Shown here: positions 1 to 64,000 of the stretch, piece after piece
Numbering within the stretch: position 1 is the first letter of the stretch
How the letters are laid out: the number at the start of each line of letters is the position of its first letter
Assembly: GCA_963835415.1 (NCBI GenBank)
Contig: CAWIFZ010000005.1
Location: 2,937 to 66,936 of the forward strand
Reading direction: 5' to 3'
Length of the DNA: 64,000 bases
Source of the DNA: an uncultured Actinomycetes bacterium
GTDB taxonomy: Bacteria; Actinomycetota; UBA4738; HRBIN12
Translations under genes and position numbers: made by a program
The notes under the pieces: model-generated
Seen by the model: the letters and a program-made list of their open reading frames with translations, nothing else
Database searches by the model: none
What the model was told of the DNA's origin: nothing

Positions 1-2480
1 CCGCTTCGTTGATGGCGCCGCTGAGGTCGTCCAGCACCAGCAGCCCGTTGCCGAAATCGAGCATCGGCCGCCAGCGAGATCGACATGCCGGCCCCCATGC
101 CCGGCAGGCCGACGCCTGATGTCATCAGCCATGGTTCGATATCGGCGGCGTCGAGGCTGAGCTTGCCCTTGGCGGCCACCTGGCCGTCGGCGACCTGTGC
201 CTTCGAAGCTCTTGAAGTCGTGCCGGCAAGGCCGAACTCGTCGTCAGGCCGCCGCCGAGCGCCCTTCGCCGGTGATCGACGTATGGCCGCCCCGCCCAGC
301 ATGCCGAGCGGCAGCGCCGGCAGGCCGTAGAGGGCCAGCAGCGCGCCGGCGTCGGGGTTTTGGCGTTGAAGGTCAGCGCCACCGGCGCCTCTCGAAATGC
401 TTGTCCGGCGCGCCCTTCCCCGAAAGCGTCGCGAAAAGGCCGAGCCGCCGGCCTTGCCCTGTCCCGCTCACCGCGAGGCCCGTGGTGCCGTCGCCATTGC
501 GCGCCGACGGTTCGCGACCAGGTCGACGCGTGCATCCTGGAACAGGTCGGGATAGGCTCGCGGCTCGCTCGCCAGTCCGTTGAGCACGGCACTGTCGGGA
601 TAATGCCGCGCGGCGACGTCGATCAGCGGCTTCAGGTCGACGGCCACGATCGACGCATCGAGCTTGCCGGTCGGGCCGCGGGGAAATCCTTGATCCTGCC
701 GGTGGCGCTGATCGAGGCGCCGGCCAGCCCGCCGACCGACAGCCGGTCGATCTCGAGAGCCCGTCGCGCAGCCTGCAGCGCCGTGTCGACGGTGTCGGCG
801 GTCAGTCCGCCGGCGATGACCGGCCCTGCCTTGATCTGGAAGTCGAGGTCGCGGTCGGCAAAGCGCTTGGCGCCCTTGTCGCTGACGAAGATCGAGGCAA
901 AGGCCGCCAGCCCGTCGACATCGAGCGCACCGCCTTCAGCCGCATCAGCACCGACGGCTTTGCATCGTCCGGCTGGCTGGATCATGCGGCCGGAAAACTT
1001 CGCCTTGCCCAGGATCAGTTCGAGATCGCTGAAGGCCTGGCGTTTTTCGGTAAGGTCGACCTTGGCCTTGAAGCCGGCGGCGGGCAGCCGGCGGATCGCC
1101 TCGTCGACATCCTTCGACAGCCAGGCGGCAAAGCCCGACGGCTGGGCCACGGCCAGCAGCAGCGAGCCGGTGAAGCCGAAATCGTCTACGTGGATCTGAG
1201 CATGCCCGTCCTTCCAGCGTGGTGCGGCCGGGCAAGGTCGCGGCAAGCGACTTCACCGACCAGCCGCCATCGACCGGCTCGGCCGAGAGATGCACGTCGC
1301 GCACCGTGGTGTCGCCGGCCACCACCGCCGGCAGGTTGACGTCGACGGTGCCGGGGATGGTCGGCTTCGGCAGGTCGAGCAGCGCCTGCTCCACCCCCGC
1401 AACGCGATCCGAGCGTCAGCCCGGCCGCCTGCCGGCACCCACCGCCTCGTCGAACTGCACCTGCGCGCCGGTGGCCTCGATGGCAGAAGTCGGGGTCGGC
1501 CCGAGATCGACAGAGGCCTTGCCGTCGGCGGTGTAGGGATTGTCGAGCGGTCCGGTCTCGAAGCGGAATTCGTCGACGCCGAATATCTGGTGGTCGAGCG
1601 AGAACTTGCCGTTCGGCCGAAAGCCCGGAATCGGACTTGCCGGCTGGGACCTTCACCGTCTCACCTCGGTGCCGTCGCCGCTGTCGCCATCTTGTCGGCA
1701 CTGGAGATGCTGGAACTGGCCGGAATAGACGGCGGCCCCCTTGACGATGCCGGCATTGCCGTCGGTCTCGATGACCGCGGATAGATCACCGGATCGGCTT
1801 GCGGACGCGCAAGCCGCATCTGCCCGGTGCCTTCGGCCTTGCCGGTCGACAGCGGCGATCGCGGTGCGCAGACCGTCCAGCCGCAGCGTACCGTCCATCA
1901 CGCCAGGCACCGTCCAGCGACTTCGCCGAGATGGTCGAGTTGATCTCGGTGAAGAAGTGATTGCGCCCGCCGCGGCGTGCCGCAGTTCGATCTGCCCCTC
2001 CGTCACCGTCAGCTTCTCGATGCGAGATCTGTGAGGTCGAAGGGCGAGGACGGCCGCATCGCCCAGTCGACGTTGCCCGTCGTCGTCGACGTCGATGGTC
2101 ACCTTCGGCCGCACCAGCCGCATGTCGAAGATCAGGACTTCGCCGCGCATGAAGGGCGCGAGTTCGGCATCCATCGAGAAGTCTCGACGGTCATGGCCGG
2201 CTGGCCGTTGGGGCCGCCGCCGACGGTGACGTCCTCGAAGGTCACCGACGGAAACGGCAACAGCCTTGCGCGTGGCGTCGCCCTGCGACGGTGACGCTTG
2301 CGGCCGAGGATGGCGCTCGCCTCGCGCTCGAATTCGGCGCGGTAGGCGGTCCAGTCGACAAAATACGGCACGACCAGCGCTGCGCAACAGCACCAGCACG
2401 AACAGGCCGCCAAAATCACGAATAGGCGCGCGAGCAATAGGCTCCCCTATGCGGGAATCAACACATCCCGTCACGGGAAT
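1..2480 (-). pseudogene. AsmA-family protein (N-terminal part; gene runs off the window start), reading frame broken at least four times
   Basis: Minus-strand ORF fragments 2132..2437, 1653..2486, 945..1394, 632..1246 and 125..592 read consecutively as one protein. It has an N-terminal TM segment, then VVPYFVDWTAYRAEFEREASAILG and FSMDAELAPFMRGEVLIFDMRLVRPKVTIDVDD, typical of AsmA N-termini. Continuity requires repeated frame changes. Confidence 0.55.
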
Positions 2481-2838
2481 GTGCAACGCACTCTATCGGC
2501 ATCAGCTTGTCGATAAAGTGGCGATTTTTCTTCCGATCCGATTTCGGGCGGGCCGAAGGCCGTAGCCCGATGTGCTTGTCACACCGATCTGAAGGCAACC
2601 AAGATCCGTCGGCGACTTCCAGATGATGCCTTTGCCACCTTGCCGCCGAAGTCGCCAACCCGGTTGCGATTGGCGCTTCACCCAACTGCCGATCTGCAGA
2701 GGAACCGGAATTCATCGAGTAGTTTCGCCGTCAGAAAAACATCCTTCATAGCCAATATTGGAGCGTTTGCCGTTTCGGTATAACCTTGCCAAATTCCTAT
2801 TGTTCCGGACGGCAGATTTCAAAATCAGGGGATGGATC

Positions 2839-3432
2839 ATGGCTGGAAAAACCAAGAAAGAAATCGCGACTTCCTTTATGCAGAAAATTCCACTCGCAGA
2901 CCTCCTTCCAATCAACGTCGGGATGAGTTCGGCGACGGAGCATACGATGGTCTCGATTTCTGGGATCGCCGAAGCTCCCTTTGACGACTGATTGTCAGTC
3001 CAGCAGGGCATTCTGCTACGGTGAAGAAGCTCGCAATGACGGCCAAGATGTCGTCGGTTTTCAGCCTCACGGGGATAAGACCGGCTATCGAGAGTGTGAA
3101 AGAGATTTTCGAAGGTTTTGGCCGAAGCTCCGGATCTCGAAGGGGTCCTTAGTACTGAAGGCATGCTTTGCGTTCGATTTCGCAAGCCAACGAGTGGCAA
3201 GAAAAGCACGGCCATCAGCAACCATTCATGGGGAACAGCAGTCGATTTCAAAATCGTCGGCTTGAAAGCCCCGGGTAACACAGGTGCGACTGTTCCCAAA
3301 TTCATCGCTGTCATGCTCCTCACTTCAACAAAGCAGGCTGGTTTTCAAGGTATCGCCTTTCACGACACGATGCATTTCGAAGTTTCGGAAGAGATGATCA
3401 GGAAATGGTCAAAGGATGGTCTGCTGAAATAG
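2839..3432 (+). pseudogene. Peptidase M15 (VanY/hedgehog-type zinc D,D-peptidase fold), apparently frameshifted twice
   Basis: The C-terminal frame (3118..3432) carries SNHSWGTAVDF followed by DTMHFEV, which matches the S-x-H-x-x-G-x-A-x-D ... H zinc-ligand pattern. The upstream parts continue in other frames (MAGKTKKEIA... from ATG 2839, and ...LTGIRPAIESVKEIFEGF ending near 3115). The gene sits in a visibly AT-rich stretch. Confidence 0.5.
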
Positions 3433-3573
3433 TTCGAAGCTTGGTCATCGAACAGGAAGTTTCGGCGCTCAGCATCCGCACGGCAATATCTTGGGCGGAT
3501 TGAGGGATATCGAGCGGGTCGAGCGCCCCGCTCGATCGGTGTGTCGCAGAATTGGCCAGCTCCGTTGGCCCTG

Positions 3574-4439
3574 TCAGAGCAGCGCGATCACCCGGGCCGG
3601 GCCTCCGGTCGCCCCCTTCACCTTCGGCAGGCCGAGGAACAGCCGTGCCCCGTTTTCCGGGATGGCGTCGAGGTTCGCGACGCATTCGACCCCCCAGCGG
3701 CCGCTGCCCAGCCAGGCATAGTGAACCGGAAACTCGCCGCCCGAATTGAGTCCCGTGTCGAGCGACAACGTATCGACGCCGATGCCTTTCACGTTGCGTT
3801 CGCCGATCAGCATCTGCGCAGCCTCTATGTGGAAGCCGGGCGTGTGGTTCTTCTTCTCACTGTCCTGGCCGGTGAATTTCGGATCGCCGACGAGCTTGTG
3901 CCAGCCGGAATTCATGACGACGCAGCAGCCGTCGGGAAGCGGTCCGTTCCTGGCCTCCCAGGCCTTGATGTCGTCCGGCGTCAGCGACGTGTCGGGATTG
4001 TCCGCGGCGCGGCCGCAATATTGATGACGGCGACCGGCACGATCAGGTCGGAGATCGGGATCAGGTCCGCCGTCATGCCGTCGGCGGAAAAGTGGATCGG
4101 CGCGTCCATATGCGTGCCGCTGTGCTCGACGATCGTCCAGCGATTGAGGTTCACCTTGTCCTTCGCGAAGGTCGACGAGTTGTTCGACGGTGAACCATTT
4201 ATCACCGCTGAACGTCGGAAATCCCTCGTACAGCGCGTGCGACAGATCGACCGTATCGGAGAAGCTCGTGGCGGCGCGAGCCGGTGCGACTCGGGCATGC
4301 GTGGCCGCGGCACCGCGCCGAGGCCAAGTGCGAATCCCGTCTTGAGCAAGCCGCGGCGGGTGGCCTTGCTGGCAGACCGAATGAAGACATCCCGGAGGAC
4401 ACATTTGCAATCTCCTTCCCTCTGTTGCTGTTTCCCCAA
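3574..4439 (-). pseudogene. Cyclase-family protein (kynurenine-formamidase-like fold) with Tat-type signal, at least one frameshift
   Basis: ORF 3981..4439 has the N-terminal motif TRRGLLKTGFALGLGA and the motif HSGTHMDAPIHF. ORF 3574..4455 supplies the C-terminal two thirds (GIGVDTLSLD..., HYAWLGSGRWGVE). The two frames must be spliced near 4000-4050. Confidence 0.6.
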
Positions 4440-4511
4440 ACCAACTCAAATGCACGCATACTAACTAGTTCGTATATTTTGCTTCGGCAGTTGCGATGAG
4501 ACTTGGTATGA

Positions 4512-4954
4512 CTAGCTTTCGAGCATTCCCTTCATGGCGGCGACCGCAATCGTGGTATCCTCGCGCGCCGAGCCCGCGAGCACTGCTGTGGCTGCCTTCG
4601 AGACCAGCGAATGGTGGTAGATCGCCTCGCGGCGATGAATGTTCGAGATGTGGAACTCGATGATCGGGCCGGCAAACATCTTGAGCGCGTCGAGAATCGC
4701 GATCGACGTGAAGCTGAGGCCGGCCGGATTGATGATGATGCCTGCGCCGTCGTCGATCGCCTCGTGGATCAGCCCGACGATCTCGCCCTCGAAATTCGAC
4801 TGGTGGAAGCGTAGCGGCCAATCGCCCGCGGCGGCCCGGCACATCGCCTCGATTTCAGCAAGCGTCGTCGTGCCGTAGATCTCCGGCTCCGCGCTTGCCG
4901 CAGCCGGTTGAGGTTAGGTCCGTTGAGGATGAAGATCGGTTTGGCCAACGTCAT
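4512..4954 (-). pseudogene. aroQ: Type II 3-dehydroquinate dehydratase, frameshifted near the 5' end
   Basis: MTLAKPIFILNGPNLN (ORF 4769..4954) is joined to ...FHQSNFEGEIVGLIHEA...IIINPAGLSFTSIAILDAL...EFHISNIHRRE (ORF 4512..4844). These are classic AroQ motifs split over frames. Confidence 0.7.
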
Positions 4955-4964
4955 CTTCCCTCGC

Positions 4965-6268
4965 TCAGCCCTGATACCCGAATAGCCGGGGCAGCCACAG
5001 CACCACCTCCGGGAAGAAGGTGATGACGACCAGCGAAGCGATCATCGCCCACAGGAACGGCAGGACATCGCGGACGATGTCGCGCAAGCGGAACTTCGGC
5101 GATGCGCGTCATGATGAACAGCAGCAGGCCATAGGGCGGCGTCACCAGGCCGAGCATGATGTTGACCACCACCATCACGCCGAAATGCACCATGTCGATG
5201 CCCAGCGCCTGCGCCGTCGGGATCAGCACCGGCACGATGATCAGCAGGATCGTCGTTCCCTCCAGCACGCATCCGAGCAGCAGCAAAAGGATATTGACGA
5301 GGATGAGGAAGCCGATCGGCGAGAGGTCCCAGCTGGTCAGCAGGACGCGCAGCGAGTCTGGGAATGTTCTCGACGGTCACGACGTAGTTGAACACCAGCG
5401 CGCCGGCGATCAGCATGCCGATCGACGCCGTGGTCCGCGCACTGGCCAGCATGGAGCGATAGAAATCGGCAAAGCCGACGCTGCGATAGAGCACCACGGA
5501 GATGATCAGCGCATAGGCCGCGGCGACGGCCGCCGCCTCGGTCGGCGTGGTCACGCCGCTGTAGATGCCGCCGAGCAGGACGACCGGCATCATCAGCGAT
5601 GGAAACGCCCGCCAGGTGATGCCGGGCAGCTCGCCGAGCGGGGTCGGCGCCTCGACGGGAAAATTGTTCTTGCGCGCCTGCCAGGCGACGATCCCCATCT
5701 GCGCGAAGGCCATCAGCAGGCCGGGGATCACGCCGCCGAGGAAGAGGTAGCCGATCGAGGCACCCGAGACCAGGGCGTAGATGACCATCGGGATCGACGG
5801 CGGGATGATCGGGCCGATCACCGCCGTGACGGCGGTCAGCGCTGCCGCATAGCTCGGCGTGTACTTGCCGTCCTTGGTCATCATCATCTGCATCATCTTG
5901 CCGGTGCCGGCCGCGTCGGCGATGGCCGAGCCGGACATCCCCGCGAAGATGATGCTTTGCACGACGTTGACATAGGCGAGGCCGCCCCTGAAGCGGCCGA
6001 CGACCGCGTCGCAGAAGCGCAGCAGGCGTTCCGTCATCGAGCCGATGTTCATCAGCTCGGCGGCCAGGATGAACAGCGGAACGGCGAGGATGATGTAGTT
6101 CGAATACATGCCGTTGAGGAACTGCTCGGCCGCCGTGCCCATGTCGAGACCGGCGAGGTAGAGATAGAGGATCGAACCGGCAATCATGGCGTGGCCGATC
6201 GGCAGGCCAAGGAATGCCAGGACCGTGATCGCGACGATCGACAGCGAGAACGGGCTTGCGAGGTTCAT
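4965..6268 (-). pseudogene. TRAP transporter large permease (DctM family), two apparent frameshifts (about 5355 and 5085)
   Basis: MNLASPFSLSIVAITVLAFLGLPIGHAM... is intact for about 300 codons. It continues in the frame of ORF 4951..5286 (LLLGCVLEGTTILLIIVPVLIPTAQALGIDMVHFGVM...). The tail ...KFRLRDIVRDVLPFLWAMIASLVVITFFPEVVLWLPRLFGYQG is in a third frame. The start ATG overlaps the dctQ stop (ATGA). Confidence 0.75.
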
Positions 6269-6800
6269 ACGCCTGACCCGGCCTTGGTGGGATCGAACTC
6301 TTGCGGCGCCTCGCCGCGCAGCGCCTTCACGCCCAGCCAGAGATAGCGAACGATGATCGCAACGACGAAAATGACGTAGATCGAATAGAGCCAGTCGAAG
6401 CGTATCTTCAGGTACGCCGTCTTCTCGACCTTCATGAAGGTGACGTAATCGAAGACGGCAGACAGCGACATGGCATAGAGGACGACCAGCGCGACGGCAG
6501 AAACCAGGAACATGATCCTGCGCATGCGCGGACCGGCTGCACCGTAGAGCAGGTCGAAGCGAATCTCCTCCTCCTCGCGGACCACGAAGGCGGCGCCGAA
6601 CAGCACCAGCCAGATCCACAGGACGACGCTTATCTCATTGGTCCAGCCGATCGGCAGGTTGAAGACATAGCGAAAGGCGATCTGCAGGATGAAGGCGGCG
6701 AACATCAGGGTCAGCATCGCCGCCAGCAGATTTTCGGCGCGCCGGTACAGCCAGCCGCCGATCGTGCGAAGCCTTGGGTCCACGAGTGCGATCCCGATGA
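6265..6800 (-). CDS. TRAP transporter small permease (DctQ family); start codon not resolved
   Basis: The C-terminal ~175 codons of ORF 6265..6957 (LYRRAENLLAAMLTLMFAAFILQIAFRYVFNLPIGWTNEISVVLWIWLVLFGAAF...) have the four-TM DctQ layout. The gene lies between dctP and dctM. Confidence 0.6.
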
Positions 6801-6856
6801 GGATTTTCGAGCGGAAGTGGCCGGCGCATCGACGCCGGCCACGGAACTGCCGCTGA

Positions 6857-7843
6857 TCAGAGGGCGTTGATCTTGTCAACGATTCCCGCCGGCCAGTCCT
6901 TGGCGAGATCCGAGCCGAGATATTTCTCCTGGGCAAATTTGCGGAACGCGGCAACATCCGGCTCGTAGAGCTTCAGCCCTTTGCCCTTGAAGAACTCGAC
7001 CAGTTCCTTCTCGCGCGCCAGGTGCTTCTCGGTGCTGAAGGCGATGGCCGCGTCGGCGGCGGCCTGGAAGCGGCCCTGCTTGTCGGCGCCCATGTCGTCC
7101 CAGACCTTCTTGGTCACCGTGAGCAGGTCGAATCCGACCAGATGCGAGGTCAATACGATCTGCGACATCACCTCGTAGAACTTCATGTTCTCGACATTCG
7201 GCAACGGATTGTCCTGGCCGTCGATCGCGCCGGTCTGCAGGCCGGTATAGACCTCGGCATAGGCCATCGGGGTCGGATTGGCGCCGAGCGCCGTCCCGAG
7301 AAACTGCCAGGCATCGCCGCCCGGCATCCTGAGCTTGATGCCGGCCATGTCCGCCGGCGTCGTGATCTTCTTGTCCGGCTTCAACCCGACCTGGCGAGCG
7401 CCGAAATAGGTCGGCCCCAGCACGCGCACGCCGAGCTGGTCTTCGGTCATCTTCTTGAATTCGACGCCGACGTCACTGGCGAAAAATTTCTTCACATGGT
7501 CGGCGTCGCGGAACAGGTAGGCGGAGGTGACGACCGACCATGCCGGGATCTGCTTGGAGATGTCCTGCGGCGCGATATTGCCCATCTCGAGGTTGCCGCG
7601 CTGCAGCGCGACGAGCTCTGTGCCCTGCTTGAACAAATTGCCGCCGTAGTAGCCCTCGAAGACGAAATCGTCCTTGATGGCGTCGGCGAATTTTTTCATC
7701 ATTTCCGCGCGGATGTCCTGTTCCGAGAACACGGCGGAGAAGCGGAGCTTGGGCTTGTCCTGCGCCAGCGCAGGACCAGCGATGGCAGCGCCGAGCAGTC
7801 CCGTTGCGATCAGAAACTCGCGGCGAGTTGTGGTCAAGTTCAT
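6857..7843 (-). CDS. TRAP transporter substrate-binding protein (DctP family)
   Basis: Intact 328-aa ORF with an N-terminal signal (RREFLIATGLLGAAIAGPALA). It is adjacent to dctQ/dctM on the same strand. Confidence 0.85.
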   Translation of the reverse strand: MNLTTTRREFLIATGLLGAAIAGPALAQDKPKLRFSAVFSEQDIRAEMMKKFADAIKDDFVFEGYYGGNLFKQGTELVALQRGNLEMGNIAPQDISKQIPAWSVVTSAYLFRDADHVKKFFASDVGVEFKKMTEDQLGVRVLGPTYFGARQVGLKPDKKITTPADMAGIKLRMPGGDAWQFLGTALGANPTPMAYAEVYTGLQTGAIDGQDNPLPNVENMKFYEVMSQIVLTSHLVGFDLLTVTKKVWDDMGADKQGRFQAAADAAIAFSTEKHLAREKELVEFFKGKGLKLYEPDVAAFRKFAQEKYLGSDLAKDWPAGIVDKINAL

Positions 7844-8016
7844 GGTATCCTCCCAGTTGACCGATGGATGTTGACGTCAGCTTCTACAAAGCAATGTTCC
7901 GCCCGAGCCTCCCGGCGGGCGGCGTATGGACGGCGGCAGGTCGTTTTGTCGCGTTGGAACGACTTCAGCACGGTCGTGTCGCGCAAGTTCGGTGTGATGC
8001 GGGCGAGGCGGCGTCG

Positions 8017-8862
8017 TCATGCCGCGGCCTCGAAATATCGCGCCATCGCGTGTCGATCCGCAGCCAGTCCCGTAAACAGTTCGAACGCACGGACCGCCTG
8101 GTTGACGGCCATTCCCGTGCCGGCAAGGGTGCGGCAGCCGCGCGCGCGGGCCAGCCGCAACAATTCGGTTTCTTCCGGGAAGTAGATGATCTCGGCGACC
8201 CACTGCCCCACGGTCAGAAGCTCGGCGGGGAAAGGCACGCCGGGATATTTGGCCATGCCGACCGGCGTCGTATTGACGATCCCGTCGGCCCCGGCGATTT
8301 CCTGTCTCGCGTCGGAAGCGGTGCGCACACGGCCCGCCATGGGACCCGCAAAATTCTGCCTGAGCTGCTCGGCGCGCGCGGCATCCGTGTCGACAAGCAC
8401 CAGATCGGCGACCCCGAGCTCGAGCAAGGCATAGGCGACCGCAGCCCCGGCGCCACCGGCCCCGAACTGGACGACCTTGTCCAGCTTCGAGCCCGCCATC
8501 CCTTCCCCAAAGCTCTCGATGAAGCCCCAGCAATCGGTGTTGTGGCCCGTCCTTTGACCATCGCGCAGCACGACGGTATTGACCGCGCCGATCGATGCCG
8601 CTTCGGGCGCGAGCTCGTCGAGATGGTCGATCACCGCCTGCTTGAATGGATGGGTAATGTTGAGGCCGGCAAAACCGGATTGCCGGGCACCGGCCAGCAC
8701 ATCGCCGAGCGCATGGTCGGGAAGGTCGAGCGTGTCGAAATCGACCAGCGTGTAACTATAGTTCAGTCCAAGACGAGCCCCTTCCCGCTCATGCATGACA
8801 GGCGACCGCGATGACTGGATGCCGCGGCCGACGAGCCCGATGGCGATCATGTCGTTCGCCAT
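8017..8862 (-). CDS. Shikimate/quinate dehydrogenase (AroE/YdiB family)
   Basis: From ATG 8862: GLVGRGIQSSRSPVMHE, LNITHPFK, HNTD and the GAGGAGAAV dinucleotide-binding motif. The longer ORF 8017..9333 is an upstream run-on. Confidence 0.8.
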   Translation of the reverse strand: MANDMIAIGLVGRGIQSSRSPVMHEREGARLGLNYSYTLVDFDTLDLPDHALGDVLAGARQSGFAGLNITHPFKQAVIDHLDELAPEAASIGAVNTVVLRDGQRTGHNTDCWGFIESFGEGMAGSKLDKVVQFGAGGAGAAVAYALLELGVADLVLVDTDAARAEQLRQNFAGPMAGRVRTASDARQEIAGADGIVNTTPVGMAKYPGVPFPAELLTVGQWVAEIIYFPEETELLRLARARGCRTLAGTGMAVNQAVRAFELFTGLAADRHAMARYFEAAA

Positions 8863-9262
8863 GCGGTCGGCGGCGGGCGCAACCAGCCCGCGCAGCAGAT
8901 CACCGACAGCGTCGGCACCATGGCGCAAGATCACCTCCTTGATACTTGCCCGGCGAAATAAGCTCTGATGCCCCGCGCCGGATTTTCGTTCCGGCAACTG
9001 CAGGCAACTTCCATCGCGCCGATGCACAATGTACGATCTGGTTAGTTTGTCAACGCCCGGCCGACCTGACGGGCAAAAATGCCATCGAGGCAGGCCATGG
9101 ACCCAAAGTGGATGCAGGCGCAGGCGGCAAGTCCACAGTGGCGAACAACCCACATCGCAACCTTGAGCCGGGGCAGCCAATCGCACATTGCTCTGCTGGC
9201 GCAATCGCGCCAATCTCGCCAAGGATTTCGGCTGGGGTGACCATTCGCAGGTCGAGGGCAGT

Positions 9263-9925
9263 ATGAGCGACGCAAAACGACGGACGCGAAAGCGCGGAGG
9301 TTCGCCAACCCGCACCCAGGATCCGGAGGGCACCCGTCAGAATATTCTGGAGATAGCCTCCGAAGAGTTTGCGCTGAATGGCCTGGCGGGGGCGCGCGTC
9401 GACGAGATCGCCGCGCGCACGCGCTCCAGCAAGCGGATGATCTACTACTATTTCGGAGACAAGGACGGCCTCTATCTCAGCGCTTTGGAAAACGCCTATC
9501 GCCAGGTCCGCGAAGGCGAGGCGAAGGTGGACATAGACGGGCTCGGTCCCGTCGACGCGCTGTCGCGGCTGGTCGAATTCACCTTCGATCACCACCACCA
9601 GCACGAAGCGTTCATTCGCATGGTGATGATCGAGAACATTCACCACGGCCAGTTTCTGGAGCGCTCGAAGGTCATTCGCGACCTCAACGTGACGGCGATC
9701 GATCATATTTCGCGGATCTATGCGCGCGGCGTCGAGGATGGTGTATTCCGTCCGGGCCTCGATCCGGTGGAGGTTCACTGGCAGATCAGCGCCTTGTGCT
9801 TCTTCAATGTCTCGAACCGCGCGACGTTCTCGAAAATCTTCGGCCGCGATTTCGGTGCTCCCGATCAGCTCGAGCGGCTGCGCCACAATTGCGTGGAAAC
9901 GATCCTGCGGTTTGTCGCCCGTTGA
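9263..9925 (+). CDS. TetR-family transcriptional regulator
   Basis: N-terminal HTH ILEIASEEFALNGLAGARVDEIAARTRSSKRMIYYYFGDKDGLY. It is divergent from the dehydrogenase/TRAP genes. Confidence 0.8.
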   Translation: MSDAKRRTRKRGGSPTRTQDPEGTRQNILEIASEEFALNGLAGARVDEIAARTRSSKRMIYYYFGDKDGLYLSALENAYRQVREGEAKVDIDGLGPVDALSRLVEFTFDHHHQHEAFIRMVMIENIHHGQFLERSKVIRDLNVTAIDHISRIYARGVEDGVFRPGLDPVEVHWQISALCFFNVSNRATFSKIFGRDFGAPDQLERLRHNCVETILRFVAR

Positions 9926-10038
9926 TGCCTGCGCGCCGATGATCACCGACCGCCTCGCGTCTTGCTTGTAAGGCGAGCGCACGCGATCTACAATGGACGG
10001 ACTAGTTCGTTTGTTGTCGATCAGGTGCCAAGCGATCC

Positions 10039-11435
10039 ATGAAGACGTCCATCGCGACCGTGTCGATTGCCGGAGAGCTGCCCGGAATTGGCGGCCATCG
10101 CGGCGGCCGGCTTCCACGGCGTCGAGATCTTCGAGAACGATTTTCTGGCGTTCGACGGGTCGCCCCGCGATGTCGGAGCAATGGCGCGCGAGGCGGGTCT
10201 GGCGATCACGCTGTTTCAGCCGTTCCGCGACTTCGAGGGCCTGCCCGAGCCGCAGCGGAGCCGCGCCTTCGACCGCGCCGAGCGGAAATTCGATGTCATG
10301 CAGGAGCTGGGCACCGACCTGATGCTGGTCTGCTCCTCGGTCTCGCCGGTTGCCCTTGGCGGCATAGACCGTGCAGCGGCCGATCTTCATGAACTGGGCG
10401 AGCGCGCGGCAAGACGGGGACTGCGCGTCGGCTACGAGGCCCTCGCCTGGGGCCGCTATGTCAGCGATCATCGCGACGCGTGGGAAATCGTCCGCCGCGC
10501 CGGCCACGCCAGCATCGGGCTGATCCTCGATTTGTTCATACGCTGGCCCGCAAGATCGATGTCGACTCGATCCGCAGCATTCCGAAGGACAGGATATTCA
10601 TCGTCCAGGTCGCCGACGCGCCGCTCATCGACATGGACCTGCTCTACTGGAGCCGCCACTTCCGCAACATGCCCGGCGAAGGCGATTTGCCAGTTCGCGA
10701 ATTCATGCAGGCGGTCGCGGCGACCGGTTATGACGGCTATTTGTCGCTCGAGATCTTCAACGATCAGTTTCGCGGCGGCTCCCCCAGGGCGATCTCCGTC
10801 GACGGTCATCGCTCGTTGAAATGGCTGATGGACCAGGTCAGCCGCAGCGAACCGGCGATTGCCGCCGCAAGCCCGCGCATCCCCGACCGCGTCGATGTCG
10901 TTGAAGGCGTCGAATTCATCGAGTTCTCCGCAAACGAAGCCGGCGCCGGCGAAATTGCCGGGTTGCTGCAAAGCCTGGGCTTTCGCAAGGTCGGGCGGCA
11001 TGTTTCGAAGGATGTGACGCTCTATCGGCAGGGCGGTATCAAAATTCTCGTCAACACCGAGCGCCAGGGCTTCGCGCATTCGTCATTCGTCGTCCACGGC
11101 ACGTCGATCTACGCGATCGGTCTCAAGGTCGCCGATGCTCGCTCGACGATGGAGCGGGCGCTGGCGCTCGACGCGGAACCCTTCGCGCAGACGGTACCGC
11201 CCGGCCAGTTGGTCATTCCGGCAGTTCGCGGCGTTGGCGGCAGCGTGATCTATTTTCTCGAACTCCCGCGTTTTGACTCTCTCGCAGATGTCTGGGATCG
11301 CGAGTTCCGGCCGGTCGACGCGGACGGTGGTGGCTCGGGCGTCGGCCTGACCCGCATCGGCGATCACATCGGCCAGACGATGAACCAGGGCGAGATGCCG
11401 TCATGGCTGCTGTTCTACACGGCGATATTCAACAC
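10039..11435 (+). pseudogene. 3-dehydroshikimate dehydratase (TIM-barrel plus HPPD-like domain; QuiC/QsuB type), two frameshifts and 3'-truncated at the segment junction
   Basis: MKTSIATVSIAGELP (frame of 10039) continues as ELAAIAAAGFHGVEIFENDF... (frame of 10067), then FHTLARKIDVDSIRSIPKDRIFIVQVADAP...VEFIEFSANEAGAGEIAGLLQSLGF... (frame of 10480). The homology-like sequence stops at ...WLLFYTAIFNT at about 11436. Confidence 0.7.
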
Positions 11436-11437
11436 CC
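11429..11437. other. Seamless junction between two unrelated sequence segments (contig concatenation or chimeric assembly)
   Basis: The plus-strand dehydratase gene and the minus-strand fbiC gene both lose their C-terminal ends here. Base composition and codon usage also change at this point. Confidence 0.8.
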
Positions 11438-13705
11438 GAGCTTCACCCAGGACACCTGGATGTTCGGGACCAGACCGTCGAGCAGGATGCGCGCCACGGC
11501 GTGCATCCGCAGGTTCTCCTCCGACGTCGCTCCGGGGCGCGCCTTGCCCGCCAGGTAGATCGGCGCGTTCTGATGGACGAACGGCAGCGGCACGAACTCC
11601 GTGAACCCGCCGGTGTCCTGTTGGATCCGGCCCAGTCGCCGGATGTGCGCCACCCAGTGGGGCGGGGCGTCCACGTGGCCGAACATGATGGTCGAACTGC
11701 TCCGGATGCCCAGGTCGTGTGCGGTGCGGACGATCTCCTCCCACGTGTCGGCGGGCAGCTTGCCCTTCGTGAGGAGCCAGCGAACGTCATCGTCCAGGAT
11801 CTCCGCGGCGGTCCCGGGGATCGTTCCGAGGCCGTGCGCCAGGCACTCCTGGAGGAACTCCCGGAACGAGATATCGAGCTTCGTCGCGCCGTTCAGGATC
11901 TCCATCGGGCTGAACGCGTGGATATGCATGCCGGGCGTTCGCTCGCGGATGACATCCAGGAGATCGAAGTAGAAGGAGCCGGGCAGGTCGGGATGGATGC
12001 CCCCCTGCATGCACACCTCTGAGGCTCCGGCCGTCCACGCCTCCTCCGCGCGGTCGGCCACCTGGTCGAGGGTGAGCGTGTACGACTCGGCGTCCACCTC
12101 CCGCTGGGCGAACGCACAGAAGCGGCACCCCACGTAGCAGACGTTCGTGAAGTTGATGTTCCGATTGATCACGTAGGTGACGTCGTCGCCGACGGCCTCC
12201 GCGCGAAGGTCGTCGGCCACCCGGCAGAGCGCATCGAGCGCCGGGCCTTCGGCGCGGAACAAGGCGAGCGCATCCTGGTCGGTGAGGGCACGGTGGGAGG
12301 CCGCCTTCGTCAGCGCGACCCTGATCTCCATCTCGAGGCGCTCGGGGTGCACATCTCGCTTCGACCAGTCGCGGGTGACCTCGAGCGCATCGAAGTCGCC
12401 GTAGACCGCCATCGCGTCGTCGCGCAGGCCCGCGTCGGGGGCCTTGGCGAACTGCAGGTCGATCGTCCGCGGCTTCCACCGGACGTCCGGGTCCTGCCAG
12501 GCGACGGGTTCGGGCACCTGTCCCTCGACGGCCAGCCCGTCGTGGCCGAGCAACGCGCCGACCGGAGCGCGCATCTTCGATGCGAGGTACGGATCGGGGC
12601 GGGCCGCGAACCGGCCGTAGATCGTGAGTCGCTCGCGCAGCACGGAGCCGCGCTCGGCCGTGGTGGCGGTCAGTGCGGCGAGCGTCGGCCACGGCTTCTC
12701 GGGGTTCACGTGGTCGGGGGTCAGCGGCGACACGCCTCCCCAGTCGTTGATGCCGGCGTCGAGGAGGCGCAGTTGCTGCGCCGGATCGGAGAGGTTCGGC
12801 GGCGCCTGCACGCTCATGTGCGGGCCGAGCACGACCCTCGCGGTCGCGACGGCGGCCAGGAACTCCTCGTCCTGCGGCTCGGGGGCGTGACGCATGGCCG
12901 TGCCCGGCTTCGCTCGGAAGTTCTGCACGATCACCTCTTGCACGTGGCGGTAGCGCCGGTGGAGATCGCGGATCGCGAACAACGACTCGGCGCGTTCGCG
13001 GGCCGTCTCACCGATGCCGACGAGGATGCCCGTCGTGAACGGGATGGCGAGGCGTCCGGCGTCCTCGATCGTCCGGAGCCGCACGGCCGGAACCTTGTCG
13101 GGCGAACCGAAATGGGGACCTCCGCGTTCCGTGAGCCGGTCGGAGGACGTCTCGAGCATCATGCCCATCGAGGCGCTCACGTGCTTCAACCGCGCGAGTT
13201 CCTCGTAGCTCATCACGCCGGGGTTGAGGTGGGGAAGCAGGCCCGTCTCCTCGATCACGCGGATCGCGACGGCCCGCAGGTAGCCGAGCGTCGAGCTGTA
13301 GCCGCGCTCGTCCAGCCAGCGCCGCGCGACGTCGTACCGCTCCTCCGGCCGGTCACCGAGCGTGAAGAGCGCTTCCTTGCAGCCCATCTTCCGCCCCGCC
13401 TCCGCGATCGCCACGACCTCGTCGGGCGTGAGGAACGGGTGGTCCAGCTTGGCCGGCGGCTTCGCGAACGTGCAGTAGTGACAGTGGTCGCGACAGAGCA
13501 TGGTGAGCGGGATGAAGACCTTGCGGGAGTACGTGACGATGCGTCCGTGACCGAGATCGCGAAGACCCGCCGCGACGGCCATGAGACGTTCCAGGTCGGC
13601 TCCGCGTGCCGAAAGGAGCGCCTCGGCCTCGTCGAGCGAAACGGCCTTCCCCGACCCGGCGCGAGCGACGGCGCGACGCAACTGCTGCGGGGTCGCCTGG
13701 GCCAT
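11429..13705 (-). CDS. fbiC: FO synthase, fused CofG/CofH (FbiC); C-terminal end missing at the junction
   Basis: 758-aa ORF with two radical-SAM motifs, CRDHCHYC and CYVGCRFC. It ends at ...NIQVSWVKLG, whereas full-length FbiC proteins continue well past this motif. Confidence 0.9.
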   Translation of the reverse strand: MAQATPQQLRRAVARAGSGKAVSLDEAEALLSARGADLERLMAVAAGLRDLGHGRIVTYSRKVFIPLTMLCRDHCHYCTFAKPPAKLDHPFLTPDEVVAIAEAGRKMGCKEALFTLGDRPEERYDVARRWLDERGYSSTLGYLRAVAIRVIEETGLLPHLNPGVMSYEELARLKHVSASMGMMLETSSDRLTERGGPHFGSPDKVPAVRLRTIEDAGRLAIPFTTGILVGIGETARERAESLFAIRDLHRRYRHVQEVIVQNFRAKPGTAMRHAPEPQDEEFLAAVATARVVLGPHMSVQAPPNLSDPAQQLRLLDAGINDWGGVSPLTPDHVNPEKPWPTLAALTATTAERGSVLRERLTIYGRFAARPDPYLASKMRAPVGALLGHDGLAVEGQVPEPVAWQDPDVRWKPRTIDLQFAKAPDAGLRDDAMAVYGDFDALEVTRDWSKRDVHPERLEMEIRVALTKAASHRALTDQDALALFRAEGPALDALCRVADDLRAEAVGDDVTYVINRNINFTNVCYVGCRFCAFAQREVDAESYTLTLDQVADRAEEAWTAGASEVCMQGGIHPDLPGSFYFDLLDVIRERTPGMHIHAFSPMEILNGATKLDISFREFLQECLAHGLGTIPGTAAEILDDDVRWLLTKGKLPADTWEEIVRTAHDLGIRSSSTIMFGHVDAPPHWVAHIRRLGRIQQDTGGFTEFVPLPFVHQNAPIYLAGKARPGATSEENLRMHAVARILLDGLVPNIQVSWVKLGC

Positions 13706-13733
13706 CTCGGCGAGCCTACTACGCTATGCCGCG

Positions 13734-14687
13734 ATGCAGATCGTGGCGCTCGCGGGCGGGGTCGGTGCGGGAAAGTTCCTCCGCGGGGTCGCCCGCGCGT
13801 TCCCCGGTGAACCCTCGACGGTGGTCGTGAACACCGGGGACGACATCACGATCCACGGCCTGCACGTCTCCCCCGATCTCGACTCCGTCTGCTACTGGCT
13901 GGCGGATCTGATGGACCGCGAGCGCGGTTGGGGCCGGGCCGGTGAGACGTTCCACGCGATGGAGGCCATGCGGGCGTCGGGTCGCATCGACGCCTGGTTC
14001 AACCTGGGCGACCGGGACCTCGTGACGCACGTCGTGCGGACGCAGCTCCTCCACGAAGGACGCAGCCTTTCGCAAGCCACCGCCGAGCTGTGCGCGACGC
14101 TGTTCGGCCTGACCCCGGCGGTGATCCCGATGACCGACGACGCCGTGACCACTCGGATCGACGTGTTCGATCCCGCCGGCGAGCCGCTCGACCTGCACTT
14201 CCAGGAGTACTGGGTGCAGCGGCACGCGGTGGATCCGGTGAAAGGGATCCGGTTCGAGGGCGTCGAGCGCGCGTCGCCGGCTCCCGGCGTCCTGGACGCG
14301 ATCGCGCGTGCCGACGTGCTGTTGCTCTGCCCGTCGAACCCGGTGGTGTCGATCGGTCCCATCCTCGCGGTGCCCGGCGTCCGTGAGGCGGTCGCGGCGC
14401 GCCGCGGTCCGGTGGTCGGCGTCTCGCCGATCGTCGGCGGCGCCCCGCTCGCCGGCATGGCCGACAGGCTGATGCCCGTCGCCGGGCTCGAGGTCTCGGC
14501 GCTGGGGGCGGCCCGCGCCTATCGCGATCTGCTCTCGGGGTGGGTGATCGACGAGCGCGACGCCGAGACGGCGCGGGCCATCGCCGACGAGCTCGGGATC
14601 GCCGTCGCCGTCACCGACACGGTGATGCGCGACGACGACGTCGCAGCCGCGGTGGCGGCAACGGCCGTCGACCTGGCAACGCGATGA
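13734..14687 (+). CDS. cofD: 2-phospho-L-lactate transferase (CofD/FbiA)
   Basis: MQIVALAGGVGAGKFLRG N-terminus, VVVNTGDD and SNPVVSIGPIL motifs. The stop overlaps the cofE start. Confidence 0.9.
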   Translation: MQIVALAGGVGAGKFLRGVARAFPGEPSTVVVNTGDDITIHGLHVSPDLDSVCYWLADLMDRERGWGRAGETFHAMEAMRASGRIDAWFNLGDRDLVTHVVRTQLLHEGRSLSQATAELCATLFGLTPAVIPMTDDAVTTRIDVFDPAGEPLDLHFQEYWVQRHAVDPVKGIRFEGVERASPAPGVLDAIARADVLLLCPSNPVVSIGPILAVPGVREAVAARRGPVVGVSPIVGGAPLAGMADRLMPVAGLEVSALGAARAYRDLLSGWVIDERDAETARAIADELGIAVAVTDTVMRDDDVAAAVAATAVDLATR

Positions 14688-15394
14688 TCGAGATCTGGCC
14701 GGTCGAGGGCCTCCCGGAGATCGTGCACGACGACGATCTCGCCGCGATGCTCGCCGAGCCGTTGCGTTCGATGGGCGCGCGGGACGGGGACGTCGTCGCG
14801 GTCACCCAGAAGATCGTGTCCAAGGCGGAGGGTCGCGTGGTCCCCGACGGAGGCGACGGACGATCCGTGTGGGTGACGCGAGAGACCCGGCGGGTCGTCG
14901 CGCGTCGCGGGGATCTGATCATCGCCGAGACCCATCACGGGTTCGTCTGCGCGAACGCGGGGGTGGATGCGTCCAACGTCGAGGAAGGCTTCGTCTCGTT
15001 GTTGCCGGTCGATCCCGACGCCTCGGCGGAGGCTCTCAGGGCATCGCTCGCGCAACGTCTCGGGCTCTCCCGTCTGGGGGTGGTCATCACCGACACGTTC
15101 GGGCGACCCTGGCGCAACGGGCTCGTGAACGTGGCGATCGGGTGCGCCGGCCTGCCGGCGATCATCGACCTCCGCGGCAACGCGGACCATCACGGCCGTG
15201 CCCTGGAGGTCACCGTCGTCGCGCTCGCCGACGAGGTGGCCGCGGCGAGCGGACTCGTGATGGGCAAGAGCGCGCGCGTGCCGGTGGCGTTGATCCGCGG
15301 CGTGGATCTGACCGCCGGCGCGCCCGGCCGCGCGGTGGATCTGATCCGAGCGCCGGACGAAGATCTCTTCCGCGAAGGGGTCATCGAGCCCTGA
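14684..15394 (+). CDS. cofE: F420-0:gamma-glutamyl ligase, single-domain CofE type
   Basis: 236-aa product with VAVTQKIVSKAEGR, ANAGVDASN and VITDTFGRPWRNG motifs. No C-terminal nitroreductase-like extension follows. Confidence 0.85.
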   Translation: MIEIWPVEGLPEIVHDDDLAAMLAEPLRSMGARDGDVVAVTQKIVSKAEGRVVPDGGDGRSVWVTRETRRVVARRGDLIIAETHHGFVCANAGVDASNVEEGFVSLLPVDPDASAEALRASLAQRLGLSRLGVVITDTFGRPWRNGLVNVAIGCAGLPAIIDLRGNADHHGRALEVTVVALADEVAAASGLVMGKSARVPVALIRGVDLTAGAPGRAVDLIRAPDEDLFREGVIEP

Positions 15395-15398
15395 CACG

Positions 15399-15429
15399 CG
15401 AAGAGGGCGGGGGATCCCCGCCCTCTTCG
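15399..15429. terminator. Bidirectional stem-loop between convergent cofE and permease genes
   Basis: Perfect inverted repeat GAAGAGGGCGGGG / CCCCGCCCTCTTC (15400..15412 and 15416..15428) with a 3-nt loop, lying in the 55-nt convergent intergenic gap. Confidence 0.6.
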
Positions 15430-15449
15430 GCCAGACCAGCCCTCGCTCG

Positions 15450-16865
15450 CTAGGCGAGCAATCCGTGGAAGAAGTACCAGGAGAACACGGCCGCCACGAC
15501 GTACATCAGCGGATGCACCTCCCGGAACTTGCCCTGGAGCACCTTGATCACCACGTAGGCGAGGAACCCGGCGCCCACGCCGTTCGTGATCGAGTAGGTG
15601 AACGGCATCATCACGATGGTCAACAGCGCCGGGATGCCGATGGCCGGATCGCGCCACGAGATCTCACCTACCGTCTGCATCATGAGGTAGCCGACGATCA
15701 CCAGGACCGGGGCGGTCGCCTCGGCCGGGATCACCCCCGCGATCGGCGAGAAGAAGATCGCGAGCAGGAAGAGCCCTCCGACGACCACCGACGTGAGGCC
15801 GGTCCTTCCGCCGTCACTGATGCCCGCGGCGCTCTCGATGAACGTGGTGTTCGACGATGCCGATGCCGCGCCGCCTGCCGCGGCCGCCACGGAGTCGACC
15901 AGCAGTACCCGGTTCATCCCCGGGAGCTTGCCGTCCTCATCGAGCAGCTTGGCCTCGTCGGCCAGCCCGACCACCGTGCCCATCGTGTCGAAGAAGTCCG
16001 ACAGCATCACGGCGAGGATCGCCGCCGAGGCGGTGGCCAGCCCCAGCACGTCGAACACTCCGAAATTGAAGTTGCCCAACAACGAGAAGTCGGGAGTGCT
16101 GACGATCTTGTCGGGGATCACCGCGATCCCTTGCTCGAACACGGCGGAGTCGCCGAACCCCTGGTTCACGATGATCGCGAACACCGTCGTGGCCAGGATG
16201 CCGATCAGCAGCCCGCCCTTCACCTTCCGCACCACGAGCGTGGACGTGATGGCGAGGCCGACCACGAACACCAGGACGTGGAGGTTCGAGAGGTTCGGGT
16301 TCAGCGTGATCAGGGTGGCGTCGCTGTTCACGACGATCCCGCCGTTGACCAACCCGATGATCGCCAGGAACAACCCGATCCCGATCCCGATCGCTCGTTT
16401 GAGGTCCATGGGGATGGCGTTCAGGACCGCCTCCCGGAACCCGGTGAGCACCAGGAGCGTGATGATCGCGCCCTCGATCACGATGACGCCCATCGCCTGC
16501 GGCCACGTGAGCCCCAACGTGGCGACGAGCGAGAACGTGACGAACGCGTTCAGCCCGAGCCCCGCCGCGATCGCGAACGGGTAGTTGGCGTAGATGCCCA
16601 TGGCCAGGGTCATGACACCCGCGACCAGGGCCGTCACGGTCAACACCTGCGGGAACGTGAGCGTCGTCCCCGCGCTGTCGGTGACGGAGCCCAGGATCGC
16701 CGGGTTCACGAACAGGATGTAGGCCATCGTCAGCCACGTCGCGAGGCCGGCGACGATCTCGGTCCGCACGGACGAGCCGCGCTCCGTGATCTTGAAGAAC
16801 CGATCGAGCCCGCTCACGCGCGGCTCCCCTACCTTGATGACCCGATCTTGGTCGGTCGTGGCCAT
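15450..16865 (-). CDS. NCS2-family purine permease (AzgA-like adenine/guanine/hypoxanthine permease)
   Basis: From ATG 16865: FFKITERGSSVRTEIVAGLATWLTMAYILFVNP and a multi-TM body. A GGGGGAGGG RBS lies upstream. Confidence 0.85.
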   Translation of the reverse strand: MATTDQDRVIKVGEPRVSGLDRFFKITERGSSVRTEIVAGLATWLTMAYILFVNPAILGSVTDSAGTTLTFPQVLTVTALVAGVMTLAMGIYANYPFAIAAGLGLNAFVTFSLVATLGLTWPQAMGVIVIEGAIITLLVLTGFREAVLNAIPMDLKRAIGIGIGLFLAIIGLVNGGIVVNSDATLITLNPNLSNLHVLVFVVGLAITSTLVVRKVKGGLLIGILATTVFAIIVNQGFGDSAVFEQGIAVIPDKIVSTPDFSLLGNFNFGVFDVLGLATASAAILAVMLSDFFDTMGTVVGLADEAKLLDEDGKLPGMNRVLLVDSVAAAAGGAASASSNTTFIESAAGISDGGRTGLTSVVVGGLFLLAIFFSPIAGVIPAEATAPVLVIVGYLMMQTVGEISWRDPAIGIPALLTIVMMPFTYSITNGVGAGFLAYVVIKVLQGKFREVHPLMYVVAAVFSWYFFHGLLA

Positions 16866-17047
16866 GGCCCTCCCCCGTAAGCCATGCCGGCGGACGAACA
16901 CCGGCGCCCTCGGGGAAGGCGGGATGAGCATAGGCACCGGCCTCACCCGGCGCAAACGAGGTCCTGTCGGTAAGCTTGCGGACCCGACGGACGAGCCGGA
17001 CGAGCCGAACGAACGAGCCAGAGGAACGAAGGAGAGGTACGACACAC

Positions 17048-17872
17048 GTGGCCGGAACCGACCAGCGAAGCGGCTCGAACGAGGATGGCCGCCGCCTGAC
17101 CAAGGCCGAGCGCCGCGAGGAGGCCAGGCTCAAGCGCGAGGAGATCCAGCGCAAGATGGCCACCCGCAAGCGGAACCAGCGGATGGGTCTGGTGCTCGTG
17201 GTGGTCGCCGTCGCCATCGCGGTCGTCGCGGTCTTCATGACGTCGGGCGGCGAAGACGCTTCGGCCTCGGGCATCCCGTCGGCGGCGACCCTCCTGTCGC
17301 AAGCGGACGCGGCCGCGGGATCGGCCGGCTGCGACACCGTGCAGGAGACGCCGAACTACGCGAACGCGCCGGGCGACGACCCGGCGATCGATCACACGCA
17401 CATCGGGACACCACCGGTCACGTCGCCCCCCGCCCTGTCCACGTACGCGACGATCCCGCCCGCCTCGGGACCGCACGATCCTTCGCCGCTCCCTGCGGGG
17501 GTCTACGACTCTCCGCCGGACGTCTACCGCACGATCCACTCGTTGGAGCACGGAGCGGTGATCATCTGGTATTCGCCGGACGCGACCGGCAAGCAGCTCG
17601 ACGACCTCATCGCGTTCTACACCCAGCCGGCGGCGGACCCGGACATCGGTCAGGCGAAGATCATCATCGCCCCGTACGACTACCCGGACCAGGGCGCCGC
17701 CGGGCAGCTCCCCGCCGGCGTGCAGATGGCGGTCGTTGCGTGGCACCGACTCCAAACCTGCACCGCCGTGAGCCTGCCGGTCGCGTTCGGGTTCTCATCG
17801 GTGTACGAGGTCCCTGGGTACGGCGGCCAGACGTACAAGGGCGTCGCGCGCGAGCCGAACGGTGTCATGTAG
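17048..17872 (+). CDS. DUF3105-domain membrane protein, paralog 1
   Basis: GTG start after GAAGGAGAGG. The product has a basic N-terminus, one TM segment, then SGPHDPSPLP...HSLEHGAVIIWY. Confidence 0.7.
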   Translation: MAGTDQRSGSNEDGRRLTKAERREEARLKREEIQRKMATRKRNQRMGLVLVVVAVAIAVVAVFMTSGGEDASASGIPSAATLLSQADAAAGSAGCDTVQETPNYANAPGDDPAIDHTHIGTPPVTSPPALSTYATIPPASGPHDPSPLPAGVYDSPPDVYRTIHSLEHGAVIIWYSPDATGKQLDDLIAFYTQPAADPDIGQAKIIIAPYDYPDQGAAGQLPAGVQMAVVAWHRLQTCTAVSLPVAFGFSSVYEVPGYGGQTYKGVAREPNGVM

Positions 17873-17875
17873 CCG

Positions 17876-18637
17876 ATGGCAGCCAAGAAGAAGCGGAAGC
17901 CGCGCCGACCGCCCCCGAGCGGGACGTCGACCGCGACGACGGCACCGCCGAGCGGCGGAACCGTCTCCCAGCGACAGGAACGCAAGGAGCTCGCCCGCCA
18001 GGCGAAGGAGTCCGCACGCAAGCGTGCCCAACGCTCAGCGCGGATCCGCCGCGTCACCACGTTCGTCGCGGTCGGCGCCGTGGGCGTCGGCATCGTGTGG
18101 TTCTTCCAGCGCGCGGCCAGCCCGCGGCCCGTCTCGGAGGCTGCGATCGCGGCGGCCGAGACGGCGGGGTGCAGCGACGTGCAGACGCCGGCCGCGAGCG
18201 CACCGGGAGGTCTGCATCTGCAGCCCGGCCAGAGCACCACGTATCCGGACCATCCGGCGACCTCGGGATATCACGACCCGTCCCCGCTCCCGATCCCGCC
18301 GCGGGTCTACACGGAGCCGATCAACGAGACGAACGCCGTCCACAACCTGGAGCACGGCGCCGTGATCATGTACTACCGGCAGGCGGGGGACGACGCGCTG
18401 CCGCAGGACGTGGTCGATCGGCTGGCCACGATCGCGAACGGCGGACACAACACGATCCTGGCGCCGTACTCGCCGTTGCCGGACGGCACCGCGCTCGCCC
18501 TCGCCGCGTGGAACAAGCTTCAGACGTGTCCGTCGACGACCACGGCCGCGCAGGCCGCGACGATCGCGAACGGATTCATCGACGCGTTCCTGTGCACGAG
18601 CAACGCGCCTGAGGGCAACCTGGGCGAAGGCTGCTAG
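17876..18637 (+). CDS. DUF3105-domain membrane protein, paralog 2
   Basis: Same layout as paralog 1: KKKRK-rich N-terminus, TM segment, SGYHDPSPLP...HNLEHGAVIMYY. It starts 4 nt after paralog 1 ends. Confidence 0.7.
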   Translation: MAAKKKRKPRRPPPSGTSTATTAPPSGGTVSQRQERKELARQAKESARKRAQRSARIRRVTTFVAVGAVGVGIVWFFQRAASPRPVSEAAIAAAETAGCSDVQTPAASAPGGLHLQPGQSTTYPDHPATSGYHDPSPLPIPPRVYTEPINETNAVHNLEHGAVIMYYRQAGDDALPQDVVDRLATIANGGHNTILAPYSPLPDGTALALAAWNKLQTCPSTTTAAQAATIANGFIDAFLCTSNAPEGNLGEGC

Positions 18638-18659
18638 GCCCGCCCGTCCGACATCCGTA

Positions 18660-20384
18660 TCAGGACGTCTTGCAGGTCCCGCCGCTCCGGCACGTGATCG
18701 TCCCGTGCTCGAACGTCGCCGAGGCCGATCCATCGTCCTGCGTCTGCACCCGGGACGTCGGGAACCCGAGCGCGCCGCCTGCGCCACCGTGGCCGTTGTA
18801 GGAGGCGAGCACGTTCCCCCACAGGGCGAAGGCACCGATCCCACCCTTCCAGTAGATGCGTCCGTGCTCGAAGTCGGCGCGGGAGCAGCCGTCGGGGCAC
18901 GTCGCGCCTGCGTGCTTCCCGAGGCTGACCGGATCCGCCACGGGGAGGCCGAGCACCCCGGGCGCCCCGCCGGCGACCAGGTACTCCTGGTAGAGCGGTC
19001 CCTTCAGCCAGACGGCGAGGTCGACGCCGGCGTTGCGATAGATCGCTCCGGACTGGAACGTCTGACGAGCCCCGCCGGGAAGCGACTTCGCGATCGACGT
19101 CGGGAGACCGGGCTCGCACATCAGGTCGTCGTACTTCGAACGGATCGCGCCGACGACGTTCTTGTCGGCGTTGATCCAGACACGGTCGTCGGGCAGGGCC
19201 AGGGCGGAACGGATCTCGGTGCCGCTGACGCTCGCCGTCCCCTTGACTCCGCGCACGACGGCGTCCTCGATGCGGCCGGACACCCCACGATCGATCTTGC
19301 CGAATCCGGACACCGCGCCGATGTCGCCCGTGTACGGGGCGAGCGCGGTGGTCAGCGCTCCGGCCGTGAACTCCCGGCTCCAATCGGTCCACGGGTTCGC
19401 GGCCGTGTAGTCGCCCGGGTCGCAGACGCCCGCCAGGTACGGGTAGGTGGCGAGCGGCGTTCCCCACTGCACGTTGAGGTCTTCGGTATGCCCGCCGTCG
19501 GACGCGGTGAACACGGTCAACGCGACGGCGCCCTTGTACGTGACGATCGACCCCGTGGTCGAGCGCACCGCCTTGATCCACCGGTGGCCGTCGAGGCCGC
19601 CCTCCTTGTCCCAACCGACGTAGACCTGGTCGTTCGAGCCGTCGGTCAGATGGCAGTTGCACGTCGGCTGCAGGCCGTACTTCCGGATCTTGTAGAGCGC
19701 GAAGCTCCGAGCCGCGACCGCTTGCGCCCGCAGCGCCTCGGAGGGCCAGCTGCTCGGCACCTCGCCGATCCCCAGCAGGTACTCCTCGAACGGGAGCCGC
19801 GCGATCAATCGGAGCGAACAGTCCTGCGCGCACGCCGTCAGGTTGAACTCGAGCGTGCCGCGGTTGTACGTCGCACCGCCCTCGGGCACCGTGACGCGCG
19901 CTCCGTGATCGGCATACGTGGCGAACAGGTCGGACGCCGGGCCGCCCCAGGTCTTCCCGCCCACCACGGCGCCGTCGGCGTCGTGCACCTCGTACGCGCC
20001 GTCCACGGACCGGACGACCCACGTCTCACCGTCGGGGATCTTGCCCACCGGCGTGCCGCCGACCGCTCGCTTCACGGAAAGGCGCACGGGTCCGGCCTCC
20101 GCCGTCAGATGCAGCGCGTCCTCGGCCGTTGCCAGCGCGACGCGGATGTCACCGGGCGGGTCGGCGATCTTCGAGACCTTGGTGCCGCTGTAGAAGTGGG
20201 TGAGGATCTGCGTCGACGTCCAGCCGTCGCTCGCCAACCCGTACGCGCCCCACTGGGAGAGGCCGAGACCGTGCCCCCAGCCGCTGCCGTAGAGCGTGAA
20301 GGGATCGCCCGCGCGGGCGGAGGCCGCGGGCAGGATGGTCGCCGATACGGCGACGACGAGCGCGAAGAGACGTATGCGTCGCAT
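18660..20384 (-). CDS. SpoIID/LytB-domain protein with C-terminal LGFP repeats (secreted)
   Basis: Signal peptide MRRIRLFALVVAVSATILPAASARA. Motifs GWGHGLGLSQWGAYG, EALRAQAVAARSFAL and FTASDGGHTED. C-terminal GVLGLPV / GALGFPT repeats. Confidence 0.75.
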   Translation of the reverse strand: MRRIRLFALVVAVSATILPAASARAGDPFTLYGSGWGHGLGLSQWGAYGLASDGWTSTQILTHFYSGTKVSKIADPPGDIRVALATAEDALHLTAEAGPVRLSVKRAVGGTPVGKIPDGETWVVRSVDGAYEVHDADGAVVGGKTWGGPASDLFATYADHGARVTVPEGGATYNRGTLEFNLTACAQDCSLRLIARLPFEEYLLGIGEVPSSWPSEALRAQAVAARSFALYKIRKYGLQPTCNCHLTDGSNDQVYVGWDKEGGLDGHRWIKAVRSTTGSIVTYKGAVALTVFTASDGGHTEDLNVQWGTPLATYPYLAGVCDPGDYTAANPWTDWSREFTAGALTTALAPYTGDIGAVSGFGKIDRGVSGRIEDAVVRGVKGTASVSGTEIRSALALPDDRVWINADKNVVGAIRSKYDDLMCEPGLPTSIAKSLPGGARQTFQSGAIYRNAGVDLAVWLKGPLYQEYLVAGGAPGVLGLPVADPVSLGKHAGATCPDGCSRADFEHGRIYWKGGIGAFALWGNVLASYNGHGGAGGALGFPTSRVQTQDDGSASATFEHGTITCRSGGTCKTS

Positions 20385-20444
20385 GGGAAGGGGTGTTCGG
20401 TCGGAAGCGGCACCGTACCATGCCGATCCCGCTCGAACCGGCAT

Positions 20445-21467
20445 CTACTCCGGGACCGCCTCGGTGCCTGCCGGCACGCGAGCGCCGTCCAGGTCGGCGC
20501 CGTCCGGGACCCATGACCCTTCCCCCAGAACGCATCCCATGAGCGTCGCTCCTGCTCCCACGCGCGCGCCGGGCCCCACGACGGAGGCCACGACCCTCGC
20601 CTCCGCGCCGACCGTGCCGCCCCGGTGGATCACCGAATCGTCGACCTGCGCCTCCGCGCCGACGGACGCGTCGGCCCCGACCGCGACCCATCGCCCCAGA
20701 TGCGCGCGGATGTCGACGTCGGCCGTCGGGTCGATCCACGGCGACGGATACCGCACGCCGTGGACCTTGCCTTCGAACAGATCGAAATGCGCCTGCAGGT
20801 ATTGCGCCGGCGTTCCCAGGTCGAGCCAGTAGGCATCCGACAGGAACCCGAACACCGGATGTCCCGCCTCGATCACGGCCGGGAAGACATCACGTTCGAT
20901 CGAGATCTGCTCGCCGGAGGTCCACGGCGCGAGCACGCGGGGATCCAACAGGTACGTCCCCGCGTTGATGTCGCCGGGGATCGGCTGATCGGGCTTCTCC
21001 AGGAACTCGCGGACCCGCCCGTCGGGGTCGGCGTGGATCAGGCCGAACGCCCGCGCGTCCTCCACGTGGTGCATCGCGATCGTGGCCAGCGCACCGCGCT
21101 CTCGATGGAGCGCGAGCATCGCGGTGAGATCGAGGTCGGTGAGGATGTCGCCGTTCAGCGCGAAGAACGGCTGGTCGTCGGCGAGCGTCGCCAGCGCATG
21201 CACGATCGCTCCGCCCGTCCCGAGCGGCGCGGTCTCGGTGATCCACGTGATCTTCGGGTCCCCGTGTCGCGATCTGATGAACGGGTCGAACATCTCCTCG
21301 AGATACGGGGACGACAGGATCACGTCGTGCACGTCGTGGCGGGCGAGGTGATCGAGCACGTGATCCAGCGACGGCCGATCCATCAAGGGCACCAGCGGTT
21401 TGGGCATCGTCTCGGTCAGCGGGCGCAGCCGCGTTCCCTCTCCTCCGACCAGCACGACGGCCTTCAT
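20445..21467 (-). CDS. NDP-hexose pyrophosphorylase (mannose-1-phosphate guanylyltransferase-like, with C-terminal left-handed beta-helix)
   Basis: MKAVVLVGGEGTRLRPLT N-terminus and C-terminal hexapeptide-like repeats. The start overlaps the upstream GT2 stop (ATGA). Confidence 0.8.
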   Translation of the reverse strand: MKAVVLVGGEGTRLRPLTETMPKPLVPLMDRPSLDHVLDHLARHDVHDVILSSPYLEEMFDPFIRSRHGDPKITWITETAPLGTGGAIVHALATLADDQPFFALNGDILTDLDLTAMLALHRERGALATIAMHHVEDARAFGLIHADPDGRVREFLEKPDQPIPGDINAGTYLLDPRVLAPWTSGEQISIERDVFPAVIEAGHPVFGFLSDAYWLDLGTPAQYLQAHFDLFEGKVHGVRYPSPWIDPTADVDIRAHLGRWVAVGADASVGAEAQVDDSVIHRGGTVGAEARVVASVVGPGARVGAGATLMGCVLGEGSWVPDGADLDGARVPAGTEAVPE

Positions 21468-22333
21468 CCCGCGAACCTCCCCACCAACCATGCGATCTCA
21501 GCCCGTGCACGAAGCGCCGTCCACGCGAACGGCAGCGTCAGTTTCCGCCATCCGGCCGCTCGGTGCTTGCGGTAGTACCGGTAGACGCTCGTGGAATGCA
21601 TCACCGACATCCGACGCGATCTGCCCCGCGAGATGCCGAGCGCGTGCAGGACCTCCACGTCGGGCGTGTACAGGACGGACCAGCCGGCGTCGCGCAGCCG
21701 TGTGGCCATGTCGAGCTCCTCCGCGAACAAGGGGAACGATTCGTCCAGCATCCCCACATCCTCGAACACCTTGCGGGGCAACAGCATGCAGGCGCCCGAC
21801 ACCCAATCGACCTCGCGCTCGGTGGTGCGGTCCCACCCCTCCATGTGGTAGCGGCGCGTGAACCGATTGTCGGGCATGATCGGACCGACGAAGCCGTGGC
21901 CCACCGCGTCGACGACGCTCGGCAGGGGCCGGCCGCTCGGATACACGGTTCCATCCAGGTTCCGGATCATCGGACCCACGATCCCCGCGCGCGGGTGGGC
22001 GCGTGCAACGGCGACGTAGTCGGCGAGCGTCCCCACCCACCACTCCGTGTCGGGGTTCAGCAGCAGCACGTACGGCGCATCGGTGGCCCGGATGCCCTGG
22101 TTCCATGCCGGCGAGAGGTAGATGTTCTCCCGGTTCTCGATCAGACGGGCCCACGGGTGCGCGGCGATCGCGCGCGTGTGGCTGCCGTCGACCGACGCGT
22201 TGTCGATCACCAGGACATCGATGCCGACGTCGCCGCGATGCGTCTCGAGCGATGCCAGGCACCGTTCCAGGTAGTCGCCGGTGTTGTAGTTCACGATGAT
22301 GACGGCGAGCTCCGCCGCGCCGCGAACGGTCAT
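21464..22333 (-). CDS. Glycosyltransferase family 2
   Basis: LAVIIVNYNTGDYLERCLASL...VLVIDNASVDGS, the typical GT2 (rhamnosyltransferase-like) N-terminus. ATG at 22333. Confidence 0.8.
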   Translation of the reverse strand: MTVRGAAELAVIIVNYNTGDYLERCLASLETHRGDVGIDVLVIDNASVDGSHTRAIAAHPWARLIENRENIYLSPAWNQGIRATDAPYVLLLNPDTEWWVGTLADYVAVARAHPRAGIVGPMIRNLDGTVYPSGRPLPSVVDAVGHGFVGPIMPDNRFTRRYHMEGWDRTTEREVDWVSGACMLLPRKVFEDVGMLDESFPLFAEELDMATRLRDAGWSVLYTPDVEVLHALGISRGRSRRMSVMHSTSVYRYYRKHRAAGWRKLTLPFAWTALRARAEIAWLVGRFAG

Positions 22334-22758
22334 CGATGCGGCGTCTGCGCCACCAGCACGATGCCGACCATGATGCAGAAGACCCCCGCCCATCGCAGCG
22401 CGGGCACCGTCTCGTTCAAGATGAACCGGTCGGCCAGCAGGATCAGCACGTACGTGAGCGAGGCGAACGGGTAGGCGAACGACAACGACGTGCGTGACAG
22501 GACCGCGAGCCACACGATCGCCGAGAGCCCGAACAGGAACAGGCCTCCCCAGACGGCCGGCGTGGTGACGACGTCCTTGATCGAGTCGGCGGTCAGCTTG
22601 AGCGCGCCCGTGTTATCGGCGACCTGGTTCATGCCGTGCTTCAGCGTGAGCTGGGCGCCGGCGGCGAGCAGCACGGAGAACAGGATCAGTCCGATCAACA
22701 TGGCGGGTCGCTTCCCTTCCGTTCGGGCGACGTCCTCGGACGGAGCGATGTCGCTCAC
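22330..22758 (-). CDS. Small four-TM EamA/SMR-like protein (ArnE/ArnF-like candidate lipid-linked sugar flippase subunit)
   Basis: GTG start overlapping the wzt stop (GTGA). Sequence LIGLILFSVLLAAGAQLTLKHGMNQV... followed by three further TM segments. Confidence 0.55.
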   Translation of the reverse strand: MSDIAPSEDVARTEGKRPAMLIGLILFSVLLAAGAQLTLKHGMNQVADNTGALKLTADSIKDVVTTPAVWGGLFLFGLSAIVWLAVLSRTSLSFAYPFASLTYVLILLADRFILNETVPALRWAGVFCIMVGIVLVAQTPHR

Positions 22759-23937
22759 AGGTCCTCGACCTCGGCTTCGACGACGACTTCGATGTGCTCC
22801 TGCACGCGGGGAACCTCGATCACCTCGAACAGGTACCGCTGGGTCTGTACGTGGAACAGGTGACCGGTCGAGCGCGACGACAGCCCGATCGTCACCCAGT
22901 ACTTGCCGGCCGTGTACGGGAACGACGGGATCCGGAAGCGCACGCGCTTCTTCCCGTCGAAGCGCTCGATCACGATGCCGTGGGTCGAGGTGCGCTCCTC
23001 GATCACCGGGTGGTTCGTGGCGCCGTCCAGGACCGCGAAGTCGACATCGAGGTCGTCGACCGGCTCGTTCGTCCGGACGTCGATCAGGATCGTCAGCGGA
23101 TCGTCGCGGAGCACCGGGCCGTCTCCGGCGCCGGACGCTCGGATGATCTCCACCGCCGCGATCTCCGCCTCGCGTGTTCCCTGCTCCGCCACGAATCCCG
23201 GGATCGGTCCCGCCCAGCAGCACGTACCGCATCTCGCGGACCACGTCATCCGGCAGACCGATCGCGTGGATGCGGCCGTGGTCGAGCATGACCGCGCGAT
23301 CGCACACCTCACGGACGGTATCGAGCGCGTGCGTCACCAGGACGATCGTCCGTCCCTCCGCCTGGAAGCTCCGGACGCGGTCGAGGCACTTCAGCTGGAA
23401 CGCTTCGTCGCCGACGGCGAGCACCTCGTCGATCAACAAGATGTCGGGTTCGACATGCACGGCCACCGCGAAGCCCAGCCGCACGAGCATCCCGGACGAG
23501 AAGAACTTCACCTGGTTGTCCATGAAGTCCTGCAGCTCGGCGAAGGCCACGATGTCGTCGTACACGCGGTCCGTGTCCTTGCGCGACAGACCCAGGAACG
23601 ACGCGTTCAGGTAGACGTTCTCGCGACCGGTGAGCTCGGGGTGGAAGCCCGCTCCCAGCTCGAGCAGGGCCGCGACCCTCCCGCGATAGCGGATCACGCC
23701 GGACGTCGGACGCAGGATGCCGGCGATGCACTTCAGCAGCGTGGTCTTGCCCGAGCCGTTGTGTCCGATCAAGCCCAGCGACGAGCCCTCCTGGACCTCG
23801 AACGCGATGTCGCGGAGCGCCCAGAAGTCCTCGGCGCGCATGCGCCCCGAGAGCACGCGCTGCTTGAGCGAGCTCGGACGCTCGCGGAAGAGACGGAAGA
23901 CCTTGGAGACGTCCTCGATCTCGAGAGCGGCGGTCAC
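22755..23937 (-). CDS. Polysaccharide ABC exporter ATP-binding protein (Wzt type) with C-terminal glycan-binding-like domain; apparent frameshift near 23205
   Basis: Walker A GHNGSGKTT, signature FSSGMLVRLGFA, Walker B ILLIDEVLAVGD in one frame. The C-terminal domain (GTREAEIAAVEI...YWVTIGLSS...) is in the frame of ORF 22755..23312. Confidence 0.75.
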
Positions 23938-24964
23938 AGTTCCTCCGCGAAGTCGCCGGAGAGCCGGAAGAACAGGCGCCACGTGTAGAGGAGCAGCAGG
24001 AGCGATCCGACGAGTACGACGCCGATGACCCCGGCGAGCCGGGCGATGCTCACGTCGGGCAGCACGCGGATGCCACCAGGCGACACCGTGGCGTACAACG
24101 CTCGCTGGAACCCCGAGACGATCGGCGTGAGCGGGTTCAGCAGGTAGACCGTCCACAGATGCGGCGACCACGGTGCGGTGGGCGCGATCAGCTTGTCCTG
24201 GACGATGCCGCCGGGGTACACGATCGGCGTCATCCAGAACCAGACCAGCAACGCCAACCCGATCAGGTGCTGTACGTCGCGATACCGAACGTTCAACGCG
24301 GAGACCCAGAACGTCAGCGCTGTCGTGAACACCACGAGCGTGAGGAACGACAGCGGGTACAGCACGAGCGCCTCCGAATGGAAGCCATATCCGGTGGCGA
24401 GGATGAAGAGGAGCAACACGGCCGACTGCAACACGAAGTCCACGAGCGCGACGCCGACGACCGAGAGCGGCAGGATCTCGCGGGGGAACGCCACCTTCTT
24501 CACGAGGTTCCCGTTGTCGATCACCGACCGTGTGCCGTTGCCCACCGCCACCGAGAACAGGTTCCATGCCAGCAAGCCCGAGAGGAGGAACACCGGATAG
24601 TGCGGGGTCGAGTTGCCCATGACCTTCACCACGAACGTGAAGACCGCCAGGAAGACGATGGGGTTCAGGATCGACCAGATCGCGCCGAGGATCGACGCGT
24701 GTATTTGACCTTCAGCTCCTTGCGGATGAGGTTCAGCAGGATCTCGCGGTGGGCGTACAGCTCGCGGATGCGCGCAACCGGTCGCAGCGAGAGCGACTCG
24801 GACGTGCGTTCGGTGACGCTCAGTGCGGTGGCGATGTCGGGGCTCCTCGGGTGGATGCGCAGGTCAGACGCGGTGCGGTCGAGTCTAGCAACGCATGACC
24901 GCGCGACTTCGGAGGTTCTATGACGTTCCGCGGAACGTGGAGAGCGCCCGTGCGTATCCCACAC
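23934..24964 (-). CDS. ABC-2 type polysaccharide exporter permease (Wzm type); apparent 1-nt deletion near 24700, start uncertain
   Basis: RELYAHREILLNLIRKELKVKYTR (frame of 24665..24964) continues as SILGAIWSILNPIVFLAVFTFVVKVMGNSTPHYPVFLLSGLLAWN (frame of 23934..24632). Confidence 0.7.
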
Positions 24965-26255
24965 CGAGCCCTAACTCCAGATCGGCCTCGTCCGCGCCCA
25001 TGTCGGCGAGCGCCTTGCCCCAGATCGCCATGGCCTTGTGGGCGGGGTCGCGGACGAGCCTGAGCGTCTCCTCGATGGCGGCCTCGTAGCCGTTCGCGGT
25101 CGCCTCCGACGTTCTGAGCTGGTCGATGTGTGCCCGCGCGGCGTGCCCCATCGTGGATCGGCGGTCGGGATCCTCCAGCAGCGTGCGCATCGCGGCGGCC
25201 AGCTCGGACGGGTTCGTCGGGCCCGGGGCCACGCGGAGCACGGCGTCGTCCGGGGCGTCCAGGTAGGTGCCGGTCGCGCTGACGATCGACGGCTTCCCCG
25301 CCTGCATCGCCCGGATCAACGAGCCGCTCACCTCACCTCGGTGCGGGAACCGCAGGTCCACGACCACGTCCGCCGCGGCCAGCCACCCGCGGAAGTCGTC
25401 ATCCGAGACGTCCGGAGCCAGCGTCACGCGATCACCGAGTCGAGCCGTGTCCACCACACGGTCGACGTCATAGCCCTCGATGCGGCGGCCGACCAATGCG
25501 ATGTGCACATCTTCATCGAGCTCGTGCGCGGCGCCGAGCACGGAGTCCAGCCGCTTCGCCTCGTTCAGGTCGCCGGGCGCGACGACCAGCGAACGCATGC
25601 CGCGCGCCTCGGGTCCGGCGCGCAGTTCGCGGCCGCGATCGACCGCCCTCCGCATGTCCGCCTCCGACTCCACGATCGGGTGCGGCACGACGAAGACGGG
25701 CGTTCGACAACCGAACCCTTCGAGGTATGCCTTGCAGAACGCCGAGTGCACGATGATGCCGCGAGCTCGACGAGCGACGTGCGCGCACCAGGGATCGCGG
25801 AGCGGTTCGTTGCGAACCACGTCCGGTGACGTGAGGTTGGCCCGGAGCGCGGCCGCCTCGCGCGTCGCCATGAAGCCGAGCGGGTCGCCGAGCGTGATGA
25901 GGCCGCGGACGAAGTCGTCGAGCGCGAGGTCGTGCAACACGATCAGCGACGCCTGAGCAAGGAAGGCGGCGCGATACGCCTCCAGGTGGAACTCGACGTT
26001 GTTGCCGAGCTCGAACACGCCGAGTCGGTAGCCCGGCAGACGAGGCGTGTCCTTGGGCTCGATCGGCCAGATCACGTCCATCCGGCGCCGGTCGAAGAAC
26101 CCGATCCGTCGCAGGCCGTCCAGGACCGCACGGTCGTACGTGGCCACACCGGTCCGGGCCGGCGGAAGCGGACCCGAGAACACGAGCTCCCCGACGGATC
26201 CGGGCGCGGCGGGAGCGGTGCGGCGTCGGAGCGTGCGGGCGATGTCGTGCAGCAT
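24918..26255 (-). CDS. Glycosyltransferase (GT4/GT1-fold) with C-terminal extension
   Basis: ATG at 26255 shares one base with the upstream gene's stop (TGATG). The 445-aa product from MLHDIARTL has a GT-B C-terminal motif region (...FPHRGEVSGSLIRAMQAGKPSIVSATG). The rest of ORF 24918..27176 is run-on. Confidence 0.7.
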   Translation of the reverse strand: MLHDIARTLRRRTAPAAPGSVGELVFSGPLPPARTGVATYDRAVLDGLRRIGFFDRRRMDVIWPIEPKDTPRLPGYRLGVFELGNNVEFHLEAYRAAFLAQASLIVLHDLALDDFVRGLITLGDPLGFMATREAAALRANLTSPDVVRNEPLRDPWCAHVARRARGIIVHSAFCKAYLEGFGCRTPVFVVPHPIVESEADMRRAVDRGRELRAGPEARGMRSLVVAPGDLNEAKRLDSVLGAAHELDEDVHIALVGRRIEGYDVDRVVDTARLGDRVTLAPDVSDDDFRGWLAAADVVVDLRFPHRGEVSGSLIRAMQAGKPSIVSATGTYLDAPDDAVLRVAPGPTNPSELAAAMRTLLEDPDRRSTMGHAARAHIDQLRTSEATANGYEAAIEETLRLVRDPAHKAMAIWGKALADMGADEADLELGLGVGYARALSTFRGTS

Positions 26256-27304
26256 CAGTCGAGCAACCGTGCCACGACGTCGGGCCAGCGCGGGACCTCG
26301 GTGCGGACGAGCGCGTTCCCCGCCGCACCCAGACGCGCCGCCAGGTCGCGATCGAGGAACAGCCGGTCGAACGCGTCGGCGACGGCCTTGGGCTCCGGTG
26401 CCGCCACCAGACCGGTGTCGCCGTCCGCGACGAACTCGAGCGGGCCGCCGCTGTCGGCGAGCGTCACGACCGGCCGGTCCGCCGCGAACCCCTCGAGCGT
26501 CACGTAGCCGTAGTCCTCGTCGAACGGTCCGTAGTAGACGGCGAGCGCCTCCTCGTACAGCTGGAACAGCCTGGCGTCGGTCACGTCGATCTCGAACCGC
26601 ACGCGCTGCTGCAGACCCAGCCGCTCCACCTGGTCGCGGAGCGCCTGCTCGTCCGGTCCCTTGCCCACCAAGACGAGCGAGACGGCGCTCCGCACGTGCT
26701 GCATCGCGTCGATCACGAGCGACTGCCGCTTCAAGCTCTCCATCCGGCTGGGGAACAGCACGTAGTCGCCGAGCGGGCCCGACGTCTCGTCCATCAGATG
26801 CTCCATGACGGGCGACGGGTGGTAGAGCACCTCCGCGGGGATGCGGAGCGAGCTCCACAGGCGGTCCTTGACGTTCTTCGAGTTGGTGAACACCCGCTTG
26901 GCCTCGTTCAGCGAGAGGCGATCGGCGTTCCACACCATGTCGCGCACCGCCGGGCCGTCCTCCTGGCGGGAGAGGTCCGCGTACACGGGGTGATCCCAGA
27001 GCTCGTACGCCGTGCGGTGCTGATGCATCAGCCACACGATCTTGCGCTCGTGCTCCACCAGGTACGCGGGGAACTTCAGCCCGACGACCGCGTCGACCTT
27101 CAGGCCGTTCGACTCGGTGATGTCGAAGCTCCGCCACACCGCCATCTGGTGCGCGAGCTGCGACGCCGGGTACCACTTGCCGGCGATCTGCACGAGGTCC
27201 GCGTCGTGTCCGGCCGCCCGAAGCGCCCGGACCAGCCCCTCGGCATGCGTCTCCGCGCCGCCTCGGACGAACGCGGTCTGCGGATGGAGGACGGCGACCC
27301 TCAT
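26255..27304 (-). CDS. Glycosyltransferase family 4
   Basis: MRVAVLHPQTAFVRGGAETHAEGL N-terminus and ...FDEDYGYVTLEGFAADRPVVT GT-B C-terminal motif. Confidence 0.8.
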   Translation of the reverse strand: MRVAVLHPQTAFVRGGAETHAEGLVRALRAAGHDADLVQIAGKWYPASQLAHQMAVWRSFDITESNGLKVDAVVGLKFPAYLVEHERKIVWLMHQHRTAYELWDHPVYADLSRQEDGPAVRDMVWNADRLSLNEAKRVFTNSKNVKDRLWSSLRIPAEVLYHPSPVMEHLMDETSGPLGDYVLFPSRMESLKRQSLVIDAMQHVRSAVSLVLVGKGPDEQALRDQVERLGLQQRVRFEIDVTDARLFQLYEEALAVYYGPFDEDYGYVTLEGFAADRPVVTLADSGGPLEFVADGDTGLVAAPEPKAVADAFDRLFLDRDLAARLGAAGNALVRTEVPRWPDVVARLLD

Positions 27305-27705
27305 GCGGGCGGATCCGCGTCCGCAGCGATCGTGTCCGGCTCGGCTGCCTCGTCCTGGGCCCGGAGCCGGGCGACCTCCGCTTCGAGCGCCATCACCCGC
27401 TCGGCCAGGCTCGTGGTCAGCTCGGCGTGATCGGCGAGCAGCCGGTCATAGCGCCACGAGATCGGCCGCGCCACGCGGAACATCCCGTACTTCAGCTGGC
27501 GCCGCCAGCGCGACGTGGACGCCAGGTTGCCCTCGCCCTGCGGGATGATGACCTTCTCGTCGGCACGGAGCTGCATGGACAGATCGTGGAGCCGGTCGCG
27601 CACCTCGGCGGTGTCCATGCGGGCGCGCGACGCACGCTCCTGGGCCCAGTAGAGCTCACGGGAGAGATCGTCGATCGCGGGGTCGTGGTCGGAGGTCGCG
27701 GCCAT
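27301..27705 (-). CDS. Hypothetical soluble coiled-coil protein (134 aa)
   Basis: ORF overlaps the downstream GT4 start. It has no recognisable motif. The C-terminal region TTSLAERVMALEAEVARLRAQ is a heptad-like helix. Confidence 0.45.
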   Translation of the reverse strand: MAATSDHDPAIDDLSRELYWAQERASRARMDTAEVRDRLHDLSMQLRADEKVIIPQGEGNLASTSRWRRQLKYGMFRVARPISWRYDRLLADHAELTTSLAERVMALEAEVARLRAQDEAAEPDTIAADADPPA

Positions 27706-27745
27706 CGGCGCAGGTCAGCGTAGCACCCGCTCGGTCACCGCCCGC

Positions 27746-28597
27746 TCAGGCGGTGGCCTCGGCCGCGGCGAGCTGGATCCACTCGCCGACCGCCACGTCG
27801 AGCCCCGGGAGCGGCTCGATCCCGATGTGCTCGAGGTAGGCGCTCGTGAGGGCGGAGCTGGCCGGACGCGGCGCGAGCAGACCGAGCGAAGCCATCTCCT
27901 GCTCCTCCACCGTCCCGGGGAGACCCCCGATCGTACGGGCGCGCTCGAGGACGTCGAACCAACAGGCGGGCTCGGAGCCGGCCACGTGATAGGTCCCGAA
28001 CCGGCCGGTGAGTAGCAACGGCAGCAGCCGCGACGCGAGATGTCCGACGAACGTCGGAGAACCGATCCGATCGCGGATGCCGCCCGCCGGATCGCCGCGC
28101 CGGAGGCGCTCGAGTGCGCCGCTCGCATAGTCGTCGCCGGCACCGTAGACGTAGCTCGTGCGGACGATGAAGTGCTCCGGCAGCAGCTGCCGGACGAACG
28201 CCTCACCGGCCAGCTTCGTCCGTCCGTACACGGACAGCGGATGCGTCGCGTCCATCTCGTCGTACGGGGCACCCTTCATCCCGTCGAAGACGTAGTCGGT
28301 CGACACGTGCAGGACCGCCGCCCCGCACGCCCGGGCCGCGAGCGCCACGTGTTGCGCGCCGAGCGCGTTGTCGCGCGTGGCGCGCGCCGGATCCGTCTCG
28401 CAGCCGTCCACGTGGGTGAGCGCCGCGAAGTTCAGGATCGCGTCGGGACGCACGGGCGGGATCGTCTGCATCACCGCGTCACGATCACCGATGTCGAGGT
28501 CGGTGTGCGCGAGCGCGTGGACCTCGTGGTGCGACGGCACCTGTGCGAGGAACGCCCGGCCCAGCCCTCCCGCCGCCCCGGTGACGACGAGCCTCAC
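27746..28597 (-). CDS. rmlD: dTDP-4-dehydrorhamnose reductase
   Basis: GTG start overlapping the rmlB stop. VVTGAAGGLGRA, STDYVFDG and YGRTKLAGE motifs. Confidence 0.85.
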   Translation of the reverse strand: MRLVVTGAAGGLGRAFLAQVPSHHEVHALAHTDLDIGDRDAVMQTIPPVRPDAILNFAALTHVDGCETDPARATRDNALGAQHVALAARACGAAVLHVSTDYVFDGMKGAPYDEMDATHPLSVYGRTKLAGEAFVRQLLPEHFIVRTSYVYGAGDDYASGALERLRRGDPAGGIRDRIGSPTFVGHLASRLLPLLLTGRFGTYHVAGSEPACWFDVLERARTIGGLPGTVEEQEMASLGLLAPRPASSALTSAYLEHIGIEPLPGLDVAVGEWIQLAAAEATA

Positions 28598-29601
28598 CGG
28601 CCGGCACCGGCCGGGCGGGGCTCCGTCACGATCGGAACCTGATGCGCGTCGCGGAGCCACGCAAGGTGGTCCCGGTACCAGTCCACGGTCAGCGCGAGCC
28701 CGTCGTCGAACGACACCTGCGGCTCCCATCCCAATGCCCGCAATGGTTCCGCGCTCAGGCCGTACCGGAAGTCGTGACCGGGGCGATCGGGGACGAACGC
28801 GATCTGTGACTCGGGCGCGCCGGCCAGCCCGCAGATGCGCCGCGCGAGCTCGATGTTTTCGAGCTCGAACCCGTCGCCGATGTTGTAGATGCCACCTGCA
28901 ACGCCGTGGTCCAGCACCGTCAGCGCGGCCCTGGCCCAATCGGTGACGTAGAGGAACTCCCGCCGCTGCCGCCCCTCGCCGTACACGGGGACCGGTCGTC
29001 CTTCCAGCGCACAGATCGAGAACGTGGGCATCACGCGCTCGATCTGCCGGGGTCCGAACGCGTTCGTGCCTCGAACGATCGTCACCGGCGCTCCGTACGT
29101 CACGACGTAGGCGCTGCACAACAGATCCGCGGCCGCCTTGCTCGCGGCGTAGGGGCTGGCGGGTTCGAGCGGATGTGATTCGTCGAACGAGCCGTCCCCG
29201 GGATCGCCCGGGCCGTAGACCTCGTCGGTCGAGAGCATCAGCATGCGCACGTCGTGCGTACGCGCGGCCTCCAGCACGGATTGCGTGCCGATCACGTTCG
29301 TTCGCAGGAACGAGCCGGGATCGTCGATGCTCCGATCGACGTGCGACTCGGCGGCGGCGTGGATCACCGAGTCGGCGTCGGCGACCAGTCCGTCGACCAA
29401 CCCCGCATCGACCACGTCGCCCAGGACGAAGCGCAGGCGTGGATCGCCGTCGTGCGCTTCGAGGTTCGAGCGGCTCCCGCCCGTGGAGAGCCGGTCCAGC
29501 ACCGTGACCGTCGTCGAGGGACGTTCCAGCAGCGCATCGACGAGGTGGGAGCCGATGAAGCCGGCGCCGCCCGTGACGAGGACGTTCGTGTCGGGAGCCA
29601 T
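28594..29601 (-). CDS. rmlB: dTDP-glucose 4,6-dehydratase
   Basis: VLVTGGAGFIGSH, STDEVYG and YAASKAAAD motifs; 335 aa. Confidence 0.9.
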   Translation of the reverse strand: MAPDTNVLVTGGAGFIGSHLVDALLERPSTTVTVLDRLSTGGSRSNLEAHDGDPRLRFVLGDVVDAGLVDGLVADADSVIHAAAESHVDRSIDDPGSFLRTNVIGTQSVLEAARTHDVRMLMLSTDEVYGPGDPGDGSFDESHPLEPASPYAASKAAADLLCSAYVVTYGAPVTIVRGTNAFGPRQIERVMPTFSICALEGRPVPVYGEGRQRREFLYVTDWARAALTVLDHGVAGGIYNIGDGFELENIELARRICGLAGAPESQIAFVPDRPGHDFRYGLSAEPLRALGWEPQVSFDDGLALTVDWYRDHLAWLRDAHQVPIVTEPRPAGAGR

Positions 29602-29648
29602 GGCGGGACCTCTTGGTGTCGGGCGGAGGGTGGTGGGACGACCGGAGT

Positions 29649-30839
29649 CTACTGCGGTGCCTGATCCGGCGCCGGACCTGTTCGCGACACCGCGGCGGCC
29701 TCGCGCAAGACGGCGGCCGTCGCCCGAGCCGTTGCCTCCCAGGTGAATCGGGACGCGCGTGCCACCCCCGCAGCGGACAGCACCGCCCGGAGGTCCGCGT
29801 CCCCGACCAACTCCGACAGCGCCTTCGCGATGGCGTGGGTATCCGCGGGATCGACCAGCACGGCGGCCTCACCGGCCACCTCGGGCAGTGAGGACACGTT
29901 CGACGTCATGACGGGCACGCCCGCGGCGAACGCTTCGAGCACCGGGAACCCGAACCCTTCGTACAGCGAGGGATAGGCGAGGACCGTGGCACCGGAGAGC
30001 AGCGCGAGCTTGTCGCGGTCGTTCACGTATCCGGTGCGTACGATCCGCTCCTTCACGCTCGTCGGGAGCGCCTCGATGGCCGTGTCCAATCGTTCGGTCG
30101 CCTCCGGGAACCACCGCACCGGCCCGCCGGCGATCACCAGCGTGAGATCCTGCGCGTCGCTCTCGGCGAACGCCATCACCAGCTGCTCGAGGTTCTTCCG
30201 CGGCTCGATGCCTCCGACGAACAACACGTACCCGCCGGGGATGCCGTGACGACGGCGGACGGCGTCGATGACGGGCTGCGGAACCGGCGCGAACGCCTCC
30301 GCCTCGACACCGTGATGCACCACGTGCACACGAGCCTCATCGACCGCGAACGCGTCGAGGAGGTCCCTCGCCGTCGCCGCGGACGGCACGACGATCGCCG
30401 GCGCCACCGCGAGGGTCGCGGCGAATCGTCTGCGCCACCGCTCATCGATGTGCGGCGCGGACTCGGGGAAGTGCCGGAAGGCGAGATCGTGCACGATGGG
30501 CACGACGCGATCGGGATGGTTGGTCGCGGGGGCCAGGAAGTTCGTCGCCACGAACAGGTCGAAATCGATCAGCCACTCCAACCGCGGGACGCCGAGTCGG
30601 TAGGAGGCGGGTTGGAAGACCCTGGCCGGGAAGCGCGACGCCTTCTCGGTCAGGTTCCGCGCGCGCACGTCGGCGAAGAACCTGCGCGGCCGGAAGAGCC
30701 CGCGCGCGTGGAGGTACCACGCGACGTACTCGTCGTCGGGGTCGGCGAGCGGCAGGTGACGGATCAGCTGCTGGGTGTATTGCCCCACGCCCGTCCGCCG
30801 AGGATCGAGCGCCGGCCGAGCATCGATCACGACTCGCAC
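29649..30839 (-). CDS. Glycosyltransferase family 4
   Basis: 396-aa intact ORF with the GT-B C-terminal motif AYPSLYEGFGFPVLEAFAAGVPVMTS. Confidence 0.8.
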   Translation of the reverse strand: MRVVIDARPALDPRRTGVGQYTQQLIRHLPLADPDDEYVAWYLHARGLFRPRRFFADVRARNLTEKASRFPARVFQPASYRLGVPRLEWLIDFDLFVATNFLAPATNHPDRVVPIVHDLAFRHFPESAPHIDERWRRRFAATLAVAPAIVVPSAATARDLLDAFAVDEARVHVVHHGVEAEAFAPVPQPVIDAVRRRHGIPGGYVLFVGGIEPRKNLEQLVMAFAESDAQDLTLVIAGGPVRWFPEATERLDTAIEALPTSVKERIVRTGYVNDRDKLALLSGATVLAYPSLYEGFGFPVLEAFAAGVPVMTSNVSSLPEVAGEAAVLVDPADTHAIAKALSELVGDADLRAVLSAAGVARASRFTWEATARATAAVLREAAAVSRTGPAPDQAPQ

Positions 30840-30859
30840 CCGTGAAGGCTAGCGGAGAC

Positions 30860-31917
30860 TCAGTACAGCTCGACGCGGCTCTGGTCGCCGACGACCAGCC
30901 GGTGCACGCCCCCGGTGCCCGAATGGACCACCTCGACGTTGCGTCCCAGGATCGACGTGGCCAGACCGTGCACGTCGACGATCTGGCAGCCCTCCATGAC
31001 GATCGAGTCCTCCACGGAGGATCGCATGATCCGCACGTCGCGCTCGACGGAGACGTTCGGACCCACGACGGAGTCCTCGATGACGGCGCCGGACCCGATC
31101 GCGACGGGGCCACGCAGCTCGGACCGGATGACCTTCGCGCCGCGTGCAAGTCGGACGTTCCCGTCCAGCGACGAGCCCTCATCGACATCGCCCTCCACAC
31201 GGTCGGCCATGACCGAGAGCATCACGCGGTTGGCTTCCAACAGGTCGGACGGACGTCCCGTGTCCTTCCACCATCCGCTCACCATCTCCGCGCGCACGGT
31301 CTTGCCTTGATCGATGAGCCATTGGATCGCTTCGGTGATCTCGTATTCGCCTCGCCGGGACGGCTCAAGCGTGCCGGCGGCCTCCACGATCGAATCGTCG
31401 AACAGGTACACCCCGACGAGCGCCAGATCGCTCACGTACGTCGTCGGCTTCTCGACGAGGCGCACCACGCGGTCCCCTTCGAGCACCGCCACACCGAACC
31501 GCTCCGGCTCAGGCACCTTCGCCAGGAAGATCTGCGCATCGGGTCTGGTCCGTTCGAACTCCTCGACGAACCGACGCAGCCCCTCGAGCAACACGTTGTC
31601 GCCGAGGTACATCAGGAACGGCTCGCCCGCGACGAAGTCGCGGGCGGTGAGGACGGCGTGGGCGAGTCCGAGCGGCCGGTCCTGCGGGACGTAGGTGACC
31701 GAGAGCCCCCACGCGGCGCCGTCCCCGACGGCGGCACGGATCTCGTCTCCCGTCTGGCCGATCACGATGCCCACGTCGGTGATGCCCGCGTCGCGGATCG
31801 CCTCGAGCGCATGGAACAGGATCGGGGCGCCCGCGACGGGGATGAGCTGCTTCGCGTTCGTGTGGGTGAGGGGCCGAAGGCGCGACCCCTCGCCACCTGC
31901 GAGGATCAGCGCGCGCA
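30860..31917 (-). CDS. rmlA: Glucose-1-phosphate thymidylyltransferase, long form with C-terminal beta-helix
   Basis: MRALILAGGEGSRLRPLTHTNAKQL from ATG 31917. C-terminal hexapeptide-type repeats follow. Confidence 0.8.
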
Positions 31918-31931
31918 TCGGGTCGTCGCTC

Positions 31932-33380
31932 TCATGAGGCGTCCGGGGCGATGCAATCGGTGCTGGGCGTGCCGCTGCCGACCGGCTCGAGATGGAAGCT
32001 CGCCGAGATGAACACCGCGACCGGGCTGCCTCGCAACGCGTCGTCCGGCACTTCCAGGAGCTGCAGGTTCGGGAAGTACTTCTGCACGACCTCCGCGTCG
32101 CTCTGATGCCCGGGCTTGTACGCGATGACCGAGCCGTGGACGTCGGAGCCGTACGTCGCGTACTCGACGACGCCCGGTGAGATGTCGAACCCCGCGTCGG
32201 AAAGGATCTGCTCGACCTCGCCCGCGGTTCCGCCGGAGCCGTGGTCGACGACCGGCACGATGATGTTGGCCTCTGACGGTGCCGTCGATTGGAGGTCGAC
32301 GCCCAGGTTCCCGAGCGGCTTGCCATCGCGGATGCGGGCGAAGATCTGGTCCGCGACAGGATCCGGATGGAGGACGGATAGCGATCCCTCCATGCCGCCG
32401 ACCGCGGGCACCGCCCGGAACTCGACCGCACCGGTCGAGATGCCCTCGAGCTGCTTGACGAGATAGATCACGTCCGCGAGGTCGAACCCCTTCGTCGTCA
32501 CCAGGTTGCGCGCGACCGGCCGGATCAACGACGGCGCCTTGGCGATCTCGCTCGGCGACAGGAGGCGGTTGAGGACGGCGCGGAGGAACTGCTGCTGACG
32601 GCTGATCCGGGCGAAGTCGGGTATCAGGTCGCACGGCTGATGCCGGGTCCGCACGTACGCGAGCGCCTGGTACCCATCGAGCGTCTGACATCCGGCCTGG
32701 ACGTCGAGCCCCGTGAGCGGGTCGGTCATGGCCGTCGGGATACACATCGTCACGCCGCCCAAGGCTTGGACGATGCCTTGGAACCCGGCGAGGTCCACGT
32801 AGAGGACGTGGTTGATCGTCAGCCCGCTGAGCTCCTCGACGGTCTTCGCGACGAGTTGCGCGCCGCCGCCCTCGAGCCCGGCCGAGAACGCCGCGTTGAT
32901 CTTGTCGAAGCCACGACCCGGGATGTCGACCCACAGGTCCCGGGGGAAGGACAGCACGATCGCCTTCTGGAGGCGCGGGTCGGTGTGGACGAGCATGATC
33001 ACGTCGGAGCGGTTCGAGCCGCCGATGTCCGCGTCGGTCCCGAACTGATCCTGCTCATCCGCGCTCAGCCCCGCTCGCGAGTCGCTTCCGAGGATGAGGT
33101 AATTGCAGACATCCTCGACGCACGGTCCGAAGTCGGGCGACTGGGCGCTGCCGGGTGACGATGGAGCGTCCGGGATGATCCCGACGCTGCGTTGCGCCTG
33201 GTTGTAGCCGACGTACGCGTACGCGGAGACGGCGGCGACGACGAGCGCGAGGCTCGCCGTCACGCCGACCAACGCTCTGACGAGCGTGGGATGCGCGCGT
33301 GGGCTTCGTGATCGTTCCGGATCGGTGGCCATCACCGCCAGCCTACCCGTGCCCCCGGAGGGGGTCGTCTCGGGACGCAT
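31932..33380 (-). CDS. LCP-family (LytR-CpsA-Psr) glycopolymer ligase with LytR_C-like tail; start may be 33332
   Basis: TM anchor, then LILGSDSR, SDVIMLVH, SFPRDLWV and INAAF motifs. Confidence 0.8.
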   Translation of the reverse strand: MRPETTPSGGTGRLAVMATDPERSRSPRAHPTLVRALVGVTASLALVVAAVSAYAYVGYNQAQRSVGIIPDAPSSPGSAQSPDFGPCVEDVCNYLILGSDSRAGLSADEQDQFGTDADIGGSNRSDVIMLVHTDPRLQKAIVLSFPRDLWVDIPGRGFDKINAAFSAGLEGGGAQLVAKTVEELSGLTINHVLYVDLAGFQGIVQALGGVTMCIPTAMTDPLTGLDVQAGCQTLDGYQALAYVRTRHQPCDLIPDFARISRQQQFLRAVLNRLLSPSEIAKAPSLIRPVARNLVTTKGFDLADVIYLVKQLEGISTGAVEFRAVPAVGGMEGSLSVLHPDPVADQIFARIRDGKPLGNLGVDLQSTAPSEANIIVPVVDHGSGGTAGEVEQILSDAGFDISPGVVEYATYGSDVHGSVIAYKPGHQSDAEVVQKYFPNLQLLEVPDDALRGSPVAVFISASFHLEPVGSGTPSTDCIAPDAS

Positions 33381-33472
33381 GGCATTCCTGTGGAGGCCCC
33401 GAGCGCGTCCGTCGGATGAACGCGCCGACTAGGATGACCGCCACAAGCCGACACATCACGGAGAAGGGACGC

Positions 33473-34318
33473 ATGGTCAGGGAACCGATCCGGGCGCTCG
33501 TGGTCGGCATCGAGGACGAGCACTACCGAGAGCTCACGCAGGAAGAAGGCTTCACCGTCGAAGCGGCCGACGCGCTGGACGAGGAGACGGACGGAGACGT
33601 CGACGCCGTCGTCGTCGCGCTCAAGGGCGAACCGCTCGACACGCTCGCGACACTGCGAAGACACGCCCCGGACGCCGCCGTGATCGTCGTGACGGGAGCG
33701 GAGAACGTCGCCGACGGCACCGTCGCGATGCACGCGGGTGCGGACGATCACCTGGTACGCGGCTCGATCCCACCAGGCATGCTCCCCCGGGCCATCCGAT
33801 ACGCGGTCACGGTGCGGCGGCTGCGGCGCGAGCTTTCCACCCAGGACGACGAGACCGGGCTGCCGAACCTCCGCGGGTTCGCGCCGATCGCCGAGCATCA
33901 CCTGCGGATGGCCGACCGCGCCCACCAGCCCGCGGTCTTCCTGTTCGTCCGGATCGAAGGCCTCCGCGGAGCCGTCGCGGCGAGCGGCGCCGACGAGGGA
34001 GCCGCGCTGGCACGGGACGCGGCCGCCCTGGTGCTCGAGGCCGTCCGGGATGCCGACGTGCCGGCCCGGATCAGCGCCGACACGTTCTGCGTCCTGCTCA
34101 CCGGCGAGGCGCATGGTGCGGAGGCGTTGGTGCTCTCCCGGCTCGTCGAGGCGATCGCCTTGGACGACGCTCGCTCGGACCGTTCCCGCCACCTTTCGCT
34201 CTCGGTCGGGAGCGCCCTGTACGACCCCGATCGCCCGATCACGCTGGAGCAGATCTTCTCGAACGCGGATCGCCGATTGGCCGAACAAGCCGCCCTGGCA
34301 CGATCCGAGGAACCGTGA
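33473..34318 (+). CDS. Pseudo-receiver plus degenerate GGDEF-domain protein
   Basis: The receiver-like N-terminus has Ala at the phospho-acceptor position (DAVVVALKGEP). The GGDEF-fold region (DETGLPNLRGF...) has SADTF in place of GG[DE]EF, and RDAD lies five residues upstream. Confidence 0.7.
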   Translation: MVREPIRALVVGIEDEHYRELTQEEGFTVEAADALDEETDGDVDAVVVALKGEPLDTLATLRRHAPDAAVIVVTGAENVADGTVAMHAGADDHLVRGSIPPGMLPRAIRYAVTVRRLRRELSTQDDETGLPNLRGFAPIAEHHLRMADRAHQPAVFLFVRIEGLRGAVAASGADEGAALARDAAALVLEAVRDADVPARISADTFCVLLTGEAHGAEALVLSRLVEAIALDDARSDRSRHLSLSVGSALYDPDRPITLEQIFSNADRRLAEQAALARSEEP

Positions 34319-34384
34319 GCTGCGAATACGGGTCAGAACGGTTCCAGGAACGCGCCCGCGACACGAGGAGCTCCAGCGAACTCG

Positions 34385-35002
34385 GTGATGGTTCGACCCA
34401 CGACAGATCCCCGGAGCGAGCCGGTGGAGGCAATCGACCTCGCTGAGGCTCGCGACCGCGAGCTCGTCCTGGGGATCCGTCGCCGCGACGAAGAGGCGTT
34501 CCGCGGATTGTTCGGCCGATACGCGCCCGGCGCGAAGGCCCTCGCGATGCGGGTGGTGCGACAGTCGCATCTGGCTGAGGAGATCGTGCAGGAGGCATTC
34601 ATGGCGCTCTGGCGGAACCCGGCCGCCTACGACGATCAGCGCGGCTCGGTGAAGTCGTGGCTCATGGGGATGGTGCATCACCGCGCGGTCGACCTTGTGC
34701 GACGCGAAGAGTCGTATCGGCGGCGCGCCGAGAAGACCGCGCATCAGGCGATGGAGCTCGAGTCGGATCACGCCGACGCGGTCGTGGAGCAGATCGGATT
34801 GCCGGAAGAACGACGACGGGTCCGGGCGGCGCTCGACGAGCTGCCCGAGGCACAACGAGAGGTGTTGGAACGCATGTATTTCGATGGGATGTCGCAGAGC
34901 CAGATCGCGGAGGCCACCGGCCTGCCGCTCGGCACCGTGAAATCCCGGACGCTCCTCGGCATGCGTCGCCTGCGGGCAGTGCTCGTCCAGGAGGAACCGT
35001 GA
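34385..35002 (+). CDS. ECF-type RNA polymerase sigma factor
   Basis: Region 2 (AEEIVQEAFMALWRN) and region 4 (LPEAQREVLERMYFDGMSQSQIAEATGLPLGTVKSR). Confidence 0.85.
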   Translation: MMVRPTTDPRSEPVEAIDLAEARDRELVLGIRRRDEEAFRGLFGRYAPGAKALAMRVVRQSHLAEEIVQEAFMALWRNPAAYDDQRGSVKSWLMGMVHHRAVDLVRREESYRRRAEKTAHQAMELESDHADAVVEQIGLPEERRRVRAALDELPEAQREVLERMYFDGMSQSQIAEATGLPLGTVKSRTLLGMRRLRAVLVQEEP

Positions 35003-35760
35003 CCCGCGACCACACCGTGATCGAGGAGCTCCTCGCGATCCGCTCGCTCGGCGGGTTGGACGGCGACGATGTGGGGCTCCTCGAGCGCGAGCTCGCGTCG
35101 CACGGAGACTGCGAGGAGTGCCGCCGCCTGGCGAGCGAGTACGACGAGACCGCCGGCCGCCTTGCGTTCGCCCTCGAACCGGAGACCGTCGACATGGCAC
35201 GAGCGGACGAGATCCTGCAACGAGCGAACCACCCCGCCACGCAGGAGGTCGTTCCTCCACCGGTCGCGGCGCCGGTCAACGAGCTCGAGGAACGTCGCGG
35301 CCGTCGCGGCCGGTCGTGGCCGGCGCTCGTGGCTGCCGCGGTGGCCGTCCTCCTGGTCGTGTCGGCCGTCGCGCTCTTCGGGCCGAACCGTTCGACGGGG
35401 GTGCAGGCATCGACGGATCAACAGGTGGTCGGCTTCACCGGCGACGCGGGGGAACTCGCCATGGCCTATCGGCCCGGGGAGCCAGGCGCGCTCCTGTTGG
35501 GTTCGGGGTTCGCCGACCCGGGAGCGGACAAGGTCTACGCGATCTGGATGTTGCAGGGGTCGACGCCCGTGAGCGGTGGATGCGTCCGACCGCACGACGG
35601 CTCCATCGTCGCGTTCGTCGACGCGGATCTGACCGGCACCGATCAGATGGCCGTGACCGTGGAGCCCGCGTCCTGCCCGTCCGCACCAACCACTACGCCC
35701 GGTCCTGGTCAGCGATCCGCTGGTCGCGTAGTCGGCCAGGCAGGGTTATCGGCCACTTAA
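34999..35760 (+). CDS. Anti-sigma factor (RskA-like, one TM); possible frameshift in the last ~15 codons
   Basis: GTG overlaps the sigma stop (GTGA). It has a SHGDCEECRR motif, a TM segment WPALVAAAVAVLLVVSAVALF and an extracytoplasmic domain ...KVYAIWML...MAVTVEP. An alternative frame ends ...PVLVSDPLVA at 35742. Confidence 0.7.
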   Translation: MTRDHTVIEELLAIRSLGGLDGDDVGLLERELASHGDCEECRRLASEYDETAGRLAFALEPETVDMARADEILQRANHPATQEVVPPPVAAPVNELEERRGRRGRSWPALVAAAVAVLLVVSAVALFGPNRSTGVQASTDQQVVGFTGDAGELAMAYRPGEPGALLLGSGFADPGADKVYAIWMLQGSTPVSGGCVRPHDGSIVAFVDADLTGTDQMAVTVEPASCPSAPTTTPGPGQRSAGRVVGQAGLSAT

Positions 35761-35848
35761 CCGCGCGTTTCCCGGCCGCTGGCGGGCCCCCTCCTACCTT
35801 GGAACCTGGCCCCGGGTTCACGAGGAACCTGGGAGACAGGAGGCACCG

Positions 35849-36199
35849 ATGAACAAGCGCTCCGCAACGCTGATCGCCGCGTCACTCGTGGGTGTGCTAG
35901 CGATCGCTGGCGCCGCATTCTCGCTCGGCATCACCGGCCCGACGGCGAGCGCCGCGTCGGAGCAGACGTCCGCCGTCGCCGGGAAGCCGATCGTTCACAC
36001 CCACACGAAGACCGTGGTCGTGCACCGACAGGCCGCCACGCCGGCGCCCGTCGTCGTGCAGGCCGCCCCGTCCATGAGCTCCTCGAGCTCCACGTCGAGC
36101 TACGGCGATGACAACGAAGGAAGCGAGCACGAGAACGAAGGTCCTGACGACCATGGCGGCCACGAAGGCTCCGACGACCACGGCGGCGACGATGACTGA
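35849..36199 (+). CDS. Small secreted protein with Ser-rich linker and acidic His/Asp/Glu-rich tail
   Basis: AGGAGG RBS and a signal-like N-terminus (LIAASLVGVLAIAGAAFS). The C-terminus reads DDNEGSEHENEGPDDHGGHEGSDDHGGDDD. Confidence 0.5.
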   Translation: MNKRSATLIAASLVGVLAIAGAAFSLGITGPTASAASEQTSAVAGKPIVHTHTKTVVVHRQAATPAPVVVQAAPSMSSSSSTSSYGDDNEGSEHENEGPDDHGGHEGSDDHGGDDD

Positions 36200-36518
36200 C
36201 GCCCCTCGTCCCAGGAAGAAGCGTTGGTCGAAGCGGGCGGTCCGGGCGACAGCCTGGACCGCCGGGGCCACAGCGTTCATCTCGGCGCTCGGTGCGTTCG
36301 GCGCCTCGGCGATCCCCGTCGCGACCGACCAGGCGTCGTCGCCGTCGACCCCGACCCGTCAGAAGGTCATCATCCGCAGGATCGTCAAGCGGATCGTGAT
36401 CGTCGACCCGGCGGCGCCCGCGCCCGTCCGAGTCGTTCCGTCAGGCGGGAGCGGCTCTGTTCCCGCTGCGGCTCCGGCGCCCGCGCCGGCTCCCGCACCC
36501 TCCACGGGGGGGTCCTGA
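36192..36518 (+). CDS. Small membrane-anchored Pro/Ala-rich protein
   Basis: The ATG overlaps the previous stop. It has a basic N-terminus, a TM segment (WTAGATAFISALGAFGASAI), a KVIIRRIVKRIVIVD segment and the C-terminus ...APAPSTGGS. It ends 1 nt before the ApbE start. Confidence 0.4.
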   Translation: MTDAPRPRKKRWSKRAVRATAWTAGATAFISALGAFGASAIPVATDQASSPSTPTRQKVIIRRIVKRIVIVDPAAPAPVRVVPSGGSGSVPAAAPAPAPAPAPSTGGS

Positions 36519-36519
36519 C

Positions 36520-37983
36520 ATGACGCGCGCTCATCACATCTTCCGCGCCATGGGCACCGCCGTTTCGCTCACCGGGCCGGACGACCCATCGTTCACCCGG
36601 GCGTCAGAGGCGGTCGAATTCGTGTTCGCCCGGGAGGAACGCCGGTTCTCACGCTTCCGTGACGACACCGAGCTCAGCCGCGTGAACCTGGCGGCCGGCC
36701 GATGGACGCCGGTGTCGGCACCGTTCGAGACGTTGGTCGGCCTCGCGTTGACGCAGGCCCAGCGCACCGACGGGCTGTTCGATCCGACGGTGCTCCACGC
36801 GATGGTCGCGGCCGGGTACGACCGCGACTTCGACGAGGTGCTCGCCGGCGCACGAGGCGCGCTGCATCCACCGCGGCCGTGCGGGCGTTGGCGCGAGGTC
36901 GCGACGCGTCCCGGCGAGATCCTGCTCCCTGCCGGCGTCGGGCTCGACCTCGGCGGGATCGCGAAGGGCTGGACCTCCGACCTCGCAGCGGAGGCAGCGG
37001 TGCGCGAAGGGTTGCCGTGGTCGCTCGTGAGCGCCGGCGGTGACATGCGCATCGTGGGTGAGGCGCCACCGATCGACGTCCGCATCGAGGACCCGGGAGC
37101 GCCGAACGAGACGGCGGCCACGCTGCGGCTGGATTCGGGCGCGCTCGCGAGCTCGTCGACCCTCCGACGCGCGTGGGGTCCCGACCTGCATCACATCATC
37201 GACCCGCGGACGGGAGCCCCGACCGACTCTCCCATCGTGCAGTCGACGGTATGGGCCTCGACGTGCGCGGAAGCAGAGGTGTTGGCGACGTGGACGCTGC
37301 TGACGGGCACCGCGGCGATGGACACCGTGCCCTGCGCGCTCGTCTCCCGCGACGGGGACCTGATCATGAACTTCGAGCGCCGAGGCCGCATGACGACATG
37401 GATCCTCTTGCGAGCGGCGGGTGTGGCGGCCTACGTTGCGTTCTTCCTCTCGGTCGCATGGGGCCTCGTGTCCAGCACGTCGCTCATCACGAAGCGGATC
37501 TCGAAGCCGACGTCCACGGCGTTCCACGCCACGGTCGCCAGCGCCGGCTTGGCGTTCCTCGCGATCCACATGGCCTTCCTGTTCGTCGACCGGTTCGTCC
37601 CGTTCGGCCTCTCCGACCTGTTCGTGCCGCTGAAGAGCCAGTACCGGCCCATCTCGGTCGCGTTCGGCATCGTCGCGATGTACGGCATGGTGATCGTGCT
37701 GGTGTCGTCGTGGGTGCGCAAGCGCCTGGGAACGGTCTGGTGGCGTCGCCTCCACCTGCTCGCCGTCCCGATGTTCACGCTCACGCTGCTGCACGGGCTC
37801 TTCGCGGGGAGCGACTCGGCACGTCCGTGGATGTTCGCGATGTACGTGGTCACCGGACTCATCACGTTGTTCCTCGTCATCGTGCGAGGGCTCACGGTCG
37901 GATTCCGACCAACGCGCGACGTGAAGGAACGGGTCGCCCGCACCCAGCCCGTCGCGGTGCCGTCGGAACGGGTCGGACACTAG
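36520..37983 (+). CDS. FAD:protein FMN transferase (ApbE) fused to a six-TM ferric-reductase-domain (bis-heme) module
   Basis: N-terminal ~290 aa are ApbE-like (FRAMGT..., LDLGGIAKGW, HHIIDPRTG). The C-terminal ~195 aa are TM helices carrying H-x13-H (HATVASAGLAFLAIH) and H-x12-H (HLLAVPMFTLTLLH). There is no stop between the halves. Confidence 0.8.
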   Translation: MTRAHHIFRAMGTAVSLTGPDDPSFTRASEAVEFVFAREERRFSRFRDDTELSRVNLAAGRWTPVSAPFETLVGLALTQAQRTDGLFDPTVLHAMVAAGYDRDFDEVLAGARGALHPPRPCGRWREVATRPGEILLPAGVGLDLGGIAKGWTSDLAAEAAVREGLPWSLVSAGGDMRIVGEAPPIDVRIEDPGAPNETAATLRLDSGALASSSTLRRAWGPDLHHIIDPRTGAPTDSPIVQSTVWASTCAEAEVLATWTLLTGTAAMDTVPCALVSRDGDLIMNFERRGRMTTWILLRAAGVAAYVAFFLSVAWGLVSSTSLITKRISKPTSTAFHATVASAGLAFLAIHMAFLFVDRFVPFGLSDLFVPLKSQYRPISVAFGIVAMYGMVIVLVSSWVRKRLGTVWWRRLHLLAVPMFTLTLLHGLFAGSDSARPWMFAMYVVTGLITLFLVIVRGLTVGFRPTRDVKERVARTQPVAVPSERVGH

Positions 37984-38190
37984 CCCGCCCTGCCGGAACG
38001 ACGGAGGTCGGGACCGGGTCGGAGGTCCCGGTCGAACCAGGCGGCGCGGTCGTCCCACGGCCCACTCGGGTGGCCGACCGGTCTCTATCGGCCGGGCCAG
38101 GCGTCCGTGCGGCTACCCGCGGAACGCTCTCACCAAGACTTCACAGGTGCGGAGCGGAACGCTCCCGCCGAGGAACGAGGAGGTGGAGAG

Positions 38191-38814
38191 ATGGAGGCGA
38201 CCAAGACACCGCTCGACATCCCGGAGCTCGAGCGGCTCGAGCCGATCCACACGAAGGGCTTGCAGCGGGTGTTCGCGCTGCTGCGCGTGGCGGTGGGCTG
38301 GACGTTCCTGTGGGCGTTCCTGGACAAGGCGTTCGCGCTGGGCTTCTCCACGGGACGGGTCCTGAACGACGCGGGTGCCACCGTGAAGATCGACTTCTTC
38401 GGCGACGCAGCCTGGATCCACGGCGCCTCTCCGACCGCTGGGGTGCTCGGCTTCGCGACGAAGGGGCCGTTCGTGGACTTCTACCACTCGATCACCGGCT
38501 ATCAGATGACGGCAGCCGGTCCGACCTCGGCTGCGTGGGTCGACTGGGTCTACATGCTGTCGATGCTCGCGATCGGGACCGCGTTGATCCTGGGGGTCGG
38601 CGTCCGGCTGGCCGCGATCGGAGGCATCATCTGGATGGCGATCTTCTACACGGCGACGGCGATCTGGCCCGAGCACAACGCGTTCATGGACGAGCACATC
38701 ATCGACGCGCTCGTGCTGGCCGCGGTGTTCCTGGCGAACGCCGGCCGCTACTACGGACTCGGCAAGGTCTGGCAGCGCAGCGAGTTCGTAGAGAAGCACC
38801 CGATCCTCTACTGA
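38191..38814 (+). CDS. DoxX-family membrane protein
   Basis: GGAGGTGGAGAG RBS. Sequence LLRVAVGWTFLWAFLDKAF... followed by further TM segments. Confidence 0.6.
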   Translation: MEATKTPLDIPELERLEPIHTKGLQRVFALLRVAVGWTFLWAFLDKAFALGFSTGRVLNDAGATVKIDFFGDAAWIHGASPTAGVLGFATKGPFVDFYHSITGYQMTAAGPTSAAWVDWVYMLSMLAIGTALILGVGVRLAAIGGIIWMAIFYTATAIWPEHNAFMDEHIIDALVLAAVFLANAGRYYGLGKVWQRSEFVEKHPILY

Positions 38815-38834
38815 ACGACGGAGCGATCGGCAGG

Positions 38835-38860
38835 ACGGGGCCTCGGGATCGGGGCCCCGT
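38835..38860 (+). terminator. Candidate stem-loop terminator after the DoxX gene
   Basis: ACGGGGCC (38835..38842) pairs with GGCCCCGT (38853..38860) and is followed by TTCTCGT. The U-tract is weak. Confidence 0.4.
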
Positions 38861-38975
38861 TCTCGTGCCCGCGGCCGACGGCGCGGTCGTCCCACCGAGT
38901 GCGGGACCTTCGACCCATGCCCGACCTCGCGGTCGGTCGCAAGCTGGTATCGACACCGACAAGAGGAGGCCAGCG

Positions 38976-39989
38976 ATGCGTGCAGCAGTCGTGAACAGGT
39001 TCCGCGAACCGCTCGTCATCGAGGAGCGACCCATCCCCGAGCCCGGGCGCGGACAGATCAGGGTGCACATCGAGACGTCGGGCGTGTGCCACACCGACAT
39101 CCACGCCGCTCGCGGCGATTGGCCGGTCAAGCCGACGCTCCCGCTCGTCCCAGGACATGAAGGCGTCGGGCTCGTCGACGCGCTCGGCGAGGGCGTGACG
39201 CGTGTGAAGATCGGGCAGCGCGTCGCGATCCCGTGGCTCGGCGGAGCCGACGGGACGTGTGAGTTCTGCGTCAAAGGGCTCGAGACGTACTGCGTCGCGC
39301 CCACGTTCACCGGCTACACCGTGGACGGTGGCTATCGTGAGTATTCGATCGCGAACGCCGACTTCGTCGGTCTGGTCCCCGAGGGGATCGACCCGCTCGA
39401 GGCGGCGCCGCTCTCCTGCGCCGGGGTGACCACGTACAAGGCCGTGAAGGCGGCCAAGGTCGGCCCATCGGACCTGGTCGGCATCGTCGGCATCGGGGGG
39501 CTCGGCCACCTCGGGTTGCAGTACGCGAAGATCGCGGGCGCGTTCACCGTGGCGATCGACGTGGACGACGCCAAGCTCGACCTGGCGAAGGAGCTCGGCG
39601 CCGACTACATGATCAACGCCGCGAGGCAGGACGTCGTGGAGGAGATGCAGAAGCTGGGCGGTGCGGATGCCATCGTGTCCACCGCCGCCACGCCGAAGCC
39701 GCTGACGGAGGCGGTGGCTTCGCTTCGACCGGCTGGACGACTGGTCCTGGTCGGCCTCCCCCAGGACAACGTGTTCCCGCTGCCGATCTTCGAGACGGTG
39801 CTCCGCGGGATCCAGGTGATCGGTTCGCTCGTCGGCACGCGAGAAGATCTGGCTGAGGTCTTCGAGCTCCACGCCGGCGGCCGCACCCGGGTCGTGCTCG
39901 AGCCACGCGAACTCGAAGCGGTGAACGAGTGCTTCGCCGACGTGTTGGCGGGGATCGTCCCGGCGCGGCTCGTGTTCGATCTCCGGTAG
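38976..39989 (+). CDS. Zinc-dependent alcohol dehydrogenase (AdhP-like)
   Basis: AAGAGGAGG RBS. GVCHTDIH, GHEGVG and GIGGLGHLG motifs; 337 aa. Confidence 0.9.
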   Translation: MRAAVVNRFREPLVIEERPIPEPGRGQIRVHIETSGVCHTDIHAARGDWPVKPTLPLVPGHEGVGLVDALGEGVTRVKIGQRVAIPWLGGADGTCEFCVKGLETYCVAPTFTGYTVDGGYREYSIANADFVGLVPEGIDPLEAAPLSCAGVTTYKAVKAAKVGPSDLVGIVGIGGLGHLGLQYAKIAGAFTVAIDVDDAKLDLAKELGADYMINAARQDVVEEMQKLGGADAIVSTAATPKPLTEAVASLRPAGRLVLVGLPQDNVFPLPIFETVLRGIQVIGSLVGTREDLAEVFELHAGGRTRVVLEPRELEAVNECFADVLAGIVPARLVFDLR

Positions 39990-40001
39990 AACGCGGGAGC
40001 G

Positions 40002-41075
40002 TCAGGACGGGAGGATGATGGAGCGGGTGTTCGGATCGACGACCACGTCGACGGCCGGCAGGGCCGTCGACGTGGGGCCCGCGATGGCTTCGGCGCCATG
40101 CGCCGGGTCGAACTCGGCGCCATGACACGGACACACGAGGATCCGGTTCGAGCTGTCATAACCCACGAGGCAGCCGGCATGGGTGCAGGTCCGGCTATAT
40201 GCCACGACCTCGTCAGCGCCCAACCGGACGAGCACGGCGGCGCCCACAGCCGGCGCGGTGAAGCCGATCGCCTCACCGATCGGCAGTTGGTCGAGCGTGG
40301 TGATCGTGCGACCTGGCACGGACGGCGCATCGCCAGTTCCACCGGTGGATGGCGTCGACGGCCCGGTCGGCCCGGTAGGAGTCGTTCTCGGTTGCGGTGC
40401 GGAGGCCAGCGTGTCGACCGACGGTCCGGAGAATGCCTTGGACGCGGTGGCGATGACGAGCGTCAGCCCTCCGACGACCGCTCCCCGGAGGAACTGTCGG
40501 CGGTCCACGTGATCGATCACCTCGAGCGGACCGACCATGCGACCCGTTCGCGCACGCTCCATCTCCACGATGCCTGCGAGCAGCGCGAGCCACGCGACCG
40601 CGTAGATCGAGTCCGAGCCGAGGAAGTACGGGTGGACGTGCCACGTCGCGGACAACAAGAGCGTCAGGCTCACGACGAACCCGCCGATGGCTGCGGTCAG
40701 CGACGCGACGCCCAGCAGCGTGCCGACGCCGATCGCGATCTCGATCAACGCGATCGCGACCCCCGCGAACACCGGCGCGCGCGCGAGGACGAGCAAGAGC
40801 GGACCTGCCGGGGTCCCCTGCGCGAACCCGTGGAGCTGGGTCCCCACGAAATCAGCGCTCCCCGTTCGGAGGAAGTTCGGATCGAGGAGCTTCTGCGCTC
40901 CCGCGAACAGGAACGTCGCCCCGAGGAATCCGCGAAGGATCCGGAGCGCCCACGGAAGCTCGATCCATCCCTCGGCGAACCCTCGCTCGCCCCGAGGCGC
41001 CGCGACGGATCGGGTCGTGTCCGGACGGCGAGGAACGTGACGAGCGGGGCGGCGAGTGGTCGTCGGATCGGTCAT
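40002..41075 (-). CDS. DoxX-like membrane domain fused to a Rieske [2Fe-2S] domain
   Basis: Four N-terminal TM helices, an internal RRQFLRGAVVGG Tat-like motif, a Pro/Thr-rich linker, then CTHAGC...CPCHG. Confidence 0.8.
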   Translation of the reverse strand: MTDPTTTRRPARHVPRRPDTTRSVAAPRGERGFAEGWIELPWALRILRGFLGATFLFAGAQKLLDPNFLRTGSADFVGTQLHGFAQGTPAGPLLLVLARAPVFAGVAIALIEIAIGVGTLLGVASLTAAIGGFVVSLTLLLSATWHVHPYFLGSDSIYAVAWLALLAGIVEMERARTGRMVGPLEVIDHVDRRQFLRGAVVGGLTLVIATASKAFSGPSVDTLASAPQPRTTPTGPTGPSTPSTGGTGDAPSVPGRTITTLDQLPIGEAIGFTAPAVGAAVLVRLGADEVVAYSRTCTHAGCLVGYDSSNRILVCPCHGAEFDPAHGAEAIAGPTSTALPAVDVVVDPNTRSIILPS

Positions 41076-41176
41076 GCATCGAGTGTGCGCCGACGACGTT
41101 TGGACATGGTTGGACCATGGTTCGGGAACGGTTAGAACCTCAGGTGGCATCCAGGTTCGGCTGCGACGATGTGGGG

Positions 41177-41842
41177 ATGCGGATCCTGCTGGTCGAGGAC
41201 GATCGCCGCCTCTCCGAACTGCTGGCCAGACGGCTCCGTTCGGAGGGGCACGACGCCGAGACGTGCGACAACGGCGTCGACGGCTTGGAGCGAGCGACGT
41301 CCGGAGACTTCGACCTCGCGATCATCGACGTGATGCTCCCCGGACTCGACGGTGTCTCGCTGACCTCGGCACTCCGCGGACAAGGCTCGTCGCTCCCGGT
41401 GCTGATGCTCACGGCACGAGACGCGGTGGACGATCGCGTCACCGGTCTCCGCGCGGGCGCCGACGACTACCTCGTCAAACCGTTCGCGTTCGTGGAGCTG
41501 CTGGCGAGGATCGATGCCCTCGCACGTCGGACCGGGCCCGTCGTCGCGAACGCCACCCTCGTGGAAGGCGCTGTGGCCGTGGACCCCATGGCCCGGCGGG
41601 TCACGGTCGACGGCCGTGAGGTCGAGCTGACCGCGAAGGAGTTCGACCTGCTGCAGTGCCTGCTCGAGCACGCCGGCAGGGTCCTGACGCGTGTCGAACT
41701 CAAAGAGCTGGTGTGGGACTTCTCGTTCGACGCGCAGACGAAGGTCGTGGATCTGTACGTGCATTACCTCCGCAAGAAGCTCGGGCCCGCGGGCGACATC
41801 ATCCAGACCGTGCGCGGCGTCGGCTACGCGGTCGGCCGCTGA
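41177..41842 (+). CDS. OmpR-family response regulator
   Basis: MRILLVEDD, DLAIIDVMLPGLDG and a winged-helix C-terminus (...TVRGVGYAV). Confidence 0.9.
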   Translation: MRILLVEDDRRLSELLARRLRSEGHDAETCDNGVDGLERATSGDFDLAIIDVMLPGLDGVSLTSALRGQGSSLPVLMLTARDAVDDRVTGLRAGADDYLVKPFAFVELLARIDALARRTGPVVANATLVEGAVAVDPMARRVTVDGREVELTAKEFDLLQCLLEHAGRVLTRVELKELVWDFSFDAQTKVVDLYVHYLRKKLGPAGDIIQTVRGVGYAVGR

Positions 41843-43059
41843 TGTTCCGCTCGCTGCGATCCCGGCTGGCGCTGTCCCATGCACTCGTCCTCACGGTGAT
41901 CCTCGTCGGGCTCGGGTTCTGGTTGCAGCTGCTGTTGGCGGGAACGCTCGACCGCAGCGCCACGGACGATCTGCTCGCGCAGGCGAACGGTCAGGTGAAG
42001 AGCATCGAGGAGTCGGGCGAGGTGCAGCCACCGGTCGACTCGGATACGCCGTCGGAGGCCTCGGTGCAGCTGGCGATCTACGCCTCCCCCGACGACCGCC
42101 TGGTGGGCGAACCCACCGAAACGCCACGGTGGTTGCGGCACTACCCAGCGACGGTGACGGATCTGTCGGTCGCGGGCGAGCACGTCCGAGTCATCACGGT
42201 TCCCGCGAAGGTCGAGGGAAACGTGGTCGCGTGGGTCGCGGCCGGACGCTCGCTGGAGTCCGAGGACCGACTGCTCCAACAGGTGCGGCTGCTCCTCATC
42301 GTCGGAGGCGCGATCGCCGTCGTGGCCAGCCTGTTCGCCGGCTGGTGGCTCGCCGGGCGCGCGGTCCGGCCCGTGGAGCGCGCCTATCGCGCGCAGGCGG
42401 GGTTCGCCGCCGATGCGTCGCACGAACTCCGCACGCCGCTCGCGTTCATCCGTTCAGGGGTGGAGGTCCTCTCCGAAGGAGACCCGGAACTCGGGGCCGA
42501 GGTCCTCGCGGATGTCGACTACCTGACCGGCATGACGCAGCGGCTGCTCATGATGGCGCGTGCCGAACGCGGCACGATGTCGCTCGAGCGGGCACCGATC
42601 GACGTCGGCGCGATCTGCCGTTCGGCGGGACGGCGCAGCGAGGTCGCACACGCCGATCGGCTCACGATCTCCGGGCCCGCACCCTTGACGGCGATCGGCG
42701 ACGGCGTCGGGCTCGAGGCAGCACTGGACGCGGTGCTCGAGAACGTGCACGAGCACGGCGGCGGCACGGCCGAGCTCGTCTGGGCGGCGGCGGGCGACGA
42801 CGCCGTGGTCTCGGTGGTCGACCACGGCCCGGGTCTGCCGGCCGATGCCGCCGAGCAGGCGTTCGAACGGTTCTTCCGGGCCGATCCCTCGCGGGCGCGC
42901 GATACGGGCGGCGCCGGACTGGGACTGTCGCTGGCTCGCACGCTCATCCAGGCACAAGGCGGCCGGATATGGCTCGAGTCGACGCCGGGAGGCGGGCTCA
43001 CCGCGCGTGTCGCCCTTCCCTTGTCACGCCCGCGAGGCGCGAGTTCAACCTCCGGCTGA
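41842..43059 (+). CDS. Sensor histidine kinase (two TM, HAMP-like, HisKA, HATPase)
   Basis: The ATG overlaps the regulator stop. H-box ASHELRTPLAF and G-boxes DHGPGLP, GGAGLGLSL. Confidence 0.85.
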   Translation: MFRSLRSRLALSHALVLTVILVGLGFWLQLLLAGTLDRSATDDLLAQANGQVKSIEESGEVQPPVDSDTPSEASVQLAIYASPDDRLVGEPTETPRWLRHYPATVTDLSVAGEHVRVITVPAKVEGNVVAWVAAGRSLESEDRLLQQVRLLLIVGGAIAVVASLFAGWWLAGRAVRPVERAYRAQAGFAADASHELRTPLAFIRSGVEVLSEGDPELGAEVLADVDYLTGMTQRLLMMARAERGTMSLERAPIDVGAICRSAGRRSEVAHADRLTISGPAPLTAIGDGVGLEAALDAVLENVHEHGGGTAELVWAAAGDDAVVSVVDHGPGLPADAAEQAFERFFRADPSRARDTGGAGLGLSLARTLIQAQGGRIWLESTPGGGLTARVALPLSRPRGASSTSG

Positions 43060-45772
43060 ACGGCTCGCGAACGGCGTCGTCGGGGGCGACGTCCGGACGC
43101 GCACACGGACGTCGACCACCTTCACACCGGACGGAAGGACCATCACGGGGTTGCAGTCCATCTCGGCGATCTCGGGATGCGCGTCGGCGAGCGCGCCCAC
43201 CCGGAGGATCGTCTGCACCAGGGCACCCACGTCGGCCTTCGGTGCGCCCCGGAACCCGTCCAGCAAGGGGAACGTGGCCAGCGACCGGACCATCTCGTCC
43301 GCATCCACGTCGGTGATGGGCGCGACGCGCACGGCCACATCCCGCTGGAGCTCCACCGTGACGCCGCCGCCCCCGCACGCGACGACCGGGCCGAACACCG
43401 GGTCCGCGACCACGCCGACCAGCATCTCGACGGCATCCTCGATCCGTTCCTGCAGCGTGAACCCGTCGAGCCGCTCTCCGGCGGCCTCAACACGCGTACG
43501 CATGCTTCGGGCTTCCTCGAGCACGTCGCCGGGCCGCACGCCGATCCGCACGGCGCCGGACTCCGTCTTGTGCAACGGGCCGATCCCCTTCAGGACGATC
43601 GGCCCGTCGAACGACGTGGCTGCCTCTGACGCCTCCTCGGCCGTCCGAACGCTCACCGTGCGCGCCAGCGGGATGCCGTAGCACGCGAGCAGTCGCTCGG
43701 CGTCTTCCGTCGGGAGCCACTCGTCTCCACGCGCGAGCGCGGCCGCGATCAACGCGGCCGCCTCCCCCGGCTGCGTGTCGTCGAACGACGGCACGAGCCC
43801 CTCGGCGCGCGACCGCCACATGCCGTACCGCACCGCGCGCGCAAGCGCGATGGCAGCCTGCTCGGGATAGCGATAGGAGGGGATCCGGCTGCCGGGCGCA
43901 CGCAGCACGTCGGGGAGACCGCGCGCGGACATGAAGCACGACAGGATGGGGATGCGGCCGTCGACCTCGGCGACCGCGCGGACGAGCTGGCGAGCGACCT
44001 CGGGGGCCGCCGCCTCCAGGGGCGGGATGTAGAGCACGATCAGCGCGTCGATCCCTGGATCGCCCGCGACCACACGGATCGCTCGGCCGTAGTCCTCCGC
44101 CGACGCGGAGGCGATCATGTCGACGGGGTTCGAGACCGACGACGCCACCGGGAGGAACGACCGCAGCTCGTGCACCGTGCCGGCTCCCAGCTCCGTCACG
44201 GCGAGGCCGTTCGCCTCGCACGTGTCCGCGCAGAGGATGCCCAGCCCGCCGGCGTTCGTCACGATGGCGACGCGGTTGCCGGCCGGGACCGGCTGGTTGG
44301 CCAGGAGCGTCGCCACGTCGAACAGCTGCTCGAGCGTGTCGGTCCGGATCACGCCGCTCTGCCGGAAGAGCGCGTCCACGGTGGAGTCCGAGGCGGCCAG
44401 CAGCGCCCCGGTGTGCGACATCGCCGCGCGACTCCCGGCTGCGCTGCGCCCGCTCTTCACGGCGACGATCGGCGTGTGGGCGCCCAGCCGGCGGGCGAGC
44501 CTGGCGAACCGGCGCGGGTTCCCGAACGACTCGAGGTACATCAACACGACATCGGTGTTCGGGTCGTCGTCCCAATAGCTCAGGAGATCGTTGCCGGAGA
44601 TGTCTGCCTTGTTCCCGATGGAGACGAACGTCGACAGACCCAAGCCGAGCTCCGCGGCTTGCCCCATGACCGCGATCCCGAGCGCGCCGCTCTGCGAGAG
44701 GAACCCGACGCGTCCCGCAGGGGGCCACGTCGTCGCGAACGTGCCGTTGAGTTGCACGGCGGGGTCGGTGTTCACCACCCCCATGCAGTTCGGACCGATC
44801 AGTCGCATGCCGGATGCGCGACACACGTCGAGGAGCTCGCGTTGCAACGCGGCGCCGTCCGAGCCGGTTTCGGCGAACCCGGCGGAGATCACGACGAGCC
44901 CGCGCACACCCTTCTCGCCGCACTCCCGGGCCACCGCGATGACATGCGCCGCCGGCACCGCGACGAACGCCACGTCGACGTGACCGGGGATGTCGAGCAC
45001 GCTCGGGAACGCCGCGATGCCCTGCACGACGGCCGACTTCGGGTTGACGGCGTGCACCACGCCCGCGAACGGAGGGTCCAGCAGGTTGTGGAGGAGCCGT
45101 CCGCCGATCGACGCTGCGTCGCGCGACGCCCCGATCACCGCGACGGACGTGGGCTGGAGGATCGCACGGACGGCGTTCGCCGCCGCGATCCGCTCCCGAT
45201 CCTCGTACGCGGCGAGCGCCTCGGCGGTGAGCGCCGTCGGGAACTCGACGTCCACGGTCCCCGGCGTCGCGCGCAGATGAACGGGGAAGCCGCTGCGCCG
45301 GAAGACGTCGATCATCCGGTGGTTCTCCGGGAGCACGTGTGCATGGAACGTCGAGATGCCGGCATCGTCGGCGGCGTCGGCCAGATGCGCGACCAGGATC
45401 GAGCCGAGGCCACGCCCCTGCAAGGCGTCGGCGACGCTGACGCTGACCTCCGCCCGTGACGGATCTCCTTCGCGGATGTATTGCGCGCCGCCGATCACCT
45501 CACCCGCTCCAGCTTCGGCCACGGCCAGCAGCGTGAGGTGGTTCCGGTAATCGACCTCGGTCGAGCGCCGCGCGATATCACTGACGTCGACCGCCACACC
45601 GCCGAACCGGAAGTAGCGGGACTCGTCCGACAGGCCGATCAGATAGTCCTCGATCCGTTCGCGATCCTCGCGCCGTGCCGGCCGGATGCGCACGGTGGCG
45701 CCGTCTCGCAGGACGACGTCGACCTCCCGGTGCGCCGGATACGGGGCCGAAGCGTCGTCCATGGCGCCTAAT
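43045..45772 (-). CDS. GNAT acetyltransferase fused to ADP-forming acyl-CoA synthetase-like domains (Pat-type protein acetyltransferase architecture)
   Basis: From ATG 45772: a GNAT region (ADALQGRGLGSIL), then CoA-binding (VAVIGASRDAASIGG), ligase-CoA and ATP-grasp-like regions. ORF 43045..46248 is extended upstream by run-on. Confidence 0.8.
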
Positions 45773-45776
45773 CGGC

Positions 45777-48497
45777 CTAGCGCTCGAGAAGCTCGCGCAG
45801 CACCATCCGCAGGAGGCCACCGCCGGCGAAGTAGTCGACCTCCGCGGCGCCGTCGATCCGCACGATCGCGCTGAACGCGCGTCGTGCACCGTCGTCGCTC
45901 ACCGCCTCGACCGCGACCTGCATCCCGGGCGACACGCCGCCCTCCAGACCGCGGACCGAGATCGTCTCCCGTCCGCTGAGGCCGAGCGACGCCGCGGACT
46001 CCCCCGCCGCGAACTGGAGCGGCAGGACGCCCATCCCGACGAGGTTGCTGCGATGGATCCGCTCGTAGCTCTCGGCGATCACGAACCGAACACCGAGGAG
46101 CGAGGGGCCCTTCGCCGCCCAGTCGCGGCTGGAGCCGCTGCCGTACTCCTTGCCTGCCAGGACCGCGAGCGGCACACCCGCCTCCCGGTAGCGGCCCGCG
46201 GCGTCGAACACCGTCATGAGGTCGCCGTCGGGGAGATACGTGGTCCACGGGCCCTCGGTCCCTGGCGCCATCTCGTTGCGGAGCCGGATGTTCGCGAACG
46301 TCCCGCGCATCATGACCTCGTGGTTACCGCGGCGTGCGCCGTAGCTGTTGAACTCCGCCGGCGACACCCCGCGCGCCTTGAGGAACTCCCCCGCGGGCGA
46401 GTCCGCCTTGATCGATCCGGCCGGCGAGATGTGGTCGGTGGTGATGGAGTCGCCGACCTTGACCAGGACGCGCGCGCCCTCGATGTTCCCGCCGGCGACG
46501 GCATCGTCGAGATCGTCGAAGAACGGCGGCTCTCGCACGTATGTCGAATCTGGATCCCATTCGTACATCGGACCTGAGGGCGACGGCAGTGCCGCCCAGT
46601 TCTCGTCGCCGTCCCAGACGCGTCCGTATTCGTGCTCGAACTGTTGAGGCTCGAGCGACGTCCGGATGGCCTGCGCCACGTCGTCGGCCGAGGGCCAGAT
46701 GTCGCTGAGGAATACCGGACCATCCGCGCCTCGGCCGAGCGGCTCGGTCGTGAGGTCGATCTGGACGCTGCCGGCCAGGGCGTAGGCGACACAGAGCGGC
46801 GGCGAGGCGAGGTAGCTCGCCCTCACCTGCGGATGGATCCTCCCCTCGAAGTTCCGGTTCCCGGAGAGGACGGCGACGACGTTCAGGTCCCCCTCGTCGA
46901 CGGCGCTCGCGACGTTCTCCGGCAACGGTCCGGAGTTCCCGATGCACGTCGTGCACCCGTAGCCGACCAGCGAGAACCCGAGCTTGTCGAGGTACGGCGT
47001 CAGGCCCGCGCGATCGAGGTAGTCGGTCACGACTCGCGACCCGGGTGCGAGGCTGGTCTTCACCCATGGCTTCGTCTCCAGCCCCGCTTCGACGGCCTTC
47101 TTGGCAAGCAGACCCGCGGCGAGCATGACGGAGGGGTTGGACGTGTTCGTGCAGCTGGTGATCGCCGCGATCACGACCGAGCCGTGCCGGACGGTGGCCC
47201 CGTTCACGTCGATCGGCGTCTCGGTACCCGGCTCGATCGTCGCGTCCACATCGACGGCCACGTCGGGGTTCCCGCCCTCCGATTCGAACCGTCCGACCTC
47301 GGTCAGCTTCGGGTCCGGCTCGGAACCGTCGCGGAACGCGGCGACGAACGAGTCCCAGACATCGGGCAGCGCCACCCGATCCTGCGGGCGTTTCGGTCCG
47401 GCGAGCGATGGGACGATCCCCGATAGATCCAGGTCGAGCACCTCGGTGAACACCGGGTCCGGATCGCCATCGGAGCGGAACAGCCCCTGCTCCTTCGTGT
47501 AGCGCTCCACCACGTCGACGAGTCGGTCACGGCCCGTGAACGCCAGATACCGGAGCGTCTCTTCGTCGACGGGGAAGTATGCGGCGGTGGCCCCGTACTC
47601 GGGACACATGTTGGACATGGTCGCTCGGTCGGCGGTGGAAAGCGTGGACAGCCCGTCGCCGAAGAACTCGACGAATCGCCCGACGACGCCGTGCGCGCGA
47701 AGCATCTCTGTGAGCGTGAGCACCAGGTCGGTCGCGGTGGTGCCGGGAGGGAGGCCCCCCGTCATCCGCACGCCGACCATGAGCGGCTGTGGCATGAACG
47801 CGGGCTGGCCGAGCATGGCGGCCTCCGCCTCGATGCCGCCGACGCCCCAGCCGAGCACGCCCAAGCCGTTGATCATGGTCGTGTGTGAGTCCGTCCCGAC
47901 GAGCGTGTCCGGGAACGCGACCCCATCGCGGACGGTCACCACCTGGCCGAGGTGCTCCAGGTTCACCTGGTGACAGATGCCCGCGCCCGGAGGGACCACG
48001 CGGAGCCCGTCGAAGGCCTGCTGCGCCCATCGCAGGAGCGCATAGCGTTCGGAGTTGCGGCGGTACTCCCACTCGATGTTGGCCGCGTACGCGCCTTCGC
48101 TCCGGAACAGGTCGACCTGTACCGAGTGATCGATGATCAGATCTGCGGGAACGAGCGGATCGACCGTTGACGGGTCGCCGCCGTTCCGGGCCATGGCCGA
48201 GCGCATCGCGGCCAGGTCCACCACCGCCGGGACGCCCGTCAGGTCCTGCATCAGGACGCGGCCTGGCATGAACGCGATGTTCTGAGCCGGTCCCGGCCAC
48301 GCGGCCAGCGCCCGCACGTCGTCGTCGGACACGTCGCGCGTGCCGGCGCGGCGGAGCAGGTTCTCCAGCAGGATCTTGACGGTCTTGGGGAGGCGCGCGA
48401 TGTCGCCGTGGTCGCTCAGATGGTCCAGTCGGTAGATGTCGACGGCGCCGTCGGCGGTCTCCAACGAACCGCGGGCGCCGGTCAGCTCGGAGGTCAT
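45777..48497 (-). CDS. acnA: Aconitate hydratase A
   Basis: 906-aa intact ORF with IDHSVQVD, GTDSHTT, CTNTSNP and CTTCIGNSG motifs. Confidence 0.95.
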   Translation of the reverse strand: MTSELTGARGSLETADGAVDIYRLDHLSDHGDIARLPKTVKILLENLLRRAGTRDVSDDDVRALAAWPGPAQNIAFMPGRVLMQDLTGVPAVVDLAAMRSAMARNGGDPSTVDPLVPADLIIDHSVQVDLFRSEGAYAANIEWEYRRNSERYALLRWAQQAFDGLRVVPPGAGICHQVNLEHLGQVVTVRDGVAFPDTLVGTDSHTTMINGLGVLGWGVGGIEAEAAMLGQPAFMPQPLMVGVRMTGGLPPGTTATDLVLTLTEMLRAHGVVGRFVEFFGDGLSTLSTADRATMSNMCPEYGATAAYFPVDEETLRYLAFTGRDRLVDVVERYTKEQGLFRSDGDPDPVFTEVLDLDLSGIVPSLAGPKRPQDRVALPDVWDSFVAAFRDGSEPDPKLTEVGRFESEGGNPDVAVDVDATIEPGTETPIDVNGATVRHGSVVIAAITSCTNTSNPSVMLAAGLLAKKAVEAGLETKPWVKTSLAPGSRVVTDYLDRAGLTPYLDKLGFSLVGYGCTTCIGNSGPLPENVASAVDEGDLNVVAVLSGNRNFEGRIHPQVRASYLASPPLCVAYALAGSVQIDLTTEPLGRGADGPVFLSDIWPSADDVAQAIRTSLEPQQFEHEYGRVWDGDENWAALPSPSGPMYEWDPDSTYVREPPFFDDLDDAVAGGNIEGARVLVKVGDSITTDHISPAGSIKADSPAGEFLKARGVSPAEFNSYGARRGNHEVMMRGTFANIRLRNEMAPGTEGPWTTYLPDGDLMTVFDAAGRYREAGVPLAVLAGKEYGSGSSRDWAAKGPSLLGVRFVIAESYERIHRSNLVGMGVLPLQFAAGESAASLGLSGRETISVRGLEGGVSPGMQVAVEAVSDDGARRAFSAIVRIDGAAEVDYFAGGGLLRMVLRELLER

Positions 48498-48560
48498 CGT
48501 GACGTCGCTTCCTTCCTCATGACGGGCTCCTCCATCCTCCCACGCGCGAACGCGCTCGCT

Positions 48561-49034
48561 TCAGGAGCCGGGACGATCGGCCTTGCGGGCGGCCTTGACG
48601 GCGGCCTTGTGCTCCATGCGCGTCGTGCGGCGGAGCTTGGCCTCACGTTGACGTCGTTGTTCGGTTTCGGTCTCGGCCAGGAGCGGTGCCACGGGACGCG
48701 GATGGCCCTCCTGGTCGATCGCGACGTACACCAGATAGGCGCTCGCGGCATGGACGCGTCTGCCGGTGATCGGGTTCTCGGCCTCGACGCGGACGCCGCA
48801 CTCCATGGATGTGGTGCCGACGTCGTTCACGGCCGCGTGGAGCGTGAGGACGTCCCCGATGTGGACCGGCTCCAGGAACGTCATCTCGTCGAGCGACACC
48901 GTCACCGCCAGCCCGCCCGCGTGACGGATCGCGGCCAGCGCCGCCGCGGTATCGACCAGCCGCATGATCACGCCTCCGTGGACGTTGCCGGCCACGTTCG
49001 CGTCGGTGACCTCCATCATCTGCGTGAGCGTCAC
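48561..49034 (-). CDS. Acyl-CoA thioesterase (hotdog fold)
   Basis: VTLTQMMEVTDANVAGNVHGGVIMRLVD... The start is GTG 49034 or ATG 49019. Confidence 0.8.
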   Translation of the reverse strand: MTLTQMMEVTDANVAGNVHGGVIMRLVDTAAALAAIRHAGGLAVTVSLDEMTFLEPVHIGDVLTLHAAVNDVGTTSMECGVRVEAENPITGRRVHAASAYLVYVAIDQEGHPRPVAPLLAETETEQRRQREAKLRRTTRMEHKAAVKAARKADRPGS

Positions 49035-49118
49035 GCGCGACGCGGATGCGGGCTCTCGATGCGGGTTCGAACGCGGCCATCGTCGGCATCCTACGTCGGC
49101 GCGGATACCCTGCCGGAC

Positions 49119-49871
49119 ATGCGACGCGCGTTGTGGGCTCTGGCGTTCGTGCTCGCCGCGGCATGTAGCGGCGATCCGGTCGACACGCCATCCGCACCCC
49201 CGAGCGCCGTCCTCGTCCGTCTCACCGACCATGTCACCGAGCGAGAGCTCCTCCCCCAGCCCGGAGGTCGAGCCCGTCAACATCCCGAGCGGCACCCCGT
49301 CCTCGTTCGACGAGGACGTCGAGTCGTCCGAGGTTCCGCCCGAGGCGTTGATCCCGCCGGGGACGTCCGTGACCGACGTCTGGTACGCGGAGACCGACCG
49401 CCGGGTCCTCGATCCTGGTCGCCTTCGTCGATCCGGGGACCGACCCGTTCCGGCTGGAGCACGGTCTCGTGGTGTGGCGCCGGTTCCCCGGTGAGGCCGG
49501 AGCCGTGGCGTCCGGTGTTCGGGTTGCTCGATCCGCCGGAGCGCGGCGTGGTCGAACTGCACGCGATCATCGGCGACGCGACGGGCGACGGTTCGCCCGA
49601 TGCGCTCGTGTTCGAGGACACCGGTGGCTCTGGCGCATGCGGCACATGGCGGGTCATCGACCTCGCGGCGAACGCCGCCGTGTTCACCAAGAAGACGTGC
49701 GACACGACGATCGATCTCTCGAGCGACCCTCCGGGGCTCGTGGTACGGGAGGCGGTGTTCGCGCCCGGCGACGCCCATTGCTGCCCCAGCTCGACCAAGA
49801 CGTCCGTCCTGACGTTCGACGAGGCCGCCGGCGGGTGGACGGTCGACTCGACGACGGAGCAACCCACCTGA
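49119..49871 (+). pseudogene. Putative lipoprotein; the plausible reading passes through all three frames between about 49250 and 49500
   Basis: Lipobox LAAACSG. The middle of the nominal frame is Arg-rich off-frame-like sequence. Frames of 48964 and 49469 give protein-like text (PSPEVEPVNIPSGTPSSFDEDVESSEVPPEALIPPGTSVTDVWYAETD; ILVAFVDPGTDPFRLEHGLVVWRRFPGE). Confidence 0.4.
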
Positions 49872-49903
49872 GCCGATTCGACACATGACTGCCTCTCCGA
49901 TAT

Positions 49904-49923
49904 ATTCAACCAATCGGTTGAAT
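49904..49923. promoter_or_regulatory. Candidate ArsR-family operator (inverted repeat)
   Basis: ATTCAACC-AATC-GGTTGAAT lies 15 nt upstream of the ArsR GTG start, in a locally AT-rich patch. Confidence 0.5.
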
Positions 49924-49937
49924 GAGGAGCGGAACGG

Positions 49938-50288
49938 GTGGCGGTCGACCAGCTGAGCGAGACGTTCTCGGCACTTGCCGATCCGACGCGCAGGGCGATC
50001 CTTGCGCGGCTGGCGCACGGGGAGGCGACGGTCAACGAGCTGGCCGAGCCGTTCCCGGTCAGCTTGCAGGCGGTGTCGAAGCACCTGAAGGTGTTGGAGC
50101 GCGCCGGGTTGATCGCCCGCGGGAGGACCGCTCAGTGGCGACCGTGCCGGCTGCGCGCCGAACCCCTCGGCGACGCGACGACATGGCTGCAGGACTACCG
50201 GCGGTTCTGGGAGGCCGGCTTCGACCGGCTCGATGAGCATCTGCGACAGATCCAGTCCAGAGATACGAAAGGAGCTCGGCATGAGTGA
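49938..50288 (+). CDS. ArsR/SmtB-family transcriptional regulator
   Basis: ALADPTRRAILARL...VNELAEPFPVSLQAVSKHLKVLERAGLI winged HTH. Confidence 0.85.
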   Translation: MAVDQLSETFSALADPTRRAILARLAHGEATVNELAEPFPVSLQAVSKHLKVLERAGLIARGRTAQWRPCRLRAEPLGDATTWLQDYRRFWEAGFDRLDEHLRQIQSRDTKGARHE

Positions 50289-50799
50289 CAACGCACCGCA
50301 GGAAGGCGTGGTTTCCGCGCACAGCGACGCCGAGGGCATCCTGATCGTGCGGGTCTTCGACGCGCCCCGCGAGTTGGTCTTCCAGGCGTGGACGGTGCCC
50401 GAGCGGTTCGCCACGTGGTTCGGCGAGCACGGGTCCTCGATCCCCCTCGACAAGGTGTCGATGGATGCCCGGCCGGGCGGGGCCTGGAACGCCACGATGC
50501 TCCACGGGCCGGAGCAGATCGAGATCCCGTTCGCCGGCACGTTCCTGGAGGTCGTGGAGCCGGAGCGCGTGTCGATGACGATCGTCGATCCGGCCGACCC
50601 GGAGAGCGGCTCCGTCGAGGTCTTGACCGCCGACTTCAAGGATCTGGGCAACGGCCGGACCGAGATGACGTTCACCCAGCGCGGCGGCAACCTGCCGGCC
50701 GACGAGTATTCGCGCGCGATGCGCGGCTCGCTGATCTTCTTCGATCGCCTGGCCGAGCACCTCGGCGAGACCCTGAAAGCGAGACACGACACGGCGTAA
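50281..50799 (+). CDS. SRPBCC-superfamily protein (AHSA1/START-like)
   Basis: ILIVRVFDAPRELVFQAWTVPERFATWFG... It overlaps the ArsR gene end. This is the common ArsR-SRPBCC pairing. Confidence 0.8.
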   Translation: MSDNAPQEGVVSAHSDAEGILIVRVFDAPRELVFQAWTVPERFATWFGEHGSSIPLDKVSMDARPGGAWNATMLHGPEQIEIPFAGTFLEVVEPERVSMTIVDPADPESGSVEVLTADFKDLGNGRTEMTFTQRGGNLPADEYSRAMRGSLIFFDRLAEHLGETLKARHDTA

Positions 50800-50842
50800 C
50801 GACGAAGAACGGATGAGCTTCGCCTGAGTACCCTCTTGGTCG

Positions 50843-52084
50843 ATGGCGACGACGAAGCACCCGCGGATCCAGGCGGTGACGGAGGACGCTCGGGTTACCC
50901 CGATCGAGCTGTTCTTCGATCTGGTCTTCGTCTTCTCGCTCACGCAGGTGACCGCCCTGATGTCCCACAACCTCACGGGACGAGGGATCGTGCAGGGGAT
51001 GTTGGTCCTCTGTCTCCTCTGGTGGTGCTGGGTGGGGTTCGCGTGGATCGGGAACGTGCTGCGCGCGGACGAAGGGGTCGGCCGGGTGGCGATGTTCGGC
51101 TCGATGGGCGCGATGTTCGTCCTCGCGCTCTGCGTGCCCGAAGCGTTCGTCGACCTACCCGGCGGCTTGTTCGGACCGGTCGTCCTCGCTATCACCTACC
51201 TCTTGCTGCGGCTGTTCCATCTGGGGATCTTCTGGCTGGCGGGCGCGCACGATCCCGGGCTCCGTCGCCAGCTGCTCCGGTTCCTCCCGTCCCTGCTCGT
51301 CAGCACCGCCTTGTTGCTGGTGGCGTCTCAGCTTGAGGGGACGGCGCAGATGCTCGTGTGGGTCGCCGTCCTGGTCGCCGACTACCTCGGCACGATCCTG
51401 GGCGGCGCGTCCGGGTGGCGGCTGAACTCGGCCAGCCACTTCGCCGAACGTCATGGGCTCATCGTGATCATCGCGCTCGGCGAGTCGATCGTCGCCACGG
51501 GTTCGGGTGTCTCCTCGCTCCCCATCTCGTGGCCGATCATCGTCGCGACGACCGTCGGGCTCGCGTTGGCGGCCTGCATCTGGTGGGCGTACTTCGACGT
51601 GCTGGCGATCGCCGCTGAACGGGTCCTGCGCGAGGCGGAGGGCGAGGTCCGCACCCGCCTCGCGCGCGACGCGTACAGCTACCTGCACCTGCCGATGATC
51701 GCAGGCATCGTGCTCATGGCCTTGGGGATGGAGCACGTCCTGAAGTACGTCGGCGACACGAGCCACCACGAACTCAGCGATCCGCTCGCCACGATCCCGC
51801 TCACCGCGATGTACGGCGGGGTCGCCCTCTACCTGCTCGCCCAGGTGGCGTTCAAGTACCGGAACTGGCACACGCTCTCGACTCCTCGGTTGATCGCGAC
51901 CGCCGCGATCCTTCTCCTGATCCCGGCGGCGGCGCAGATCCCCGCGCTCGCCGCCCTGGGCGTGGTCACGGCGGTGATGGTGGCGCTCATCGCGTTCGAG
52001 TCACTGACGTACTCCGAGCTGCGCGAGCAGGTCCGTCACGTGGACGACCTCGAGGCCGGCGAGCTCCACGCCGAGGCGTCGTAG
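50843..52084 (+). CDS. LtrA-family (low temperature requirement A) membrane protein
   Basis: VTPIELFFDLVFVFSLTQV N-terminal signature, multi-TM, 413 aa. Confidence 0.8.
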   Translation: MATTKHPRIQAVTEDARVTPIELFFDLVFVFSLTQVTALMSHNLTGRGIVQGMLVLCLLWWCWVGFAWIGNVLRADEGVGRVAMFGSMGAMFVLALCVPEAFVDLPGGLFGPVVLAITYLLLRLFHLGIFWLAGAHDPGLRRQLLRFLPSLLVSTALLLVASQLEGTAQMLVWVAVLVADYLGTILGGASGWRLNSASHFAERHGLIVIIALGESIVATGSGVSSLPISWPIIVATTVGLALAACIWWAYFDVLAIAAERVLREAEGEVRTRLARDAYSYLHLPMIAGIVLMALGMEHVLKYVGDTSHHELSDPLATIPLTAMYGGVALYLLAQVAFKYRNWHTLSTPRLIATAAILLLIPAAAQIPALAALGVVTAVMVALIAFESLTYSELREQVRHVDDLEAGELHAEAS

Positions 52085-52146
52085 GGACGCGCTCGAACTC
52101 GGCGCCGCTCCGAGAAGCGTCCGAGGGCGCGGCTACCATAGGCGCC

Positions 52147-53100
52147 ATGGCGCGGATGTTCGTGGAGGGCTGGGCTCCCGAGTACGGCGCACCCTTCGAT
52201 CCGGACGAACAGATGGCCCCGGCCGAGGGGACCATCGACCCCACCGTCGAGCTGACCGACTGGGAGCCGCTCGAGGGTGTCGACGACGGCATCGACCAGA
52301 TCGGGTTCGTGGACGGGGTGCGACGGATCGACGCCCGGCTGCTGCTGGACGATCCCGTCTCCGGTCCCACCCCCGGGATCTGCGGGACGTTCGCCGTCGG
52401 CGCCACGCGCTGGCATCGGCATGAGCGATGGTCAGAGATCACGGACGTGCGAGTGGAGCGGTGGGCGGTGGTGGCCGGCGGACGCGCCGACGAGCTCCCC
52501 GCCGTGGAGCTTGACCCTCCGTACCGCACCGCGACCACGCCGTCGGACGATCCCTCGCATCTGATCGGCGAGCTCCACACGCGGATGCGTCGCGCAGAGG
52601 GTGAGCTCGCGTCCGCGCTGGCCGCCGACGCGTTCGTGGTCGCGGACGGTCCGCTCAACAAGCCGCTCGCGCCGCTCGCGGTCGTCGGTTACATCAAGAG
52701 CCATCGCGTGACGTACCTGCCGCCCGAGCAGAACGTCGTGATCGCCGAGCTCGCGCCGGGACAGCGGACGCCGCTGTTCACGATCGCGGCCGACCGGCCC
52801 GATGTATGCCGGTACTCCTGGTACGTGCGTCTCGCGATGTTGCAGGGCGGCCACTCGTGGACCGGGGTCGTCCGCTGCGAGGCGTCCGGCAAGCTCCCGA
52901 AGGACGACGTGAGGACGATCGCCGATCGCACGGCGGCGATCCTGCCGATCGTGGGCTCCGAGCCCCACATCGATCCGCGGGCGCCGCAGAACCTGGTGCC
53001 GATCGGCGCGCTCGAGCGGGAACTGCGTCACCGGATGGGCGACCCGGGATTGGTCTACCGCGCGCTGCGGTACGCCGTCAGCGAACGGGAGGCGTCGTGA
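52147..53100 (+). CDS. nurA: NurA-domain nuclease (DNA end-resection nuclease family)
   Basis: IGFVDGVRRID, FVVADGPL, VVGYIKSH and YSWYVRL segments match the order of the NurA RNase-H-like motifs. The stop overlaps the following HerA-like gene (GTGA). Confidence 0.6.
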   Translation: MARMFVEGWAPEYGAPFDPDEQMAPAEGTIDPTVELTDWEPLEGVDDGIDQIGFVDGVRRIDARLLLDDPVSGPTPGICGTFAVGATRWHRHERWSEITDVRVERWAVVAGGRADELPAVELDPPYRTATTPSDDPSHLIGELHTRMRRAEGELASALAADAFVVADGPLNKPLAPLAVVGYIKSHRVTYLPPEQNVVIAELAPGQRTPLFTIAADRPDVCRYSWYVRLAMLQGGHSWTGVVRCEASGKLPKDDVRTIADRTAAILPIVGSEPHIDPRAPQNLVPIGALERELRHRMGDPGLVYRALRYAVSEREAS

Positions 53101-54833
53101 CCGGCGACGGTGTCGGCCGGGTCCTCGGCTCGGAGCATTCCTCGACGAGCGAGTTCCGCGTGGTGCTCGACGACGACGAGTACCTCCAGCTCGACGACCT
53201 CATCGTCGTCCGGACCCAAGTCCCGAAGGCGGGCGAGGTCGCGACGTACGGGGTCGTGACCGAGGCGGAGTCGGTCTACGAAGGCGCGACGTACGAGTCG
53301 GACACGCACCGCGTGGCCGAGCTCGGCATCATGCCCGCGTCGAAGGTGCGCTCCGCCCGGGTCGCGGTCACGCGTGTGGACCCGGAGATCTGGGTCTCCC
53401 CGGACCCCGGTGAGATCGTGCAACGCGCCACCGGAGACGAGCGCGCGAAAGCCCTGTACCTCGACGAGATGGGTCGCCCGCTGCCGATCGGGATCGGCCG
53501 CGACGGCGAGCCCGTCGCCGTCGACCTCGACTTCTTCGACGGACGCAAAGGCGGCCACATGTCGATCAGCGGCATCAGCGGGGTCGCGACCAAGACATCG
53601 TTCGCGCTGTTCTTCCTCCGGATGCTGACCGGGCATCCAGGCGTGGTCGGCGAGGGCGCCTCCAACCTCCGCGTGCTGGTCTTCAACGTGAAGGGCGAGG
53701 ACCTGCTCTGGCTCGACAAGCCGAACCGCTTCTTCGACGACGAGGCGGCCGCGGGGTGGGCCAAGCTCGGCGTCGAGCCCGGGCCGTTCCCGTCGGTGCG
53801 GTTCTGGGCGCCGGCCCGCAAGCGCTCCGGTGACGTCGTCGTCCCCGACACCGGAGGACGACACGAAGGGGTCGACGTCTTCAGCTGGACGCCGCGCGAG
53901 TTCGTCGACGAGGACTGCCTGCAGTTCCTGTTCACCGACGCGAACGACGCGAAGAACCAGATCCCGTTCGTCCGGGAACGCGTCCAGGCACAGTTGAAGC
54001 GGTTCGCCGTCGACGTGGTGGGGATGCCCGGCGCGGTCGTGCTCCGCGATCCACGCGACGCACCGGACGGCAATTGGCGCGGCCAGCAGGTCCAGGCGCA
54101 GGCCGGCGAACGGATCGTCACCGACCTGCTCACGCTCGTCGATGCGCTGGGCGAGTTCCTGGAGCCGGAGGACGGCTCCGAGCCGGACTGGGCGTGGAGC
54201 GGCCGGGTGATGGGGGGCACGGTCTCCGCGTTCATGCGGCGGTTGCACGCGGGCGCCGCGCGGATGGGACAGCTCGTCAGGGCCGGCGAGAGCCGCCGCA
54301 TCGATCGCTCGAAGGCGAGCGTGACCGTCGTCGCGATCCAGTCGCTGCACGACCAGGCGCAGCGGTTCGTGGTCGGCGCGCTGCTGAACGAGGCCTTCCG
54401 CGAGAAGGACGAGTCCGGGCAGCGCCTCCCGCTCTCGGTCGTCGTGCTTGACGAACTCAACAAGTACGCACCGCGTGAGGGAACCAGCCCGTTGAAGGAC
54501 ATGCTCGTCGACATCGCGCAGCGCGGTCGCTCGCTGGGCATCCTGCTCGTCGGGGCACAGCAGACCGCATCACGCGTGGCGTCCGAGGTGTTGGAGAACG
54601 CCGCGATCCGCGTGAGCGGCCGTTTGGACGCCGCCGAGGCCGAACGCGCCGAGTACGGGTGGATGCTCCCATCCACGCGGGCTCGCGCGCGGTTGCTCAA
54701 GCCCGGCACCATGGTCATCTCGCAGCCGGCGATCCCCGTGCCGCTCGTCGTCACGTTCCCGTTCCCCCCGTGGGCCACCAGGAAGGAGGAGGTGGCGACG
54801 GACGCCGACGGTGATCCGTTCGCGGGCCTGTGA
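53097..54833 (+). CDS. herA: HerA-like FtsK/HerA-superfamily ATPase (HAS-barrel plus P-loop domain)
   Basis: N-terminal barrel-like region (GRVLGSEHSSTSEFRVVLDDDEYLQLDDLIVV...YGVVTE), P-loop-like GISGVATKTS and Walker B LSVVVLDELNKY. Confidence 0.65.
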   Translation: MTGDGVGRVLGSEHSSTSEFRVVLDDDEYLQLDDLIVVRTQVPKAGEVATYGVVTEAESVYEGATYESDTHRVAELGIMPASKVRSARVAVTRVDPEIWVSPDPGEIVQRATGDERAKALYLDEMGRPLPIGIGRDGEPVAVDLDFFDGRKGGHMSISGISGVATKTSFALFFLRMLTGHPGVVGEGASNLRVLVFNVKGEDLLWLDKPNRFFDDEAAAGWAKLGVEPGPFPSVRFWAPARKRSGDVVVPDTGGRHEGVDVFSWTPREFVDEDCLQFLFTDANDAKNQIPFVRERVQAQLKRFAVDVVGMPGAVVLRDPRDAPDGNWRGQQVQAQAGERIVTDLLTLVDALGEFLEPEDGSEPDWAWSGRVMGGTVSAFMRRLHAGAARMGQLVRAGESRRIDRSKASVTVVAIQSLHDQAQRFVVGALLNEAFREKDESGQRLPLSVVVLDELNKYAPREGTSPLKDMLVDIAQRGRSLGILLVGAQQTASRVASEVLENAAIRVSGRLDAAEAERAEYGWMLPSTRARARLLKPGTMVISQPAIPVPLVVTFPFPPWATRKEEVATDADGDPFAGL

Positions 54834-54861
54834 CGCGACCCGCCACGCCCTCCCCCCGGAC

Positions 54862-56031
54862 ATGAAGATCCTCCACACGTCGGACTGGCACATCGGCAAA
54901 CGACTGGGCCGGCACGACCGCATGGACGAATTCGTCGAGGTCCTCGCCGAGGTCGAGCGCATCGCCGACGAGCGCGAGGTGGACCTCGTGATCGTCTCCG
55001 GTGACGTGTGGGACCGACCCGCGCCTGCGACGGATGCGCTCGCGCTCGGTCTCCGAACGCTGATGCGGCTGGCCACGCACCGGCCCGTGGTCGCCGTCGC
55101 CGGCAACCACGACTCACCGGACTTCTTCGAGGCGCTCGCGCCGCTCCTGCGTCCGCTCGGCGTGCATCTGATCGGCAACGTGAAGCGCCCCGACGAGGGC
55201 GGCCTACTCGGACCCGATGACCTGGGCGGGCTGCCCGTCGTCGTCGCCGGCTTCCCGTTCCTCCGGGAAGGCAAGGTCGTCGATTTCATGAAGGACGCCG
55301 GCGAGTGGTACCGCGGGTACGCGGATCGCGTCGCCGCGATCACCGGCCGATACAACGACGCACTCGTCGAACGCGCCGGCGCCGACCTGGTGCCGATCCT
55401 GGTCGCGCATTTCCTGGTGAACGGCGTGACGATGGGGCGGGATGCCCCGCGCGGGGAACGCGAGCTCCACATGGGCGATGCCTACACGGCCACGCCGCAG
55501 GCGATCCCCGCCGGACCGCAGTACGTGGCGATGGGCCACATCCACGCGCCCCAGAAGGTTCCGGGCGCGCCCGTCCCCGCGGAATACGCCGGCTCGCTCC
55601 TCGCGCTCGACTTCGGGGAGGCCGGAGAGCAGAAGCGGGTCGTCGTGGTGGACGCCGAACCGGGACGGCTGGCCGTCGCGGAGAGCATCCCGCTGCAGAG
55701 CGGCCGTCCCCTCGTCCGCGTGCAGGACACCTGGGACGCGATCGAGGCGCGGGCCGACGAGCTCGCCGGCGTGTTCCTCGACCTCACCGTGAAGACGAGC
55801 GGCACCGACATGACGCTCGCCGAGCGCGCATATGGGGCCTTCCCGTTCCTCGTGCGGGTCCGCGCACAGCGACCAGTGGGGATCGATCGGGATCGGCTGG
55901 CCAAGGATCACCGCTCGTGGGAGGAGCTGTACGCCGAGTACTACCGGCGGGAACATGACGAGGACGCTCCGGACGACCTGCTGGCCCTCTTCCGCGATGT
56001 GCTCGAGGAGGCGGCCGATGCGACCGCTTGA
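54862..56031 (+). CDS. sbcD: Exonuclease SbcD (Mre11 family)
   Basis: ILHTSDWHIG, SGDVWD, AGNHD and MGHIH phosphoesterase motifs. Confidence 0.9.
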   Translation: MKILHTSDWHIGKRLGRHDRMDEFVEVLAEVERIADEREVDLVIVSGDVWDRPAPATDALALGLRTLMRLATHRPVVAVAGNHDSPDFFEALAPLLRPLGVHLIGNVKRPDEGGLLGPDDLGGLPVVVAGFPFLREGKVVDFMKDAGEWYRGYADRVAAITGRYNDALVERAGADLVPILVAHFLVNGVTMGRDAPRGERELHMGDAYTATPQAIPAGPQYVAMGHIHAPQKVPGAPVPAEYAGSLLALDFGEAGEQKRVVVVDAEPGRLAVAESIPLQSGRPLVRVQDTWDAIEARADELAGVFLDLTVKTSGTDMTLAERAYGAFPFLVRVRAQRPVGIDRDRLAKDHRSWEELYAEYYRREHDEDAPDDLLALFRDVLEEAADATA

Positions 56032-58555
56032 GCTGACGATCGAGGGGTTCCGCTCCTACCGCGAGCGGGTCACGTTCGATTGGCGCGGTCGGCGGCTCGT
56101 CGGGATCGTCGGTCCGATCGGCTCGGGGAAGTCATCGATCCTGGACGCGGTGTCCTTCGCGCTGTACGGGAAGACCCCCCAGGTGGAGGGCGCCACGAAG
56201 TCGCTGATCCACCAGCTGGCCGACCAGTCGCACGTCGAGCTCCGGTTCCAGGTGGATGGGCAGGTGTGGCGGGCCGTGCGATCGCTCCGACGCAAGGGGG
56301 CGTCAGGACATCAGCTCGAGCTGCTGGCCGACGACTCGCCCGACGCCCAGGTCCTGGAGGTGGTGACGCTCGAGGGCGCGATCAACGAGCGGGTCGAACA
56401 GATCATCGGCATGGACTTCAAGACGTTCTGCCGCTCCGTCCTGCTGGCGCAGAACCGATTCTCGGAGTTCCTCAAGGCGACACCCGCTCAGCGAGATGCG
56501 GTGCTGAAGGGCGTCTTCGGGTTCGAACGGTTGGACGACGCGCTCCGCGTGGCGAAGACGCGCGCGGAGCGGATCGACCTGGAGCTTGCCTCACTTGGCA
56601 AAGAGCGCGAGCGGATCGTGGAGGCGCGCGAGCACCTCGATGAGGCACGGGCGACGGCCGAACGGTCGCGCGAACGGCTGCATGCATTGGAATCGGCCGG
56701 TCCGGAGATCGAGCGCCTGGAGAAGGAGCGGGATGCCGCCGAAGGGGACGCGGCGTCGGCGGTCGCCCGCATGGCGACGCTGACCGAGATCGCGGGGACC
56801 CTTCCGGACGAAACCGACATCGCCTCTCCGATCGCGGCCTCGCGGGACGCCGGCGCCCGGGTCGCCGCGGCGGAGACCGTCGTTCGCGAGGCGGACGAGG
56901 CCCGTGCGGCATGCGAGGCCGAACTCGCCCGAGTCGCCTCGCTCCACGGGAACCGTGAGCAGTTCCGATCGTTCGCGAACCTGGTGGAGACCCACGAACG
57001 CCACGTCGCTGAGGTCGAGAGGACCCAGACCGCGGTCGACGGTGCGCGGGCGGAGCTCGACGAGGCACGCGCGGTCGAAGGAGCCCGTATCGCCGCCGCG
57101 TCCGCCGCCGCCGAGGCACTCAGCCTCGCGAACGAGGCGCTGACGGCAGCGGCGACGGATGTCGGCGCCGCACGGACCACGTTGATGGCCGCCACGCACG
57201 CGGAGATGGCGCATGAGCTCCGCGGCGCCCTCGTGGCGGGAGAACCGTGCCCGGTGTGCGCGCAAGAGGTCCACCAGGTGCCGAAGGCCGGAGCGGCACC
57301 GAAGGTCAAGGCGGCCGAGAGCGCGCTCGCCAAGGCGGAGAAGACCGAGGCGAAGGCGAGGACCGAGCGGGATCGGTGCGCCGGCACCGACGCATCAGCT
57401 CGAACATCGGTCGACGAAGCGGGCGCCGGCATCGGCCGGGGCGAAGCAGCGCTGGCCCAGGCGCTGGACACGGCGGCCGCCGCCACCGCCTCGCTCACCG
57501 CCACCAAGGATCAGCTCGTCGGATGGCTCGGCGAGGAGGGCGACCCACGGTCGTTGTTCGAGGCGAGAGAGGCCGAGCTCACCGCTGCCGAGCGAGCCGT
57601 GGAGGCCGGGCACCGCGCGGTTGAGGCGGCGCGAGCCGGTCTCGACGAGGCGGCCCGGCTCGCCGAAGGCGCGAGCGCCGCGATCGCCACGCTGGCGAAC
57701 CGGCTGTCGGGGGTGTGGGGCCGCCTCGAGGAGGACCGCGACGTCGCCGTGGAGCCGGAGGCGATCGAGTCGGCGTACGCGGCGATCCGCGAGGAACTGG
57801 TCACGCGCCACGAGCGTGCGACGGCCGAACGAGACGTCGCGACCGCGCGCGTGGACGATGCCGCGCGCGCGCGCCTCGAGGTCCTCCGGAGCGTGGAGCT
57901 CGGGCCCAACGACGATTTCCGCCGCGCGCTGGCCGAGGCCGGCGTGGTGCATGGCGCCGCCGGCGCACGGGTGACGGAGCTCGAGGAACGGATCGCGTCC
58001 GCGAGCGACCTGGAACGGACGATCCTCGACCTCGAGGCGCGCCGGGACATCGCGAAGCGTCTCGCCGGCGACCTCCAACCCTCGCGGTTCCTCGGATTCC
58101 TCTTAGAAGAGGAGCGCGCCGAGCTGGCGGAGCTGGGAAGCGATCACTTCTCGGAGCTGACGGACGGCGGCTATCGCTTCACCGACGACGACCGGTTCGA
58201 CATCGTGGACCTGAACGCCGCGAACACGAAGCGCAAGGCCGACAGTCTTTCCGGCGGCGAGACGTTCCTCGCCTCGCTGGCGCTCGCGCTCGCGCTGGCC
58301 GAGATGGTCGCGCGCGGGGGCGGACGGCTGGACTCCTTCTTCTTGGACGAAGGGTTCGGGAGCCTGGATCCGGAGCATCTGGACCTCGCGATGGACGGGA
58401 TCGGCCGCCTGGTTTCCGAGAACGAGCGCCGACTGGTCGTCCTCGTCAGCCATGTGGCGGAGATGCGCGACGCGATCGAGGATCTGGTCGTGCTCGACAA
58501 GGACGACGTCACCGGCGACACCATCGTCCGCTCCGGCGCGGGACCCGCTGCGTAG
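56018..58555 (+). CDS. sbcC: SbcC/Rad50-family ATPase with CxxC zinc hook
   Basis: Walker [10 protein letters not shown], long coiled coil, hook GEPCPVCAQ, signature [15 protein letters not shown], Walker B FFLDEGF. It overlaps sbcD by 14 nt. Confidence 0.9.
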
Positions 58556-58726
58556 CGGCGCTTCCGAACCGAAGCGGGCATCCGGCGGTGTTGGTTCGGG
58601 AACTACCTGGGACGGGGTACGTCCAAAGACCTACCTGATTCCGACCATATCCCTCCCGTGGCCGACTACGGGTTGCCTGGGAGCTGGCCGATACAACCTG
58701 AGAGGCCCGATCGAACAAGGGGAACG

Positions 58727-61700
58727 ATGGCCGCCCAGAAGAGCATCTACCGGATCGCCAGAACGCTGCTGCTCGCCCTGGCAGCGCTCCTCGCGGTGGG
58801 CGCGGTCGGGTCGATGTTCATGGGTTCGCGGGCGGTCAGCCAGGCGAAGACCGCCGCGGTCGATCAGGCGCGAACGATCGTCGAGAACTCGCTGCCCATC
58901 ACCCTCGCACCCAGCGACGTCGTCTCCGCCGCGACCGATTCGAAGGCGGATCTCATCACCAGCAAGATCACGCCGGTCCTGTTGGATCCGAGTGCGTGGG
59001 ACGACGTCGCGATCTGGTCGCTGGACGGTCAGATCGTCTACGCGACGGATCGCTCGCTCATCGGGCAGCGGCCCGACGAGGCGCGCAGCAGCGTGCGCGA
59101 CGCGACCGAGAACGGCACGGTCTCATCCGAGCAGCGCGATGGCATGTTCTCCGTGCTCATCCCCCTGCGGTTCCGGAGCGACGGACCGATCAGCGCCGCC
59201 ATCCAGCTCGCCCGTCCCGACGACCTGATCGCCGCGGCCGGCCGGCCATGGCGCTACAACGCGATCCTCATGACGCTCGGCCTCATCGTCACGCTGTTCG
59301 TCCTCTACCGGGTCATGCGGCTCAGCGCGTCGGCATCGGCGAACGCCAGTTTCACGCCCGCGATCAGGGACCGCGTCGCGCCGGGGCTCCCGCCGCAGGT
59401 CGCGCCGCAGCGCCCGCTGGAGCTGGCGTCTCCGGGGCTCCGCGAGGAGGCCGAGGCCCGCAGGAAGGCACAAGAGCGCGCCACCTCCGCAGAGGAGCGG
59501 CTGACCGTCATCCAGGAGCAATACCGCAAGACGCTCGAAGAGCTCCACATCACGCAGCGGATGCTCCAAGAACGCCCGGCGTCGGCGACGACGACCGGTC
59601 CCGACCCCGAGGTCGAGGCGCGGCTGTTGAAGGCCGAGGGTCAGACGCGACTGCTCGAGGGACAGCTGGCGGCGATGAGCACGGAGCGGGACAAGCTCGC
59701 GCGCCACATCGCGGAACAGGCGAAAGCCGCGGAAGTGGCGAAGGCCAAGGGCGATCCGGAAGCCGATCGCAAGACGCGCCAGATCGAGCAGGAAGCGATC
59801 GGGCTCCGGGCGGAGCTCGAGGGCGCGCAGACCGAGCTGTCGCTGACCCGTCGCGAGCTCGACGCGTTGAAGCCGGACGCAGAGCGTGCCCAGGAGCTGC
59901 AGCAGGACCTGGACGCGGCCCACGTCGAGGCGCTCCACGCCCGCGAGGCGGCGGAGTCCGCGCAGTCCGAGCTCGCGCACGCGACGAGCGAGCTGGTCGA
60001 CGTCCGCAACGAGCTCCGCGTCTTGCGGACCGAGGAGCAGAAGGCGAGCATCTTCGGCGAGGAACTGCGCGTCGCGCGCGCCGAGATCGACAGCCTGAAG
60101 GCATCGCACGCCGCCGACCTGGTGGAGCGCGAGGCCGAACTCGAGGCGCGCGTCCGCACGACCCGTGAGGAGTTCCAGACCCAGCTCGAGCAGAACGAGG
60201 CGGAGACGCAGCGCCTGCTCGCCGAGCGCGAGGAAGCGCTCACGAAGGAAGCCGCGTCCAGCGTGGCCGAGCTGCGCCGCGCCGCCGACGAGCGCGAGGC
60301 CGAGCTGCAGGCGCAGCTCGCCGAGCGTGAGGCCGAGCTCCAGGCGCAGCTCGCCGAGCGTGAGGCGGAGCTGCAGCACCGGCTCGCCGAGCGTGAGGCG
60401 ACGCTGCAGGAACAGATCTCCGAGCAGGCAGAGCAGCTCGAACACAAGCTCACCCAGCGAGAGGCGGAGCTCACCGCACGCATCGCGGAGATGGAGGCGG
60501 GATCGATCGTGACGAAGGGCGAGCTCGACGCCTCGAACGCCGCGCTCGCGACGCTGAAGGGCGAGCTCCAAGCGGCCCGCGACGAGATCGAGGCCGTGAC
60601 GCACGACGAGTCGTCGCGCGACGAGCAGGTGGCCAAGGCGAACGAGGAGCTCGTCCGGTCGCGCACCGAGATCGAGACGTTGCAGCACGAGCTCGGCGAG
60701 ATCCAGCGAGGCCGCGACGCGTTCGAGGCCGAGCTGCAGCGTGCCACGCGGGAGCGCGAGGCGCTCCAAGCCGAGTTGGCCGCCGCCAGCGCCGAGGTCC
60801 AGACGGAGCTCGCACGCGGCGTCGAACTGTCCACGAAGGCCGAGGCCACCGAAGAGGCGCTCCGCGGCGCACGCGAGGCCGCTATGGCCACCGAGCAGGA
60901 GCTGGAACGGATCCGCTCCGAGCAGGAGCGTCTGGTCTCGGCGTTCGAGGACGCCAAGGCCCGTCACGCCGAAGAGCTCACCGTCGCGAAGGCAGCCGCC
61001 GAGGCCAGCCCCGACCTCGAGGAGATCCTCCGCACCAGCCAGGAGCGACTGGCCAGCCAGACCGAGAAGCTGATCGAGGTCGAGGAGCGCGCGCACTCCG
61101 CCGAGCGCCAGTTCGCCGACGCGGTCGTCCGGTTGGATGAGGTCGAGGCCGAGCTCCGCCATCTCCAGATGGAGAAGGCGCTGCACGATCTGCAGACGGA
61201 ACGCCCCTCGGCCGACGCCAGCGCCGAGGACACCACGACGATCCCGAACGCTCCCTTGGAGGACCGCCGTTCATCCACGCCGTTCACCAAGGAGCTGGCG
61301 CTCGACGCGAAGAAGTCGCTGTCGCACATCTTGGGGCTCACGCAGATCATGAAGTACAAGAAGGACTCGAAGGACCAGACACAGCTGATCAAGCAGCTGA
61401 CCGCTGCCGCCCGGCGCCTGGACCACACCGTCGCCGACCTGGCCGAGGCCGACTCGCTCGCGCACGGCGTCGTGGAACTGACGATCAAGCGGACCGACCT
61501 GGATGCCCTGTTGAAGCGCGTCGTGGACGAGTCCGGCATCGGTACCGACCATGACGTTCGCATCGACAGCCAGCCGCTCGTCGTGGGGGTCGACTCGCTC
61601 CGCGTCGAGCAGGTCGTCGCCGGCTTGCTCCGCTTCTGCGGGGACCGCACGGCGACGGGCAAGGCCATCACGGTCCGGCTCGGGAGCATGGATGGGGGCG

Positions 61701-62038
61701 CCTTGATCTCCGTCGAGGATCCCGAGCCGTCCAGCGACGGTTCGCTCAGCCCCGTCATCACCCGCTTCGTCGAGATGCAGGGCGGCTGGACGAAGATCGA
61801 GAGCCGTGACGGGGGCGGCTCTGCCTTCCGCGTCTTCCTGCCCGACGGCGGCCCGTCCGGCGAGACGCCGGTTGCACCCCCGACCGACGAGGTCGGAGGC
61901 GAGGAAGAGCCGGCCGCACCCGGCACGCTGCAGATCGTGGTGGCGGAGCCCGGCGAGCAGGACGGCCCCGACGCGTGGAGCGGCTCGGAGGAGCAGCTGT
62001 TCGTGCAGGAGCTGCACCGGCTGCACGCCGAGGACTGA
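58727..62038 (+). CDS. Membrane sensor protein with ~600-aa coiled coil and degenerate C-terminal histidine-kinase module
   Basis: AAGGGGAACG RBS. Two TM helices flank a ~170-aa extracytoplasmic domain, followed by a very long Glu/Ala/Arg/Leu-rich heptad region. The H-box-like segment is KKSLSHILGLTQIM. The HATPase-like end lacks the N-box Asn (LLRFCGDRT) and the DxGxG box (VEDPEPS). Confidence 0.7.
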   Translation: MAAQKSIYRIARTLLLALAALLAVGAVGSMFMGSRAVSQAKTAAVDQARTIVENSLPITLAPSDVVSAATDSKADLITSKITPVLLDPSAWDDVAIWSLDGQIVYATDRSLIGQRPDEARSSVRDATENGTVSSEQRDGMFSVLIPLRFRSDGPISAAIQLARPDDLIAAAGRPWRYNAILMTLGLIVTLFVLYRVMRLSASASANASFTPAIRDRVAPGLPPQVAPQRPLELASPGLREEAEARRKAQERATSAEERLTVIQEQYRKTLEELHITQRMLQERPASATTTGPDPEVEARLLKAEGQTRLLEGQLAAMSTERDKLARHIAEQAKAAEVAKAKGDPEADRKTRQIEQEAIGLRAELEGAQTELSLTRRELDALKPDAERAQELQQDLDAAHVEALHAREAAESAQSELAHATSELVDVRNELRVLRTEEQKASIFGEELRVARAEIDSLKASHAADLVEREAELEARVRTTREEFQTQLEQNEAETQRLLAEREEALTKEAASSVAELRRAADEREAELQAQLAEREAELQAQLAEREAELQHRLAEREATLQEQISEQAEQLEHKLTQREAELTARIAEMEAGSIVTKGELDASNAALATLKGELQAARDEIEAVTHDESSRDEQVAKANEELVRSRTEIETLQHELGEIQRGRDAFEAELQRATREREALQAELAAASAEVQTELARGVELSTKAEATEEALRGAREAAMATEQELERIRSEQERLVSAFEDAKARHAEELTVAKAAAEASPDLEEILRTSQERLASQTEKLIEVEERAHSAERQFADAVVRLDEVEAELRHLQMEKALHDLQTERPSADASAEDTTTIPNAPLEDRRSSTPFTKELALDAKKSLSHILGLTQIMKYKKDSKDQTQLIKQLTAAARRLDHTVADLAEADSLAHGVVELTIKRTDLDALLKRVVDESGIGTDHDVRIDSQPLVVGVDSLRVEQVVAGLLRFCGDRTATGKAITVRLGSMDGGALISVEDPEPSSDGSLSPVITRFVEMQGGWTKIESRDGGGSAFRVFLPDGGPSGETPVAPPTDEVGGEEEPAAPGTLQIVVAEPGEQDGPDAWSGSEEQLFVQELHRLHAED
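60290..60415 (+). repeat. 33-bp (11-codon) tandem repeat, about 3.7 copies, inside the coiled-coil gene
   Basis: Protein reads EREAELQAQLA EREAELQAQLA EREAELQHRLA EREATLQEQ. Nucleotide copies are near-identical, with phase 60291/60324/60357/60390. Confidence 0.75.
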
Positions 62039-62047
62039 CGCGTCCCG

Positions 62048-63205
62048 CTAGTCCAGCAGCTTCAGCAGCTCCCGTGCGATCACGAGCCGTTGGATCTGGT
62101 TCGTCCCCTCGTAGATCTGGGTGATCTTCGCGTCGCGCATGAATCGCTCGGCAGGGTACTCGCGGACGTAGCCATAGCCGCCCAGGATCTGCACGGCATC
62201 GGTCGTGACCGCCATGGCCGCGTCCGACGCGAAGCACTTGGCCACGCTCGAGTGGAACGCCATGCGTGGATCGCCCGCGTCACACGCCGCGAGCGCGCGA
62301 TACGTGAGCACACGAGCCGCCTCGACCTTCATCGCCATGTCGGCGAGCATGAACTTGATGCCCTCGAAGTCCACGATCCGTTCGCCGAACTGCTTACGCT
62401 CGCTCCCGTACGACAGCGCCAGATCGAGTGCGCCCTGCGCGATACCCACCGCCTGCGCCGCGATCACCGGACGCGAATGGTCGAGCGTGCGCATCGCGAT
62501 CGAGAACCCCTCGCCCTCCGCGCCCACGATGCGGTCGGCAGGGATCCGGCAGTCGTCCAGGATGACCTCGCGCGTGGGTGAGCCCTTGATCCCCATCTTC
62601 TTCTCCGGCTTGCCGAACGACACGCCCGGATCGTCGCGCATCACCAGGAACGCCGAGACGCCTTTCGCTCGCAACGCGGGGTCGCTCGTCGCGAAGACCA
62701 GGTACGCGTGGGACACGCCGGCGCCGGTGATGAAGCGTTTCGTTCCGTTGAGGACGACGTGGTCCCCGCCCCGCTCGAACCGCGTGGCCATGGCCGCGGC
62801 GTCGGAGCCCGCGCCCGCCTCCGTGAGCGCGTACGACATCAGGATCTCGCCTCGACAGATGCCCTGCGTCATGGAACGTCGCTGCTCGTCGGTGCCGGCC
62901 AGCATCAGTGGGATCACGCCGAGCTTCGAGACGATCGGCGTCAGGGAGACGCCGGCCGACACGCGTGAGAGCTCCTCGATGAACACGCCGAACGCGAGCG
63001 CGCCACCCCCGGAGCCGCCGTCGGCCTCGGGATAGCCGACGCCCATCAGGTCGTTCTCGACCAGCATCCGGTAGACGTCCTCCGGCCACTCGTCGGTCTC
63101 GTCGATCTCGGCGGCGCGCGGAGCGATCCGTTCCTCGGCGATCCGGCGAACGAGCGCGCGGAACTCCTCCAGCTCCTCCGGCAGCTCGTAGCGACGGTCG
63201 TCCAC
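62048..63205 (-). CDS. Acyl-CoA dehydrogenase
   Basis: 385-aa intact ORF with the typical ACAD C-terminus (...YEGTNQIQRLVIAREL). Confidence 0.9.
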   Translation of the reverse strand: MDDRRYELPEELEEFRALVRRIAEERIAPRAAEIDETDEWPEDVYRMLVENDLMGVGYPEADGGSGGGALAFGVFIEELSRVSAGVSLTPIVSKLGVIPLMLAGTDEQRRSMTQGICRGEILMSYALTEAGAGSDAAAMATRFERGGDHVVLNGTKRFITGAGVSHAYLVFATSDPALRAKGVSAFLVMRDDPGVSFGKPEKKMGIKGSPTREVILDDCRIPADRIVGAEGEGFSIAMRTLDHSRPVIAAQAVGIAQGALDLALSYGSERKQFGERIVDFEGIKFMLADMAMKVEAARVLTYRALAACDAGDPRMAFHSSVAKCFASDAAMAVTTDAVQILGGYGYVREYPAERFMRDAKITQIYEGTNQIQRLVIARELLKLLD

Positions 63206-63218
63206 GAACTCGTCCGCC

Positions 63219-64000
63219 TCAGACGACCCGTCGGATGATCAGCGCGTCGCCCTGTCCGCCGCCGCCGCAGAGCGCCGCCGCACCCAGATCGACGCCACGG
63301 CGCCGCATCTCCATCGCCAGCGTCAGGACGAGCCGGGCGCCGCTCGCCCCGATCGGGTGACCAAGCGCGATGGCCCCCCCGTTCACGTTCACGATGTCCT
63401 CACCGATCCCGAGCATGCGCGAGGCGTGGACGGTCACCGCGGCGAACGCCTCGTTGATCTCGACCAGCCCGAGGTCGCCGGCGTCCAGGCCGGCGCGCTT
63501 CAACGCCGCCTCGATCGCGAGCGCGGGCACGGTCTGCAGCGACGAGTACGCGCCCGCCGCCATCCCGTACGCCTCGATCACGGCGATCGGCTGCAGGCCG
63601 AGGCGCTCGGCCGCCTCCTCGTTCATCACGACCACCGCCGCCGCACCATCGGAGATCTGCGATGCGTTGCCGGCCGTGACGGTCCCGTCCGGCGTGAACG
63701 CGGGCTTCAGCGCGGCGAGCGCCTCGACGCTCGTGTCCGGCCGCATGCCTTCGTCGCGATCGAACGCGACCGGGTCGCCCTTCCGCTGCGGCACCTCGAC
63801 CGCCACGACCTCCTCGGCGAGTCGTCCCACCTCCCACGCCTCGGCCGCCCGCTGGTGCGAGCGGGCCGACCACGTGTCCTGTTCGGCGCGATCGATGCCG
63901 AGCTCGCGGCTGACGATATCGGTGCCCTCGCCCATGTGATGGTCGTGGAAGCTCGACCACAGGCCGTCGTGGATCATCGAGTCGAGCATGGGCGTGTCGC
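63219..64000 (-). CDS. Acetyl-CoA C-acetyltransferase (thiolase), C-terminal part; gene continues beyond the window end
   Basis: NVNGGAIALGHPIGASGAR and CGGGGQG C-terminal thiolase motifs. Confidence 0.9.
   Translation of the reverse strand, partial: DTPMLDSMIHDGLWSSFHDHHMGEGTDIVSRELGIDRAEQDTWSARSHQRAAEAWEVGRLAEEVVAVEVPQRKGDPVAFDRDEGMRPDTSVEALAALKPAFTPDGTVTAGNASQISDGAAAVVVMNEEAAERLGLQPIAVIEAYGMAAGAYSSLQTVPALAIEAALKRAGLDAGDLGLVEINEAFAAVTVHASRMLGIGEDIVNVNGGAIALGHPIGASGARLVLTLAMEMRRRGVDLGAAALCGGGGQGDALIIRRVV

Follow-up and report, generated by a model that had tools for sequence, protein, structure and literature searches.

A probable inter-phylum chimeric join within fbiC at a contig of an actinobacterial metagenome-assembled genome

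INTRODUCTION

Contigs that fuse different genomes are misassemblies of metagenome assemblies and metagenome-assembled genomes (MAGs) that are addressed by GUNC (PMC8201837), and such misassemblies are also treated in [quoted passage not shown] (bioRxiv 10.1101/2025.04.22.649783) and in "Pre-binning correction of chimeric contigs..." (bioRxiv 10.64898/2026.10.15.759294). Contig C5 of the actinobacterial MAG studied here resembles the known inter-genome chimeras in that it combines lineages of two phyla, changes abruptly in composition and taxonomy, has truncated genes at the joint, and bears the foreign part at its end. Contamination estimated from markers is low (2.74%) for this MAG, as in those cases, and the presumed chimera is therefore invisible to marker-based checks. 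A difference from such contigs is that the native continuation could here be located exactly, at the first base of contig C12 from the same assembly, so that the joint also shows where C12 truly adjoins C5. De Bruijn-graph chimeras typically involve a shared repeat or k-mer, whereas the flanks on C5 have only 2 to 3 nt in common.

Genomic islands and integrative elements likewise appear as a block of foreign composition and gene content beside native genes. In contrast to these elements, the block on C5 lacks an integrase, a tRNA target, and a direct repeat, and it has one boundary only, with no second flank in host sequence. Furthermore, both its cargo gene (a dehydratase gene) and its target gene (fbiC) are cut mid-domain, and none of the sequences examined from the same species or genus has an insertion at the site. 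Here, we describe this joint within a 64,000-nt stretch of C5 (G000:C5:2937-66936), referred to as the window; the features discussed are compiled in Table 1.

Table 1. Features of the window that flank or form the joint
Feature	Position in window	Strand	Evidence
Foreign alphaproteobacterial segment (Hyphomicrobiales, Mesorhizobium-like)	1..11434	.	Composition, Pfam domains, best loci, synteny
Dehydroshikimate dehydratase gene, 3'-truncated (QsuB/QuiC-type)	10033..11436	+	Pfam PF01261 and PF14696
Probable chimeric joint	11434..11437	.	Base-level comparison of C5, C12, and congeners; 26 metagenome contigs compared
fbiC (FO synthase, CofG and CofH domains), first 757 codons	11435..13705	-	Pfam, congener matches, in silico join
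Native actinobacterial chromosome of the MAG	11435..64000	.	Collinearity with congener G004; tetranucleotide profile typical of the genome

RESULTS

Position and sequence of the joint

An initial annotation of the window, made from the sequence alone, had reported an abrupt junction at positions 11425 to 11440. The junction is real, and the ends of homology of both flanks place it at C5:14370-14373, 14.4 kb from the end of the contig. At this point, foreign ...ATATTCAACA(CC) abuts native (CC)CGAGCTTCACCC..., and base-level comparison of C5, C12, and the congeners revealed just 2 to 3 nt common to both flanks (CC/CCC at 11435-11437). The two flanking genes had been described as truncated ends abutting within about 8 nt; both truncations were confirmed, but the 8-nt gap was not, as the homology ends overlap by those 2 to 3 nt. 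A repeat-mediated misjoin of the de Bruijn type is ruled out by this short overlap and by the lack of a repeat at the joint. In agreement with the earlier description, the contigs contain no Ns, the joint bears no meaningful repeat, no tRNA was detected, and neither integrase nor transposase domains turned up among the scanned open reading frames (ORFs). A search for Rfam families also returned no match.

Composition and frame errors on the two sides

A change in composition had also been claimed at this point. The GC content is ∼0.60 to 0.64 on the left versus 0.69 to 0.72 on the right, and the GC3 of genes is 0.70 to 0.86 versus 0.91. The tetranucleotide profile switches at the joint, with distances from the genome mean at about the 99th percentile or higher in 3-kb windows over C5:1-14000 and typical values past the joint. 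Elsewhere in the assembly, no stretch fits the foreign profile comparably, the few nearer windows being far from both profiles. Other compositional outliers were considered as chimeric tails and rejected; for example, C3:124.5-130.5 kb is internal and far from both profiles.

The density of frame errors follows the same division, but by degree. At least 6 frame changes occur in the 14.4 kb on the left (two in the dehydratase gene, two in dctM, and at least two in the AsmA-family gene) versus 3 in ∼37 kb aligned to a congener on the right, a contrast of small counts obtained with reference genomes at unequal distances. The reported change in the frequency of frame errors is thus confirmed, with the higher density on the left, whereas the right side is not error-free.

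The left segment is alphaproteobacterial

A Mesorhizobium-like alphaproteobacterium is the source of the first 14,370 bases of C5. This segment extends 2,936 nt beyond the left edge of the window to the end of C5 (14,370 nt in total), and its gene order reads AsmA-family gene (frameshifted), an AT-rich stretch of 1 kb, cyclase gene, aroQ, dctM (frameshifted), dctQ, dctP, shikimate dehydrogenase gene, TetR gene, and dehydroshikimate dehydratase gene. The qui/TRAP gene order is kept in Mesorhizobium and relatives, with synteny to Mesorhizobium loci over C5:7450-14366. The two sides of the joint had been called phylogenetically unrelated, and taxonomic best hits bear this out: on the left, the best 80 loci for the dehydratase are all alphaproteobacterial (80/80; 58 to 73% amino acid identity), and on the right collinearity with a genome of the same genus begins exactly at base 11435. 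The switch in gene content was likewise recovered, with AsmA, TRAP, and qui-type genes on the left and F420 genes on the right, as well as a WhiB gene on the true continuation. The dehydratase had no homologue in any of 80 further genomes from the order of the host, and the DNA of the left segment had no match in 12 congeners. An exact-product look-up of the foreign DctP returned no record. The location of the foreign segment at a contig end is in line with a chimeric join.

The AsmA-family fragment is 54 to 77% identical to open frames of ∼1,300 aa in five alphaproteobacterial genomes (Mesorhizobium and relatives), and its assignment was made via an intact 1,319-aa Mesorhizobium homologue. 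The AsmA Pfam model (PF05170) matched nothing in the whole assembly because this gene is too broken and divergent. Pfam and NCBIfam scans of ten ORF fragments of C5:1-7400 also gave no matches.

Both genes at the joint are truncated

The dehydratase combines a xylose-isomerase-like TIM barrel with an HPPD-type domain, and its frame, which ends ...LLFYTAIFNT, contains two frame changes relative to the Mesorhizobium homologue, near positions 10082 and 10537. It had been annotated as cut short, and eight alphaproteobacterial homologues indeed run on for 167 to 169 further residues; the last 167 codons are missing from the window. A search for this 167-residue tail in the rest of the assembly yielded chance-level matches only.

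On the opposite strand, the ORF at 11429-13705 encodes 758 aa, ending ...NIQVSWVKLGC before the stop codon. In nine same-genus genomes, the fbiC open frames are 834 to 835 aa long, and every match ends at query residue 757; 71 FbiC residues are therefore absent, and foreign DNA supplies the last Cys together with the stop codon. Together with a Pfam CofH_C match that covers only profile positions 3 to 59 of 125, these lengths substantiate the earlier statement that FbiC falls short of full length. Both the dehydratase and FbiC are cut within conserved domains.

The missing C-terminal residues of FbiC (71 to 72) are encoded outside the window in the same assembly, at C12:1-219. Contig C12 starts with GGCATCGAG..., i.e., with the codon at which C5 leaves fbiC, and continues after the 3' end of the gene with a WhiB gene, a gene for a Lys/Ala-rich repeat protein, and a GT2 gene. 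Joining C5 and C12 in silico restores an 828-aa FbiC that is 99.3% identical over its full length to FbiC of the metagenome contig L105. Exact-product look-ups returned no record for the truncated FbiC and, for the intact L105 protein, solely the record of its own JGI contig.

Related genomes continue natively across the joint

The native side was aligned by blastn with the congener G004, and collinearity extends from window position 11435 to 35731 and beyond. In seven congeners, homology to C5 ends at C5:14371-14372 and resumes at C12:1-5; fbiC is intact in these genomes, and its 3' end and the DNA downstream of it correspond to C12 from base 1. Six metagenome contigs (L095, L096, L103, L105, L106, and L111), which are 98 to 99.5% identical to the right side of C5, run from C5:14371 into C12:1, with 160 to 3,700 nt on one side and 1,100 to 2,900 nt on the other. 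Their identity on the C12 side is 93 to 98% in five cases and only 77% in L106. None of the 26 metagenome contigs with the 29-mer adjoining the joint continues into the foreign sequence. The same adjacency in orthologous genomes had been named as one observation that would contradict an artificial join; the seven congeners and six metagenome contigs continue natively instead. C5:14371 and C12:1 are immediate neighbors on the actual chromosome of the actinobacterium.

DISCUSSION

Judging from these sequence comparisons, the joint is almost certainly an inter-phylum chimeric join made in the sequencing or assembly of the MAG, with no biological feature behind it. The initial annotation had favored contig concatenation or a chimeric join over horizontal transfer, a reading that the natively continuing independent contigs, the fbiC end at C12:1, and the alphaproteobacterial left side support. 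A Mesorhizobium-like piece would have been butted, mid-gene to mid-gene, onto the true end of an actinobacterial contig within fbiC, most likely through a long read that was itself chimeric or through a false overlap during long-read assembly (we infer both technology and assembler). Such a join would create a branch point in the assembly graph, which may account for the start of C12 at precisely this base; a mixed-population graph, in which a minority strain carries a real insertion at this site, could also set the start of C12 at the joint. The foreign organism was probably present at lower coverage, which would account for the several-fold more single-base frame errors in its consensus.

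A binning or post-assembly artefact is a possible, somewhat less favored variant of the chimeric join, with the same practical outcome. Here, separate alphaproteobacterial and actinobacterial contigs would have been concatenated without a spacer during scaffolding, reassembly, or file handling, and no chimeric read would be involved. The joint, which has no Ns and essentially no overlap, would suit this course of events, as would the position of the foreign part at the contig end. Concatenation does not account for the native contig stopping inside a gene at the very base where C12 begins, unless the assembler had already broken there. A chimeric read that produced a branch point in the graph would explain both observations together.

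It is very improbable that the strain itself gained at least 14 kb of alphaproteobacterial DNA by a strain-specific insertion or illegitimate recombination that disrupted fbiC, the assembler having broken at the other boundary. That second boundary is absent from the assembly, and C12 starts at the exact fbiC breakpoint without foreign sequence. Moreover, the site is intact in the six same-species contigs and the seven congeners. The sequence is continuous without Ns, and its 2- to 3-nt microhomology would fit illegitimate recombination, but integrase, tRNA, and flanking repeat are all lacking at the joint, the foreign dehydratase is cut mid-domain, and the foreign segment runs off the contig end. 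The foreign composition is also entirely unameliorated, and the denser frame errors on that side suit differing coverage rather than a single molecule. Slightly less credible still is the full biological scenario, in which at least 14 kb of rhizobial DNA, comprising a quinate/shikimate catabolism cluster and TRAP transporter genes, entered fbiC of a soil actinobacterium through illegitimate recombination, so that F420 (FO) synthesis was knocked out and the assembler broke at the other boundary.

The chimeric join has no biological value, and its significance is one of data quality. The first 14.4 kb of C5 (∼0.5% of the assembly) are contamination from another phylum, which would place AsmA, TRAP transporter, and quinate/shikimate catabolism genes in an actinobacterial genome and could mislead users into claiming gene transfer between phyla, predicting wrong metabolic capacities, and assuming synteny where there is none; as a remedy, C5:1-14,370 can be trimmed from the MAG. 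The join also produces two false gene models for truncated proteins: an FbiC of 758 aa whose C-terminal Cys is spurious, and a partial dehydratase whose frame extends into fbiC in the antisense direction. A literal reading of the contig would turn fbiC into a pseudogene and suggest that F420 synthesis had been lost in this organism. The usable correction is that C12 and C5 are true neighbors, which can be joined at C12:1 and C5:14371.

fbiC breaks off on C5 and resumes on C12

The assembly under study (2.98 Mb in 16 contigs, 68 to 69% GC) is estimated to be 87.9% complete and 2.7% contaminated. The window spans C5:2937–66936, and the junction placed by the initial annotation at window 11425–11440 (C5:14361–14376) is separated from the left end of contig C5 by just 14.4 kb. 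We narrowed the joint to window 11434–11437, where the homologies from either side overlap by 2 to 3 nt (CC/CCC at 11435–11437); the spacing of ∼8 nt claimed between the two truncated 3′ ends does not exist.

The fbiC gene was present in all 20 relatives searched. The C5-encoded protein contains two radical-SAM stretches, and its CofH_C match is restricted to profile positions 3 to 59 of 125. Because the open frames of nine same-genus genomes reach 834 to 835 aa, with every match ending at query residue 757, fbiC on C5 is truncated, as proposed; it lacks 71 codons, and its last codon and stop come from unrelated DNA. Alignments of seven congeners to C5 end at C5:14371–14372 and pick up again at the very start of contig C12 (GGCATCGAGGCG...), which provides the Gly codon where C5 leaves fbiC and then 71 further fbiC codons. 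Joining the C12 and C5 flanks by script yielded an 828-aa FbiC with 99.3% full-length identity to that of the public metagenome contig L105. Judged from these comparisons, C12 and C5 are neighbours in the real chromosome, where fbiC is intact.

Scanning of public metagenome contigs with a 29-mer just inside fbiC matched 26 contigs, none of which carried the foreign continuation after it. On the fbiC side, six of them shared 98 to 99.5% identity with C5; directly past the 29-mer they were identical to the C12 start, and they covered 160 to 3,700 nt on one side of the site and 1,100 to 2,900 nt on the other. Over longer stretches, five were 93 to 98% identical to C12 and L106 only 77%; the compared part of C12 contains a variable tandem-repeat array. 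These six contigs and the seven congeners, in which the C5 adjacency might have recurred, all continue natively into C12-like sequence. Multiple off-diagonal hits show that the array differs in length from one same-species contig to another, and the repeat protein at this locus has a weak HC2 histone-H1-like Pfam match, under the family cut-off.

Features of the joint and related loci (window coordinates unless a contig is named)
Feature	Position	Strand	Description
fbiC ORF	11429–13705	minus	758-aa FbiC; C terminus ...NIQVSWVKLGC, then stop
Dehydroshikimate dehydratase	ends at joint	plus	AP_endonuc_2 TIM barrel, HPPD N-terminal-type domain; end ...LLFYTAIFNT
Left-side gene order			AsmA-family, AT-rich ∼1 kb, cyclase, aroQ, dctM, dctQ, dctP, shikimate dehydrogenase, TetR, dehydratase
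AT-rich stretch	2400–3500		∼1 kb, GC ∼0.51
ORF in AT-rich stretch	2712–3323	minus	203 aa; no Pfam hit
Left frame changes, dehydratase	∼10082, ∼10537
Left frame changes, dctM	∼5363, ∼5085
Left frame changes, AsmA-family gene			at least 2
Right frame changes	near 23177, 24697, 31876
C12 genes after fbiC 3′ end			WhiB, Lys/Ala-rich repeat protein, GT2 glycosyltransferase
Repeat-protein gene	C12:671–1096		141 aa, nearly all AARKKTAARKP-type repeats; shortly downstream of true fbiC 3′ end and WhiB gene
Tandem DNA array	C12:677–1090		periods 18, 33 and 69 nt
Tetranucleotide outliers elsewhere	C3:124501–130500; C7:474001–483000; C1:201001–207000		GC 0.60; 0.69; 0.66
fbiC in two overlapping frames, same-genus assemblies	G003:C5:184275–186546; G010:C8:849254–851525

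The segment left of the joint is alphaproteobacterial

Homologues of the dehydratase in eight alphaproteobacteria extend 167 to 169 residues beyond its end, which bears out the second claimed truncation; the missing 167-residue tail was not found anywhere in the assembly. The best 80 loci for the dehydratase among 185,579 species genomes were all from Alphaproteobacteria (58 to 73% identity), including Mesorhizobium, Aminobacter, Rhizobiaceae, and other Hyphomicrobiales, and these genomes keep the aroQ-to-dehydratase order. The aroQ product matches PF01220. An intact 1,319-aa homologue from Mesorhizobium montanum, which bears PF05170, identified the AsmA-family gene, whose identity across five alphaproteobacterial genomes is 54 to 77%. 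Against 12 same-genus genomes the left 11.4 kb gave chance hits only (30 to 50 nt), and a search of 80 other genomes from the host's order yielded no dehydratase homologue. On the right, alignment of the window to the congener G004 starts at exactly base 11435, stays collinear to 35731 and then goes on in blocks, in agreement with the switch in gene content and taxonomy first noticed. Since the AT-rich stretch has alphaproteobacterial DNA on both flanks, nothing there points to a further chimeric joint.

Composition changes at the same point: GC rises from ∼0.60–0.64 to 0.69–0.72, and GC3 of genes is 0.70 to 0.86 left of the joint and 0.91 right of it. When tetranucleotide distances of 3-kb windows were ranked against 978 windows taken elsewhere in the genome, all those in C5:1–14000 fell at about the 99th percentile or above, versus the 4th to 81st percentiles past the joint. 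The foreign profile recurs nowhere else in the assembly. The strongest outliers elsewhere are contig-internal and distant from the foreign and genome profiles alike, with the C3 windows marginally nearer the foreign one.

The reported change in frame errors held as a higher density on the left (at least six in 14.4 kb versus three in the ∼37 kb alignable to G004), a difference only of degree. The three single-base changes in native genes probably reflect errors in the assembly consensus rather than pseudogenes; those at 23177 and 24697 lie where the initial annotation saw wzt and wzm disrupted. The split fbiC of two same-genus assemblies suggests that MAGs of this genus often contain such frame errors.

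The joint is an inter-genome chimera

With the fbiC remainder at the C12 start and six contigs and seven congeners in the native arrangement, the joint is an inter-genome chimeric contig and not a real biological feature, as initially favoured over horizontal transfer. Bases 1 to 14,370 of C5 come from a Mesorhizobium-like alphaproteobacterium in the same sample, and their attachment here is artificial. The first base of C12 coincides with the attachment point, which is what an assembly-graph branch point would leave if, of two incoming edges, one was fused to the outgoing edge while the other became a contig of its own. The probable origin is a chimeric read or a falsely detected overlap during long-read assembly, with less coverage of the foreign organism, as suggested by four observations: the joint has no shared k-mer (only 2 to 3 nt), single-base frame errors occur genome-wide, they are denser on the foreign side, and the contigs are few and long. 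A simple joining, end to end, of two already assembled contigs would be another form of the same artefact and would look alike in these data.

A real strain-specific insertion of foreign DNA into fbiC is very improbable: it needs a second boundary, and C12 has none; it is absent from every same-species contig seen; its cargo gene would be cut mid-domain; and its DNA would be completely unameliorated. Nor is there any mobility signature. As the initial annotation stated, no tRNA or meaningful repeat was found near the joint and no integrase-like domain in the scanned ORFs; no Rfam family matched either. Two defining features of genomic islands were tested, an integration signature and a pair of boundaries; neither was found for the C5 foreign segment, which is therefore not a genomic island. 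The joint is instead a textbook example of inter-genome chimeric contigs, the error class that GUNC targets (PMC8201837) and that has been described in long-read metagenome assemblies (bioRxiv 10.1101/2025.04.22.649783) and in near-complete MAGs (bioRxiv 10.64898/2026.10.15.759294).

In practice, C5:1–14370 should be trimmed and C12 joined to C5. The truncated FbiC and dehydratase gene models are to be disregarded, as is any conclusion that this actinobacterium carries alphaproteobacterial genes.

Follow-up and report, generated by a model that had tools for sequence, protein, structure and literature searches.

The cluster nurA-herA-sbcD-sbcC is best explained as a damage-induced operon for processing the ends of double-strand breaks, combining SbcCD with HerA-NurA; we put the probability of this reading at roughly 60%. 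It is an ordinary, little-studied repair module and no new kind of system. As we envisage it, this chromosomal operon of an uncultured soil actinobacterium would encode a pair of machines that work together on DNA ends. The first, SbcCD, is the bacterial Mre11-Rad50 and would recognise and open double-strand ends that are blocked or capped by hairpins. The second, a HerA hexamer with a NurA dimer as its cap, would use ATP to thread the duplex end through its channel and would degrade the DNA processively with a preference for the 5' strand, yielding a 3' tail for RecA-mediated repair. The operon would be switched on by DNA damage, signalled by ssDNA, within the RecA-independent response of actinobacteria to such damage. 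Both the physical cooperation of SbcCD with HerA-NurA and a role in recombinational repair in vivo are what we infer from the analysis below. The explanation is supported by orthology to the characterised D. radiodurans complex, with all mutationally tested functional residues conserved; this complex acts as a dsDNA translocase and resects the 5' strand (PMC9960219).

The coordinates, overlaps and gap given in the first-pass annotation were each reproduced to the base from the open reading frame list, the translations and the junction sequences (Table 1). The nurA/herA junction reads ...GGGAGGCGTCGTGACC, where GTGA is common to the herA GTG start and the nurA TGA stop, and a ribosome-binding site (GGGAGG) lies upstream of the herA start. 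A gap of 28 nt (54834-54861) separates herA from sbcD, while sbcD and sbcC overlap by 14 nt, with GAGGAGG ahead of the sbcC ATG. The 4-nt and 14-nt overlaps, the short gap and the ribosome-binding sites uphold the operon reading made earlier, and the nurA/herA overlap is seen again in many orthologous loci. The four genes probably form a single operon with a leaderless transcript. Scans of 51.8-58.8 kb found no sigma-70 promoter, and those for intrinsic terminators gave a single terminator-like site, which is antisense and no more than expected; an Rfam scan of 50-60 kb gave no match. The hairpin after the sbcC stop (about 58562-58601) is foldable, yet not above shuffled sequences (z=-0.67), and is therefore not claimed as a terminator. 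The downstream gene, encoding a membrane-anchored, coiled-coil, histidine-kinase-like product of 1126 aa, was considered as a fifth member and rejected; its spacer is 102 nt and it is kept in only part of the clade.

Table 1 Features of the nurA-herA-sbcD-sbcC locus
Feature	Position	Strand	Description
candidate PafBC-type promoter	52118..52139	+	CGTCCG-N10-TACCAT, upstream of nurA; predicted
nurA	52147..53100	+	ATG 52147 to TGA 53100; 317 aa; bacterial-type NurA nuclease, RNase H-like fold (modelled)
herA	53097..54833	+	GTG start; 578 aa; bacterial-type HerA hexameric translocase ATPase
sbcD	54862..56031	+	ATG 54862 (MKILHTSDWH); 389 aa; Mre11-family nuclease subunit
sbcC	56018..58555	+	ATG 56018; 845 aa; Rad50-family ABC ATPase, coiled coil and CPVC zinc hook

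The NurA and HerA assignments had been proposed subject to profile searches. Neither NurA (NurA PF09376) nor HerA (DUF87 PF01935, HAS-barrel PF09378) was matched in Pfam even at E<=10, and NCBIfam was equally silent at that threshold, beyond a meaningless EccCa fragment for HerA. Both assignments were nevertheless confirmed by homology to the D. radiodurans complex (7F6D). A phmmer search of the PDB with NurA retrieved drNurA (7f6d_H, E=3.4e-25) and TM1739 (E=9e-10), and the NurA family profile reached 3.3e-62. An AlphaFold (AF2) model of NurA, built from an alignment of same-clade homologues (pLDDT 80, pTM 0.79), further bore out the assignment: the only Foldseek matches at E<=0.001 were drNurA (7F6D; 1.8e-18, TM 0.72), two chains of TM1739 (1ZUP; 8e-14 and 9e-13) and the archaeal NurA of S. 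solfataricus (2YGK; 1.9e-5, TM 0.45). The protein is accordingly modelled with the RNase H-like NurA fold. Residues D56, K184, R278, W9 and Y13 correspond to drNurA D53, K201, R309, W8 and F13 (the last a change from F to Y); these five, together with E151 and D167, are invariant in 10 distant lineages. NurA is also encoded beside its herA partner by way of the GTGA overlap. In the relatives at loci L088 and L090, precomputed PF09376 matches are weak or faint.

Homology of HerA to drHerA is full-length, spanning the HAS-barrel, RecA-like and helix-bundle regions. By phmmer, residues 3-567 aligned with residues 12-602 of 7f6d_B (E=1.6e-119), and the HerA family profile matched drHerA in the PDB at E=1.5e-207. 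The ASCE catalytic set is complete (GISGVATKT at residue 159, KGED at 199 and VVVLDE at 448); the motifs, including APREG and AEAER, align to drHerA K175/T176, D220, D487/E488, R495 and R552, for which mutant data have been reported (PMC9960219). The counterpart of drHerA R96 is likewise conserved, and the catalytic and translocation motifs are invariant in 12 distant relatives. The ATPase had been described as a variant, but its P-loop is drHerA's own. By analogy with drHerA, the protein is predicted to form a hexameric ring, translocate dsDNA and be activated by NurA. Matches of 12 HerA relatives to Pfam were marginal only, with HAS-barrel found in three (best E=0.0023) and DUF87 in one (0.024). 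This bacterial branch lies outside the reach of the Pfam HerA models, and the protein is named after the solved orthologue.

The earlier identification of SbcD as Mre11 and of SbcC as Rad50 with a CPVC hook holds. SbcD matched Pfam Metallophos (3.2e-15, 57.5 bits), NCBIfam TIGR00619 sbcd above its cut-off (148.9 bits against 77.65) and sbcd_Bac (6.6e-49), and all of its phosphoesterase motifs were found (DWH, GDVWD, GNHD and GHIH). SbcC matched Pfam AAA_23, SMC_N and SbcC_Walker_B above their cut-offs and carries Walker A at residue 32, LSGGE at 744 and Walker B at 774, with the CPVC hook mid-protein at residues 411-414 of 845. Its best NCBIfam match, TIGR00618 sbcc (2e-57), scored 194.9 bits, below the curated cut-off of 478.5. 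SbcC is shorter than the sequences behind the NCBIfam sbcc models and is therefore classed in the Rad50/SbcC family on domain evidence.

The cluster had been described as archaeal-style. The herA-mre11-rad50-nurA operon of Sulfolobus, Pyrococcus and Thermococcus does unite the same four roles, with Mre11/Rad50 as end sensor and nuclease, HerA6-NurA2 as translocase and nuclease, and a shared NurA fold. However, its gene order differs and the partners here are the bacterial SbcD and SbcC, which score best against bacterial sbcd and sbcc models. Even the family profiles of NurA and HerA retrieved neither archaeal NurA nor S. solfataricus HerA from the PDB by sequence, and bacterial and archaeal NurA-HerA are reported to share <20% identity (PMC9960219), although the Deinococcus-Thermus pair has been described as a probable archaeal import (PMC12977600). 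The proteins are of bacterial type, and sequence comparison identifies the cluster as a parallel bacterial module, not a recent archaeal import.

The closest characterised system is that of D. radiodurans (PDB 7F6D, 7WRW/7WRX; PMC9960219), with orthologous proteins, the same P-loop, the mutationally defined residues kept and nurA ahead of herA in one operon. It differs in that the pair has no sbcCD linkage, whereas the genes are linked here and in most sampled lineages, and in that the operon here lies under a PafBC-type promoter, PafBC being an actinobacterial regulator. The arrangement was noted in passing in 2017 in Oceanithermus profundus as nurA-hepA(herA)-sbcD-sbcC and read as an archaeal-like architecture for double-strand-break repair (PMC5448004). 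The four genes are the same, with sbcD and sbcC downstream of nurA-herA; Oceanithermus belongs to the phylum Deinococcus-Thermus, and the paper contains no analysis of regulation or distribution.

Across 80 related Actinomycetota species-level genomes, the order nurA-herA-sbcD-sbcC was found in 71; of the other nine loci, eight are truncated where the contig stops and the ninth is ambiguous (L001, with no nurA in the 3 kb upstream of herA). The four-gene arrangement is not due to chance. The closest relatives are metagenome-assembled genomes labelled Actinomycetes or Actinomycetota, and those at 74-78% identity are labelled Acidimicrobiia. The same order occurs in a cyanobacterium, in Desulfurellaceae, on a Rokubacteria-like contig and at L093, while Streptomyces, Nonomuraea, Microlunatus and Pseudonocardia have herA-sbcD-sbcC-nurA and Coprothermobacterota have sbcD-sbcC-nurA-herA. 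The four genes thus remain linked despite three different orders, and do so across six or more phylum-level lineages. Pairwise identities are correlated across lineages, with r(HerA,NurA)=0.93 and r(HerA,SbcD)=0.96, the latter falling to 0.71 when pairs internal to Actinomycetes are left out. At L091 and L092, two distant loci, herA occurs by itself. The HerA family comprises no fewer than 8,000 clusters at 90% identity and, at 50% identity, 368 with E<=1e-30; the NurA family comprises more than 4,400 clusters. In databases, members are recorded as 'ATP-binding protein' (HerA) and 'hypothetical protein' (NurA).

These data bear on the novelty claimed in the first-pass annotation. The four-gene arrangement, offered there as potentially new, is found throughout this lineage, is widespread elsewhere in Actinomycetota and in other phyla, and had been remarked upon in 2017 (PMC5448004). 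Bacterial-type NurA-HerA is usually linked to sbcCD, contrary to the statement that bacterial HerA/NurA pairs are not usually described as forming one operon with it. The proposal was to fall if the arrangement proved both common and already characterised in this lineage: it is common, but experimental characterisation in this lineage was not found.

Upstream of nurA, a GTC '-26 element' is followed by a -10 hexamer ending 7 nt ahead of the ATG, a distance which implies a leaderless transcript. The GTC triplet, a strictly conserved element of the 22-nt promoter of the PafBC (RecA-NDp) regulon, is spaced from the -10 as in that promoter, for which the published mycobacterial consensus is tGTCgg(N10)tA(N3)T (PMC8635444). 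The nurA motif deviates from this consensus in having C rather than T at position 1 and C rather than G at position 5. It shares with the mycobacterial promoters (PMC8635444, PMC6789036) the bipartite architecture of GTC '-26 element', 12 nt and TAnnnT, the lack of a -35 element and a location ahead of DNA-repair genes; PafBC binding at nurA, by contrast, is a prediction. YGTC-N12-TAnnnT has its sole match here within the window (the whole 64-kb stretch of DNA analysed), and 2.8 matches were expected in shuffled 64-kb windows. A single match being within chance, the weight of the motif rests on its position and its conservation across species.

The motif occurs in 68 of 72 orthologous loci (which are related and so do not represent 68 independent events), with 6-9 nt between the end of its -10 and the start codon and with unconserved flanks, against a rate elsewhere in the same loci of 8.8e-6 per nt. 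The consensus over the orthologous promoters is gtGTCgg..gcC...GgTAc.AT. Where an insertion splits nurA from herA (L002, L003, L005, L008, L009 and L013), a second copy precedes herA. The motif also lies ahead of herA in Microlunatus and ahead of both herA and sbcD in Pseudonocardia; none was found upstream of the Streptomyces or Nonomuraea copies. No LexA SOS box (GAAC-N4-GTTC) was found in the 200 nt preceding nurA at any of the 71 loci tested, nor ahead of herA in five Actinomycetes loci. The window contains no pafBC, recA, adnAB/AddAB or recBCD, and our literature search found no paper linking PafBC with NurA or HerA in the sense of a regulon. It is from the PafBC-type promoter that we infer induction of the operon by damage, which would be PafBC-dependent.

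Two published observations run counter to this explanation. In D. radiodurans and in T. thermophilus, cells lacking nurA-herA are no more sensitive and can be more resistant, and the authors regard the biological role as uncertain (PMC9960219); T. kodakarensis HerA-NurA cuts back both strands in vitro, leading its authors to doubt a role in resection (PMC12977600). The improved survival of the bacterial deletions raises the possibility that end processing restrains or redirects repair, for instance through the breakdown of reversed forks, hairpins or surplus linear fragments, instead of resecting ends for recombination. We regard this as unlikely. SbcCD of E. coli is the classical nuclease of hairpins and palindromes. 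In addition, drNurA nicks hairpin loops without ATP (PMC9960219). A damage-inducible promoter fits such a role equally well and therefore does not cleanly separate it from resection. However, Deinococcus and Thermus are the very organisms in which nurA-herA is unlinked from sbcCD and, the linkage having been lost, their deletion phenotypes may not transfer.

A link to anti-phage defence had also been raised. In such an anti-phage or anti-plasmid module, the free ends of linear DNA entering the cell would be the loading sites for SbcCD and HerA-NurA, which would break down both strands in the manner of RecBCD. The archaeal HerA-NurA degrades both strands and an antiviral role has been proposed for it (PMC12977600). 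HerA paralogues drive the Sir2-HerA and DUF4297-HerA defence systems, which similarly pair a HerA-family hexameric ATPase with an adjoining effector gene. Two related four-gene clusters are plasmid-borne, one on a conjugative plasmid of a cyanobacterium (L083) and one, with Wadjet-like genes beside it, on a linear plasmid of Streptomyces (L082); a third (L093) has an N6-methylase gene and a TraG-like gene as neighbours. PADLOC gave weak matches of SbcC to mad3 and LmuB and of HerA to a HerA model (1.7e-7), but these reflect partial P-loop or SMC-head similarity and not full-length components, and NurA had no match. In profile comparisons, HerA resembles the defence HerAs over the Walker B region only (E from 1e-7 to 1e-2, versus 1e-207 for drHerA); the effector here is NurA, with SbcCD as partners and a housekeeping context. 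A phage collection yielded two distant HerA matches only, at 25-26% identity.

Defence islands are typically patchy in distribution. The present cluster, in contrast, occupies a fixed chromosomal position amid housekeeping genes in dozens of species, among which HerA is 74-98% identical. Aconitase lies upstream and acyl-CoA dehydrogenase/thiolase downstream, flanks that are kept in more than 40 species genomes, and no mobile-element or defence genes were found near the cluster. The promoter motif is moreover of the DNA-damage type. Together, the PafBC-type promoter and the housekeeping synteny favour damage-induced processing of double-strand-break ends over phage defence, which we consider improbable and which finds little support in this lineage.

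That the four genes are merely adjacent and functionally uncoupled, as the separate nurA-herA and sbcCD of Deinococcus and Thermus and the solitary herA genes might suggest, is scarcely credible in view of the overlapping reading frames, the linkage kept through rearrangement and the correlated divergence.

The literature restricts bacterial NurA-HerA to 'a limited number of bacteria'. Contrary to this picture of rarity, it is a sizeable family unseen by Pfam and NCBIfam, a blind spot that suggests dedicated profile models for annotation pipelines. We tentatively propose, at slightly less than even odds, that bacterial-type NurA-HerA typically occurs as the four-gene cluster, from which Deinococcus and Thermus, to which studies of the bacterial pair have been limited, depart through loss of the SbcCD linkage, and that in Actinomycetota it constitutes an unrecognised member of the PafBC regulon and a further pathway of double-strand-break resection beside AdnAB and RecBCD. 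The in-vivo role of HerA-NurA is disputed, given the paradoxical bacterial knock-outs (PMC9960219) and a 2026 study questioning the archaeal resection model (PMC12977600). Should the four-gene state prove typical and the operon belong to the PafBC regulon, cultured Microlunatus, Pseudonocardia and Streptomyces would offer a tractable setting for the role of HerA-NurA, and a vague question would become a specific one, open to experiment in culturable carriers.

The ORF list, translations and junction sequences reproduced exactly the positions of the four co-directional open reading frames described in the first-pass annotation. Its family assignments for all four genes, together with the operon reading, were borne out by homology to PDB entries, domain models and the overlapping ORFs. 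Ribosome-binding sites are located 5′ of herA (GGGAGG) and of sbcC (GAGGAGG). Downstream of sbcC, a plus-strand gene (58658-62038) encodes a protein of 1126 aa that has two transmembrane helices at its N-terminus, a very extensive coiled coil with AEREAELQ-type repeats and a histidine-kinase-like C-terminus. Across much of the related clade, but not elsewhere, a counterpart with 30-80% identity occupies this place 3′ of sbcC; the gene was judged to lie outside the operon on the grounds of its 102-nt spacer and clade-limited conservation.

Features of the nurA-herA-sbcD-sbcC cluster in the window
Feature	Position	Strand	Details
PafBC-type motif	52118-52139	+	CGTCCG-N10-TACCAT; sole match in window
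nurA (ORF1)	52147-53100	+	317 aa; GTGA shared by nurA stop and herA start
herA (ORF2)	53097-54833	+	578 aa; GTG start; 28 nt to sbcD
sbcD	54862-56031	+	389 aa; N-terminus MKILHTSDWH
sbcC	56018-58555	+	845 aa; 14-nt overlap with sbcD

Searches of Pfam and NCBIfam relaxed to E ≤ 10 gave no match for either ORF1 or ORF2. The proposed profile check accordingly assigned the two proteins to no unrelated family and offered no confirmation either; the question was settled by the PDB. ORF2 aligned end-to-end with the HerA of Deinococcus radiodurans (drHerA, PDB 7F6D; E = 1.6e-119), while ORF1 aligned with the corresponding NurA (drNurA; E = 3.4e-25) and with TM1739. Both are orthologues with intact active sites: the functional residues mutated or named in drHerA (K175/T176, D220, D487/E488, R495, R552 and R96) and in drNurA (D53, K201, R309, W8 and F13) (PMC9960219) are all conserved in the window proteins, F13 being represented by Y13. 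These same positions show no variation when relatives drawn from ten to twelve distant lineages are aligned. Additionally, the P-loop of the window HerA, GISGVATKT, is identical to that of drHerA and is thus the family norm rather than the mark of a variant ATPase, as had been suggested.

An AlphaFold model of ORF1 (pLDDT 80) produced significant fold matches only to drNurA, TM1739 and then S. solfataricus NurA. At the sequence level, even family profiles recovered neither archaeal NurA nor S. solfataricus HerA from the PDB, and their similarity to defence-associated HerAs was confined to the Walker B region. Given the homology to 7F6D, and the failure of sequence profiles to reach the archaeal proteins, the window NurA and HerA are bacterial-type, not archaeal. 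SbcD and SbcC both gave Pfam domain matches above threshold. SbcD possesses the full set of Mre11-type phosphoesterase motifs and exceeds the curated TIGR00619 cut-off; SbcC falls below the curated sbcc cut-off of NCBIfam and contains Walker A (residue 32), a central CPVC hook (411), LSGGE (744) and Walker B (774). For both proteins the bacterial sbcd/sbcc models outscored the archaeal Mre11/Rad50 models. The description of the cluster as archaeal-style is not supported.

A HerA scan restricted to one genome per species yielded 80 loci, all from Actinomycetota MAGs, among which HerA identity ranged from 74 to 98%. The closest loci are titled Actinomycetes or Actinomycetota, and those at 74-78% identity Acidimicrobiia. 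The order nurA-herA-sbcD-sbcC is complete in 71 of the 80; eight others are truncated at a contig end, and the last, L001, is ambiguous. Flanking genes common to more than 40 loci comprise an aconitase upstream and an acyl-CoA dehydrogenase/thiolase downstream. The remaining window genes are metabolic and cell-envelope housekeeping genes, and no mobile or defence genes were found in the window.

Two other regions of the window deserve mention. Positions 2000-11000 are of lower G+C (0.58-0.63 versus about 0.69) and encode a TRAP transporter (DctM/DctP), a shikimate dehydrogenase and a protein with sugar-phosphate-isomerase-like and dioxygenase-like domains; this stretch could be a quinate/shikimate utilisation island of acquired origin. 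On the minus strand, the longest ORF call at 43045-46248 joins a GNAT acetyltransferase domain to an ADP-forming acyl-CoA synthetase (CoA-binding, Succ_CoA_lig, ATP-grasp), an architecture resembling Pat-type protein acetyltransferases. About 470 nt of this ORF coincide with the end of the aconitase gene; the real start codon therefore probably lies downstream of the one called.

In archaea, herA-mre11-rad50-nurA is a classical operon. Reviews place NurA-HerA in "a limited number of bacteria" and regard the Deinococcus-Thermus copy as a probable archaeal import; in Oceanithermus profundus, sbcD and sbcC downstream of nurA-hepA were interpreted as an archaeal-like repair architecture (PMC5448004). 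Among the papers searched we found none on the cluster in Actinomycetota or on its regulation; older papers may mention it. The supposed rarity of the arrangement did not survive comparison, as linked genes occur both in the 71 related loci and in several other lineages. The order nurA-herA-sbcD-sbcC recurs in a cyanobacterial conjugative plasmid (L083), a Desulfurellaceae MAG, a Rokubacteria-like contig and an unassigned contig (L093); herA-sbcD-sbcC-nurA is found in Streptomyces (linear plasmid, chromosome and Logan contig), Nonomuraea, Microlunatus and Pseudonocardia, and sbcD-sbcC-nurA-herA in a Coprothermobacterota MAG. Two distant herA genes are solitary. Across lineages the pairwise identities of HerA, NurA and SbcD are strongly correlated (r = 0.91-0.96), a pattern that fits inheritance as one unit. 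The family is of considerable size: HerA comprises at least 8,000 clusters at 90% identity and 368 at 50% identity with E ≤ 1e-30, and NurA more than 4,400 clusters. In database records the HerA proteins bear no more specific name than "ATP-binding protein", and the NurA proteins none beyond "hypothetical protein".

Several individual loci show further features. Two Streptomyces clusters are close to replicon termini: one (L084, 8001-15568) at ~20 kb from the terminus of an 8.96-Mb chromosome, the other (L082, 6878-14447) at ~30 kb from that of a 452-kb linear plasmid. Both adjoin helicases with an "HA" domain, and the plasmid copy also adjoins Wadjet-like genes (TIGR02680/TIGR02678/DUF2397). 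The Coprothermobacterota NurA (L089, 5820-7001) carries eight tandem PGSMTA hexapeptides inserted near its N-terminus. In some records sbcD and sbcC are called as a single 1519-aa product (L085, 2777-7336), and one 90%-identity cluster, that of P0253, holds members named HerA alongside others named SbcD; both cases probably reflect gene-calling or clustering artefacts of overlapping genes and not real fusions.

When the regions 5′ of nurA in the orthologous loci were aligned, a bipartite element (YGTC, 12 nt, TAnnnT) proved to be conserved in 68 of 72 loci, with the hexamer ending 6-9 nt (mode 7) 5′ of the start codon and neighbouring sequence unconserved. The locus consensus, gtGTCgg..gcC...GgTAc.AT, equates to the 22-nt PafBC (RecA-NDp) motif of the actinobacterial RecA-independent DNA-damage response, tGTCgg(N10)tA(N3)T, in which PafB reads the GTC triplet at -26 and no -35 element is present (PMC8635444). 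A single match in 64 kb is within what chance would produce, and the window motif derives its weight from position and cross-locus conservation; the background elsewhere in the same loci is 8.8e-6 per nt, or 0.0005 expected per 60-nt promoter window. No LexA box was present in the upstream regions searched.

In six close relatives (L002, L003, L005, L008, L009 and L013), nurA and herA are parted by an insertion of 0.1-3.4 kb, which in L002 (7226-8000) carries two small minus-strand genes. All six possess a second PafBC-type motif 50-70 nt 5′ of herA, and in most of them a short leaderless mini-ORF comes next, its first bases duplicating the start region of nurA. The arrangement resembles a promoter duplication, one that would keep herA-sbcDC under the same control as nurA. 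The motif also occurs 5′ of herA in Microlunatus, and twice in Pseudonocardia (L087), before herA (7948-7969) and before sbcD (9968-9989), which suggests two damage-inducible promoters inside that cluster. No motif was found 5′ of the Streptomyces or Nonomuraea copies.

A role in defence is possible for the plasmid-borne relatives. It is disfavoured in the window lineage, where the cluster holds a fixed position among housekeeping genes, has no real PADLOC matches and carries a promoter of DNA-damage type. On the best-supported reading, the window cluster is an operon induced by DNA damage that serves to process double-strand ends; its expression would, judging from its promoter motif, depend on PafBC. 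SbcCD would open or clean double-strand ends, on which HerA6-NurA2 would then act as a processive translocase-nuclease; such cooperation, and a pro-recombination role for the operon, are what we infer. Two published observations temper the repair reading: the knock-out phenotypes of bacterial nurA-herA are paradoxical (PMC9960219), and in vitro the archaeal HerA-NurA complex digests both strands (PMC12977600). What makes the operon interesting is how widely the four-gene module is distributed in bacteria, and that it apparently belongs to the PafBC damage regulon.
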